A DNA stretch of 56,023 bases, counting the filler, from Catajapyx aquilonaris (Eukaryota): assembly GCA_000934665.2 (NCBI GenBank). It is 2 parts of 2 records of this genome, joined end to end, with 100 filler letters (N's around TTAATTAATTAA, not from the genome) between each part and the next. Parts side by side here need not be neighbours in the genome. Positions count along the whole stretch, not along the records: positions 1 to 27,966 come from JYFJ02004974.1; 1 more part is not named here. One strand, given 5' to 3'. The position numbers were made by a program, and so were the translations under genes. The notes beneath the pieces were generated by a model. That model was not told the DNA's origin, ran no database searches, and saw only the letters and a program-made list of their open reading frames with translations. Shown here piece by piece: positions 1-56,023 of this stretch. Numbering within the stretch: position 1 is the stretch's first letter; the number at the start of each line of letters is the position of its first letter.

Positions 1-401
1 TTGGGACATCTCTGGCTCTATCTCCAGTGTGTCTCCACTAGACTAATCCACCCACAAAATGACTGTATATCAGACATTGTTCTTGCACCTTGCACCTCTC
101 CTCCCAATCACCCTGCACGTGGATGCTCTAACTAGGTCCAATGTAGGAATGTAGAACATAAATAATGGTGTGTGCTACATCCTTATGTACCTTGCAGTGA
201 GGTCAAGCACTACAAGGATTATTACTATCATCCCAGTAATTCTTGACTTCACTACGAGACATATCGCACAGACCTCTACTTACCAAAATATACAGTCTAT
301 GGTATTACTTCACATAAAGGAACATGCCGGCATAGTCGGGCCCGTAGTCGAGGTTGACCAGTTTTTAGAAATGCATGATCTGGTGGCTATTCCGGGGTAC
401 A

Positions 402-477
402 GGTCTAAGTGAAGTACATCGGTCTAAGTGAAGTACGTCGGTCTAAGTGATGTATGCTGGTCTAAGGGAAGTATGCC
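402..477. repeat. Tandem minisatellite, 4 x 19 bp (GGTCTAAGTGAAGTACRTC-like)
   Basis: Four adjacent copies: ggtctaagtgaagtacatc / ggtctaagtgaagtacgtc / ggtctaagtgatgtatgct / ggtctaagggaagtatgcc. Confidence 0.85.
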
Positions 478-2345
478 AGCATATGGCGAGGTTTTCACTT
501 ACATTATCCTTTCAGAACATGGCGTTTGCCTGAAATCAAAATCTATGAAGAGACTATCAAAAGGGCACATTTTCCTAATATAATATTTACCGCTCAGTAT
601 ATTGTTTTCAATTACAGTGTGTAGCAATAATCTACATTGAGCAGTACAGTGAGCACTTGATGACTTAATTTTTACATTCACTATCCTCCACTTCACTGAT
701 TTTTGGCAGATACTATTTCTTGAAATTAACCCTTTCATTTGTTAATATTACTGATATTATTATTAACTGCCTACCAGTGTACCTGAAGTATAGAACCAGT
801 TAAACCTGTGACCAGCCAACTATTGAGCAAAATGAAGGACTGAAGGAGTTTGCTTTAATCCTTAGCGAATAGGTGGTTCCGCTTTCATAGAAGGCCGTCT
901 ACGGGATAGGTCACACTCTATGTATTGTGTAAGAGAAAGTCCATATATTTTTCACTGATCTGTACTCGCCCATTTTTCCAACATAACATTATTTTAGTGT
1001 GGTACCAGAACCATTCAAAATTATTTGACAAGGAACAAAATGATAGAAATCTATCTCGGTTATTGTGGCATGCCCGGGACCCTCAGGTTATACCGGCATG
1101 CTGGTCGACCTTGTTTATACTGGCATGCCGCTTTATGTGAGGTCATACAGTATTTGGACCTTTGTGTGAAGCACCTGGATCTGCAGTCAAGCAAGGTGCA
1201 AGTGCAATGTTGTTAATAATGTGAATAATGAATTTGTAGTCATGTAGTAGAGTATTCAAAGTGCAACACAAAGTTGCTCCCTGTCAGATAATATCCATTA
1301 CCTAGACATGAAATTTTTCAATGCATGACAAATAATTACTCATGTAATGTGTACATCCAAAATGAGAAAAATTATAAGCATCTCCCTGCCCCCACCTTGC
1401 AACATTACTACATTAATTAGAGCCAATATTTTTGAAAATTGTCTCACAACTTTTGCCACACTCCCTACTACTTCTATGTCAACACACCATACGTATCTTA
1501 CACATATGTTTACAGAAATCAACATGCTTATAGTTTTGTTCAATGAAGCAAGAATTTTCATGCTTACTTAGTCATTCACATGATTGACTGATCAACTGCT
1601 TCAAATTCCAGATGTGAAACTAGAGTTTATCATTGGCCAAGCCTCGTGTCAGATTTCAGTAACAATGACCTCCAAGAAAGTTTGGTGAACTAAGATAAAA
1701 TACTGAAAAGTGAAGTAGTTTCTGAATTGCAACTAATTTTTAGAAATCTCCTGACTTGCAAACCTCTGACAGCAACAGCTACAAATTTGCAGCTATGAGA
1801 CAAAAATTAATAATAATTAGTGATAAATTAGCATATCCTTCAATATTCCCAAGTCTGATATTTCTAGCCATAATTTTTACTTCCTAAAAGTTCAAATTAG
1901 CAACATTTCTAATTATAGACATCGCTCTCAATGTCCTTCCTAGTACAGTGGCCACTGCCCTTGGAATTATCCAAACCGAATATGGAGCATCTTTTATAGC
2001 CTCAGGCAGAAGGGGGAAAAAATGACTGTAATTTTCTCATGCTTCCTCATTTTAATCCCTATCCCAATGTGACGGGTGGCCGTCAACACTATTGCAAAGT
2101 AAGAAGCACATGCTCACAACTTACAGTGCACAAGGCCTTTTTTTGTGCCTCGTGGCATAATTTCTTCCTTGCCAAACCCATTCAAAATGCCAGCCAATGG
2201 CAGTGTCACAAGATCCATGCAAAAAAAATAGTCTTACGCAATACATCCTATACCTTGACTTTGCGTAACCAATTTCTTACAGCTTAGACCTAACCATGCA
2301 TTACAAGAGTTATTCAAAAAGGCACTGATCTTGGAAAATACTCAC

Positions 2346-3800
2346 TTAATACAAATCCTCCCACGTATGCTCCAGTAATGCACATGGCAATCAGCATCCG
2401 AAGGACAACAAACACAATGTAGTTGGGGGCAAATGCAGTTGCAATGGAAGCAGCCACTTGGATTACAACTGCTACTAATGCAGATGGTCGTCTACCCCAT
2501 CTAACAATCAGAACAGAACAACGAGTTAGAATAAGGTCAACAAAAACAGACAGTTGTAAATAGATGGAAAGGGGCTGACTTGTCAGACATCATGCCAAAG
2601 AGCATGGCTCCAATCAACACTCCGCCCATATACGAGCCCTGGATGGTGGCCAGGAGAGCCCTACGGTCGCATACCAGGTTCCACTAGAAAAAAAAAAAGT
2701 GCTATTATTACCCTTGGCCATTATGCAATATTTCGGTCCAGAAAAAACATTACAATGTAATGAGGTTATCACATGCTGGCCTTAAATTCATAGTGTTCCC
2801 CCCTATGTTCCTAAATATACAAATCAGTACAAATGTAATCAAATGTGCCTGCATCGTTGCACTAGTATTTCTTGCTAGAACAGGACAGTGCATATTCGTC
2901 CTACTTGTATATGCAAATGTTTTTATCTATGCAATAATAACAATAGCATGATGCAGTCGTGGCAGATACCACAGGTGCTAGGTCTTTACAAACAGACTGG
3001 GAATCACTATAGCGACCATTCTTACTTCAGTGACAGTCGTCTCGTGGTACACAGATCTGTCGTAGTACCACCCGTCCTGGCACTCTTCTGTTGCAGTTTC
3101 ATTAGCTGCCTGAATGGCGTCTTCAAAACTCATGGTGGATAGGTATTCATAGTCTCTCGTGTATATCTTGCACTCATCCCAAATCTCCTTGTCGTCACGT
3201 GTCATCCTGGGAGAGAACATAAATAGGTGTCAGCGGTGCATGCCCAGAATAAATTTTTTCTTGCCCATCATGCAAGTCCATGCATATTAATTGATCAGCT
3301 TATGCAATTTGCACCTAATGTACCAACCAAGGTACCAATATGTTATCCTGCTGGACTTTGTGCCTCTCAATCACATGCGGTTAGCTGCAACAAGGCATAG
3401 TCCAGCAGATTGGATCATTATTTTGTAACACATCACTCAAAATTTATCAGATATTTGTTCCTTTACGTAATGTATTTTGTCAACTAATATTGTGCTCTAT
3501 GTGGACCCTACAATGTGGACGGTAGACCAGAGTTCTTCCCTTGGTCTACCGTCCACATCTTTATGCTCGTGAATGCACGTACCTCGGTAAAGAAATCATT
3601 TCCTTTTGCTCCATGGTCCAGTTGTCTGGGAAGTTCGGATAAAGATTGCAGTGATGTGCAGGGATGGCCCCCAAGAAGAGATATCCCAGATGGTGACACG
3701 CTGCTAGGAAAGCCTCCAGAGACAACGCCACAAAGACAATCCATTGCCACAAGCCCAGTTCTCCCGCTTCTTCCAGCAGGGCTTCAGCCTTCTCTTTCAT
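2346..3800 (-). CDS. SLC22 family organic cation transporter (Orct-like, MFS), first four coding exons; 3' part not found in window
   Basis: Phase-consistent GT-AG exons 3800-3583, 3206-3026, 2683-2580 and 2500-2346 translate to MKEKAEALLEEAGELGLWQWIVF...PAHHC...CQDGWYYDRSVYHETTVTE-WNLVCDRRALLATIQGSYMGGVLIGAMLFGMMSDK-WGRRPSALVAVVIQ...LRMLIAMCITGAYVGGFVL. EWNLVC and SDxxGRR are SLC22/MFS signatures. An acceptor at 3807-3808 implies an upstream non-coding exon. Confidence 0.93.
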
Positions 3801-4559
3801 CTTTTCCTACATAATCACCATTAAAAATTTTAACCGCTAATCTACAAATAATTTTTAAAAATGAACCAAAGTGATGCAAAGGCCACTCTTCGAATTTTCG
3901 CGCAAAAGAAAAGGTCGGCAAACCCGTCTAGTGCAAGTCTTAATGCAGAAATCCAGCCGGCGCGACATTTGATCCCGGGTACAGCTATCTCCAACCGGAT
4001 GCCTTCATCTCTATAGGGGTCAGCGTATCCAAAGCTATTTTTGCATCCAAAAAAAGGCAAGAGTGCACTTATTCTAGATTTTCCCAGACACGTGTCTATG
4101 TTTACAGTTCTATGAAAACCGAAAGTTCCGCCCTTTTTTTGTGTGTATAAATATCCCTGATAAAAAAACAGCCCCAGTTCACTGAATACACACCATTCAC
4201 GTGTGTAAGCCCAAAGTTTCCAATCGATATGGCAGGGAGGAATGGCCGGAATTTTGGGCTCCCCTGCGCAAGTCACATTACAAAAGGGAGCGTCCCTATA
4301 ACGGTACATGTTTTCACTTTTCTATTCAGCACTGAATAAACAGTTAGCTGTTTCCTTACAAGCTATGTACACATGTTTTTAAAAATGATATAACATGTAA
4401 AAGTGCACATTTGACCAGCTTAACACATATGGTAGCCACTAACCTGAGCCATCCCAGCTGCTTCTCCGTTCAAACCAACACTGGCTACTGAGTGGTTGGG
4501 TACCAAGTCGTGGTATCCTGTGTCAACAAAAAACGGAAGTTCCCGCCTACTCCACTACT

Positions 4560-4574
4560 ACACTAGGGGGCGCA
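4560..4574 (+). promoter_or_regulatory. CTCF-like motif (candidate insulator)
   Basis: ACACTAGGGGGCGCA closely matches the CTCF core CCACYAGRKGGCRC. Motif match only. Confidence 0.3.
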
Positions 4575-6190
4575 CACTTCAACCTTCATCATTTCTCAAA
4601 CTCAGACTGAAGAAGCAACCAGGACCACTTCCACTTTTAAACCTGCTCTTCCAAGTGCCAATTGGCACGTCTCTTCAAATATATGCACCCCTGAGAAAAA
4701 AAAAAAAGTACGTGCGTATGAAGTGATCCGACCGGACCCAAGAGGGCAATGGCTACATATGATGGCCTTTGCACCCCATACCAAACGACCCCTGTGGTCA
4801 CACCGCAGTTCTGCCACACACCTCGCCTGCAATACACAAACAGGTGCCACGTATTAGTTATGCAAAAAAATATGCATGGTCCCTACCCCCTTTTCACAAA
4901 ACAATCACTGTGTTTATCATGAAAATTTCATGCATGCCGAGCAATAAGTATGACCTCAAATGCAGTAATAACAAAGGAAGATATAATAAGTAATTGTTCC
5001 TGGCACACACAAAAAAACTTGTTGCGTATCCTGCAATGGTGATAATTCAGACTGATGGCCTTCGTAGCATTTCCGCGATCAAGGGCGTGCCATGTACAGT
5101 AAAAATACTATTTTTACATGCTATTCTTCATGCGTCACTAGCTTCGACGCCTAATTACCTATTGGTAATGAGAGTTTCTTATACACGCTCGTGGACAAGA
5201 TCCAGTGGCAGTGACGGAGTAGGCAGGTATATATTTACCTGAGCCTGCGCCTTGTGTTTGGCCATCATCCAAATCAATTTCGCCATTCAGTCACGTATGC
5301 ATGAAATAGTACGAATATTTTACTCCACACCCTTTGCCTATAAGGGGCACTGTCACTTCTTATGCGTCGCTTAGACTCTTATCTTGTATATGTTTTACAA
5401 CATGGCAGTTTCCAGACTGGTTTATCTTTGCTGAACCCGTTATGATACAACCCTGTACTATTTATGAATTCTGATGCTAATAAAAAACACACGACAGGAA
5501 TTCCGGATTGCCAACATCGACTAATCATATCAATATCCTGATACATCACTCTCTTTCGAAAAACTCGATTAATTAACTGCAATCAATAGTACTAACCAGC
5601 ACATGTCGATTTCTATTGAATAAACTGCCACCGCAAAATTATCAGGAAGTATGGTAATAAATGAATGGAAGAAATTCCGCACTATTGCACTCAACACATT
5701 CCAATAACATACCAGCACTGTATGACTCGCCCTGTGCATTTCTAAAATATCACTTCCATTGGCCTGTAGTGGACACTGATAAGTGCAGAACATTTTGGCA
5801 AGTGCTGATAAGATAGTGAAGCTCTTGCAAGATAAGAATGCACTTACCGAATATGGTAACAACAGTGCACGGTTCCCTTAAAAGCATGTGCAAGTGATGT
5901 TAGTACCCGGCGGTGCTCGTGTGGAAACAGGATGGGTGATAGGCGTTTACTGTGTTTATTCAGCCCTCATGTTGACAAGGACAAAACACATGGCAGGAAG
6001 TGGCATAGAAAGTCCATTAACCCCCAGAAACAAAAATATTACACACAAAAAATAACAACAACAAAGTGTATTGGTCCAAATTAGCACCAAGAATGCATTT
6101 TATCTTTATTCAGTGTTGACCTTCAATTAGACATCATCAGTATACATTGGTTCCGGTTCTTGGTCCCCGTTCCGGCTTCGTGCAATGCCA

Positions 6191-6662
6191 TTATTTGGCG
6201 GCTTCCTTCTTAGGTGGACAGCACTTGCAGTCGGCGCCACATTTGCAGGATGAGCCGCATTTGCACTCGCCCTTTGCGCATCCGTCTGCCATTTAGAGAG
6301 GACACACTCCATTGTTTTATGCACTCACATATTTCTTGAAGATTCGCATTAAATAAAGGTACAAATTTACGATTGTTTTTTTTTTCCGGCGTATACCAAT
6401 TTTTTTTTGTGAGAGGCTCAAATATGGCGGCTCCATGAGTCAACCCTCTTGGAGGCGCCACTAGGCTGTCTCTGCCTCACCCAAACGATACAATTTGGAC
6501 TATGTTGCCACGGGTTAGAGAATGGTGCCAATTTCTATTCTACAGCAGGTGTAGGCGGTGCTAAACACTTGGTGCCCTCGCTCCAGAAAATAAATTATTA
6601 TTTTTTTTGACAAACTGACAATACAACTCACCTTTGCACTGGTCGCAGCAAGGATCCGGCAT
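6191..6662 (-). CDS. Metallothionein A, 41 aa, 11 Cys, two exons
   Basis: Exons 6662-6632 (31 nt, donor G|gtgagt) and 6285-6191 (95 nt, acceptor ggcag) give MPDPCCDQCKDGCAKGECKCGSSCKCGADCKCCPPKKEAAK*. The PDPCC start is the crustacean-type MT signature. AATAAA lies at 6110-6105, with a TATA box and MREs upstream. Confidence 0.95.
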
Positions 6663-6740
6663 TGTCGTTGGTTTGATGTGTCGATTTACGATGTCTATCA
6701 GCAAGTATCTCTGGCACAATGCCTGGGGTACACACCTCCA

Positions 6741-6843
6741 ACCTCTTTATACCCCCCCTATCATGTACCGGGTGGGGTGCAAACCCAGCCAATCGTTTGT
6801 CGAGAAGCGTCCGCACATCGATCGTGCGCAAAAACCGTGTGCA
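6741..6843 (-). promoter_or_regulatory. MT-A promoter: TATA box plus three metal-response elements (TGCRCNC)
   Basis: On the minus strand: TATAAA 6751-6746, TGCACCC 6781-6775, TGCGCAC 6830-6824 and TGCACAC(GG) 6843-6837. Confidence 0.85.
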
Positions 6844-8317
6844 ACCCAGGTTACTAAATTACATATCCACCCCCCAAAGTGCAAAAAGTGACAATGCAAG
6901 TGCAACATTTTGTCTAATCGCGGATGTCTGATAGTGGTGCCAAATATTTAGGTTGATTCATTCTGTTTTTGTTGTTTCCTTTCACAACTGTATACAGTAC
7001 GTGAGAAGGTGCCTTGAAGAATATTTATAGCATTTGTTAGCTCATAGACGGTCTAATAGGGCACCCAAGAAATCGGCGTCTACAAACAGGTCAACTAAAT
7101 ATTACCTTTGGCTTTTATCACTGGATGGAAACCATCTGAATAAATATCGATCAACCCCCAAGGACCTTTCATATTTGCGTCGTAGAAACCTTTGCCAGGA
7201 TGACTATGCTTTGTTGGCTATAGACAGGCGGTCTCTATTCATAGACTCGATCGTCAGCTTCGATAACAATACCTTTGTGGGGGCCACACCTGGTGACATA
7301 TGTAAAGGCATGTTTGCTTCAGGTCATTTATTACAGGGCATGTGAGAAATACAGAAGTAGCAGAAGGGGTCAGCTCTATTCATATCGAGGTTGCAGCAAC
7401 TGAGGCAATGGACTCCACAGGTGTTGGTGACGTCAAAGCACTCCGGGTCAACTGCCAAATAAAAATAGAGCAAGAATTTCTAGGAGGACCATGCAAGTAT
7501 AGTGCAAATTCATGGCCCGTTTCAACAGCGGTTATCGGACGGAAAATGCAGTTTTACGAGGCTGTAATTTCGACGTCGACGTCGTAGAAATTTTTTTATA
7601 GTAATTCGGAGGCTATATTTGGACGGCTCGGGTATTACCTTATCCAGTTGTGCCGTAAATATAAAAAAAAATGACTATTCTTATCGCAGGGTATTGTATA
7701 GATGGTTTCTTCAGCTAGGTTACTTTAATTTTAACATTTTGTTGCATGGCCAGTTACAAGAATTGCATAGTGACAAGTTGGCTGAACTTTCTGGCAGTTG
7801 CTCTAAAATTATATAGAATAATTGCGCGTTCGTAAAATAAATCCGCAGCCATAAGTTTGAACAGTCATTCTCACATGTAACAGAAGCCAATTAACAAGTA
7901 AAAGAAGCGGAAGTCTCCTAAAAATCAGCATGAGGAAAACCGAAAGTGAGACCAATGCAACTGAGACGTATAGATAATCGAACTGACACTCAATCCTGTC
8001 TTCAAGGTGTAACAATGACGTTGTCGCATCCGCAATTTTCCACCTCATTGTCAATGAAAGACCTCCTTACAAGAGTGGCACTTGTCCAACAAATAGTGTA
8101 ATTTTCCACGTAAACAACAGTCTTCCGGACTGAAGTATTTACTTGCACCGAATGACCTGTTTTCACGCATTTCTTCAGAAGAAAACTGCGTTACAGGGTG
8201 TTCCATAATGACTATATGGTCCAGCCAGCCAGAATTTCTTAATTTCTTGAGAAACGAGGCCATCCTATAACCATTCATAACCAACCAAACCTGACCATAT
8301 TCACCTGTTATTTTATT

Positions 8318-8810
8318 TTATTTTTTCCCACTATCGCACTTTCCGTCGGCCCCATGCTTGTGTCCCTCGTGGCATTTGCACTGGTCTTTAGGACACTTGC
8401 AGTGATGACAGCAGCCCTCGCATTTGCATTGTCCCGGAGGACACTTGCCTGAGAAGAATGATGAAATGAACAAGGCGCTTCTAATATCGACATTCCTTTG
8501 CCAAAATCGATTCCCCCCAACCCTGCACGAAAATTCCATCCCAACATGCAAGATGGGCTAGGTCATCTATTTTTACCCTAGTCCCCACCCCCAAAAAAGC
8601 CTCCAAAAAAACCCAGCAAATTGGTCCCAACTGCTCTGACTGTCAGACAATGCGCTTTTAGGAAACAACTGTTAATCTTATCATCAAAGGAGTCACCCCA
8701 GATTTGAACTTTAAGCTTAACCTTGAGAGTAATCAGGCGCCAAATTGATTTTTTTTTAAATAAATAAAAAATGAGAATTACTCACACTTGTCGCAGCACG
8801 GATCAGGCAT
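8318..8810 (-). CDS. Metallothionein B, 51 aa, 13 Cys + 5 His, two exons
   Basis: Exons 8810-8786 (25 nt, donor T|gtgagt) and 8448-8318 (131 nt, acceptor ttctcag) give MPDPCCDKCKCPPGQCKCEGCCHHCKCPKDQCKCHEGHKHGADGKCDSGKK*. AATAAA runs occur at and just past the stop. Confidence 0.93.
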
Positions 8811-8836
8811 GGTGTGAATAATGACCTATGTGTACT

Positions 8837-8876
8837 ACCTCTTTATATACCTTTTATGTACCTGGGCCGTGTGCAA
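8837..8876 (-). promoter_or_regulatory. MT-B promoter: TATA box plus extended-consensus MRE
   Basis: TATATAAA at 8849-8842. TGCACACGGCCC at 8875-8864 matches the full extended MRE consensus TGCRCNCGGCCC. Confidence 0.85.
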
Positions 8877-9757
8877 TATGCACATGCATAATTCCGCTCG
8901 AATAAGTGCGTGACACGGATATGTCACCAATTATGACTAGTCACAATAGTTGATTAACATATGGCCGGATCTTCCGTTATCTGAGTGTGGATTTCGATAT
9001 CGATATGGAGTCAGGAATAAATTATATGATGACGAAAAAAAAAAAAAGTTGGTAGGGATCATGCTACTGGCCAAGTTATGCGATCTGATTAAAAGCTGGC
9101 TGCAATATGTGATTAGGAATTATCGCTCACATGACATTTTCCGCCAATGGGGTCACGTCATTGCCAAGGTTCCTGTTCGTATCTGTCATTAGATGCAGCA
9201 AAAGTAGTGACGAAGGACATACGTTCTAATTAACATTACACGGTGAGCCAAGTTTTACACTTATTTTTACCCAAGTGCGTTTGTACAAATGTGATAAAAT
9301 TGTAAGCATGAAACTATCTGCTTCAAAGTGAGCTAGTTGTAGCGGTCAAATAGGCCTATTTAGTAAATAAGTGGTATGTAAACCTCACGATAAATCTGCT
9401 GAAAAACATCGTAAATGATAATTAAGGGCCGTACAAATGAGAAAATAATAGTCCGAAGGCATGCCAGCGACATTAGTCAACTGACACTGAAAGTGGTCAA
9501 TTCGGTCCGAACTGCGTCAACCTCCACTTATTGCAACTACCCTAACCGACCGTCTCAATTGGCTTAATTGGCATATTATTCGCTTTATTTAAATTGACAT
9601 CTTCGCAACTTCAACTCCGCAACCCCTTCCCATCCGCCACCTACAACCTGCAAGGCCACATACACATGTTTAATTTATTACAAGGAGAGCCCACCCAGAA
9701 TATGATTAACGCGTTGATTTGTCATTACAATTGGGCAATACTTACACTGCGGTATGT

Positions 9758-9849
9758 TGCACCATATGTATTGTGCAATGTTGCACACCCCCATTTGGAT
9801 GCACAGAAATATTTTCCGAAAAAAAAAAAAATCTGGTTCGTCACGTGAC
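9758..9849 (+). promoter_or_regulatory. Putative promoter of the acidic-protein gene: MRE/MRE-like cluster and palindromic GTCACGTGAC E-box
   Basis: A perfect MRE TGCACAC at 9782-9788, three more TGCAC cores at 9758, 9771-9777 (reverse) and 9800, and GTCACGTGAC at 9840-9849 (CLEAR/USF/Mitf-type). Confidence 0.5.
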
Positions 9850-9960
9850 TAAACCAAGTGTGTACCCGAAATGCATGATGGTCATTTCCGTATGGTATAT
9901 ATTTTCCGGATCCGGGTTGTATTCGGTCACTTTCTGCTTATCCGTTTAGTCGTTTACGAT

Positions 9961-10644
9961 ATGAGCCTTCCCAACCGCCAGACTAAGCGTAAGTAGTAAT
10001 CACGTGCTGTATAGGTATTCGTAATGAATTTTATGTCCATATTTCAGTGAACGAGTTGGGATCTTTGTCATCTGATCCTGACATGGGCAACAGGCAGGGA
10101 AACAAGGCTGGAGCTGCCGAGACCAAGCCGGAGGACAAGGAAGATCCGCCAGCAACAACACCAGAGGTCCCAGAGGACAAGAAGGATGCTCCTGAGGAGA
10201 AGCCACAGGAGGAACAGGTGACGAAGGATGCCCAACCGGAGGCTCCAGAACCTACCACCACTGAAGAACCTGTGAAGGAACAGGCAGCGGACACACCCGT
10301 TGCAGAACCAAAAGACGAACCAAATGAAAAGCCAAAGGAGGAGGAACCAGAACCAAAGAGCGAACCCGCAAAGGAAGAACCAAAGGACAGCGAACCTCCG
10401 AAGGAAACTCCTGAAGAAAAGGCGCCAGAGGAGCCCGTAAAAGGTAAATATAACTTTTAAGTCTAATTGAACACTACTAATGTGGATTTCTCTTTGCACA
10501 GAAGAGGCTAAGGAAGATGACAAAATTACGGAGGGTTCGTCCGAGAAGAAGGCTGAGGAAGGAGACAACAAGGGCTCCGAAGGCGCCGAAGATCAGCAGC
10601 AGGCCGCTGAGAAGCCTTCAGATGGTGCAGAGAAGCAAGAATAA
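9961..10644 (+). CDS. Acidic Glu/Pro/Lys/Ala-rich intrinsically disordered protein (BASP1/GAP-43/MARCKS-like composition), 188 aa from ATG 9961 or 167 aa from the MG start at 10083
   Basis: Exons 9961-9988 (C|gtaagt), 10048-10443 (G|gtaaat) and 10502-10644, with 59- and 58-nt introns, join in frame: MSLPNRQTKLNELGSLSSDPD-MGNRQGNKAGAAETKPEDKEDPP...EEPVK-EEAKEDDK...AEKQE*. No Cys or aromatic residues. AATAAA at 10760-10765. The family label rests on composition only. Confidence 0.85.
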
Positions 10645-10830
10645 TTGAATAATTTTTTTTGTAATTGAGCTGGTTTCAATAGCTACTTGTGTACATCTTA
10701 AATTTACTGTCGATTTAAATAAGCTAGTTTTTTTGTTACCAAGAAGGTTGCCAAGCCTCAATAAACGCCTGTTTATCATACTTGGTTGTTGTCGTTTCCA
10801 AGGTGATCCCAATTATTCCTTCCAAACTTG

Positions 10831-10868
10831 AAATTCTAGTGAACTCAAACCAAAATTCTAGTGAACTC
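10831..10868 (+). repeat. Short direct repeat AAATTCTAGTGAACTC x2 immediately upstream of the MT-C start
   Basis: Identical 16-mers at 10831-10846 and 10853-10868. Confidence 0.8.
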
Positions 10869-10877
10869 GAAGTGGCA

Positions 10878-11650
10878 ATGGAAAGACCCTGCTGTGACTC
10901 TTGCAAAGGTAATTTAACTTGACTAAAGATGCATTGTACACTCATCATGTGAATAGCACAAATGGGGAACTTGGCACAAACATAAAGCAGTGCTAAGTAG
11001 GTCGAATGCCAGACCTACAATGCTCATTCAGAATATTGAGCAGAGCAGTTGGTTCATGTAATCAATGTAATTATGCTAGTTCAACACGACACTAAAAGCA
11101 CACTGCATTGCAGGTATAGTGGGGAAACTTCTTTGCTCTATTTGTCAACAGCCCCAAACTTAACAACAAATCAAATGTGCAGTGTAACTTGGCCTAGCAA
11201 CCTTTCACTGCATTTACAAATCAAACAAATTGATTTCATGCTTTGATTTCTGGACAGCGGCTGGATGTTTGGGAAATGCAGCCCTGGGAAGTTGCGCTTG
11301 TGATGGGGGTTGTGGGTGTCCTGGTGACATGTGCCAGTGTTGCCCCGACCCTGGGAGCCAGCCCCAGGACCAAGGAAAGCCAGCTGGGGGTGGAGGCTGC
11401 TGCGGATCCGGACCCAAACCTGGGCAGACGGCTAACAAGCCAAAGGGAGGTGGTTGCTGTGGAGGAGGATCCGGAGCCAAGTCAACCAAGGGTACGGATA
11501 TCCCTAGTTTTTCATTCCAATAATAATCTCGTAATTCCAAAAAGTGCGATTGACATGTCCGGTTTTGTGATTAGCATAGGCTTATCACTGTTGCAGCCCA
11601 TTAAAAATGGCTCATCTCGATTCATTTCAGGTGGCTGTTGTGGCCATTAA
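10878..11650 (+). CDS. Metallothionein-like protein C, 94 aa, 17 Cys: 11-Cys MT domain plus Gly/Lys/Pro tail with three GGCCG motifs
   Basis: Exons 10878-10908 (31 nt, G|gtaatt; same size and phase as MT-A exon 1), 11258-11491 and 11631-11650 give MERPCCDSCKAAGCLGNAALGSCACDGGCGCPGDMCQCCPDPGSQPQDQGKPAGGGGCCGSGPKPGQTANKPKGGGCCGGGSGAKSTKGGCCGH*. The Cys order CC-C-C-CxC-CxC-CxCC-P is identical to MT-A. AATAAA at 11755-11760. Confidence 0.85.
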
Positions 11651-12182
11651 ATTGGCACTTGCATCACTTTGGTTCAGATGATGAGGACTACCATTTGGCA
11701 AGAAAAAAAATACCACAAATATGCAAGGATTGCTAGTATCTATATTTGACACAAAATAAACCTGTGAAAATCAAGTTGTCTATTTGCTACTGAAACAAGT
11801 CCCCAACTCAGCAGCATGCCTTCTGACTTCTTAGATAATTTGCTCAGCACATGCTAATAAAAGCCTCAAGTTATGGGAGCTAAATATGACAGCAAGAGAA
11901 TGCTTCTAGTATTAGGGACCTGACCATTGCAAACAGATATGGAAAAAAAAAAAAAAAAAAGCTGGGCACTTACCAACTTCTCCCGCTCTTTGTCTTGTTC
12001 CATTATGATTCACTTAAAAACTGTCAGTCTTGTAAAATGAACAGACTAGTTCTCTCCTTCACTCTTTTCAATATATTCTGACTGAGATTCACACTGTGGT
12101 CTGAATAAGCAATATTAGGGAGGGGCAGAAAAATAAAGCACAATGTCTTTTTTCTTTAAATCACAGGCAGAGAGGGTTGAGT

Positions 12183-15100
12183 TCAAATGTTGAGGGCGTC
12201 TTCTGAATCTTCAGAATCCGCGATTTGGCTGTCTTCGTGTTTGTCTTGCTTCTTCCTGCTGAACAACTTTCCTTCCACTCCAGTCTTGCGGATGCTAAGG
12301 ATTGGGTGCATAGCAGAGCGCAGGCTCCAAAACAGCTTAGGGAAGAGAACTTCCTGCTGGGCAAGTAGTTGCTTCACTCGATGCCTCTCCTGTAATGAGA
12401 AAAAGTGAAGCATTTTTAAACTCATGTTCATGACAACGCATGCTAATGTGTCAGTCAGAAAAGTTTGCATATTTTATCAGCAGTCATGTCTGAATTGACA
12501 GATGTCACTGCTGAAACTTTACTGGGCATGCCTGAGCTAGGAGCAACACTTGCATGTTTTTTCCATCCATATTAATGCTGCTTGAGGCCACGGACTGTGA
12601 TTGAACATAATCTAGATTTCTTTTGAAACTAGAATGTTCTATTATTTACTGGTTGTAACAATTAAGGGGGCCCATTAGCAAAAAAATACGGCAACAATGC
12701 GAGCCCTTGGCGATCACGTAAACAAACTCGCGTATGCATGGACAGCATATGGGGATTCGACATGTCTATGCTTCTGTGGCCATGTGGCCACAAAAATGGA
12801 GCAATGGACACAAAAATTACACCAAAAAATAAGACATGATCTGGCGCATGGCACCAGCATCGTCATTTTACCATTTTCGGATTAGAAGTGACCTTTTCAT
12901 CGAGTTGAAGTGAAAGGAAAATGGCGTTCCCGAGAAGCCCATCTGAATAACATGGCGGCAGGAAACGCGACAAAGTCGGGAACGCTTCTGTGCCCATATG
13001 TCCACAATTTTAATGCAATCATATCGAGTATGGTACCATAGTAAAGGTCAAACCTTTGCGCAGGGCACCTTCATCGTGATTTTTCCGATTAACGGTGCGT
13101 TTCGCCACAAAAAATAAAATTCCCTCAAAAATGCGCCTTCTGCCAAGTCTGCTTCTGTACCTACTTGAACCCAGAAAATTACTAGTTGGCATGGTAATGC
13201 ATCACACAACAATGGTTCCTGGACAAAGAGATCCAGAAGCAGAGTAAAAGTCACTCTAGACGAGGTCTTAAAGTGCTTGCGGTACCCACAGAGGTGCCAT
13301 TGGCCTTTAGGTAACATTTCAATAAATGTGAAGTATAACTCCAACAACAACTTCAGATACACTAAAATGAATCATGCTGCATTCAAACGCTGCAATTTAC
13401 ACATTCATGAGTGTAAAAGTTGCAGCTTTTGAGTGCTAGATTCACTTATGGATGGTAATAAGCATCTGGCATCTGGATGAGGGTGGCTTTAGAGGAAAAT
13501 GGCCTTTGGAATAACAAATATCTGGTGGGACATTTCACAAACTTTTACCGTAATCTTATCAGGGGGAGTCTAACAAAGACTAATAAAGAAACTCATCCCT
13601 CACGTGTATTGACAAAAACCTACTGGTATAGAGCTGCTCCACTAATTAGTTGCTATCCAGTGTTACCAAGTTGATAATCTGATTTTATTGTCAACTAGCA
13701 GGTTACCCAGCGTTGCCCGGGTAAGTTATGGTGGTAGGCCTACAATGTAATGAGGGCATTACCATGGAAATCTATGAATATTGTTAAATAGGTAATTGGC
13801 AATTGGTTAATTGGGAATATGCGTGTTATGGGTGTTAGGTTCATTTTCGGAAGCTGAAACATGCGGCATTAAATTCCTTGAAAAATGTAACTCCCGATAT
13901 GCTAATTTAAGGCGGTGTAGGGGCCTTCCCCTGGATTTCTATAAGGGACAAACAAACTGACAAATTGACAAACTGACAAACTTCCTTATTTATAGAGATA
14001 GAGATATCGAGAAATTCTCTTGGAACCCCCTGTCTCGTCATGTAGGTCTAGCCTGGAAATTTGCCAATTCGCAGTGGTTCTCAAAGTGCATTCAGCAGCA
14101 CATTGCTGGATTTTGGATTGCGAACTGACCAAAAATTCAAATTCTTCAGATTCAGATTTTTCGGATAAGAGGTCAAAGTATAGAAGTGGAATCAAGGGGT
14201 TAACCACTGAGGCGCTCTAAAAATCGACCGTAGTTAACAAAGTTTCACAGGTTTTTACACAAGCATGCGCTACTGCAAAAAAAACTGTCATAAGGGGTAC
14301 AAGCAGTGCGAAATGTGGGAGTGCTTGTCCTACCCTACGCTTAGCATTCCAGTGCCACCATAGCTTACAGGCCCCTGTCCACACTCTACCAACCTTTCTA
14401 ACCCAACCTACCCCTGCACTCTGGACCCATCTCACCCGTGGATGATAAGGCCAGAGACAAAGTAGCTGGGAAAAATCCTCCCCTAACCAACAAATCAATA
14501 TCCCATGGCTGAACCCAACTTTGGCCCCTGTCACTACGATGGGGAGAATGCCTGAGCTTGGGACCGAACCCAGGACCCTTACATCCGTGGGCGCATACGT
14601 TACCGCAGCGCCACTCCATCTCCCACTACTTGCAGACATACCTGCCTGGTGAATGATGCACTAAACTTCTACACACCCGAACATCTGAAACCCTTTCTTC
14701 ACAATGGCATGTACGCTTCCTCTTCCCATGTCACAGAAAGTTAATTACCATATCTTAAGAATGCCAGATAAGGCATAACAAAAGGTGTTTTCGGCTTAAG
14801 CAATCCTTTCTTTTGTTATTTTTATTCCCAGAACAGCAGATTGCTGCTTGCATTTCTAGTTAACCCCTTCGCTACCAGCTACGCCGAAAAAGCCTAGATT
14901 TCAGCCAATCTAAAGATAAAGACAAGATATTTACCCATTCATGGAAAACACTATCAATGTGTTGCAAACAATTTTACTCCTCTAAAAGTCCCTAAATTAA
15001 TCTCCAAAAAGACCGCCTTAAAAACTCAACTCAAAGAAGAACTGTTCGGAAGATTTAATTATGAAATACGCTAAAATATAGAGAACAACAACCTTGAGAA

Positions 15101-18100
15101 CCATGCCAGAGGAATTTGCTGAAATCATTGTACTTTGCGAGAAATAAATTAATACAGGTAAAATCTCGTTACCACGAAGCCTGCAGGACCGGGCAAATCT
15201 TTTCGTAATAACGGAATTTCGTTAAATCGAGATTGGTTATTTTTATTTCCCCCGCAAGTATGACCGAATCTGTCAACTCCTGGCACACATGTACGTCGTC
15301 ATCTGCGGCTACAAAATTGTGAAAGGTAACTTCATCCGGCATGCTGGTGCTTTCAGTGTCGGACCTCCACAGGTCGTCAGGGTCATCTGAGTCTTCACCT
15401 TCCTGGTCACTCCCCAAAACCAACACTGCCGACCCCTTAATGCAACTTCTACCCCAACATTTCACGATTGTTGACGGTGTTACGGACGACCACACACTCG
15501 CTTATCGCTAGACAGTGCTGGAGCACATGTGGCGGAGCATTGCACTAGAACATATTTCGTTATATCAAGATCAATACTAGCCAGGGATCCACCCTTCGTA
15601 TTCGTTGTACTGAAAATGTCGTAGTAACGCATTTCGTAATAACGGGATTACAAATACATTGCTCTTACAGCTGGCCAACCAAAATTTTATTTTTATTGCG
15701 TTCTATTGAAGTTTCGTTGTATTGGTATTCGCTAAAACGAGATGTTACTGTACTTATTTGTGGCTTTTTTACACTTCGGAAAACTCCCAAATTGATTTAC
15801 TTCTCGCTAAGTGTCAAAAATTCGCATATAAGTAGGCTATTAATATATTTCACGCAGAGTACGTGATTTCAGCAAATTCGTCTGGCGTGATTCTCAAGGT
15901 TGTTGTTCCATATATTTTAGCGTATTTCATAATTAAATCAACCTAATTAACAATTGGCCGGTAGTACTCTGATTTCAAGTTTTTAAGGCGGTCTTTTTGG
16001 AAATTAATTTAGAGACTTGTAGAAGAGTAAAATGATTCGCAACACATTAAGTGTTTTCCATGCATGGGTAAATATACATAGCTGTTATTACTGTATTTGT
16101 AAAATATGTTGTCTTTATCTTCGGAGTAGGCTTAAGCTGAAATCTAGGCATTATCAGCCTAGCTGGTAGCGAATGGCATTTCTCAGAAAAGCCATGCATG
16201 GTGTTAAAGATAATTACGTGTTGAGATAAGATAGGATGAGTAAGAGTACTGAAACAATTGTCAAGCCAACATGTCCAACACATTAGCTCTTTCCTTAGCA
16301 ATTCCAGATCCAGGCCTCAGGGGAAGGATGTGGCAATGAGGTTGAGATGGATGTGTCCGTGATCATGAGCAAGGCATGAAGTCATATCAAAGCTATTTTT
16401 ACAAAAGCATCATAATTATGATAACAATGTGTAAGTTTTCCTATGACACGCTCTGGAACGAGATTGTGACAGTGTTGTATCATTAGGTTCTTGGCTCCAT
16501 CAGCATCAATAAATTAACACATTTTGCTGCAAATAAAATATTACTCCTTATGACATTGCCAGTAGAAGTTTCCTTCCTATTTCAATAACCAACAGTTAAT
16601 GAACTTATCACAACTTACTGTGGGAGCCTCAAAGCAGGCAGGACAGTTCTCTGGAATGATCGGCAGCTTTCTGGACTCTGCAAACTGCCTCAAATTCTTC
16701 TCCCTCACATATGCAAAGGGTCGTATCACTCGCAGATCTCCCTCCCTATAAATATTAACAACCATGAGTGTCGATTAATGAATGGGCCATAAAACCGGTC
16801 ATAAAAATGTGTTGCCAACTGATGACAATGTTACTGACATCACTGTGTAGTGGGCCTTCATGGTGCGCAAGCGGCCATTATGGAAGACAGACATGAAGAA
16901 ACTCTCAGCAAAGTCATCAAGATGCTGGCCCAAGGCGAGGACATTGTACTTTTCACGTCGTGCTGCATTATAGATGCGTCCACGCTTCATACGGCTGCAG
17001 AAGCTGCATATTGAGGTGCACTCGGGAAGGGCAGCAGCTTGCTCCAGTATCCCTGAAACAAAACAACAAAAATGATGATTTTGCGACTTACTTCAGACTA
17101 TTCTACATGGCATATCTAATCTCATGATGCCACTACTCAATATATTATCCAAAATTAAAACCATCATACCTTGTTCCTCATAAAAGTAGGGGATGTCTAA
17201 GCTCTTGAGGTAGGGTATCAGTGGACTAGGGTCATAAGCAGAGCTCTTGGGATCCACCGTGATGGCCCCCAAAGTGAACTTAACATCTCGGGAAGATGCA
17301 CTAAACTGGTACTGATGCAATGTATGAAGCAGCGATAAAGAGTCCTTCCCACCCGAAAGGCACACCAACACACGGTCTCCATCTTGAATCATGCGGAACT
17401 CCTGAATGGCCTGGAAATGGTAAAAAACTGGTTAGTGAAATCTCTTGCTATAACAGCATCAATACGCTCACATCACAGATTCTTCAAGTGCCTTACAAAG
17501 TACACATACTCCAATTTTGAAGAATTCCTAGTGACGTCAATACCACTGCTGATATTCATTGCCTGGAAATTTGCTTCCACATCAACGCACTGTTCCAGCA
17601 AAATTAAATTGTTTAAAAATAATTTAATTTGCTCGAATTGAAGAATTCTTAATAAATACATCTCCTTCCCTTCTGCCTGTGGCTCAAAGTAGTGGCTGTT
17701 GCACTGAATTAGTTACTCTCTCTGGAACTTTAAAAAAATTGGAGTATAGCTGAATGATCTCTCAAAATTTCTCACCAGTTAGACACATGCAAAACAGTTC
17801 ACATCACTGTAAACTGAATAAAGCGTTTCATCTACAGAGATTAATGCGGAATTACCTCCCACGTAGGCTTGAGTATGTTCTTAGGTGGATGACACCAGCT
17901 ACTCTCTCCACTGCCAGTGACGCCACCCAAACTCCTGCGTCTGGAGCAAACAGGGACATCCTCCCTCTGCTTCTTTCTCTTTTTCTCTTCCTTCCTCTCT
18001 TCCTTTTTCTTGTCGTCTTTCTTTACTTCCTTTGGCAATTCCAAACTTGAAGTGGATTCCACATCCAGCAGCCCTGTGCAGTGCAGATCAATTCCACTGT

Positions 18101-21100
18101 CCCTTGAATCCATTGTGATCCTGCCAATTGGGATGTTGCTATTTCCATCTCTCTCTGTGTTATCTGGGCCATCTAAAAACACACTGTCCATTGAGGATAT
18201 CACGCCCTTTAGTTCCTCCTTCACCTCACTAGCAAGCTCCTTTGACACTTCCACTAGTATCTCTGCTACCTCTTCCATCTTTAGGGTGGAATCTTCCCGA
18301 CTTAGGCGAGCTAGAAATTAAAAATTAAAAATTGTTATATATTATGTAAATTTCCCCTGTCGCTCCGACAGGTGTCATGGCAGTTGATGAATCACTTGGG
18401 CAAACACAAGTGTGGACACACTGACTGTACAGATTGCTAAACTCAGTTATAAATATACTGTCATTTCCCGTTATGTTCAATTAAATTTTCCTGACTTAAA
18501 AATGAGGCATAATCTACCATATCTGTAAAAGTTGAATTAAGAACTTCTATATCTTCCAACATCCCCATTTGCCAATTGAAACTTGAACAAATTCAATGCA
18601 AATTCGACAATTTCACACCCTGAATTAAGAAAACAGATAGGAAAAATAAAGTTTCACCTTTGTGTCCACTAAAAATTTCTCACTGCAATGAATAAATCAA
18701 TCCTGCAACAAATCCTTAGACAAAATGTGTACATTGCTCCTGTATCTCAGGTGAGGCATGTTTGCTTCAGTTTTAAGATGCTTCAAGAGAATAGATCAGT
18801 CAAGTTAAGCCAGTAAAACCCATAAATTATAAGGCCAACTTTTCTCTTGTGTACTCACATGACACAAAGTCAGCTCCATCATTGTCAGACAACATGTCCT
18901 CCACCCTTGAGATGACTTCCCGTATTTCAGACTTGAGTTCAGTGGCAATCTCATCAGTCATTTCCTTCACGTACGAGTCCAAGTCCTCTGAGGCGGAGAA
19001 GGATGATGCTGTGGACCTTGGGCTCCTCTTGCTCTCTGCAGCCAACACATGTGGTGTGAACACATATGGGATAGTCACTGGATCACTCTTTGGCACTGAC
19101 TGCATTGCTACTTCATCTCCCACAAAGATTGTCAAAGGCTGGGTGGTGGGAACTGCTTCATCCAAACAGGACATTGACAGATGCCGGTTTCTAAGTGGTT
19201 CCTTAGCCTGCAAATAAATAAAACATCTCTTTTCAAAAAAAACCATTTGTCGAAACATATTCCAGATATTTCTCAAACATTGTTATGCAAAGTGGGTGTC
19301 GAAATCTCAAGAGGAAATAATACAGAAATAACAGACCCTGGATGCAGGAAAATTTCCCCAGTTTAAAGTTTTTGTTTGGTCTCCCGATACATAATTTTCA
19401 TAATCTTTTTTCTGGCATATAATGGAAACTTGTTCATTTTTTAAATTGCGAAACTTAGATCCTTGGCTATGAACAGCCATTTCTGTGGCACAATTTCAAA
19501 AACATAGGCAATAACTTCATGTTTTTATTGCTAGATGAAAACCTCAAAAAATAAACAAAAGAAAGAGACAAGTTGGAACAGTACAAAACTTATTACAAGT
19601 CCCAAGGTGTCCATAATGCATTTCCCTCTTAGTCAGCATCAGTCTGAGATGAATGCTAAGTTTTGATAAGCTTAGTGGCCTGGTTACTCTTGGACCATTC
19701 ACAAAAGCACACCTTGAAGTCTACTTCAACATAAACCAATTTCTCATAAAAATAAGATTTCATGGAGAAGAGCATAATCGAAAGAAACTGGATAATATTG
19801 AAGCCTTGTTCCTGGATAAGAAATCTGAGCATCTCTAAATATCCAAACAACTCTCCTGTATAGCTAATCAAGTTTGTAAGCAGCAACTGAAAATTCATCA
19901 ATCCATACTGTAGCCCTGTCAGCCGAGCATGCATCTGCGACTGGAGATGGCAGTTCAAGAGGTATGCTCAATCCAGCAGGTGGAGTCCCCCCACTGCACA
20001 ATGACAGACAATTTCATTATTTACAATGCTAAAAATTGCCCCATGAGTTGTTTGAGTGAAAAATGTTGATGACGTTTGGCGGAAGCCATCTATGCTGAAA
20101 TCAGGTTAAGGTCTGCAGTATTTCTGTGAGAATTTTTTCCCCGTAGATAAGTGAGAAGGCAACCTAGACACCATATCATTTTGTGGAAGAGCACACCAAG
20201 CTCAGCAACAGAATATTTCTTCTCTATGGCCATATGTGTCACCTGTCATATCAACTTTAACTAAGTGGTTTTCTACAATTCCGTTAGCATGCAGCATGAA
20301 TTGCCACCTTCAAAGACGTGGACACTGAATGTTGTGAGTTCATGTCACAGAGATGGTTCAGGGAAAAAAACGAGATTTCAACTGACTTGTAAAAATTCTT
20401 CTGCAAACTTATTTTACCAAGTTTATTACCATAAAAGGTATTAATACCATGTAACGTTATTCCAGTGAGAACTGGGGCACAACAAAATTGCCTCTTTAAA
20501 TTATTTTAACCTCATGGTAGGACTGGATGCTATGGGAAGAAAATTCGATAATCTTTATTCACAGTCATTGCTTACAAATTTTTCCATGTGGTTATATTCG
20601 GGAGAAGATTCACAAGAGCGCAGCATTGCCACACAGAAAGAAAATTCATTGCCCTGTATGATGGATCGAGACCTAAGGAACAAGAGAGGGAACCTCTCTC
20701 TGGCTCTCTGCTTTGCATTCAACCAAAATTCTACTCCACTTGCATGGTGACCCAACTCATAGAGGATGTCCATTCAAATGTGGTCATTTGCACTTTTTAA
20801 ACTGTTGTTTTTAATAAATATCATTATCAATTTCTGCAACAAACTTCATGTGACATGTGCTGTAACTTTCCATACAACCCTGTAGCTGTAACTAAAAAGT
20901 ACTCACTGTTCAGAATGAGTATGGAGAATTTTCTATTATTCCTCCTTACACTTAAATTCAATAACGAATTTGTCTGCAGACTATTTCACATACATCGTCT
21001 GTGACAGCTCAGGACTACAAGTACAAGAAGACATCCCACTAACCACAGCTTCAATCTGGCTTAAAGGACATGCCAGTCATCGTCAAACATCACTTGCCAT

Positions 21101-24100
21101 CATGACAAGTAATTAGGCATGCATGGAATGGGCATCCATAACAATGTGAATACTTCCTGTACAGAAAAAAGGGCACATCATGCATCTGGCACTGTAATAA
21201 CATAAGACACAATGACCTAGACTCTTCTCAGCATAGGCATAAAACAACTGAAAGAAAATCTTACCATATGTGATCAGATTCAGTATGAGACATTACAGAT
21301 ACCACAATGCCCAAGTCAACGGGAGAAAAACCAGCCATATCTGTACTATATCTAGTATCATTTATGGCATAAGGTATTTAGTAAGTAATTCAAGTACACA
21401 TGCGGACCAGTTCTGCTTGGGTAAGCTTGTTAATTCTATTCAAGGGGTATGTGAAGATTGTGAACCATCTGCATCTACAGTAGGGCCTACCGGAAGCAAG
21501 GAGCCACTTGAAAAACGGGTACGAAGTTTGGCTCTCTTCTGAAGAGTCCCACCAGGTGACCAAAGCCTCACTTCAGCTGGGGACAATGGTGCTCCATCTC
21601 CAGGCAGTGGGCCAATCATGGAGTCTGGGGATGAGGAGGAGGGACGTAGGAGGTGATGGTGGGACAAGGTAGATGGGGACCGAGTTTCTGAGTATTTGGG
21701 GGGCATAAATGGTGAATGTGGAGGAGGAAGAGGAGAGGGAGGGGGGGACCACGCTGAGGATTTGAGAAGATAGTCCCGTGCTTCAGAAGGAAGAAGAAAC
21801 CACCGTAGTTCTGCAGCCTGCCCACTGAACAGGAGGGCCTGGTCTGGAAGAGGTAGGCGTTGGGCCATCTGAAAGAGTCGGCTGATGAGCAACGGGTATT
21901 CGCAAAATGTCATATTTCCTGAAATGCTGCCAAAATTCTAGAACTGTTGTGGTCATGCATTATTTTTTAGAGCGATAACTCCTGCTGCAGGACCTAAGAT
22001 TTATACTACAGCATTAATTTACTGGCAGATAATTAATGCACCTTAAAGGCTGGTTTATATTCGATTGTAAGGCTCTCTTCCACCTGATTTTGAGCTTACA
22101 CTATTGGAGCATAGCCCTCTTCCACCATGCAACTCAATTCTCTATGCCACTCCGAAATTTGAGGAAAGTTCAACAATATCTGGCCTATTAATATTGGAAA
22201 GGGCAGTCTTCAATCCCACATTTAATTGCACAAAATACTCCCAACTGCACCTTTTTGGCCTGCCTGAACACAATTTTGGCAGCCTCCAGACATTCCTCCA
22301 TTGTTTCAGGGGCTGGCTTTCCCTGCACCTTCGGTGGCACAAAATCCATCCCTTTTTCAGAGTAGTATATGGAGCCCAGCCACCTCCTCTCCTTGAAGAC
22401 AGCGTTGGTATGGTGTTTGAACTCTGCAGTCTCAGGATTGAACTGGTACTGGGGCAGAAGGGTCCATCCATCCTTACAGACCATCTTCACTGCCTGCAGT
22501 ACAAAGTTGGCCTCCTCATCGCTCATCATAAAGGGGAGATTGAAGCGAGAAAAGCCGGGGCGAAGGACCTCATGGGCTGAGTGTTCTTCTCTTCGGCGAA
22601 GGTGACTACGATCCAGGCGCCTGCACAAGTTGTTACGAGAGGCAAAAATTAGAGCACAACTCACAAGCTATCGATACATTTACTGCAGTTCTACTTCTTT
22701 AACCTAAAATAGTAAAATGGGCATCATTCAGATTCCCTATCTTATTTCTAAAATTATTATTTTAGGAAATTTGACAGATAATCTTGTGTTGACAAAATTT
22801 TCATTCTCTTGCATCCTTATCTTAATTTACCCAGTTTGAAAGGGTTATCAGCATGGTGCACAAACATATTGCACAATCCTTGATTTCGTGAAATATCATT
22901 TTGAAACAACAACATACACCTCTAAAATTTGGGTGTTCATCTACTATTGCTCCAAAAATTAAGAATGCAATTTCTACATTATCTGTTTAAATCCACATCC
23001 ACTTGAGGTTAGAAAATTTGGGATTTTTGTCACATTTTGGCCCCTGCATATCCACTGATTGTTGCACATTTGCAATTCCGGCTGTCACTTTTTCATTCAT
23101 ACTCCCATGCACCTGTTATACCAAAAATTTTAATGCCCTAAGCAGGGATGGTGGAGTGGTGCAGCATTAACACTCGCACCAATGGATTGAAATGTCCCAG
23201 GTTAGATACCAACCCTGTGTAATTGCAATGCTTTATAAAATACATAAATGGACTAAAACAGCCGTAAAAACATGTGTAACTGTATGTCAAAGAATACATT
23301 ATAATTTTACCGAGATTTAGCATTTACTAGATTTTCACCATAGGATAAGTTTTGCCTGTGAAGCAAGAAAGAGTAAGAAACCTCACCCATCTTCCAGAAG
23401 CAATGCTTCATACTCCTTCGCTAGATCCACGCCAATTCCAAGAAGGTCCTGAGCATATGGGCCAGCACACGCACACCCTCCTCTCGTTTGTATCCCAAAC
23501 AAGTCGTTAAGTAGTGCACACACATAATTATAATGCAGGTATCTCCCTGACTCCTCATGCTGCACCAAAAAGGAGAAAATTGGAAGACGTGGGCCCGAGG
23601 AACCACCGAGCAGCAGTAGTCCAGGCATGTCCTTCAATGCCTTCAATGCCTTCTGGCACAATACATCTTCTCGCTCCATGATAAATTTAGGTGTCACGCA
23701 CTCCTTCAGCTGCATCACCATTCCAGCCCTCACTGCTTCAACAATAGCTGGAGTCCCTCCTTCCTCTCGCATTTCCACATCACGCAGGTACCTATGCCCA
23801 TCTCGGTGAACAAAAAACACACTACCACCACCCCCACCATTAGGCACTGCATTCTGAAACAATTCCTTCTTGGCTACCAGCACCCCAGGTGTCTGTACAC
23901 CACCCACAAATTTGTGGCAGGAGAAGAACATGGCATCCTTGTCAGCAAGTCCCTGATGCATCCCAGGCACCTTAGGGTTCATGTCCAACTGAACATAAGG
24001 AGCAGCAGTAGCATAATCCCAGAAGGCAAGGGCACCATACTGATGGAGAAGGACAGTGGTTGCTACTTCATCTGAAAGGACTCCTGTGACATTGGAGGCA

Positions 24101-24799
24101 GCAGAGAAGCATCCAATCAACTGCCTTTCAGAGCCCTGGTGGAGCTTCAGCTGGTGCTCCAGGTCTGAGAGGTCTGTGGTGCCATCAGAGCTCTCTGAAA
24201 TTCTGACTACCTATTGAAAATAATATTTCTTAGAACATGAGGCGGAAACCGACTGAAATAATTAATTCAGCTTTGTATCATGTCAACAAGTTTCCAAATG
24301 GTCTTGTGCCCAATGAATATTGCAAACTAATTTGCTCAGTAACAGCCATTAAAATCACACCGCTTAAGATACAAGCAACATTAATGGAGGCAACGTATCA
24401 ATATGAAAAGGGAGGGTAGATAGAGACATGATCATTGTAACATCTGGAGTACCTTAGCACCAACATCCCGCCATGGAAGTAGGCTTGAGTGGTGCTCCTG
24501 GGGTCCCACAAATACGACAGGTGGAGATTTCCACCTTCCATTCCTGACACCAATGGCATCTAGCAGTTTATGGACAGCACCAGTGGCTCCACTTCCAGTG
24601 AACATTACTGCATCATGCTCAGATGCATGGGTGGCATTTCGTATGATCTCCCTTGCCTCATGCCTGAACAATGTGGTCTGCACAGATGTCACAGTGGTAG
24701 TGGTGTGTGTGTTTCCATAGCAGGGAAGCACCTCATCACGAATGAAGTCTTCTATAAAGCTCAGGGAGCGCCCAGAAGCAGTGTAGTCACAGTACAATA
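12183..24799 (-). CDS. Fusion protein: class-V PLP cysteine desulfurase-like domain + low-complexity linker + TtcA-like (tRNA C32 2-thiolation) PP-loop domain; ~1220 codons, first exon(s) not identified
   Basis: Phase-consistent GT-AG exons: 24799-24453, 24210-23387, 22620-22251, 21868-21491 (donor uncertain), 21055-20994 (tentative), 19993-19909 (tentative), 19207-18859, 18310-17856, 17410-17170, 17052-16839, 16745-16619, 12389-12183. N-terminal motifs: CDYTASG, NTHT, GSGATGA, EHHS, SAASNVTG, SCHKFVGG (PLP Lys), EEGGTP, RGGCACAG. C-terminal motifs: LSGGKDS, CSFCSRMKRGRIY, GQHLDD, IRP, ENCPAC, ERHRVKQLL. Confidence 0.85.
13695..14004 (-). mobile_element. Non-autonomous Helitron-like element in the last intron of the fusion gene
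   Basis: The minus-strand 3' end is CTAG|T at 13695, preceded by a GC-rich hairpin (ttacccagcgttgcccgggtaa, 13703-13724). A (ACAAACTG)n-like microsatellite and a TC start lie near 13950-14004. Confidence 0.6.
14864..16176. mobile_element. Long-TIR foldback/MITE (piggyBac-like TTAA-CCC left end) with ~290-340 bp diverged inverted arms
   Basis: 14864-15154 is the reverse complement of ~15838-16176 (e.g. ccaaaaagaccgccttaaaaact vs agtttttaaggcggtctttttgg; aacaacaaccttgagaa vs ttctcaaggttgttgtt). The left flank is TTAA; the right end is decayed. Confidence 0.7.
15155..15750 (-). mobile_element. Tigger/pogo-like DNA transposon deletion derivative nested in the foldback element
   Basis: TA-flanked inverted ends cag(g)taaaatctcgtt ... 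aacgagatgttactg. The internal frame (15495-15169) reads WSSVTPSTIVKCW...FHNFVAADDDVHVCQELTDSVI, typical of pogo/Tigger transposase C-termini. Confidence 0.7.
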
Positions 24800-27700
24800 C
24801 TGAAATGAAAAAGGACAATAACTTGTAGTGTCAGAGACAACATTTGACACAGTGATTCTGTACAGTACACTTGCTCATAAAAACAACAAAACAATGGCAA
24901 TAATTAGTGGCACTGACTGCACATGTCATCGTCATCATCATAAAGCCTCACAAGTGCTTGGTAATCATTCTGTTGCATTACCTCATGCTTGTTGACCTCT
25001 GGGTTACAAATTTTTAGCATAGCAAGCGCCAATTAACCCTTTTAAAATCGAAACGACTTTTTTTTTTTTTTTTGCTGCTGCTGCTGCTGCTATCACCATT
25101 ATTATTTTATTCATTAAGGGTGGAATTTTCATCCCTAAAAATTCCACTCTAAGTTTCCAAATCTCTCATACATTGGCTATAGCATTGTAAGCTACGCAGC
25201 AATGAAATGACAATATTCCTTCACCAGTACTCCATCATGCAGGCAATTCATCAAACTTGTACCCGTCAGGACCTGCCATCTCAGGTTTACTTTGTGACCG
25301 GTTATAACAGCACTCAACAGAGCGATTAGACTGAAAAGTGTCAATAACGCATGAGCCCATGAAGCAGACTGAAGTTTATTTTTTTAACGTCCCAACATTT
25401 TCCTCAGGAATCGTATTACATTTGTGACAGAATTTTCAGAACCCATTCATTTCGTGATTGCACCACAGACAATACACCATTATATCTTGCATTATACCAT
25501 ACTTGACCTGAATATAATGAAACATCTACTAATGATCCATCACAATGAATAACACCAGGGGATTACTAATGACAACCTGCTGAAAGAAACCTCATCCTCA
25601 CAAAATTACCAGACATTTCATCCACCTCTCTGTCAGTGGCAAATTGACGTGAAACCCCTGCAAAGAGACCTCCCTAATGAGCGTATATGTTGCCTGGCTC
25701 ATTTCCACCGGATTCCCTTGCAATTGCGTCGTTCTGAAACCTGCATAGCATGCACTCTTTTTCCACCCTCATAATTAAACCTGGCCCCCATCACGCCCAA
25801 CAGTGACATCAACGAGCCAAGTTCCCACGAGACAACCAGATCCCTTGGAATCCAAAAGATTTCTCTCACACACATGAGGCCCTGTCCTTGACAGCAAAAA
25901 GATAGGCTGTCACGTACACCAGTATGACATCACTATTTTTACGACCGGTCATACCAGACAAAGCAATGTCAAATCTGCAACTAAAAGGTCTCCTCACCCA
26001 GTTTTTTTTACAACCTATATGTGTGTGAGGCCCCTACCAGATATTTTGCATTGCATCTACGCATTCGCTAAAAATACAATTCTGCCAGCAGAAACGCAAA
26101 CAAACCTTTCTGCAATTCCCAGTGCAAAATCGTAAAAAAAAAGAACTAGACACGAAAGGTAGGCCACGACACGTAATCTCAATCGAAACTGACAACCAGT
26201 TCTCTCCACTGTGACTCCGCATGCAAATGTCTCTTACGTGATTAACCGGTTAAGGTGCGTACTTACAAATGTTACAAAAATTGTTTCTAAATATTAGTGG
26301 CAATGTACTAAAATGTAGCATTTTACAGTAGTAACACAAATTAACGTATGACCATTGTTGCCATATGTAAATGTCAGCAATGGAGCACTTTATAGCTAGC
26401 AATTGGAGATCCTTAGTTACGTAAAGGGTTCACCGGCATTCTGTAAACACCCGGCGTCTTTACACATTGGGATCACATGTAAGCTAACAGTATGACTCAA
26501 GCCAAAAAACTAGTCAGCGTCCAAGAATGATATTTCTCTTTCACGCCCCTCAAACTACCCGGGAAATGGGCCAAAACAAGCCCATTAATTTTCGTCCTTT
26601 GCCCTTCAAACTTGTTTGCTGGCCTGAAAATACTGTCCACTCATTTTAATGTCCTCCCTAACAATTGGCAGGTTCAAAGTACACCTCTGCACACATTAAA
26701 CTGTTTACAGACCCCGGTTCCCCCCCTTTAAGATAAGTCCAGATTAGATTAACCCGCATCCTCTTGCAAATGTATTTGTTATGGACAGTTCCGCAAAAAA
26801 AAATATACTGATTTATTTCACATTATTAAACCAGCAATGATGCAAAAATTATAATTAATAATAATGATCACAACTCTGGGAATCTGCAGATTTTTCCCAT
26901 AATTTATTAGTGTGCTTATTAATATTTTTCAAGTGTCGTTATAAACGTTTTCTTCTCGACTCGTATGCGCAAGTGCCATTCGTAGATATGGAAGAAATGC
27001 GTAAATTATACATCATTCAAGGTCGGTGTCAAGGGCGTCGATTTCCACGTTTGGTTACAAGCATTTCACTCGCAACATGAACGCATACAATTTAACAGAT
27101 GATTCCCCCTGCACCTTTATGTGGTCAGGGATGCTGTAACATCTGGGATAGATCATCTGGATACGCCATTGGATCGATGGACGACCACACTCTGACCTTG
27201 ACTTGGTAGACAACATTCACCCCCGGTCGTTTATGAGTTTTCTGCTTACGCATTCAGCAAGTGGAGCAAGTGGAAGGGTAGCAGGTGCCATTTGCAGTTG
27301 GGAATAATGCTCAATAAAGCCGTCATTCTGTAGCCAAGCCACTGAGATAACATGCTAATATATCACTAGCTTAGTTTAGAAACTATTTTGGCAGAAGGCC
27401 AATGTGGACGAATTTTGCACATTTTTCATCGGTGCAGAATGGATAATAGAAATAGGCCTCCAGGGGTTTTCTTCCAAAGTAATATAAATGTGGTCACTGC
27501 TGCGACATCCACAGGCAGATGAAAATTCAATGCAGCTCACATTGGATGCGGAGTCACACCTCTAGTCATATGTGACTAGAATCAATGTAAGCAGTTTCTA
27601 TCTGCCATTGTATTCCATTCTTTACACATAGGCTGCACCATGGCAGGACTACAAAACACATTGTGGGATGTCACTCAACTTCACCTCAGGTGTTTCCACC

Positions 27701-27966
27701 TTATGCATTGTCAGTCCACTGTGTTTATTTCTTTCCCTACAATCCCACAGTTTCAGCATTATCTAAGAGAAAAAAAACACATGCGAAGCCAGATATTGGC
27801 ACGCTTGTTTTCCTGTGACACTAAAAATGTGAATGTACTGTTCGCAGACACCCACTTCCTGCAGGCAATCATCTAATACATATTTCCAGACCTATATCTG
27901 TCTGTCTGTCTCTCTGTCTGTCACCTAAACAGATCGATACGGAGGCCTCCACATATGCCCCATGGG

Positions 27967-28066
27967 NNNNNNNNNNNNNNNNNNNNNNNNNNNNNNNNNN
28001 NNNNNNNNNNTTAATTAATTAANNNNNNNNNNNNNNNNNNNNNNNNNNNNNNNNNNNNNNNNNNNN
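27967..28066. other. Artificial contig-joining linker (44 N + TTAATTAATTAA + 44 N)
   Basis: Exactly 100 bp and symmetric; the central 12-mer gives stops in all six frames. Confidence 0.95.
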
Positions 28067-28074
28067 GGTCACTC

Positions 28075-29613
28075 GTGGAGGAGGGAGAGGTCCATCGAGT
28101 GATGACCTCGCCCCCTGCCAGTGCCCTCAGGCTGAAGGTGGCCAGTCGGATGGAGGAAGGTGGGCAGTTGAAGGTGGAGACTGTCTGCTTCTTCTGCGCG
28201 GAAGGGGGTCAACCCAAGGTCATCGATCTTGGAGATGTGAACCATGCTGACAGATCAAAAGTTGATAGCTTCTTCAGAAACTACGACACAAACAAGATGA
28301 ACAAGAAACCAATTGTGCGTGGGATGTACTTGTTTGGAGCAGACATGGAGGACGTTCGAAGGAGAAAAAAAGAACTGGGAGAAGTTTACCTCAAGTGTTA
28401 CGAACGGGCTTACATCCTTGGCGAGGAAGGGAGTAACTATTTCACTTCTGAGATTTACGTGAAGGAACCGACTAGTACAGATTTGGACCACAGACTGAAC
28501 AACGGCACTTGGGTGGGACTGACTCCTGATCTGTTGTCAGGACGAGTGGATGCGATAGGTTTCTTGCCATACACGGAGGACTCATATCGATACACCCTCC
28601 TGACTCATCCCTTCATTTACGGACACGTAACCTTCGCCACAAGGAGACCCGGAGGAGTGATCAGCTGGAGGGTGATCTACAGGCCCTACGTCCTCCCCTT
28701 CTGGTTGTCCTTGGGGGTCACCCTGGCCCTCCTCCCCATCGCGATGGGCAGCCTCTCCCGCTGCGACCCATCTCGAGGGAGGTCAGAGGTCGAAGGGCAG
28801 CGACTGACCCTGCTGGGATCCCTCCACGTCCTGGCCAGACACCTGGTAGAACAGCCCGTTCCCTTCCCCACATCCCGCCGCTTTCTCTTCCTGGCCTCCT
28901 CCTTCCTCTTCTTCTCCACCGTGGTCATCACTGGCTACAAGGCCAAGATGGTCTCCTTCCTTACCTTCCCCCCGAGGGAGTTTGTCCCGAGGAACTTCAG
29001 GGAACTGGCGGAATCCGACTGGACCATTGAAGCTGACATGATCAATTTTCTTCTCTGGAAGAAATACCTCTCCTTCGTCGACGATCCTTTCTACCACTCC
29101 ATTGATGCGAAGATGATCATGGGTGACAGTATCCAGAGCTGCCTGGAGAAGATGCATAGAGAGCAACTCGCCTGTGCGGGTGTCAATCTACTATTGGATC
29201 TGGAGATTTACCTCTTTCGCGACACTTCTGGGCAGCCAACATTCTGTTACTCCTATGACCACATATTTCCGAGTTACAGTGGATCAAGTTTCCCCCGTGG
29301 ACAAACCATGACGTATCATATCGCAAAGACACTAGCGAGATTTGTAAATGAAAATGATATGATAACAGCTATGTTTCGTGACTACATGTACCTGATGTTC
29401 CTCTGTTCCTTGGATCGGATCCGGGCCAGGGAGAGGGACAACCCCCAAAAGGCAGAGGAAGTGTTGACCAGGACAAAGCTCACCGTCATCTTCAACATGT
29501 GGTTGGTTGGACTGGCCATTGCTCTGGGTGCATTTGCAATGGAAATCTTCATTCGCAAGAAGTGTGGTGCGAAAGGGAGAAGCCTGAGAGAGAGAAGACC
29601 AGCCATCCTCTGA
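28075..29613 (+). CDS. Divergent ionotropic receptor (IR; variant iGluR chemoreceptor), intronless, probably 5'-truncated by the gap
   Basis: A 512-codon frame open back to the N-run (first ATG 28102). It has an S1 motif NGTWVGLTPDLLSGRVDA...LTHPF, pre-M1/M1 RPYVLPFWLSLGVTL, M2 RRFLFLASSFLFFSTVVITGYKAKMVSFLTFP, an S2 start FRELAES and a terminal TM VIFNMWLVGLAIALGAFAMEI. Confidence 0.88.
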   Translation: MEEGEVHRVMTSPPASALRLKVASRMEEGGQLKVETVCFFCAEGGQPKVIDLGDVNHADRSKVDSFFRNYDTNKMNKKPIVRGMYLFGADMEDVRRRKKELGEVYLKCYERAYILGEEGSNYFTSEIYVKEPTSTDLDHRLNNGTWVGLTPDLLSGRVDAIGFLPYTEDSYRYTLLTHPFIYGHVTFATRRPGGVISWRVIYRPYVLPFWLSLGVTLALLPIAMGSLSRCDPSRGRSEVEGQRLTLLGSLHVLARHLVEQPVPFPTSRRFLFLASSFLFFSTVVITGYKAKMVSFLTFPPREFVPRNFRELAESDWTIEADMINFLLWKKYLSFVDDPFYHSIDAKMIMGDSIQSCLEKMHREQLACAGVNLLLDLEIYLFRDTSGQPTFCYSYDHIFPSYSGSSFPRGQTMTYHIAKTLARFVNENDMITAMFRDYMYLMFLCSLDRIRARERDNPQKAEEVLTRTKLTVIFNMWLVGLAIALGAFAMEIFIRKKCGAKGRSLRERRPAIL

Positions 29614-32600
29614 ACCTCACCTTTGCAAGAAGTAAAAAAAGACGCCGAACTGGCCAACATCCCTTTTTGCGGTGATGACTCATGTTTTCGTAACTCGGCA
29701 TGAAGCCACGCGTGACTATGTGTTGACACTCGGTGTTAGGCCAAAATAGCGTTGATGTGCTTCAAGCCCACGAGCAAACCCCATCACTCGCATAACATCA
29801 TCCGACTGACTGCAGACGGAAATCAATGTAAGTAGAGAGCACTTCAGCCATCCCTGCATTATAGACCAGGAATATTTCACGGGATGGAAGTGAAGGAAAG
29901 TGTATTACTCGTGTTTATGCATTCAGTGTTTAACGTCAGTGAGATATGATCCATCGACACTATCACTGTTCTTGTCGTAAATAATAGATCCCAATTTAAA
30001 AATTCCTATTGGCCATGTTACAAAGACATGGTAAGATGGGTGATGGTGTGACAGTTTTGTTTCGCCTGTATATATTGCATCATCCTTCCGCCATCTTACT
30101 GACCCTACCTGTTCCTTTTCCTTTCTCGAACTTTCGATCATTACTGACATCATTTCACCCTTTTGAGTTCACCTCTTTTTCCCGGCATGCATTGGGGTGC
30201 CTTCCAACATTTACAAACCCAACCTTCACCAGTCTCGAGGCCTTTCGCTCTCCCCTCTGGGGTGGCCACTGGCCACTGGCCATGCCTCATCATCCTTCCC
30301 TACTTCTTCCCAACCACACATACAGAATCTTTGTACTCATTTCTCTCTGTCTATTAAAGAAGTATTGGAAGAAGGATAAAAATAAGTGCTAAGGGGTTTT
30401 CCTAGTCGGCAAGTACGAATTTGAAGTCAAAATTGTCAAATTATTGACAGATGTTCACGTGCAGGGATTGGACAAAATAATAATAGGGGGCAAATAGGGG
30501 GTTGAATGTTTGCGTCTATTTTCTTGGGAAAATGTAAAGGTTACAAAGATACATTTTGCTCACTTTTTAAGCTCAGTGGATGTAAATTTGTGTAGGTATG
30601 TTGATAACGCAAAAATCACGAGACGGGGAGAAAACCAGAACGATACACCCCAGACTCCATTTTTGACCAGAGCGTCCCACCCCTTTTCATTTGAAGACGA
30701 AAACAGTTACAGATTTGAACTTGACTTGGTTTTAAAGGTCCATCGATGTCTCCTATTATGGCTTACAGATGGATAAATAATCATATGCGGGGGCGGAGAA
30801 AAAAAGTTAAACATCACCCCCCTCCCCGGCAGTGCTGAATGGGAAGAATATTTAATTAGAAAACCAAAACAGTTGCAGAAATTATCTGTCCTGGGTTTTG
30901 AATCTCGAATGCATTTTTGAGCTATATACTCTTATATAAAACTAAATGACATCGATAATTTGTCCAACCCACTGTACACTCGTCATATTCAGAAAATGCA
31001 AAAAGGGATCTTTCAAGAAGTCATGACAGCGTAGAAATGACACGTGTAGATGAGTGACGGTATTTGGACCAAAGAAGACCCCTTTAGGAACATACCGGGA
31101 CCAAACATTGTGTGCTTTGGTTGTTAATCTCGTGAGTGTGTGTGTTCTCATAATTTGTATTCCTGCATTTTCACTTGCATGTGTCCTCATATCTCTGCCT
31201 CTCTTACATCCAATCTCTCCACTCTCAATCGAGAAACATTTCTCGCCTGGTTCGTCCCTTTACAACAACGGCTGTCACTGTCATTGTTGCACTTCCGTGA
31301 GATGCAAAAGACAAGAGCATAACAGCATTCGTGTTACGCAAATTATTGCGACAAGATGTGACTAGAATGAAGTGGAATGTGACACACTGCTTTGCGTGAC
31401 TGCGCAACTGCAACAATTTTTGACAAGTTGACAATTTCCTCAACAACCATTCCCGTGTATGCCTGCTTTAATACATTGCTCGAGAACCAAATGATACTCC
31501 CTTGACACTTTATTTTTGCACATAATTATAGGCTAGTAACTGTAATTCGGGTTGCACAAAAATGGAGCCCAGTTGCATTGTTGCAAAGTGTCATGATCAA
31601 GAAGAGGCTGGACGTTTTAAAGTGCTATGCCAATTATTGTCTTGCAATCGTTCATTATTGCACTACGGGCTCAGATTCAATAATTGAATTTTCCACCTCT
31701 ACGTTGTCGATACTGCTGACGTCTGAGGTGCAATGCACCTTATAGCATACAACAATACACGAAACTGCACTTTTCAATCCTTCGATTCCTCTTCTCAATG
31801 TCTGGGTGAGCAACCAACCGGTTTCATTGTTGCACCCACAGAAAGTATACAGCGCATTTGTCACATTTGTTTTATGTTCTACGTGCAGATAGTAATCCTT
31901 CAGCAACCATTTGTTTCAAGTCATTCCGATGCATGTGCTGTGACACCCTCTGACCCAAATGCCCATAAATCGAGTCTCATGTTTGGCATGCAGAACATGG
32001 GCATTGTAGATGTACAGTAGTGAATATTGTCACCAATAAATCAGTGATGAAGATATTGTTTTCTTCATAAACCCCTGCATTTCTGGAGTTCACAGGGTGA
32101 TACTGGAGAAGGATGCCAATGCCAAAGTCACTCACTTTCAGATTGTACCAGATGGGAACACATGATGACCACAGATGAAGGACAATAAACGGATGCTTCT
32201 AAAACGCTGCGGGTGACCTTTATCAGTCCACTGAATCCTTTGCTGCTTCTCTGCTCTAAAATGAGCACGAAGCAGAACAATCAATGCAGTATTTCAAACA
32301 TCCTCGTTACATTTACCAGAAAGGGCTGATCGATGCTTAGTACAGTGACATAATGGTATACTTCACCCAGTATTTAAAAAAGTCACAACAAGGTCAGGAT
32401 GTGAGCGAGCACAGACTTCAGAAGAAAGTATGCTTGGATTTGGAACAGACACTGCTTTCTGAACAAGTAAGCAGGCAGGCGAGGATGGCTGCAATAAGGT
32501 CAAGTGGAGGTCTATGCAATGGAAATGACCCCAAATTATACACCGTATCTATTGGAGCAAGCTGGCCCGAATGGAGGTCACAAACAAGACACTCTGAATA

Positions 32601-34665
32601 ATGGGGATGGATCATCGAGTGCTCCTGAATGTTTCAAGCTGCATTCTGCCTTTTCCCGTCCTTAATCAGGTGTCACTGTCTCTGGCAGAACCATAAATCT
32701 GTGCATTCCAAAGCAGTGTTCTCAGGAAACATCATATTTAGCGGTAAAAGCAAGAGTGTCACGTCCTTTACTTTGTAAGAGTAGTGGACAAAAAAAAATC
32801 ACTAAAACCGGATGTCCACGTATGTGTACAACTGTACATGCTCTAACTACGGGACTAAATGTCACATGCCCCTGATTATTATTTTTCAGCAATACTATAG
32901 GCCAAATATGTTTGACTTTAGAGAGTTCATGGTTAACTCAATCAAATCTGCACACCAGTGCTTATGAGCGCCTGAGCATGGACGAGGTGCCACAAAGCTT
33001 GAGCCCGTAGTTGGAACTTGCTCTCCAATACAAATGCGAGTCATTCCATAATAAGTCACTTTGAGGTTCCGCAGGCATCCTCTCCATTATTAGCAGAGCA
33101 AAAGATAATCGCTGCAAAAGGATGTAATCAAGCGAAAAGGTTCACGGAATTCACCGATTACCCGTCCAACTTGAGAAGGCATAGATTCTACATAATATGA
33201 GTGGTTATGATCTTGAAGGTTAAAATTAAGTATCAGTCAAAAGGCATTGGAAAGTGCCTATGAACCAACTTCGGAAGGTTCCAAAGTGACGTAAATGTTG
33301 ATTATATTGTTGTGTAATATTGCAAGTGAATTATATAAGTCTAATTTATGGTATTGCAGCTTACTTCTACATACACTTTGTCAATAATTGAACACAACTC
33401 TGTGCAAGAGTGAACCCCTCCCTCCCGACAGTATTGTAAGGTAAGTAATATGGTATTAATGTTTAAAAAACATAAAAATAACAATATTGGTCCATATGAA
33501 TGTGGTCATGCCATGGCAGAACTACAAGAGTCCTGGTGTGGTTATTGCCTCTTAGTGCAAAAGAGGCGACAATTTTCACTTGGCCAAAGGTCTCAAGACC
33601 AGTAGAAGTGAGCTAACATCCCTACTAGGTGTTTACACACAAACATGATATTCGTAATTGATCAACGACGGAGCAATACTGGTGCAGTCAAAACTCAACA
33701 GCCTAATTTCAGCATATGGAGAAGACGCGCTCCATCGCCTTTGTGCTACTGGATAAACATGAGAAACAAGATTAACCTGCCATTCACAAAGAGGCTGACC
33801 GATAACGTTGATCAAATCGATAAAGCTTTAATGAATAAATACCCGGGCCGATGAGGGATCAATCAATGTATGCCAAGAGACAAGAGACCCGCATAAAATC
33901 TGAATAATTCAACAATTTAGGGTTATGAAATTATAATACCAAAACTGTTAATAAAATATTACAATAATTAGTATACCGCATTTTCTGGAGGCAAATCCAA
34001 ATCAAACACTTGCGTCAAAGTCAATCAAACTCTGCTGCGGACAATGAAAAATTCATAAACGCACAGCTTCACTCGACTGGGCTTTGGCTAACCCCACAGA
34101 GCAGGTTGTTACACCAAAGAACTCCGACAATAGTCCTCCAAATTGAACCAACCTGGCCAGCTTCCATTGCGTCAAAGGCGCCCCGACACGGAGATCATTT
34201 TTGAAAAGTGTGACAATAATATTTGGCTTTGCAGCGAGGCAACATATTTTTTTCAAAAAACTGACACGCGAAACGTATAAGCTGAATGAATAAGTATCAA
34301 GAGCCAAGAAAAGTTGCAGTGATCACGGCGAAGAATTAGTGACAATTGGAAAAGAAGAAGAAAAAATCAATATTAATTGAGCAAAGGTCGGAAAATGTAA
34401 ATAAGTAAATGTCACATCAGGATGAATTCCTATACTTCCTTTCATAATAATGCAATATTATACTTTCACAAGCGAAATATTCGATCGTCGTATAACGGGA
34501 TAGAGGGATACAAACGATGTTTGAATAACATTATTCGAATATTATACTACGTTGAAAATAGGAGACACTGCTTTACAGCTACATATCTCTTTAGTGACAC
34601 TGTTGATGCATTCTATGAGATGACTTGACGCACCATATGGACTGATCGCTGTGCAATAATTATAA

Positions 34666-37600
34666 ATAAGCCACGGCATTATTAGGCCACTTTTTATATA
34701 ATGGCCCGTTCATAATTCCTACTAAAATATGGATCAACAGTATTTGAACACGAGAAAGACGTAAAAAGATGCAGTCAGGCAGTATTGGAAATAGGGCAAA
34801 CTATAGTCCCCCATACCGAGCCTTGGGCTCTGGCACAGTCACCAGCCGAAGGTTAATAAACTAATATTCAATTCAAGTAGGAAAGAGTGGATACGTGAGC
34901 ATAAGATTCTACAGATGGGATGGCTGTGTCCTCCCGGTCCAGAAGGGGTGCTTTATTTCCTTCGGAGCGATGGAACCAGAAGAAGGAGTCTCTCTTCGTT
35001 AGTGTAGCTTGCGCAGCAATAAAATATGGACACCTGGATGCGGTCCGGCGCCACCAAAATTGAAGAAAAATTTCCTCACACTTTTAATTCGTTTCAGGGT
35101 ATATTCTTCCACAAAGGGAGACTCATCTCATTTGGTAATTATCATTCATATTTTGTATGAAGATCATACAAAAAGAAGAGGATCCTCAAGATCACATCTG
35201 ACGCCTTTCACAATAAAAGGAAAAGATACTACGTACTATACGTACCTGTAGCTGGTAAAGAGGTACACAAATACTTTGCTGTGACTAATTATTATGCATT
35301 CGTGGTAATGGCTGAAACTTGGACACTGACATAATAACAGATCATAGGACGCATTGGAACGCATTAGAAGCGCCAATGATGGATTCACAGTTTAGCCAAC
35401 AGAAATATTGGGCTGCTAATAACCAGTGGAAATGTACTACGCCCAAAGACTGACTGTAATGAGCTCACCAGATGTTAAGTCAACCCTTACTTGGAAGGAA
35501 TGGTTGGACTTACTGTAATGATACGTGACCTGGTACTTTAATTATTGCTAATCAAATGCCAAGTAAAAGTAAACACACCCAATGGACAACGAAGAGACAC
35601 AACCACAAATCTCATAAAATACATAATAAAAATAAGGTCATCTACCACAGCATGCAATTGTCATAGTAAAAGTAAATCCAAAATCTGAACCAGAGTAGGA
35701 AATATTTCATTCAGCATTCCTCTTGCTTTTTTGATGGCCAAAAGTAAAACCTGGGCCAAGATATGGTCTCTGCATGATGGCTTTCTTCATCTGCGAAAAT
35801 GCCTGGCAAAACACCTACTAAAATGCCAGGGAATCCCCAAATATCAGCATCCTTTCCACTTATTTCATACGGATCACCACTAGTCTTACCAGGTAATCAC
35901 CATTCCCATTTCGTGAGAAAATCAAGATTCCCATCTGGTCAACTGTGATGACGTTTGGCACAATGCGCACACTGGTCACATATCGAAAAAGAGGGCAAGA
36001 GCAACCAAATCTCAACGTCGCTTGCGTGGCATGTTCACTGACAAATTAACACGTAGGAGACACAGGCTGATAAAATATACTTAAATGCAGTAATTATTAT
36101 GCACCGCCACAATATCTGATGGCATTCGTGTCGCTGCCAATGTGGAGAGAGGAGAGAGCTGCAGCATCGGTATCAAGGCAGACGACGAGAAGGGATGAAA
36201 TTGAGCCATATTTGATGAGATCAACGGCTTTTACTGACCATCAAACAACATTACACCTACGGTAACTGTGAACAAAACCTGAAAGTCATATTCGATAAAC
36301 ATCTATTACATAATTATCAGCAACACTTCACATTTTCAAAGTTGGTTTTCGGTATTACACATTTTCCCGATGACTTTCCAAAGAGAAAGTAAGCCTTATT
36401 TTGCGCGAAATGTAACTGAATATTTTAAACCAATGTAACCAGAAAAGTTACTACACTTCATTTTGCTATCTACGTGATCTGGTGGTATTTTAATTATTGC
36501 CAATCATTACTAAATTACCAAATACGCCCAATGGACTGCGAGGAGACATGGCCACAAAACCGCCGTAGATAGAATCCAGGGTAATAAAATAATAAGATCA
36601 TCTATTACGGTATGCAAATGGCCAAAATAAACGTCAAGCAGCCGCGACTAAAAATTCAAAAGAATCCCGAAATACCAGCACCTATTCCTATTCCACCGGA
36701 AGGTTCAATAGCAAACAAGATTATTAGAAAATAGCCATCCAACCTGGCATTCATCATTCGCATTTTGTGGGTGGAAATCAAGACTCCTCTCTGGTCAGCT
36801 TTTATGACGATTGGCAGGCAGGACACACACAAACACTCGGTTTTAGTGATCCTGGTGATGAAACCAGGTAAAGGATGTAGGAAGCCGTGGATATACCATC
36901 CAAACTGTTCTTTTCCAATGATTCAGACCACACGATTATTGCGTCACCTGAAGGTCAGAGATACGACGATCCAGCCAAAGGCCCTGCTTCAGAAGGTATA
37001 CCATACAGAAAGAAATGATCACTCACATGGACTGACTCGTGACAATATAATAAGAAAACGCTTGAATCTCACGAATTGTAAAGCAAGTTGATGCTGACAT
37101 AAATATATATTACTGTATATTATATAATATTATAGCCATATAGATCTCTTCAAATATCCAGCTGGAAGGACGAGAAGCTATGGAAAATATAACCCTCCAT
37201 TTCACGAACCGCGCCGACTTATGTCCCTGGCTGCCTGGCACGTAGCACTGCTGCATACTCATGTAGTAATATGAAGAACATTTGGCCAGAATGTCCCGAA
37301 GATCTCAGATTTAAATCCCAATTCATCAACAGAAGAGTCAAGTTAACATTGCTGTATGAGACACACATGAACATCACGTGTTCTTCAGATTGTAATACAA
37401 TCCGCTGTAGTGCATGGGAAGAACACTTTCACCATCAGTGTGCAAATCATGTCACTATAAGCAGCGCCCCTTGATACCAACCTGTAATCAAGTGGAGAGT
37501 AAATGAACTACTCTTCATGGCAACATGAAAGACTCTTCTTGGATGATACCCGGAGAAGGTAGCCCCCGTCAAGACTTCCAGGGTGGTGAAGTACATAGGT

Positions 37601-40300
37601 ATGACAGGCCCAAAAAACATTACATTCAGCATTGCAAACTACGAAGAGAGACTTTCGCGGAATTGTTCAATGTGCGTGAATTAAACATGGGGTGCTTTAG
37701 TGCCGACTTATGGTGACTTATGACCTGATCACGAGAGATTATCAGCATCAGGATGAGGAAATTGGCACACAGAAGCCATGCCACAGAGCGAGTGAGAGCC
37801 AGAATATTTGTCACCTTTGTAAGCAATCTGTGCCATTGTGTGAACCACTTTTCATTCCAGTTCAAATGAGATGGTGGCAGCAAGGAGTGCCACAATTATT
37901 AAGGCTGAGTAATGCACATGCATGTCCATACACGCCTGGCACACAGGAGAACACACACCGAACACACCACATGACACATCATGTTGTGCAATAATTAATA
38001 CCTTCGCAACCAATTAAATCGGATTTATTAGCAACTACTGCAGTTCAAATTATTCGCCCAGGTCATAAGGCAGTTGAAACTTCAAGGATACAATCCCGTG
38101 TAATCAACTCTTTCCAGCAAAGTGTGGACATATCAGGCAAATAATTACCGTTCCTTGCATGTTAATAACACCATCACTACTGCGCGGTCCATGCCAACAC
38201 CTATCAGTCAAGCTGGCTCCATATAATGAGGACGAAATGTGACAGTTGCTGCTCAAAAAACTACTTTCCAGTAAGAAGCTAGAAAAAGGCAATCGATATG
38301 ATTTCTTGTGGCCTCTTTTTTTTGTATCATAAACACTTGATTTTTTAAGAAAGGTCTCCGAAGGTGCGAAAGTCATTTGGGAAGGATCAAGTGCAGTCAA
38401 TATTGTGAACAAGTTCAAAAAAATGGACCAGTGCAGAGTGCGAAAGAGGCCGCAATTTTAAAATTTGGTTCACTGTCTCAAGGTTCCATTGCACGACTAC
38501 AGAAATATTGTGTTCGCAGGTGACATTCGATGCATCCTAATGGCATATTGCAAGCAAAATAGTGGATAGATCACTCTGCATTATGGATAGAAAACAGCTC
38601 TATGTGAGGTCTTCTACGCACTTGTCGCATTATTTTCTCTCAGACTCAAATAACGACTACAAGTCCCCATGCCAAGTACACTGCTCCAGGGATTAAAATA
38701 TACCTGATTTGCCTTGGTTATAGCTGACAGTTAAGGGACATCGAATAATTCCGCTTGACTTTTCTGTGTAAACGATTTCCATTACATCGTAGGCTTGTAC
38801 AGTACATGATTGGCAAGAATACATCATCATGTCCTATGAAGTGGACCACTGATACACAGTAACAATAATATCAACAAGAGGGCTCAATTAAGTTCAAGAA
38901 AAGACTCTTGATATGTGTTTTTTTCCATTCATATACGCATGTCGGGTGATTGCAGAGAATCAATGAAGGAAAAATTGTTGATCTGGAAATATTGCAGATA
39001 ATTAGCACACTGCAGTATACAACAATAAAAAAGTACCGTGCTAAATTCTAAATACAGGACTTCCATTAGCCAATCATTCATATTAGTAGCATGAGCATGT
39101 GCATGTTTCATTATGTTACTGGGACTCAAGACTGCTCGCTATGCAATAGTAAAGCCACAACATTGTTAGGCCACTTTTTGTACTGTATAATGGCCCGTTC
39201 ATAATTCCTACTAAAAATATGCAACAACAGTATTTTAACTGGAGGAAGACGTGAAAAGACACAGTCTGGCAGCATCGGAAACAGGGCAAACTATTCCCAA
39301 TACCGAGCCTTGAACTTAAGCATAGCTACCAGCGGAAGGTTAATTCCTAAATATTCAATAATTCAAGTAAGAAAGAGTGGAGACGTGAGCATGTGATTGT
39401 ACAGAAGGGATGTAGTTCATCCAGTCCAGAAGGGATGTTTTTTTTTTCCTTAGGGGCGATGGAACCAGAAGAAGTCTCACAATGCGACTTTATAAGCCAA
39501 CAAAATAAAAATTATGACAGGCCCAAGATGATCAGAGTGGCATAAGACTATACCTTCATGAAGAGAAGGTAAGTGACCTCTGCGGGACAACTTATTCTGG
39601 TCATCCAATAGGCTGGCTCCACTCTTGGTGAAACACCAGTGTCGGACACACTTAGGGAAGTAATGGAGAACATTCATTAGGCAGGTTGTCATTGGACAGA
39701 TCTTTCTATACTTGAATAATTACACTTTTAATGTGCTTCAGCGTTTATACTTACTTCCTAAGAAGACAGGCACATATCACTTGGTAATCACGATTCATAT
39801 TTTTGCTAAAAACAAATTCACACATGAGATCCTAAAAATCTCATCTGACACCTTTCATAATAAGTTTCATAATAAGAGGTAAAGATACTACATACTGGTA
39901 AAGAAGCAAGTTAAACGAAATAAATACTTTGCTGTGACTTATGCATTCGTGGAAGTGGCCGAAACTTGGACACTGACATAATAACAGATCGTATGTAACA
40001 TGAAACATGACTCCCTACATGGTACTTTAATCGTCTAATCAAATACCAAGCAACTTCACACACCCAATCGACAGCGAAGAGACACGACCACAAAACTGAT
40101 AAAATACAGAATAATAAATAAGGCCCGCATCTGCCACATGCAATTATTGTCATATTAAAAGCAAATCTAGAATGTGCACCAGAGTAGAAAATATTTCATA
40201 AGACATCCATCTTGGTTTTCTTGGCGGCCGAAAATAAAACCTGGGCCAAGGTGACGCATGAATATCTTAACGAGTTCTTCATCTGAGGAAACGACTGCCA
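34666..40300 (+). repeat. Diverged direct duplication: blocks in ~34666-35830 repeated at ~39150-40300 (partial third copy ~36475-36620)
   Basis: Shared strings include tataatggcccgttcataattcctactaaaa, ggggcgatggaaccagaagaag-like, gaaacttggacactgacataataacagatc and taaaacctgggccaag in both copies. Confidence 0.8.
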
Positions 40301-43001
40301 AAATACCCACTAAAAATCCGAGAATAGTATACGGATTGCCACAATATTATTCTAAAATGGCAAAGACACAGCCCAACTGCGCAATGAATCGCATTCAATA
40401 TGTCTTCTTGAGTGGTGGTAATATAACTAAAGGATTACATCAGCCATACCTGATGAGATTTCCCACCATTGAAAGTATTTTCTTCAAAAAAAAGTTTGGA
40501 AACTTGTTAAATGTATTGCGCATTAGCAGGGTCATTTCTTGTGCTTAAAATTAACGACTAGACATCCTTCCATGTAAAAGGGCAGCGTTTTATTGATTAA
40601 GAATATATTGCATCCTCATATCGAATATATTAATATTTAACAAAAACTAACACAGCGGCTTTCCTCATTCATAAAAGTCTGGCCAATAATTATGGCGGTG
40701 AATAAATTGGACTACTTGCCCACTCAAAATGCAGCCCCAGTTTGCTCGAAGATCGTATTTCGCCAAATGGAGCATTGGCAGTGTAAGTTGTAGTTCAGGA
40801 GGGCTGCCTGTCCAACCATCGTCAAAAGGAAAGCTCATTCCACACGTCATGAAGACCACAAAATTGCAATTAAAATGCTACGGTGCATATGACGTAAACA
40901 ATACGTGCAGCAGATGCACATCGACAAATATCTCACACCTCCTATCGGCTTCCCTGCAGTGAAACTTCAGGGTTGTGCATCGTTCTCACCAATAGGGTTT
41001 AACCCGTCATTAGAAACAAATGTAAGTACAAGGTTATGCAACAGTAAAATTATCATGAAAAGTTGCCTGATGCAAGAATAACACGATGTCTCTCGCAGAA
41101 CATCGGAGATTACCCGTAACTACTGTCGGGCATGTCTGATTGAACTGGAAATAACCAGGAAACCTGTGCTACAAGTTCCCTACTTCCGATTAGCCTACTG
41201 GACAGCCAAACCAGCAAAGAACGAGACGATAACCAGCCGATGACCGACTCCGACCCAAGTGGCACTGACCAGGCTGCACCACACACATCATACGTGAGTA
41301 AATACATCTAGATATTGTATCAATAAATATATTAGAATTGATTTTTTATGCAGGGAGTAATGATACCTTGATATTATTTGTCTTGTGCTGAATTGAACAA
41401 CGTAGATCTCAGTGAGAATCAAATTCCGACCTAAAGAATCTTCATAAATCACCTTATCAATTGCAAAACAATGAATATTATTCCACATTCATAAACTCCA
41501 GATTTGGAAGGCCTCTACTTTCTACTGAATTTAGCCTTATAATCATTCCAAAGGCAAGTGCAACAGAAAGTAGTCAGAGGTGGCCGAAGGTCTAGAGACG
41601 CTCTGCACATCAGAAGACAACAAATAGAGCCGCTTGACCTAAATTTTCGTATGACAATCAAACATCTCAGATCACCTACAATCAAAAAATGTATGTGAAG
41701 ACAGAAGTAATGCATGAAAATGCCTGTAAAACATTACCGCACTAAAATGTATAAGACTATCATTCAAATTCCATATAACGCCCATTTAAAAGTGGCTAAC
41801 ACGTCATAATTATAATATGTACTATCCTGCTGTAACGCTGAATAGTAAATCAATGTTGAAGCTTGCAAAAAATCTGGCAAGTTTGTGGGTTGGTATTGTT
41901 GTGCACTCACATTGATCAGTGCAACATGCGGCCGGCTGCTAATTGGAGACACAAAGTATCATGAGACAAAACTGACAGTGAAGCGAAATGAATGCAAATG
42001 CAACTTGTTCAATTATTAAAACGCTTGCGTGCAGGCCTTTGAACTATATAACTGTTCCCTTGGGGTTGGTAGATCCAAAGTGACTTGCAGATTCCTTCCG
42101 AGAATGCTTCCCGACCTGATCATAGACATAGACGTATTTCCAGGTTAAGGACAACTCACCCTGTATGATGCATAATGAATATTTGAGGGAGACTATGAAT
42201 GACGAAAGAGGACCATCACATTACAAAGCACATTGAGGAATCAATGCTATAAAAAATAAGTGTGATACGCAGTAAAATGCGGGCACACCACCATTAGCAT
42301 TTTCTAGTATATAAAAAGCACTCACCCTCATAAGGTCCTGTTTCCTTAGTGAGAAATACGAAAGTGTGGACCACCACCCGCGGAAATATTATCAAACTTA
42401 TACAAAAACTCTCGTCTCCCTCACCTGAAATCAACATCGGACACCGACCTTGGATTAAGTGATGCTCGTAAACGGGTGTCCGACTGACAGAGTGTGGTGC
42501 ACACCAGGCGAGAGAGATAATCTACGTTGTCTTGTGCTCGTGGTCTCACCTTGCACATTGAACACAGGAGATAAGGGGCTATACGAGAGAGGGAAGGGGG
42601 GGAAAAAAACACGTATACCTTCCCTGACAACCCACCCACCTACCAACTCACACCAGGGTGACCTGGCCCACTTTCCACATTTCCCCCATTTGACCTCTCA
42701 TGAATCATGCGCTGTTTCAGACAACAATGGTTGAAGGCCAACAATTATTATTCACGACACTGACACTAAACCATCCAGGAACAAGTTTCGATAAAAGATC
42801 AGAGATTGTTGATTCAAGATTGTTGCTAATTATTATTGCTGACTCAACAATATCATTATCTCGGCAGGGTTTGGTCTGATATTGTTCCACCATAATTAGG
42901 GAGCCTCTGCGGACACAATATTGATTCATTTTACTGATATCAATAAAATACTTGGCGGCGATATGGTAAGTTCAACTTAGGGCATTAACCATGTAGGTGT
43001 T

Positions 43002-43116
43002 CATGGGTGGAATTTTCGTCCCACTGCTAGTTACTGCTGACTTAGCAGTACCAGTGTTGGAAATAGTACTGCTAAGTCAGCAGTAACAAGCAGTGGGACG
43101 AAAGTTCCACCCCATG
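43002..43116. repeat. Near-perfect ~50-bp-arm hairpin (MITE-like or hairpin RNA)
   Basis: 43002-43051 is the reverse complement of 43066-43116 with 2 mismatches and 1 indel; the loop is 14 nt. Confidence 0.85.
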
Positions 43117-46100
43117 TCGTTAAATATTAGATATTTCTTACTGGTGACACCAAAGACAGACACTACACGCTGCATTATGTAGAGTGAATAAAACCTGTAT
43201 GGGAAAACAATTACCGTACTACACATTCATAACCTTCCTAATTTAAAGATTTCTAGAACATGCCATCCTGCTAAGAGGTAACGTACTCGTAACATTAAAA
43301 TAAGGAGTACAGCATTTACGTAGGGGTTTTTTTTTTGCACCAGGCTTATTATGCATTGCCGGAATAATGTAATTATTCAAGTACATCCCATTGGAAACAG
43401 AGGTCAGAGTGAATAATGTTAGTGCTCGAAGGGTACGGTCATTCGTCACCTGATATGTGCAAACCTCGTGGAACATTATATGCCGCACACAAGAATGCAC
43501 GATGAAAATTAGATAAAGGAAATTCTCCTACACCTGACCACACACTAGGACGTCACCTTCCTCTCAAGTTTTCATCGATTTAAAAAAATCAGAAAGGTTC
43601 CAAATTCAAGTGGTGATTCGACCAGTGAGCAAGTATACAGGCCAAACATCCCTTTCTGAAAGATGGAAAAAGAGCTGAAATAATATTATAGACCACTCTT
43701 CAAAGCTGCCTCTCACCCCTTTTTGATCCAAAAACTAAGCTCCACAGCCTGAAAAGTGAGCTTGCCATTTTGGTGACTCGATTAAGTGCTCTTGAGAAAG
43801 ACAATGCTAAATTGGTGAGGAGGACTGAAACCATTTCACAGGAAAAGAAGGAGAGAGAGAGTCCTTGTGCAGTGAATATGATTCCGACTCATGACACCAT
43901 AAATTTGTAATAATCCTGTACAGTGTAGGGGGTCTAATTAATGGTCTTGTACTGTGCGTACGTGCCATGCGTGCAACTTGATGCAGGTCAGGATGGGGCA
44001 TGATCGATAATATGCTGCATATGCAACCAGTGCAATTAAAACTCCAGGTGCGCACGAATTACAAACCCGAACAGGTGACTTTCACATACAGTACTCCAAA
44101 ATATGTAAAACTTAAAATTAAAAACTCTTCCATATGAAACAGCCTCCCTCGAATAAGAAACCCTCCTCACTTGGACACACAGAGCTCAATACAGATCATA
44201 CTCGTACTTGTTCATATCAACCCATTTAAATATGGTTGTGTGCAGTTTACCCAACGTAATATGATGCCTTCAAAAATGAGACTCATTGTCAGCAAATGAA
44301 ACAAAATCATATGACAACCCAGATGAGCAGCGTGGCATGAGTCCGCCTTCATGAAGAGAAGGAAAGTGATCTCTGGACAGCTTATTCGGGTCATCCAATA
44401 TAGGCAGCCCTCGGAGACCAAGTGTCGGACACACTTACAGAAGATATGAAGAATATTCATTAGGCAGATCAGGACCTCTCATTTAATTTGCCATTTTTAT
44501 CTCGCAGATATGTCCTAAATTATGAACTTCAGATAACGTACACTTTAGAAGATCATGACAATGTTGGTAGTTTATTTTGGTTATTTTTACAGTTATTCAG
44601 AGCAGCCCCAAGTGTACTCAGATGACATTGATAATAATCAAGACTTCCGAATGCCATGAAAAATCCGACATTACGTGACAAAACAAGTGTTAATGTCAAT
44701 ACCTGAAATGTAAAATGGTCACAAATGTGTCACTTGGTCCTAATTAACCATACATATTCATTTGAGACAATGCGTGTGTAACAACCGCAGCCACAAACAT
44801 GCTTCACATAGCCCAAATACGCCATTGGCCGTAGGAATCTAATTGCAGCATGAGACGAACTCAAAAGAAGCCACTGACCTCACATTGAGGCAACAGCTTG
44901 GTAGACTAACTGACTTCCATTTATTTGGAGCATTGAATTCAAGATATTACAGGTTGAGATGTGGCACAGTTTGGCTCGCCATCGCAAACCCTGTACCTGC
45001 ACACACTATCTCAGATCGGCAGATCGATATGCGGAACCAGCACAATAATCTTCCATAAACATAGACATTTACACTAGTTTTTTTGTATCAGGATTATTAC
45101 GCCTATTACAGTATTATCCGCATTGCAGCAAAATCAAGTAGGCTACTTCCCATTGCAACAGAGGTCAGCCTGAATTTTCACTAAGTGGTCGAAGTTAGGG
45201 TAAACAGATAATTCATCACCGATACGTTTAAACCTCGTGGAACTGATATGCCACCCACAAGATTTGTTTAGTACAATTCTGACCATGTACGTATGAACCA
45301 CCGATTATACCGCCTGCTACAATTCGAGGTTCGTATATATGCATTTTAAAAAACCAACAACATTAGGGTTGTGTTGGGGACACGAGCCGCAGCTTTTGAC
45401 GCGAATACGTCTTTAAAAAGGAAAACTCGAGCGTGACGGGACTGGGACACCCACAGGTAACCCTCAAGTCTTGACACATACATGGTGACCCTAAAGTCTT
45501 GCCATGGAAAGCGTGGCTATGGAGACCTTTATTTCCATCAAGATAAAGAATGAGGGGAACGTGTATGAAAATGAAGGCAAATGAGGTCCAACGTGCAGTG
45601 AAAATCCAGACGACAGTAAGGCATTCAGACCACCAACACACGACGGAATGAGTCCTGATACACAAACAAAGATTGTAATCTGGCAATAAGACTAACTGAC
45701 CATGCCGAGATTGAAGAGGAGTCTGAACCAACATGGAACAACAAATCAAGACGGATAATTATCGTATATGGTAATAATATGGTCTCCTGTATGACGCCAC
45801 CCATCCTGAATATATATACGCATATTGTGATCCAGGTGAAGTAGTGATTCAATCTGTGGCCAAAATGTAGTAATTACGACATACAAAATAAGCAAGTAAT
45901 CAAGTCTAATAACAACAGTTATTCACCCAAGAGCATCCAAAATGAGAATGAAGCATCTTCTGGTGACTTTGAAAAGTTTGAAATGGTGCAGAAATGTACA
46001 TGTTACAAAGTGAAAGAGATCCACAACTGGCGGGTTTCAATTCATATCATGCCGTACTTGTTATGTAAATATTGACCAAATATAATATTGGCATCTCATG

Positions 46101-47424
46101 TTCACATAACTGTTAACGAAATTAAATGCAAACAAAACCTGAAAGTAATCATTGATAAACTTATATTATAAAATACTGTTAGTAACATTTCACCATTTCA
46201 ATTATGGTTTTCAGTATTAAATACTTTCCGAGGATTTTATCAAAGATATAACTTATATATGGTATGAACCAGTGGTCATGACCAGGACTCAGAGGGTAAG
46301 AGAGGGAGACCTTAGTGTGATAGAATCTCGCGAAGGTGTCACACGCACAATGTACAGTACAAAGAACTACGCAATGAATCGCATTCAATAATATTATGTC
46401 TTCTAAACCTTGAGTGGTGGTAATATAACTCAAGGATTACATCAGCCATACCTGATGAGATTTCCCACCATTGAAAGTACGTATTTTCTTCAAAGAGTTT
46501 GGAATCTTGTTAAATATATTGCGCATTAGCAAGGTCATTTTTTTTGGCTTAAAATTAATGACTAAGACATCTTTCCATGTAAAAGGGCAGCGTTTTATTG
46601 ATTGAGAATTTCACCCAATTTATTAATTTAACAAAAACTAACACAGCGGCTTTGCTAATTCATAAAAGTCTGGCCAACATATAATAATTATGGCGGTAAA
46701 TAAATTGAACTACTTTCCCACTCAAAATGCGGCCCCAGTTTTCTCGAAGATCGTATTTCGCCAAATGGACTCCGGACTCGAAGAAATGAAACCGTTGCAT
46801 TCCATCACAAAGGACCGGTGTCGTCTATGAGAAGATAATCAAATTTATTGTGTAAACATTTCTCAACACATTATCATACGCGACTAGGATTAGATAGCAA
46901 CAATACCTTCTCATCGTTTTGTAACTGAAATAAAATTATAGGTGTACTGGCCTGCGAAGTATCTCATCACATGCCCGACAATATATTTGAAAGAGAAAGA
47001 GAAAGGTTCCAGATCTCAGCCAGATTAACACGATGTATGCCTCTCGCAGCACATAGAAGATTATCCGTAACTACAACTGTCGGGCATGTCTGATTTAACT
47101 GGTAACCAGGAAAACAGTGCTACAAGTTCTCTGCTTCCGAATAGCCTACTGGACAGCCAAACCAGCAAAGAACGAGACGAAAACCAGCCGATGACTGACT
47201 CCCGACACAAGTGACACTGACCAGGCTGCAACACACACATCGTACATGAGTAAATACGTGGATGTGTGGTTCAACAAGTCACATGATTCAAGATTCACAA
47301 GGAACACCAATGAGTCCCGGAGAAAGGTCAAGAGATATTGGTAAAATCAACACGCGACTGCATGACTCCATAGCAATCAAACCAAAGTGTGTATAATTTG
47401 GTGACTGAAACGACAGAATACTCA

Positions 47425-47749
47425 TGTGACAGAGGCAGTCCCTATCACGGACGTCATCCCATCACTTTCGTTTTCGTTCACCTTGAGTGGTATGCCGCTC
47501 AAGGTCCCTTTCTCTTTCTTTCCGGAATGCCCTACTCCACCCGTCATGCATTGGGTTTTGGATAGCATAAAATGGGGGGATCTCCGGATACTCGTGGCCA
47601 GTCGTTGGGTAGTCCACTGTGCCAATTCCCTCCTGCCTGTCCTCACCCATGCTATCCGGTATTTTTCCCTCTTTTCTCCGTATCTCTGTACTGTACACTC
47701 GTAATAAAGGTCTGTATTGAGCAATGAACCCACTATCGTTTTTGTAACA
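47425..47749 (+). mobile_element. Possible solo LTR
   Basis: A 325-bp segment bounded by TGTGACA...TGTAACA with AATAAA at ~47703. It is absent from the paralogous 41-42 kb block. No convincing target-site duplication. Confidence 0.4.
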
Positions 47750-49655
47750 AATACAGTTACACTCACATACTCGCATCTGAAGGGGGAAACCGAAAACTAA
47801 ACACTGATTCATATTGTAAGGATCTACATACATCTACATACATCAATTTCAGCCAACCCAAATTAACATGTCCACAACCACTACCTCCCAGCATTTGACT
47901 ATGAAAAGGTGGTGATAACTTTCTTGGAACTTTCGTGTTATATACGTACAATATATTGCTGTGCACTTACATTGATCAGTGCAACATGCGGCCGGCTGCT
48001 AATTGGAGACACAAAGTATCATGACGCAAAACTGACAGTGAAGCGATATGAATGCAAATGCAACTTGTTCAATTATTAAGACGCTTGCGTGCATGCCTTT
48101 GAACTATATAACTGTTCCCTTGGGGTTGGTAGATCCAAAGTGACTTGCAGATTCCTTCTGAGAATGCTTCCCGACCTGATCATAGACTTTCCAATGTATG
48201 TTCAGGTAAGGACAACTCACCCTGTATGATACATAATGAATATTTGAGGGAGACTATGAATGACGAAAGAGGACCATCACATTACAAAGCACATTGAGGA
48301 ATCAATGCTATAAAAAATAAGCGTGATACGCAGTAAAATGCGGGCACACCACCATTAGCATTTTCTAGTATATAAAAAGCAAGATTTCTCTGCCGTCCTC
48401 TTTGAATTGGTATGACACACTCAAATCAGGCGACAAAGAAGTAGAAGACAAAAATGCTTTTACCATTTTGTCTGTACCATCTCCCTTGTAATCATTAACA
48501 ACTATTACGCATACTCAGGAATAGCATGAATAATGTGACATAGCACGACAGAGTACCCACGTGTAACTGAAATGTAGAGATATTTTATCGGTTAAAACTG
48601 GTTGAGACTGAATGGAATGAATTTTCCACAAATGTCAACAGGACTGATTCCTCCATTCGAAAGTACCCTTCGAGAAGTAGACTACAACAAGTGAATAAGA
48701 AGAGCTAGTATGACCCCAAACTATGACACGGAGCGTACTGCACGTCAGATCGGACGTGTAAATTTGTTTTGGGCGGATATTCTAGGAACGTTAATTACTG
48801 AACAATTGATTAATAATATGTTAAGCGTTTGTTGTGAGAATGGGAAGTTACAGGTAATTACTGCAGCTTGTGCAGCAATAAAATATTGTCACGTGGGTGT
48901 GTCCGGCTGCACCAAAATTCGCCAAAAAAAATCCTCACACATTTCATTTTCATTTTTATACAAAAACTCTCGTTTCCCTCACCTGAAATCAACATCGGAC
49001 ACCAAGATATTTCTTACTGGTGACACCAAACACAGAAACTACACGCTGCATTATGCAGAGTGAATAAAACCTGTGTGGGAAGAGGAGAAGACAACCAGCG
49101 GCTGATGACGCAATAAATAATGGAACCCATTACATCTACTGGATGGATATTTTACAAAACTATCTGACGAAGACCACTGCCTGGAGAAAAAGTTGTCACG
49201 CGACTGGAGAATCCGATGAAAGTGTCTCTTGACGACGAGTACGACTGGCTGCATCTCACGTCTATACTAGGAGCCAAGTCAGGAAAATCGAGGCACACGA
49301 TCAGACAAAATGCCAGCAGAGGCTGAAATAAGTTAACAAGTTTCGCCAAATGTAAAAGCATATCAATATTAATATTGCGCCGAATACAAAACAAAATCCA
49401 GCGCTTACACCAATATACAAACATCCGTGGCCGTGTCCACACGACCCCATGCCAAACCTCACGGGATCACAGGTGGATACAAATTGCGGGGGTGATTAAA
49501 ATGTACATTTCTCTAGATATTTTATCAACCTGAGGTGACTCAGCCTCACCAACTCCTTAGCTCTGGATAACGAGTAAAGTGTATGTTACTATTTCAGTCT
49601 TTGCCAGGAGAGAAATAGTATCTGGGTTAACTTTAACATTATACAGTACCAATGA

Positions 49656-49904
49656 CAAGGGTCTAAATATTCTGATGCAAAGGTGCAATTTGCACTCTAA
49701 ATTTATTATTTGCACTCCAAAGTGAACCCTGGAGTGCCGAGTTTGCACTCCAGTTGGTACTGTTTTTTAACATGGCTGAACCCAATAATTAAAAATGAAG
49801 CACTCCAAGAAAACAATCTATTTGCACTCCAGATGAAAGTCTAGAGCGCAAACTTCGCCCCGCCTGGCCAAAAAAAAAAAAAAAAAACTAAGATTCGACC
49901 CCTG
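49656..49904. mobile_element. hAT-like MITE carrying repeated TTTGCACTC motifs
   Basis: Imperfect inverted ends CAAGGGTCTAA ... TTCGACCCCTG. Internal TGCACTC at 49691, 49711, 49744 and 49823, plus reverse TGCGCTC at 49844-49850. TSD not clear. Confidence 0.45.
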
Positions 49905-51755
49905 CAATCATATACATAAGGGTTCATCCTCAGCTTATTCGGAGCAGCCAAACTGGTCACCCTATGGCTTACAGTTATACTTATCTAAGTCATAATACGA
50001 CTATTTACCTTGTATGTAGAAGGACCTATAACAGCACCACTAACTTGCAAGTCTGGCCAAATAGAGAAGCTCCAAAGGTTCTCCAAAACCTACATCAGAT
50101 AGCTACGCTACGATGCTGAAATTTTGACTCTGCAGATGGACTACTACTCCCAGATAGAGCAGCAGTAGCCATGACAATAGTTCGTTGCCCGCAACACTTG
50201 TTAAAATTGATGAAAGATGCGTTATGGAAAGATTATTACATACATCAAAGTATCATGGGGTCGATTCAGAAACAAAAAGTGGCATTACCGAAATATTAGT
50301 TGAAGGATCATAAGGCACATGTATCAAGAGAAAACGCCTATACAGATCCGGAGGACTCTAGCACCATTATTAGTTCACTTGATCATGATGCACGTCCTAG
50401 GCCTTGCACATATAATTTCCATGAATATTGCAAACATGATACTACGTACTACGTTTAGTACAATTCTGACCATGTCGCCTGACATAATTCGAGGTTCGTA
50501 TATATGCATTTTAAAAAACAGCAACATTAGGTTGTGTCGGGGACACAAGCCGCAGCTTTTGACGTGAATACGTCATTAAAAAGGAAAACTCGAGCGTGAC
50601 GGAACTGTGACCCACAGGTGACCTTAAAGTCTGGACACATACATGGTGACCCTTAAGTCTTGCCATGGAAAGTGTGGCTATGGAGACCTTTATTTCCATC
50701 AAGATAAAGAATGAGGGGAACGTGTATGAAAATGAAGGCAAATGAGGTCCAATGTGCAGTGGAAATCCAGACGACAGCAAGGCATTCAGACCACCAACAC
50801 ACGACGGAATGAGTCCTGATACACAAACAAAGATTGTAATCTGGCAATAAGACTAACTGACCATGCCGAGATTGAAGAGGAGTCTGAACCAACATGTAAC
50901 ATCAAACCAAGACGGAAAATTATCGTATACGGTAATTATTCTGGTGCCCTGTTGAATATACGCATATTGTGATCCAGGTGAAGTAGTGATCCAATCTGTG
51001 GCCAAAATGTAGTAATTACGACATACAAAATAAGCAAGTAATTAAGTCCAATAACAACAATTATTCACCCAAGAGCATCCAAAATGAGAATGAAGCATCT
51101 TCTGGTGACTACGAAAAGTTTAAAGTGGTGCAGAAATGTACATGTTACAAAGTGAAGGATATCCACAACTGGCGGGTTTCAATTCATATCATGCCGTACT
51201 TGTTATGTACAGTACATATTAACCTGTTTAAATAACACTTTCTGCAGCTTGACCCACTTAACATGTTGCCTCTAATTCAAAGAAAGTCAAATTGCATTTC
51301 ATGTTGCCCATCTTCCAGGGTTACTTGCAGGCTATATTATCTGAAAGTAAAGACTTTCAAGCAGAATTTACTTGCTGACAATATATTTTGATTTCTTCTT
51401 CCTCTTGATAGTGACAATGTAATATCAACTTCTACATACAGACTATTAAACTTTAACCTTGAATTTGATTCATTATGACTTCAGGAAGTATTCCTTCGCA
51501 ATAATCCGGTTACTGGATATGCCAAAAAAGACGCTTCAATTATTGTCATTGCACTGTGAGTATACGTGTCCTGTATGCACCTTGACCCAGGTCAGGATGG
51601 GGCCTGATCGAGATGCTGAACATACAACCAGTGCAATTAATATTTCAGGTGATTTAAAAACAGACGACAATACGATGTCCACCCTCCAGTGCCAACTGAA
51701 TTCTCTAAAATGTGAAACACAAGCAGGCCATAAGAGAAAATAGAGACATGAATCC

Positions 51756-51917
51756 TGCATCGAGCTGACTGGAGAGCCCAAACTCCAAAGACGATTTTTC
51801 TGGAAGAAGAAGTGCAGAAGGAGAATGACAATAGCACTTTGTAACTGGCAAGGACAAAAATATTGCACTGACCCTTTCTAGATGCATCGAGCTAACTGGA
51901 CAGCCCAAACTCCAAAG
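51756..51917 (+). repeat. 35-bp direct repeat, two copies 127 bp apart
   Basis: tgcatcgagctgactggagagcccaaactccaaag (51756-51790) vs tgcatcgagctaactggacagcccaaactccaaag (51883-51917). Confidence 0.8.
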
Positions 51918-52867
51918 CAAATCCAACCGACAACTGAATCATACCCTAAAGCAAGATATACTCACCATGTCACACAACACACATATACACAAGTTGACAC
52001 ATGGATGTATAGTATTGTGACAATACAATCTTAGATTCGGTTTTTTATACAGGGAGTAATGATACCTAGACATTATTATTTGTCTTATGCTGACCTGAAC
52101 AAGGTTGACTTCAGGGAGAATCAAAATCTTACCAAAACTGAGAACCTTCACACATTACCACGTCACATTATCTGTTGAAAAACAATATTACTCCACATCC
52201 ATAAACTTCATAGAACATTCCGTCCTGCTAACAGGTGACGCATTCGTAACAGAGGTAGCCTACATTATTTTACACAAGTTTTTTTAAAGTACTAGGCTTA
52301 ATAATAGGCATATAGGCCTTCAAAGGTTGACTATGCCAAACAATATCTACAGTCACAGTTACTTGTGCCATCAACTGAATGCTGCAACAAATCCATCAAT
52401 ACCACACACTTCCGCCAACTTCATCTGACAGGGAAGCTTCTGGGTGCAATTCTACCTAGTGTGGACACTATCTTGGTCCTCATTCGGGGAAAGAGACATC
52501 CACTGTCTCCCTTAGAAAAATGCACACACCTGACTGCAATATATTATAACTCATCGTACACTACCATTGGTAAAATGGTCAATCTCATCAGCTCTCATTT
52601 TCAGAGCGGCCAAGGCGTCTTCACAAAAACTAGCCACACTCTGATTCTTCAGTCACATGAAGGTTCGACTACTCTGAAGTGTTGTCTTACCTTGGACAGC
52701 GACCCACCAACTCTGGCCAAAATGGAGCGGTTCGAAAATTAATGTTCTTCAAAACCTACATTTTACAGGTAAGTGCTACTGAATTCAATGAAACAAAAAT
52801 CTCCAATGATACATCATCAACTGAATAAATATTCACCTTGCTACAGGTAGACAGCCGTCCTCTAATA

Positions 52868-54860
52868 GGGTGTGGGGGTCTGCCCCTGGCGTGGGTCTGC
52901 CCCTGGGCGAGACCAGGAGAGAGCCAGACTGAGAGACGGAAACAAAGGACAGGAGAAGAAAGAGAGGGTAGCAGCGCCTGACGCCAAGGGTGGTGGCAGG
53001 ACGAGGAACTACAAGAGTACAACACACCCGACGCCAGGTGTCTTCACTTGACACATGAAATGGATGGCAGTGGAGGAAGCCATTTTGAGTCCTACGGCAA
53101 TGCAATTAAAACAAGCACGTGGAAGAAGACAAATTCAATTGCGCCTTGGTGCAGGTCACGATGGGGCATGATCCAGATGCACATCTAAACCTAACTTTGA
53201 AGTGCCGTATGGCACAAGATTCCACCGGTAGAGTATTATAAAAGGACCACATGGTGCACCCGTGATGGTTGGGAAGATATACGGACACCGCATGGTTAGC
53301 TGACTAAAATGTGCCCTCAAAATACACCAAACAATATAATATTATTACACCTCTTTCGACCATGAGGAAGTACTTGAATAAATATTGTGGCTTCAGTAAA
53401 ACACAAGTGCGTCATTCCTTTCTTTCCGTGACCAAAATATCACGTGACACGTATCCAAACATTGAAATTGACAATACGACGCAGCCTTTGAAACCATTGT
53501 CTGCGGAATCTCGCATAGAAGACTCACTAGGCTTTGAACCATGTGAAATTATTTTTTCATCCTTAGGTGTTTTTAGCGCAATGACACATTTTCCCTTGAC
53601 AACAATAATGTGGGCTGAACTAAACCTCTGCCCAAGCAGGTCCTACTCTGAACAATATCTCCTTGATATTAGTAAAGCTGTGCAGAGACCAACATGTAAC
53701 CACTTCCGATAGCAACAGGAAAATGGAGACAGGACACATGACCTTTTTATGCCCGAGAACAATTATTTACTCTTCATGGAAGCATGAATGACTCTTCTTG
53801 GATGATACCACCAGTACACAGATATACATGTCCAAACAGCATTACAAGCTTTGCTATAGGAAGGTCCCCAATGGCCCACCTCATCGTAGTTTAAAATGGT
53901 CCAATTATATCGTAATGAATGAAATGCTGGATCATAAACCTACGAAGACAGACTTTCGCGGGTTACTCTGGGTTACTACTCACGCTCAATTTGAGTGAAT
54001 TAAACATGAGTTTTGACTACTGAAGTCCAATCACTTTAGTGGCGACTCAATGCAGACAAACGGCAAGCATTAAAGAGGCGAAGCTGCGTCTGCAGGTACG
54101 ATTCAAGCCATCAATTACCTCCTTCGACTATTGCAATGCTAGAATAAACAATACTGTGGCTTCAAGATGAGAAGTTGTGTAATAATTAATCAGTTGCAGT
54201 GAGAATAAAGAAACTCACATCCCCCACACGTATGTAGGGTAGTGGAAAAGGAGCATCACCACACTAATCACTGATGCCAGCAGCACTTTGCACCCATCAT
54301 CATTAGTAATGGTCTTCGGTCGTCCACCTGAGTGAATCAATAATATAACAATATATAATATTATCAAGACACGAGGCAGAACGGATTCACTATAGGAACA
54401 CCATGCGCCTTGGACATGAACGATATTGTGGAGTTGGTTCAATGGCTTTCGCACATGCTGACATACCCTATGTGTATTTTTACCGGCAAGCATTGGACTC
54501 ACCCGTCTCCACATGGATCCCCTCTTCCTCTCAGAGGGTATGGGTGTGGGGTCTGCCCCTGGTGTGTGGGTCTGCCCCTGGGCGAGACCAGGAGAGAGCC
54601 AAGAGAGAGACGCACTTCCCAAGGGCAGGAGAAGAATGAGAGGGTAGCAGCGCCTGTCTGTCGGGGGTGCGGGTGGTGGGAAGGGTCTCATTTGCTGACT
54701 TTGCTACACAATAATGCATTGCAAATCATTTCTGTTTCGTGTCATTCCCATGCTATTGTGACACCCTCTGACCTAAATGCCCACCCACTCTTGTTTGACA
54801 TGCGCAGCACATGGGCACTGTACGCGTGAATTTTGTCACCAATAAATCAGTGATCACAGT
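52868..54860. repeat. Interspersed repeat fragments (possibly LTR-derived): ~52868-52980 repeated at ~54540-54657; ~54700-54855 similar to ~31885-32050
   Basis: Shared gtgggtctgcccctgggcgagaccaggagagagcca and gagggtagcagcgcctg; shared tgtgacaccctctgacc(c/t)aaatgccca and ttgtcaccaataaatcagtgat. Confidence 0.65.
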
Positions 54861-56023
54861 TCTTTTCTTCAATAAAGCAAAAATGACTCCACTCTGGAGA
54901 CTCAAGCTAGACGAGTCAGACGTGCCTTTTACTCTCTCTCTCTCTCTCTCTCTCCCTTTAACCCCGATCCAATCAATCCCAATCCAGGATCGAACCCGAG
55001 ACGAATACAACTGTAACTATACTTGAAGCACTCTGGACTGTACTGAATAAATGACGAGTCATTGATCTTGACTGGTCAACGCGAGGAAACGACTATTCCA
55101 CGAACTGAGTCTGATACGATCAGCTTTTAACGCTCGCCCGCTGCGGTATATCTGGATACAAACAGAAACCTTTTAGCGTGGCAAATGAAATATTAACAGA
55201 CAGTGAGTGCCTGTACAGAGAAGTAATTACTGGTCAGGTTACAGATGGAGAAGGGTGGGGGAGGAGGAGGATATCAAGGGTCAAAACATGCATTTATAAT
55301 ATTCACTACAATATTGGGCTGTTATATTCTCCTTTTAATCTCAGGACCACTACTTCAAAAAATGTATTGGTTTCTCATCATCGGACCAAATCTTGTAGTA
55401 TGAAATGTCTTCTGAAAAAACCAATAAGTAGCCTAATAATTATTTCATGTTTCCATGTTTTTTAGGTTGTTCCTGTTAAGCTGCTCATAATGCTCAGCAA
55501 GTGACTTGGTGTGGTAATGTTTCCAATTGAGTATTAAATGTATGGAGAAGCTTAATGACTGACTTCACTTGCGCGGCGTCTGTGCCTGGGTGAAGCATAT
55601 CCGGTCATGGCCAAAGTTAGTTTGCCGCAGGAGGTCAAGTGGTTAAGGAGAGACGTCAGCGTCAGTCCTTTCCAGCAACAGGAGCGATTCAACATGAATT
55701 ATTTGAAGCACTTAGGCACCAGACCAGGCTAATTGAGTCTTATCAATGTGGTTTGGGCAACTGCTGGAATGTAGGTTTAGTAGAGTGGCTAATCCATTAT
55801 TAACCTAGTTTGGAGTGGTGGGGTGGGGCAGCACGTGCGACACGTCAGTGCTTGGGTGAAACATGTCCGGGGTGCAAGTGCTGGTCCTTTGCTCCGTGGC
55901 CATGGCCATGTTTGGTGGCCACACCTCATCATCATCATCGGGTGTTGGGAAGAACGTGTCTGGTCTGATGGGAGAGCAGGAGAAGAGGAAGGGTGGGGAG
56001 GAAGGAGAGTGGTGGGCAGTGTC

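Follow-up and report, generated by a model that had tools for sequence, protein, structure and literature searches.

A predicted fusion of SufS-like desulfurase and TtcA-like thiolase modules encoded by a spliced gene of Catajapyx aquilonaris

Does a single animal polypeptide both take up sulfur and place it on RNA? A locus of the hexapod-like arthropod Catajapyx aquilonaris, in which a cysteine desulfurase-like module precedes a bacterial-type TtcA module, raises this question. A preprint (bioRxiv 10.64898/2026.09.27.754811), in the part of it that is available, describes a fused 'IscS-TtcA' protein of Aplysia californica (LOC101861551, 1177 aa), maps s2C32, the first in a eukaryote, in Aplysia tRNA-Lys(UUU), and proposes the fused gene as the s2C32 enzyme. 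According to the same part, RNA-seq coverage spans the exons of the Aplysia gene, BLAST found no other TtcA homologue there, and the gene is tied to s2C32 by homology only, with no knock-down or enzyme assay. The initial annotation of our locus had envisaged s2C in an animal, suspected similar architectures in other invertebrates and knew of no functional characterisation; the first of these now has outside support from the preprint, the last still holds, and annotations of such architectures exist for scores of animals and protists. Since both the family and the idea can be found in the preprint and in databases, the present locus does not open the thiolation question. What is new here is a SufS-type desulfurase with a catalytic cysteine that can be assigned by alignment, twin-helix motifs in the linker that were observed in hexapods only, the position of the gene as sister to those of insects, and the unlinked closest bacterial relatives of the two halves.

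Gene structure and linker

The window (the whole stretch of 56,023 nucleotides that was analysed) carries ten GT-AG exons on the minus strand between 24799 and 12183, all with an AG acceptor and a GT donor. Joined, they make 3431 nt, or 1142 codons and a single terminal stop with no internal stops, and the earlier claim that the exons join in phase into one ORF is thus upheld. The boundaries named there also coincide with ours: 24799 directly follows the acceptor of the first exon that can be recognised, 23387 is the final base of the large PLP exon, 17410 the opening base of the PP-loop exon and 12183 the closing base of the TGA stop. Along the polypeptide, a SufS-type PLP cysteine desulfurase comes first, then about 310 linker residues, and last a TtcA-type PP-loop/[4Fe-4S] thiolase. 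The previously quoted motifs SCHK, RGGCACAG, SGGKDS, CSFC, GQHLDD and CPAC were all located on the minus strand, and all but GQHLDD were aligned to catalytic residues of SufS or E. coli TtcA. The exons are as follows (a slash marks the splice junction).

E2, 24453..24799, minus strand: first recognisable exon, opening with 2 bases of a split codon; N-terminal stretch of the SufS-like PLP domain, LYCDYTASGR ... EHHSSLLPW (24497-24471). Acceptor TTTCAG/, donor AAG/GTACTC. Pfam Aminotran_5, E 1.2e-07; EHHSSLLPW lies over (v/m)EHHAN(l/i)VPW of solved SufS chains.
E3, 23387..24210, minus strand: PLP-domain core, with the Schiff-base lysine in SCHK (23922-23911) and the invariant Cys-Ala-Cys loop RGGCACAGP (23484-23458). 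Pfam Aminotran_5, E 2.7e-21; TIGR01979 sufS, 76.2 bits; top PDB phmmer match SufS 8d8s, 2.3e-13, the second Cys lying over the SufS catalytic Cys.
E4, 22251..22620, minus strand: closing part of the SufS-like small domain (LRPGFSR, 22565-22545), followed by the first part of a C-terminal extension specific to the family. Found by tblastn with 8/8 homologues; taken alone, it has no Pfam, NCBIfam or PDB sequence match.
E5, 21572..21868, minus strand: conserved N-module end (LRWFLLPSEA, 21808-21779), stop-free into the Pro/Ser-rich start of the linker; alternative in-phase donor at 21491. The island PF.P..Y..R is common to insect linkers.
E6, 18859..19207, minus strand: linker exon with twin motif 1 (YVKEMTDEIATELKSEIREVISRVEDMLSD, 18973-18884), with matches in insect linkers (E 1.8e-20 to 1e-14). 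Acceptor TTTGCAG/, donor CAT/GTGAGT, phase 1.
E7, 17856..18310, minus strand: linker exon with twin motif 2 (18275-18186), DSGIDL (18101-18084) and a Lys/Glu-rich stretch, and also the conserved TtcA-module lead-in WCHPPKNILKP (17897-17865). Phase agrees with E6 (T+CT = Ser); donor GAG/GTAATT, phase 0 into E8.
E8, 17170..17410, minus strand: PP-loop ATP-pyrophosphatase motif SGGKDS (17356-17339). NF007972 TtcA 66.2 bits versus TtuA 21.2; aligned to E. coli TtcA.
E9, 16839..17052, minus strand: central CSFC (17008-16997) and GQHLDD (16930-16913). NF007972 71.7 bits versus NcsA 15.3; CSFC over E. coli C122/C125. The donor GAT/GTCAGT was picked because it restores the TV.EG spacing of the homologues.
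E10, 16619..16745, minus strand: C-terminal CPAC (16645-16634), over E. coli C210/C213. NF007972 33.5 bits.
E11, 12183..12389, minus strand: C-terminal helices and acidic tail, with the TGA stop at 12185-12183. Found by tblastn with 8/8 homologues; acceptor TTACAG/.

By tblastn, eight of eight fused full-length homologues are colinear with the window on the minus strand, with per-exon E values from 1e-106 to 1e-9, and this match is far beyond chance. The reading frame is 5'-incomplete, since a start codon is absent from the interval 24799-12183 and a search of the window did not recover the ~70 conserved residues of the N-terminus (RKFY...NVIG...GPFG.RKV); the missing N-terminus is a gap in the sequence examined and not a trait of the family. 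CpG observed/expected is 0.40 or less in all eight 1-kb bins from 17001 to 25000, versus 3 of the remaining 48 bins, and if the organism methylates gene bodies this fits one methylated transcription unit across both halves. Expression in Catajapyx aquilonaris is predicted to be from a single mRNA.

The islands in the linker match insect linkers in the same order, with E values down to 1.8e-20, and the linker exons are evidently coding; E7 is one exon that carries both linker and TtcA lead-in. The linker is predicted to be mostly disordered with conserved islands that are specific to hexapods, and in the predicted model of a tick-like homologue linker residues 645-680 are disordered. The twin-helix motifs were seen only in hexapods, whose linkers are apparently under some constraint.

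Identity of the two modules

In the HMMER alignment with solved SufS chains, RGGCACAGP matches RAGHHCAQP column by column and SCHK falls on SGHK/SSHK, so that the PLP lysine and the Cys loop do stand at the SufS persulfide-loop position suggested in the initial annotation; the HMM search recommended there finds Aminotran_5 on E2 and E3 and the TtcA model as best for E8-E10 (values above). The best PDB sequence matches of the N-module are SufS chains with lysine and cysteine in register, and the Foldseek matches listed for the AlphaFold model of a homologue (pLDDT 76) are all SufS-type desulfurases (TMt 0.75-0.82). No IscS model occurs among the window exon matches at E up to 0.01, and homologue P0010 scores 23.5 bits on TIGR02006 versus 121.6 on sufS; an IscS/NFS1 group I identity was accordingly rejected. 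The available part of the preprint calls the Aplysia domain IscS and does not identify its catalytic Cys, whereas in our gene the domain is SufS-type and its catalytic residue is probably the second Cys of the GGCAC loop, which lies over that of SufS. Both Cys of the Cys-Ala-Cys loop are invariant in 37/37 aligned fused proteins.

On sequence grounds, the N-module is a SufS-like family of its own, of the SufS/CsdA group II type. On TIGR01979 sufS the window exons score 76.2 and 26.5 bits and the whole homologues P0004, P0010 and P0015 106-122 bits, all below the cut-off of 475. With group II enzymes (E. coli SufS, B. subtilis SufS, Arabidopsis Nfs2) it shares the fold, as judged from the homologue's model, and the motifs EHH.N..PW, S.HK and R.G..CA.P in register. 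It differs in its loop (G-C-A-C in place of H-H-C), in the replacement by Thr of the Gln in SufS D-G-A-Q, and because of these two changes its chemistry may differ from that of SufS. It also has an additional extension of ~150 residues past the small domain, which is well folded in the homologue's AlphaFold model, and no partner of the SufE or SufU type is known for it.

Over 238 residues the C-half shares 35% identity with E. coli TtcA (E 4e-45), and the NCBIfam TtcA model NF007972 is the top match for each of the three core exons, far over TtuA and NcsA, in agreement with the TtcA-type assignment made at the outset. The equivalog cut-off of this model, 272 bits, is not reached by the exons (66.2, 71.7 and 33.5 bits) or by whole fused homologues (P0004, P0010 and P0015, 195-203 bits), whereas E. 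coli TtcA scores 514 bits and is very distant from the fused C-modules in the tree. The cut-off is narrow, because it is exceeded in just 2 of 14 control genomes; given this and the score below it, we class the C-module with a TtcA-like sister subfamily rather than with the enterobacterial equivalog.

E. coli TtcA (tRNA-cytidine(32) 2-sulfurtransferase, b1344) and the C-module both have SGGKDS, central and C-terminal CxxC pairs and no terminal zinc fingers. The E. coli enzyme stands alone and receives sulfur from a separate IscS, according to the available part of PMC4081106, while the TtcA module of our gene is fused. Accessible portions of PMC4081106 and PMC6082896 give the [4Fe-4S] ligands of TtcA as the central CxxC and the second Cys of the C-terminal CxxC; the third ligand is numbered Cys222 in PMC4081106 and would correspond to C213 of the RefSeq entry. 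These cysteines are kept (CSFC over C122/C125 and CPAC over C210/C213, RefSeq numbering), and the C-module should bind a [4Fe-4S] cluster through its CSFC pair and the second Cys of CPAC. CTU1/Ncs6, archaeal NcsA and TtuA share the superfamily and the central CxxC...C cluster site with the C-module, and its closest sequence matches of known structure are NcsA 6scy and TtuA 5gha. Our translation has no CxxC...CxxC zinc finger N- or C-terminal to the PP-loop domain, as the initial annotation had noted, and we rejected a CTU1/Ncs6/NcsA/TtuA identity; per exon, NcsA and TtuA reach 15.3 and 21.2 bits versus 66-72 for TtcA.

Distribution and ancestry of the fusion

Among the best 120 of 6951 matches, 99 relatives combine PF00266 and PF01171 in a single protein; for many of them the ORF takes up nearly the whole of a 3-5 kb contig, and we read such contigs as transcript assemblies. 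No named protein of Holometabola, nematodes or vertebrates occurs among these best 120 of 6951, and since the list holds only those, it is not evidence of absence from the three groups. The fusion is widespread in invertebrates and protists, as was already known before this analysis, and the PLP Lys, Cys-x-Cys, SGGKDS and C-CSFC-CPAC columns of the fused family are invariant in 37 of 37 aligned members. Our gene groups as sister to insects, and its C-module is 76% identical to that of a termite; mollusc relatives among the best 120 of 6951 are ~59-65% identical in the E3 exon. The Aplysia protein, from a mollusc and as far as the preprint is available, has the same order of desulfurase-like domain, poorly conserved linker (405 aa) and TtcA and shares all four of those invariant features with our arthropod gene, but its linker is unlike ours with its hexapod-only motifs.

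Among prokaryotes, the C-module is closest (50-57% identity) to TtcA-like proteins of sulfur-oxidising Gammaproteobacteria, including Thiothrix, Thiolinea, Thiofilum, Halothiobacillus and Chromatiales MAGs, and of Francisella. They share the motif C[SA]FCSRMK with it and likewise fall under the NF007972 cut-off, but stand alone at 255-280 residues; a literature search found no functional characterisation of them. Eukaryotic C-modules form one clade nested among these gammaproteobacterial proteins (SH-aLRT 87). Stand-alone bacterial relatives of the N-module (39-46% identity, with exact RGGCACAGP) come from Chloroflexota, Actinomycetota, Deinococcus and Alphaproteobacteria, and none of 42 loci of the bacterial TtcA-like genes has an N-module homologue within 6 kb. 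As the bacterial relatives of the two halves differ and are not linked to each other, the fusion would seem to have arisen in eukaryotes.

Proposed function and its alternatives

By analogy with SufS and TtcA, the PLP domain would draw sulfur from L-cysteine and carry it as a persulfide on the second Cys of its invariant GGCAC loop, where the adjoining Cys may relay the sulfur or aid its release. The TtcA cluster would next receive this sulfur at its open iron site, either within one chain or between the chains of a dimer; the PP-loop would adenylate C2 of cytidine 32 in a cytosolic tRNA, and cluster-bound sulfide would displace AMP to give s2C32. Enzyme activities, direct hand-off and tRNA substrate are all predictions from conserved residues, and s2C32 formation by our gene is suggested only indirectly, by the presence of s2C32 and an orthologous gene in Aplysia. 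Taken jointly, as one explanation, an intact spliced protein-coding gene, a predicted three-part polypeptide of at least 1142 residues and this mechanism make up the reading that we consider moderately probable.

Two independent enzymes from this locus, made from alternative transcripts (reading through to a stop at 21440, with an internal TtcA start) or by proteolysis of the linker, seem unlikely. The stop near 21440, which the initial annotation had singled out as a possible transcript end, is real and in frame (21442-21440) and follows E5 if both donors are skipped, but two in-phase GT donors (21572/21571 and 21491/21490) come before it. Cleavage is raised as a possibility in the available part of the preprint, the tick-like homologue's disordered linker would suit it, and nine complete-looking N-only proteins of 490-570 residues from other taxa are among the best 120 relatives of 6951, so that separate products are possible in principle. 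Against this stand E7, which codes for both linker and conserved TtcA lead-in, linker islands whose sequence and order are kept between this organism and insects, and the 99 of 120 best relatives (of 6951) annotated or assembled as a single protein; the lack of AATAAA or ATTAAA within 545 nt past the 21440 stop argues weakly in the same direction. That the sequence is a decaying or mis-assembled copy, without a first exon and not expressed, is very improbable: a 5' coding exon is not detectable in the 31 kb upstream within the window, and two 44-nt N runs occur at 27967-28066 (the position of the filler joining two records), but the first exon can sit outside the window or in pieces below detection size, and 1142 codons run without stop or frameshift, every catalytic motif is intact, the splice sites are all canonical, the C-module retains its identity to the termite's, and CpG is depleted as in transcribed, methylated gene bodies.

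A real fusion with a product other than s2C32, the PLP domain acting on selenocysteine or another amino acid or the PP-loop on another nucleoside, RNA or small molecule, is about as unlikely as separate enzymes. Both halves are divergent subfamilies under curated equivalog cut-offs, the Cys-Ala-Cys loop and the Thr-for-Gln change are unlike characterised SufS, and a literature search found no assay of any member of either subfamily. Of 38 loci with bacterial N-module relatives, 18 have an adjoining Lrp/AsnC regulator, a setting that suggests a role in the breakdown of amino acids and not in Fe-S or tRNA work. However, the three cluster cysteines and the PP-loop are all kept, five gammaproteobacterial genomes have the TtcA-like relative as their sole TtcA-type gene, which fits an orthologous role, and s2C32 occurs in an animal with the fused gene and, by the BLAST search in the available part of the preprint, no other TtcA homologue.

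Beyond the preferred reading of a fused s2C32 enzyme, we tentatively suggest a bolder version that we think less probable than not by some way: a self-sufficient cytosolic thiolation machine, in which the Cys-Ala-Cys loop would pass persulfide sulfur or local sulfide straight to the open iron site of the TtcA cluster, NFS1-MOCS3-URM1 would be bypassed, and a conserved twin-helix module, an addition of hexapods to the linker, would dock or regulate the hand-off. If that were true, s2C32 would be a widespread and overlooked modification of animal tRNA. If the fusion works as proposed, it would provide animals with a second cytosolic route of tRNA thiolation, apart from URM1/CTU1, and would be the enzyme that makes the s2C32 recently reported from a eukaryote.

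Structure of the fusion gene

The initial annotation described an animal gene whose exons join in phase into a single reading frame, with a cysteine desulfurase in its N-half and a bacterial-type TtcA in its C-half. A first outline of this minus-strand gene came from stop-to-stop frames and Pfam scans. These scans place Aminotran_5 at 24432-24830 (E 1.2e-07) and 23383-24210 (E 2.7e-21) and, weakly, ATP_bind_3 at 17093-17431 (17.2 bits) and 16799-17092 (23.4 bits; cut-off 27 bits); six further long open pieces have no Pfam match. Exon borders were set by base-by-base reading of the junctions, as follows.

Exons of the fusion gene in 5′ to 3′ order, from junction reading
24799-24453, minus strand, exon E2
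24210-23387, minus strand, exon E3 (PLP core)
22620-22251, minus strand, exon E4
21868-21572, minus strand, exon E5
19207-18859, minus strand, exon E6 (linker)
18310-17856, minus strand, exon E7 (linker)
17410-17170, minus strand, exon E8 (TtcA core)
17052-16839, minus strand, exon E9 (TtcA core)
16745-16619, minus strand, exon E10 (TtcA core)
12389-12183, minus strand, exon E11

AG acceptors and GT donors are found for all ten exons, which join in phase as annotated to give 3431 nt, with 1142 codons followed by one TGA at the end. The landmarks read initially (24799, 23387, 17410, 12183 and a stop near 21440) all match this model. An alternative E9/E10 junction (TCA/GTAACA with a GGGAG/ acceptor) was rejected, as a conserved Glu is lost and the acceptor is poor.

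Another exon must precede E2, since the first two bases of E2 complete a codon split by an intron. Homologues carry about 70 conserved residues (RKFY.LP ... YI..NVIG...F.GPFG.RKV) ahead of YCDYTASGR, and these were not found in the 31 kb upstream by tblastn with 59 homologue N-termini, by a profile HMM against six-frame ORFs of at least 12 residues (best E 7.9) or by motif scans; the gene model is therefore 5′-incomplete. A scan of 24831-27960 for an ATG leading to a phase-1 donor also gave no such exon, and candidates near 33850 and 26400 were rejected (stops inside, E > 0.4). Two N runs of 44 nt each, at 27967-28010 and 28023-28066, are too short to conceal the whole exon. The 5′ end of an intronless 532-codon open frame on the plus strand (28015-29613; Lig_chan 22.9 bits, below the 30.8 cut-off) abuts these runs; lying upstream of the fusion gene and in the opposite orientation, this frame resembles an ionotropic-receptor-like gene.

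Just 3′ of the fusion gene lie two low-complexity plus-strand open frames with no Pfam match, 9993-10460 and 11188-11523, one acidic, Pro/Glu/Lys-rich and starting MGNRQGNK, the other Cys/Gly-rich; possibly both are exons of a single neighbour. Within the last intron of 4.2 kb (16618-12390), the bin 15001-16000 has the highest CpG o/e of the window (1.19) and contains an acidic minus-strand frame of 110 codons (15169-15501) without a Pfam match; this bin may be a young insertion in the intron. Farther away, 41894-46067 and 47954-51209 form a tandem segmental duplication, in which four families of direct repeats (175-300 nt, 96-99% identical) recur at start-to-start spacings of 5142-6061 nt; its open frames 45363-45758 and 50511-50852 have a common peptide tail.

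Relationships of the desulfurase and TtcA-type modules

A phmmer search of E3 against PDB sequences gives 40 distinct sequences, 38 of them named SufS-, CsdA- or Nfs2-type cysteine desulfurases; the remaining two are 4w91 (‘Aminotransferase’, a Brucella SufS in the Foldseek listing) and 4lw2 (cysteine sulfinate desulfinase), and the top match is 8d8s (E 2.3e-13). In NCBIfam the sufS subfamily model ranks first (76.2 and 26.5 bits, with a far higher cut-off of 475 bits), and IscS models have negligible scores on the desulfurase exons. Alignment bears out both the PLP lysine and the persulfide-loop position proposed initially: SCHK aligns on the SGHK/SSHK of SufS-type PDB chains, and RGGCACAGP falls on RAGHHCAQP column by column, a register that makes the second loop Cys the counterpart of the SufS catalytic Cys. 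E2 aligns to the same chains, with EHHSSLLPW on (v/m)EHHAN(l/i)VPW. An alignment of 37 proteins has no variation at either loop Cys, at HK in the Lys motif or at HHS in EHHS. The module departs from SufS in having G-C-A-C where the SufS loop has H-H-C, and Thr in place of the Gln of D-G-A-Q, which in SufS acts at PLP.

The N-module runs about 150 residues past the small domain (E4-E5, to LRWFLLPSEA). For this extension, Pfam, NCBIfam and PDB sequences gave no match (a Pumilio match to its E4 part, E 0.11, was dismissed). It is confidently folded in an AlphaFold2 model of P0014, a complete tick-like homologue of 947 aa (37-sequence alignment, mean pLDDT 76.4), in which the N-module is folded over residues 47-644 and has SufS-type desulfurases only among its listed Foldseek matches (TMt 0.75-0.82).

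Over 238 residues, the joined model and E. coli K-12 TtcA share 35% identity (E 4e-45), and the motifs first read in the C-half lie on those of the E. coli protein: SGGKDS on the PP-loop, CSFC on C122/C125 and CPAC on C210/C213 (RefSeq numbering). According to the available text of Bouvier et al. (PMC4081106), three Cys numbered 122, 125 and 222 hold the TtcA [4Fe-4S] cluster; the equivalent residues of P. aeruginosa TtcA, in the available text of PMC6082896, are C115, C118 and C206, the last being the second Cys of the C-terminal CxxC. Cys222 is presumably RefSeq C213. The Cys given as 46, 200, 219 and 222 in PMC4081106 are 45, 191, 210 and 213 in NP_415860.1 (bacterial locus L001:7014-7949), while 122 and 125 agree, and because of this mismatch the third cluster ligand should be quoted with care.

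In the HMM comparison that the initial annotation proposed, the NCBIfam TtcA equivalog tops all three core exons (66.2, 71.7 and 33.5 bits), with the rival models TtuA and NcsA at 21.2 and 15.3 bits on the C-module exons. The equivalog cut-off, 272 bits, lies above these exon scores and above those of whole homologues (195-203 bits). The module is also, as had been noted, free of adjoining CxxC zinc fingers. With TtcA the top model and no flanking zinc fingers, nothing here groups the C-terminal domain with CTU1. A sequence search of the PDB returned no TtcA structure, the nearest being NcsA (6scy) and TtuA (5gha).

Linker, distribution and bacterial relatives

The exon structure ties the two halves together, since E5 codes for the last part of the N-module together with the first part of the linker, and E7 for linker and TtcA lead-in. 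By BLAST of the window linker (315 residues) against the 120 listed relatives, insect linkers match (E 1.8e-20 to 1e-14) in a pair of motifs that resemble each other, YVKEMTDEIATELKSEIREVISRVEDMLSD in E6 and EEVAEILVEVSKELASEVKEELKGVISSMD in E7. Among the 120, this twin pair is found in 31 by an iterated profile; the 27 positives with names are all insects, the pair is missing from every one of the 51 named non-insects, and it is missing from only two named insects, both N-only fragments. A 28-insect alignment shares the following islands with the window gene.

Colinear islands of the insect alignment
PF.P..Y..R, tail of E5
DSGI(D/N)L, in E7
W.CPPK.I.KP, end of E7

Such matches mark the linker as coding sequence that is under constraint in hexapods. 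In the fold of a full-length insect homologue (P0088; mean pLDDT 41, pTM 0.32) the twin motifs form two long predicted helices (736-769 and 810-841), at a pLDDT of only about 50 in a model that is too poor overall to be used.

Searching with E3 among longer proteins gave 6951 matches at E ≤0.001 among 8000 candidates. Precomputed Pfam puts PF00266 and PF01171 on one protein in 99 of the best 120 of these matches, so similar architectures are indeed annotated in other invertebrates, as was initially supposed. The arthropod sources among the listed 120 are hemimetabolous and palaeopteran insects, crustaceans and chelicerates; others are molluscs, a brachiopod, an annelid, echinoderms, hemichordates, amphioxus, cnidarians, a sponge and protist transcriptomes. 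A listed Phytophthora protein has PF00266 only by precomputed Pfam, yet its SGGKDS stretch is present. The window's top identity to any database protein is 68%. An E3-region tree of 57 rows (the window plus 56 of the 120 relatives, all named; the other 64, unnamed or redundant, were omitted) makes the window sister to all 16 insects (UFBoot/SH-aLRT 95/82) within a pancrustacean clade (99/97); this placement, and linker motifs that are hexapod-only among named relatives, suggest a hexapod outside the insects or an insect of very early branching, and uphold its description as an animal gene.

Nine relatives of 490-570 residues (P0044, P0045, P0065, P0066, P0075, P0086, P0097, P0112 and P0113) are desulfurase-only. 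Eight of them open with Met and RKFYDL and all nine stop just past ETGEW.HH in the extension, so that some (crustacean-like) taxa may have short isoforms or a paralogue that stands alone.

Prokaryotes, one genome per species, were scanned with the patterns RGGCACAGP and C[SA]FCSRMK from the fused alignment, giving 477 relatives, of which the best 80 loci were kept. Thirty-eight have the N-module only, at 39-46% identity (Chloroflexota, Actinomycetota, Deinococcus, Rhizobiales and Rhodobacterales), some matches extending through the extension to residue 615-632. The C-module only is present in 42, at 50-57% identity (Thiothrix, other sulfur-oxidising Gammaproteobacteria and Francisella), and none of the best 80 has both modules within 6 kb. 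A quick C-module tree of 43 rows (the window, 19 widely spread eukaryotes, 22 bacterial ORFs out of 41, and an E. coli outgroup) places the eukaryotes in one clade (SH-aLRT 87) nested among gammaproteobacterial sequences, with the window among arthropods (95); since the single outgroup is distant and very long, the tree leaves the direction of descent unsettled.

The neighbourhoods of these 38 and 42 loci contain no conserved sulfur-acceptor partner. An Lrp/AsnC regulator adjoins the N-module homologue in 18 of 38, and a lipid A acyltransferase gene the TtcA-like gene in 23 of 42; we take such neighbourhoods as synteny, not function. The tRNA modification gene mnmG (gidA) adjoins the N-module homologue in eight Deinococcus loci (L013, L030, L037, L044 and four others), which may be mere synteny within one genus.

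Proposed function and place in the family

Overall the initial observation is confirmed and its interpretation supported: the fusion is probably a bifunctional enzyme with its own sulfur donor and thiolase. PLP-dependent desulfuration of L-cysteine would leave a persulfide on the loop Cys, and the free iron in the [4Fe-4S] cluster of TtcA would then take up this sulfur. The available text of PMC4081106 proposes such a scheme for stand-alone TtcA with IscS, persulfide sulfur going to the free site of the cluster. The PP-loop would adenylate C2 of C32, and cluster-bound sulfide would displace AMP; the other invariant loop Cys, two residues off, might serve as a sulfur relay or release aid.

That the locus gives separate products is unlikely. 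The stop at 21442-21440 follows two in-phase donors (GAA/GTGAGG at 21572 and CCG/GTAGGC at 21491), is read only if both are skipped, and the frame is kept with either; poly(A) signals, found 3′ of neither stop, are uninformative here. CpG o/e is ≤0.40 (0.20-0.40) in all eight 1-kb bins of 17001-25000 and in 3 of 48 bins elsewhere, the trough being continuous through exons and introns alike, between the desulfurase half and the first TtcA exons, and ending near 25000 (2.4-kb E5-E6 intron 0.30, exons 0.32, flanks mean 0.65). It could mark a methylated gene body, with the promoter then near 25-27 kb, and, if gene-body methylation is assumed, fits one transcription unit running from desulfurase exons through linker to TtcA exons. 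Many fused relatives lie on 3-5 kb contigs nearly filled by the ORF (P0014, 85% identical to an Ixodes protein, is on 3164 nt), which we read as transcript assemblies, i.e., single mRNAs. We infer expression as one mRNA in Catajapyx aquilonaris.

A bifunctional thiolase is also preferred to a fusion with another substrate or chemistry, which we consider improbable. On the TtcA model, gammaproteobacterial TtcA-like proteins reach 211-222 bits and E. coli TtcA 514; in five of the gammaproteobacterial genomes the TtcA-like relative is the sole TtcA-type gene, which is more in keeping with a TtcA orthologue than with some side role. Very improbable indeed is a dead copy. The gene is also more than a chance run of open frames: 28 of the window's 2816 minus-strand stop-to-stop frames have at least 100 codons, fusion gene exons being six of the eight longest, and alignment to eight selected full-length fused homologues (hemichordates, amphioxus, bivalve, sea anemone, crinoid and sponge) is colinear on the minus strand over both halves in all eight (per-exon E 1e-106 to 1e-9).

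Full-text searching turned up one description of the fusion, as IscS-TtcA, in a 2026 preprint (bioRxiv 10.64898/2026.09.27.754811), whose available text reports LOC101861551, a protein of 1177 aa with CsdA and TtcA-like domains identified by BLAST, its exons covered by RNA-seq, and the fusion in 28 mollusc species, with insects and birds as data not shown. That text puts the fusion to neither a genetic nor a biochemical test (‘knock’ and ‘RNAi’ both have 0 occurrences), and it names the desulfurase domain IscS with the catalytic Cys unidentified, whereas the alignments here assign that Cys. The window gene is a new arthropod member of a widely annotated fusion family already in the preprint, to which we make small additions: the SufS-type assignment with its catalytic Cys, linker motifs specific to hexapods, and bacterial relatives of the two halves that are not linked.
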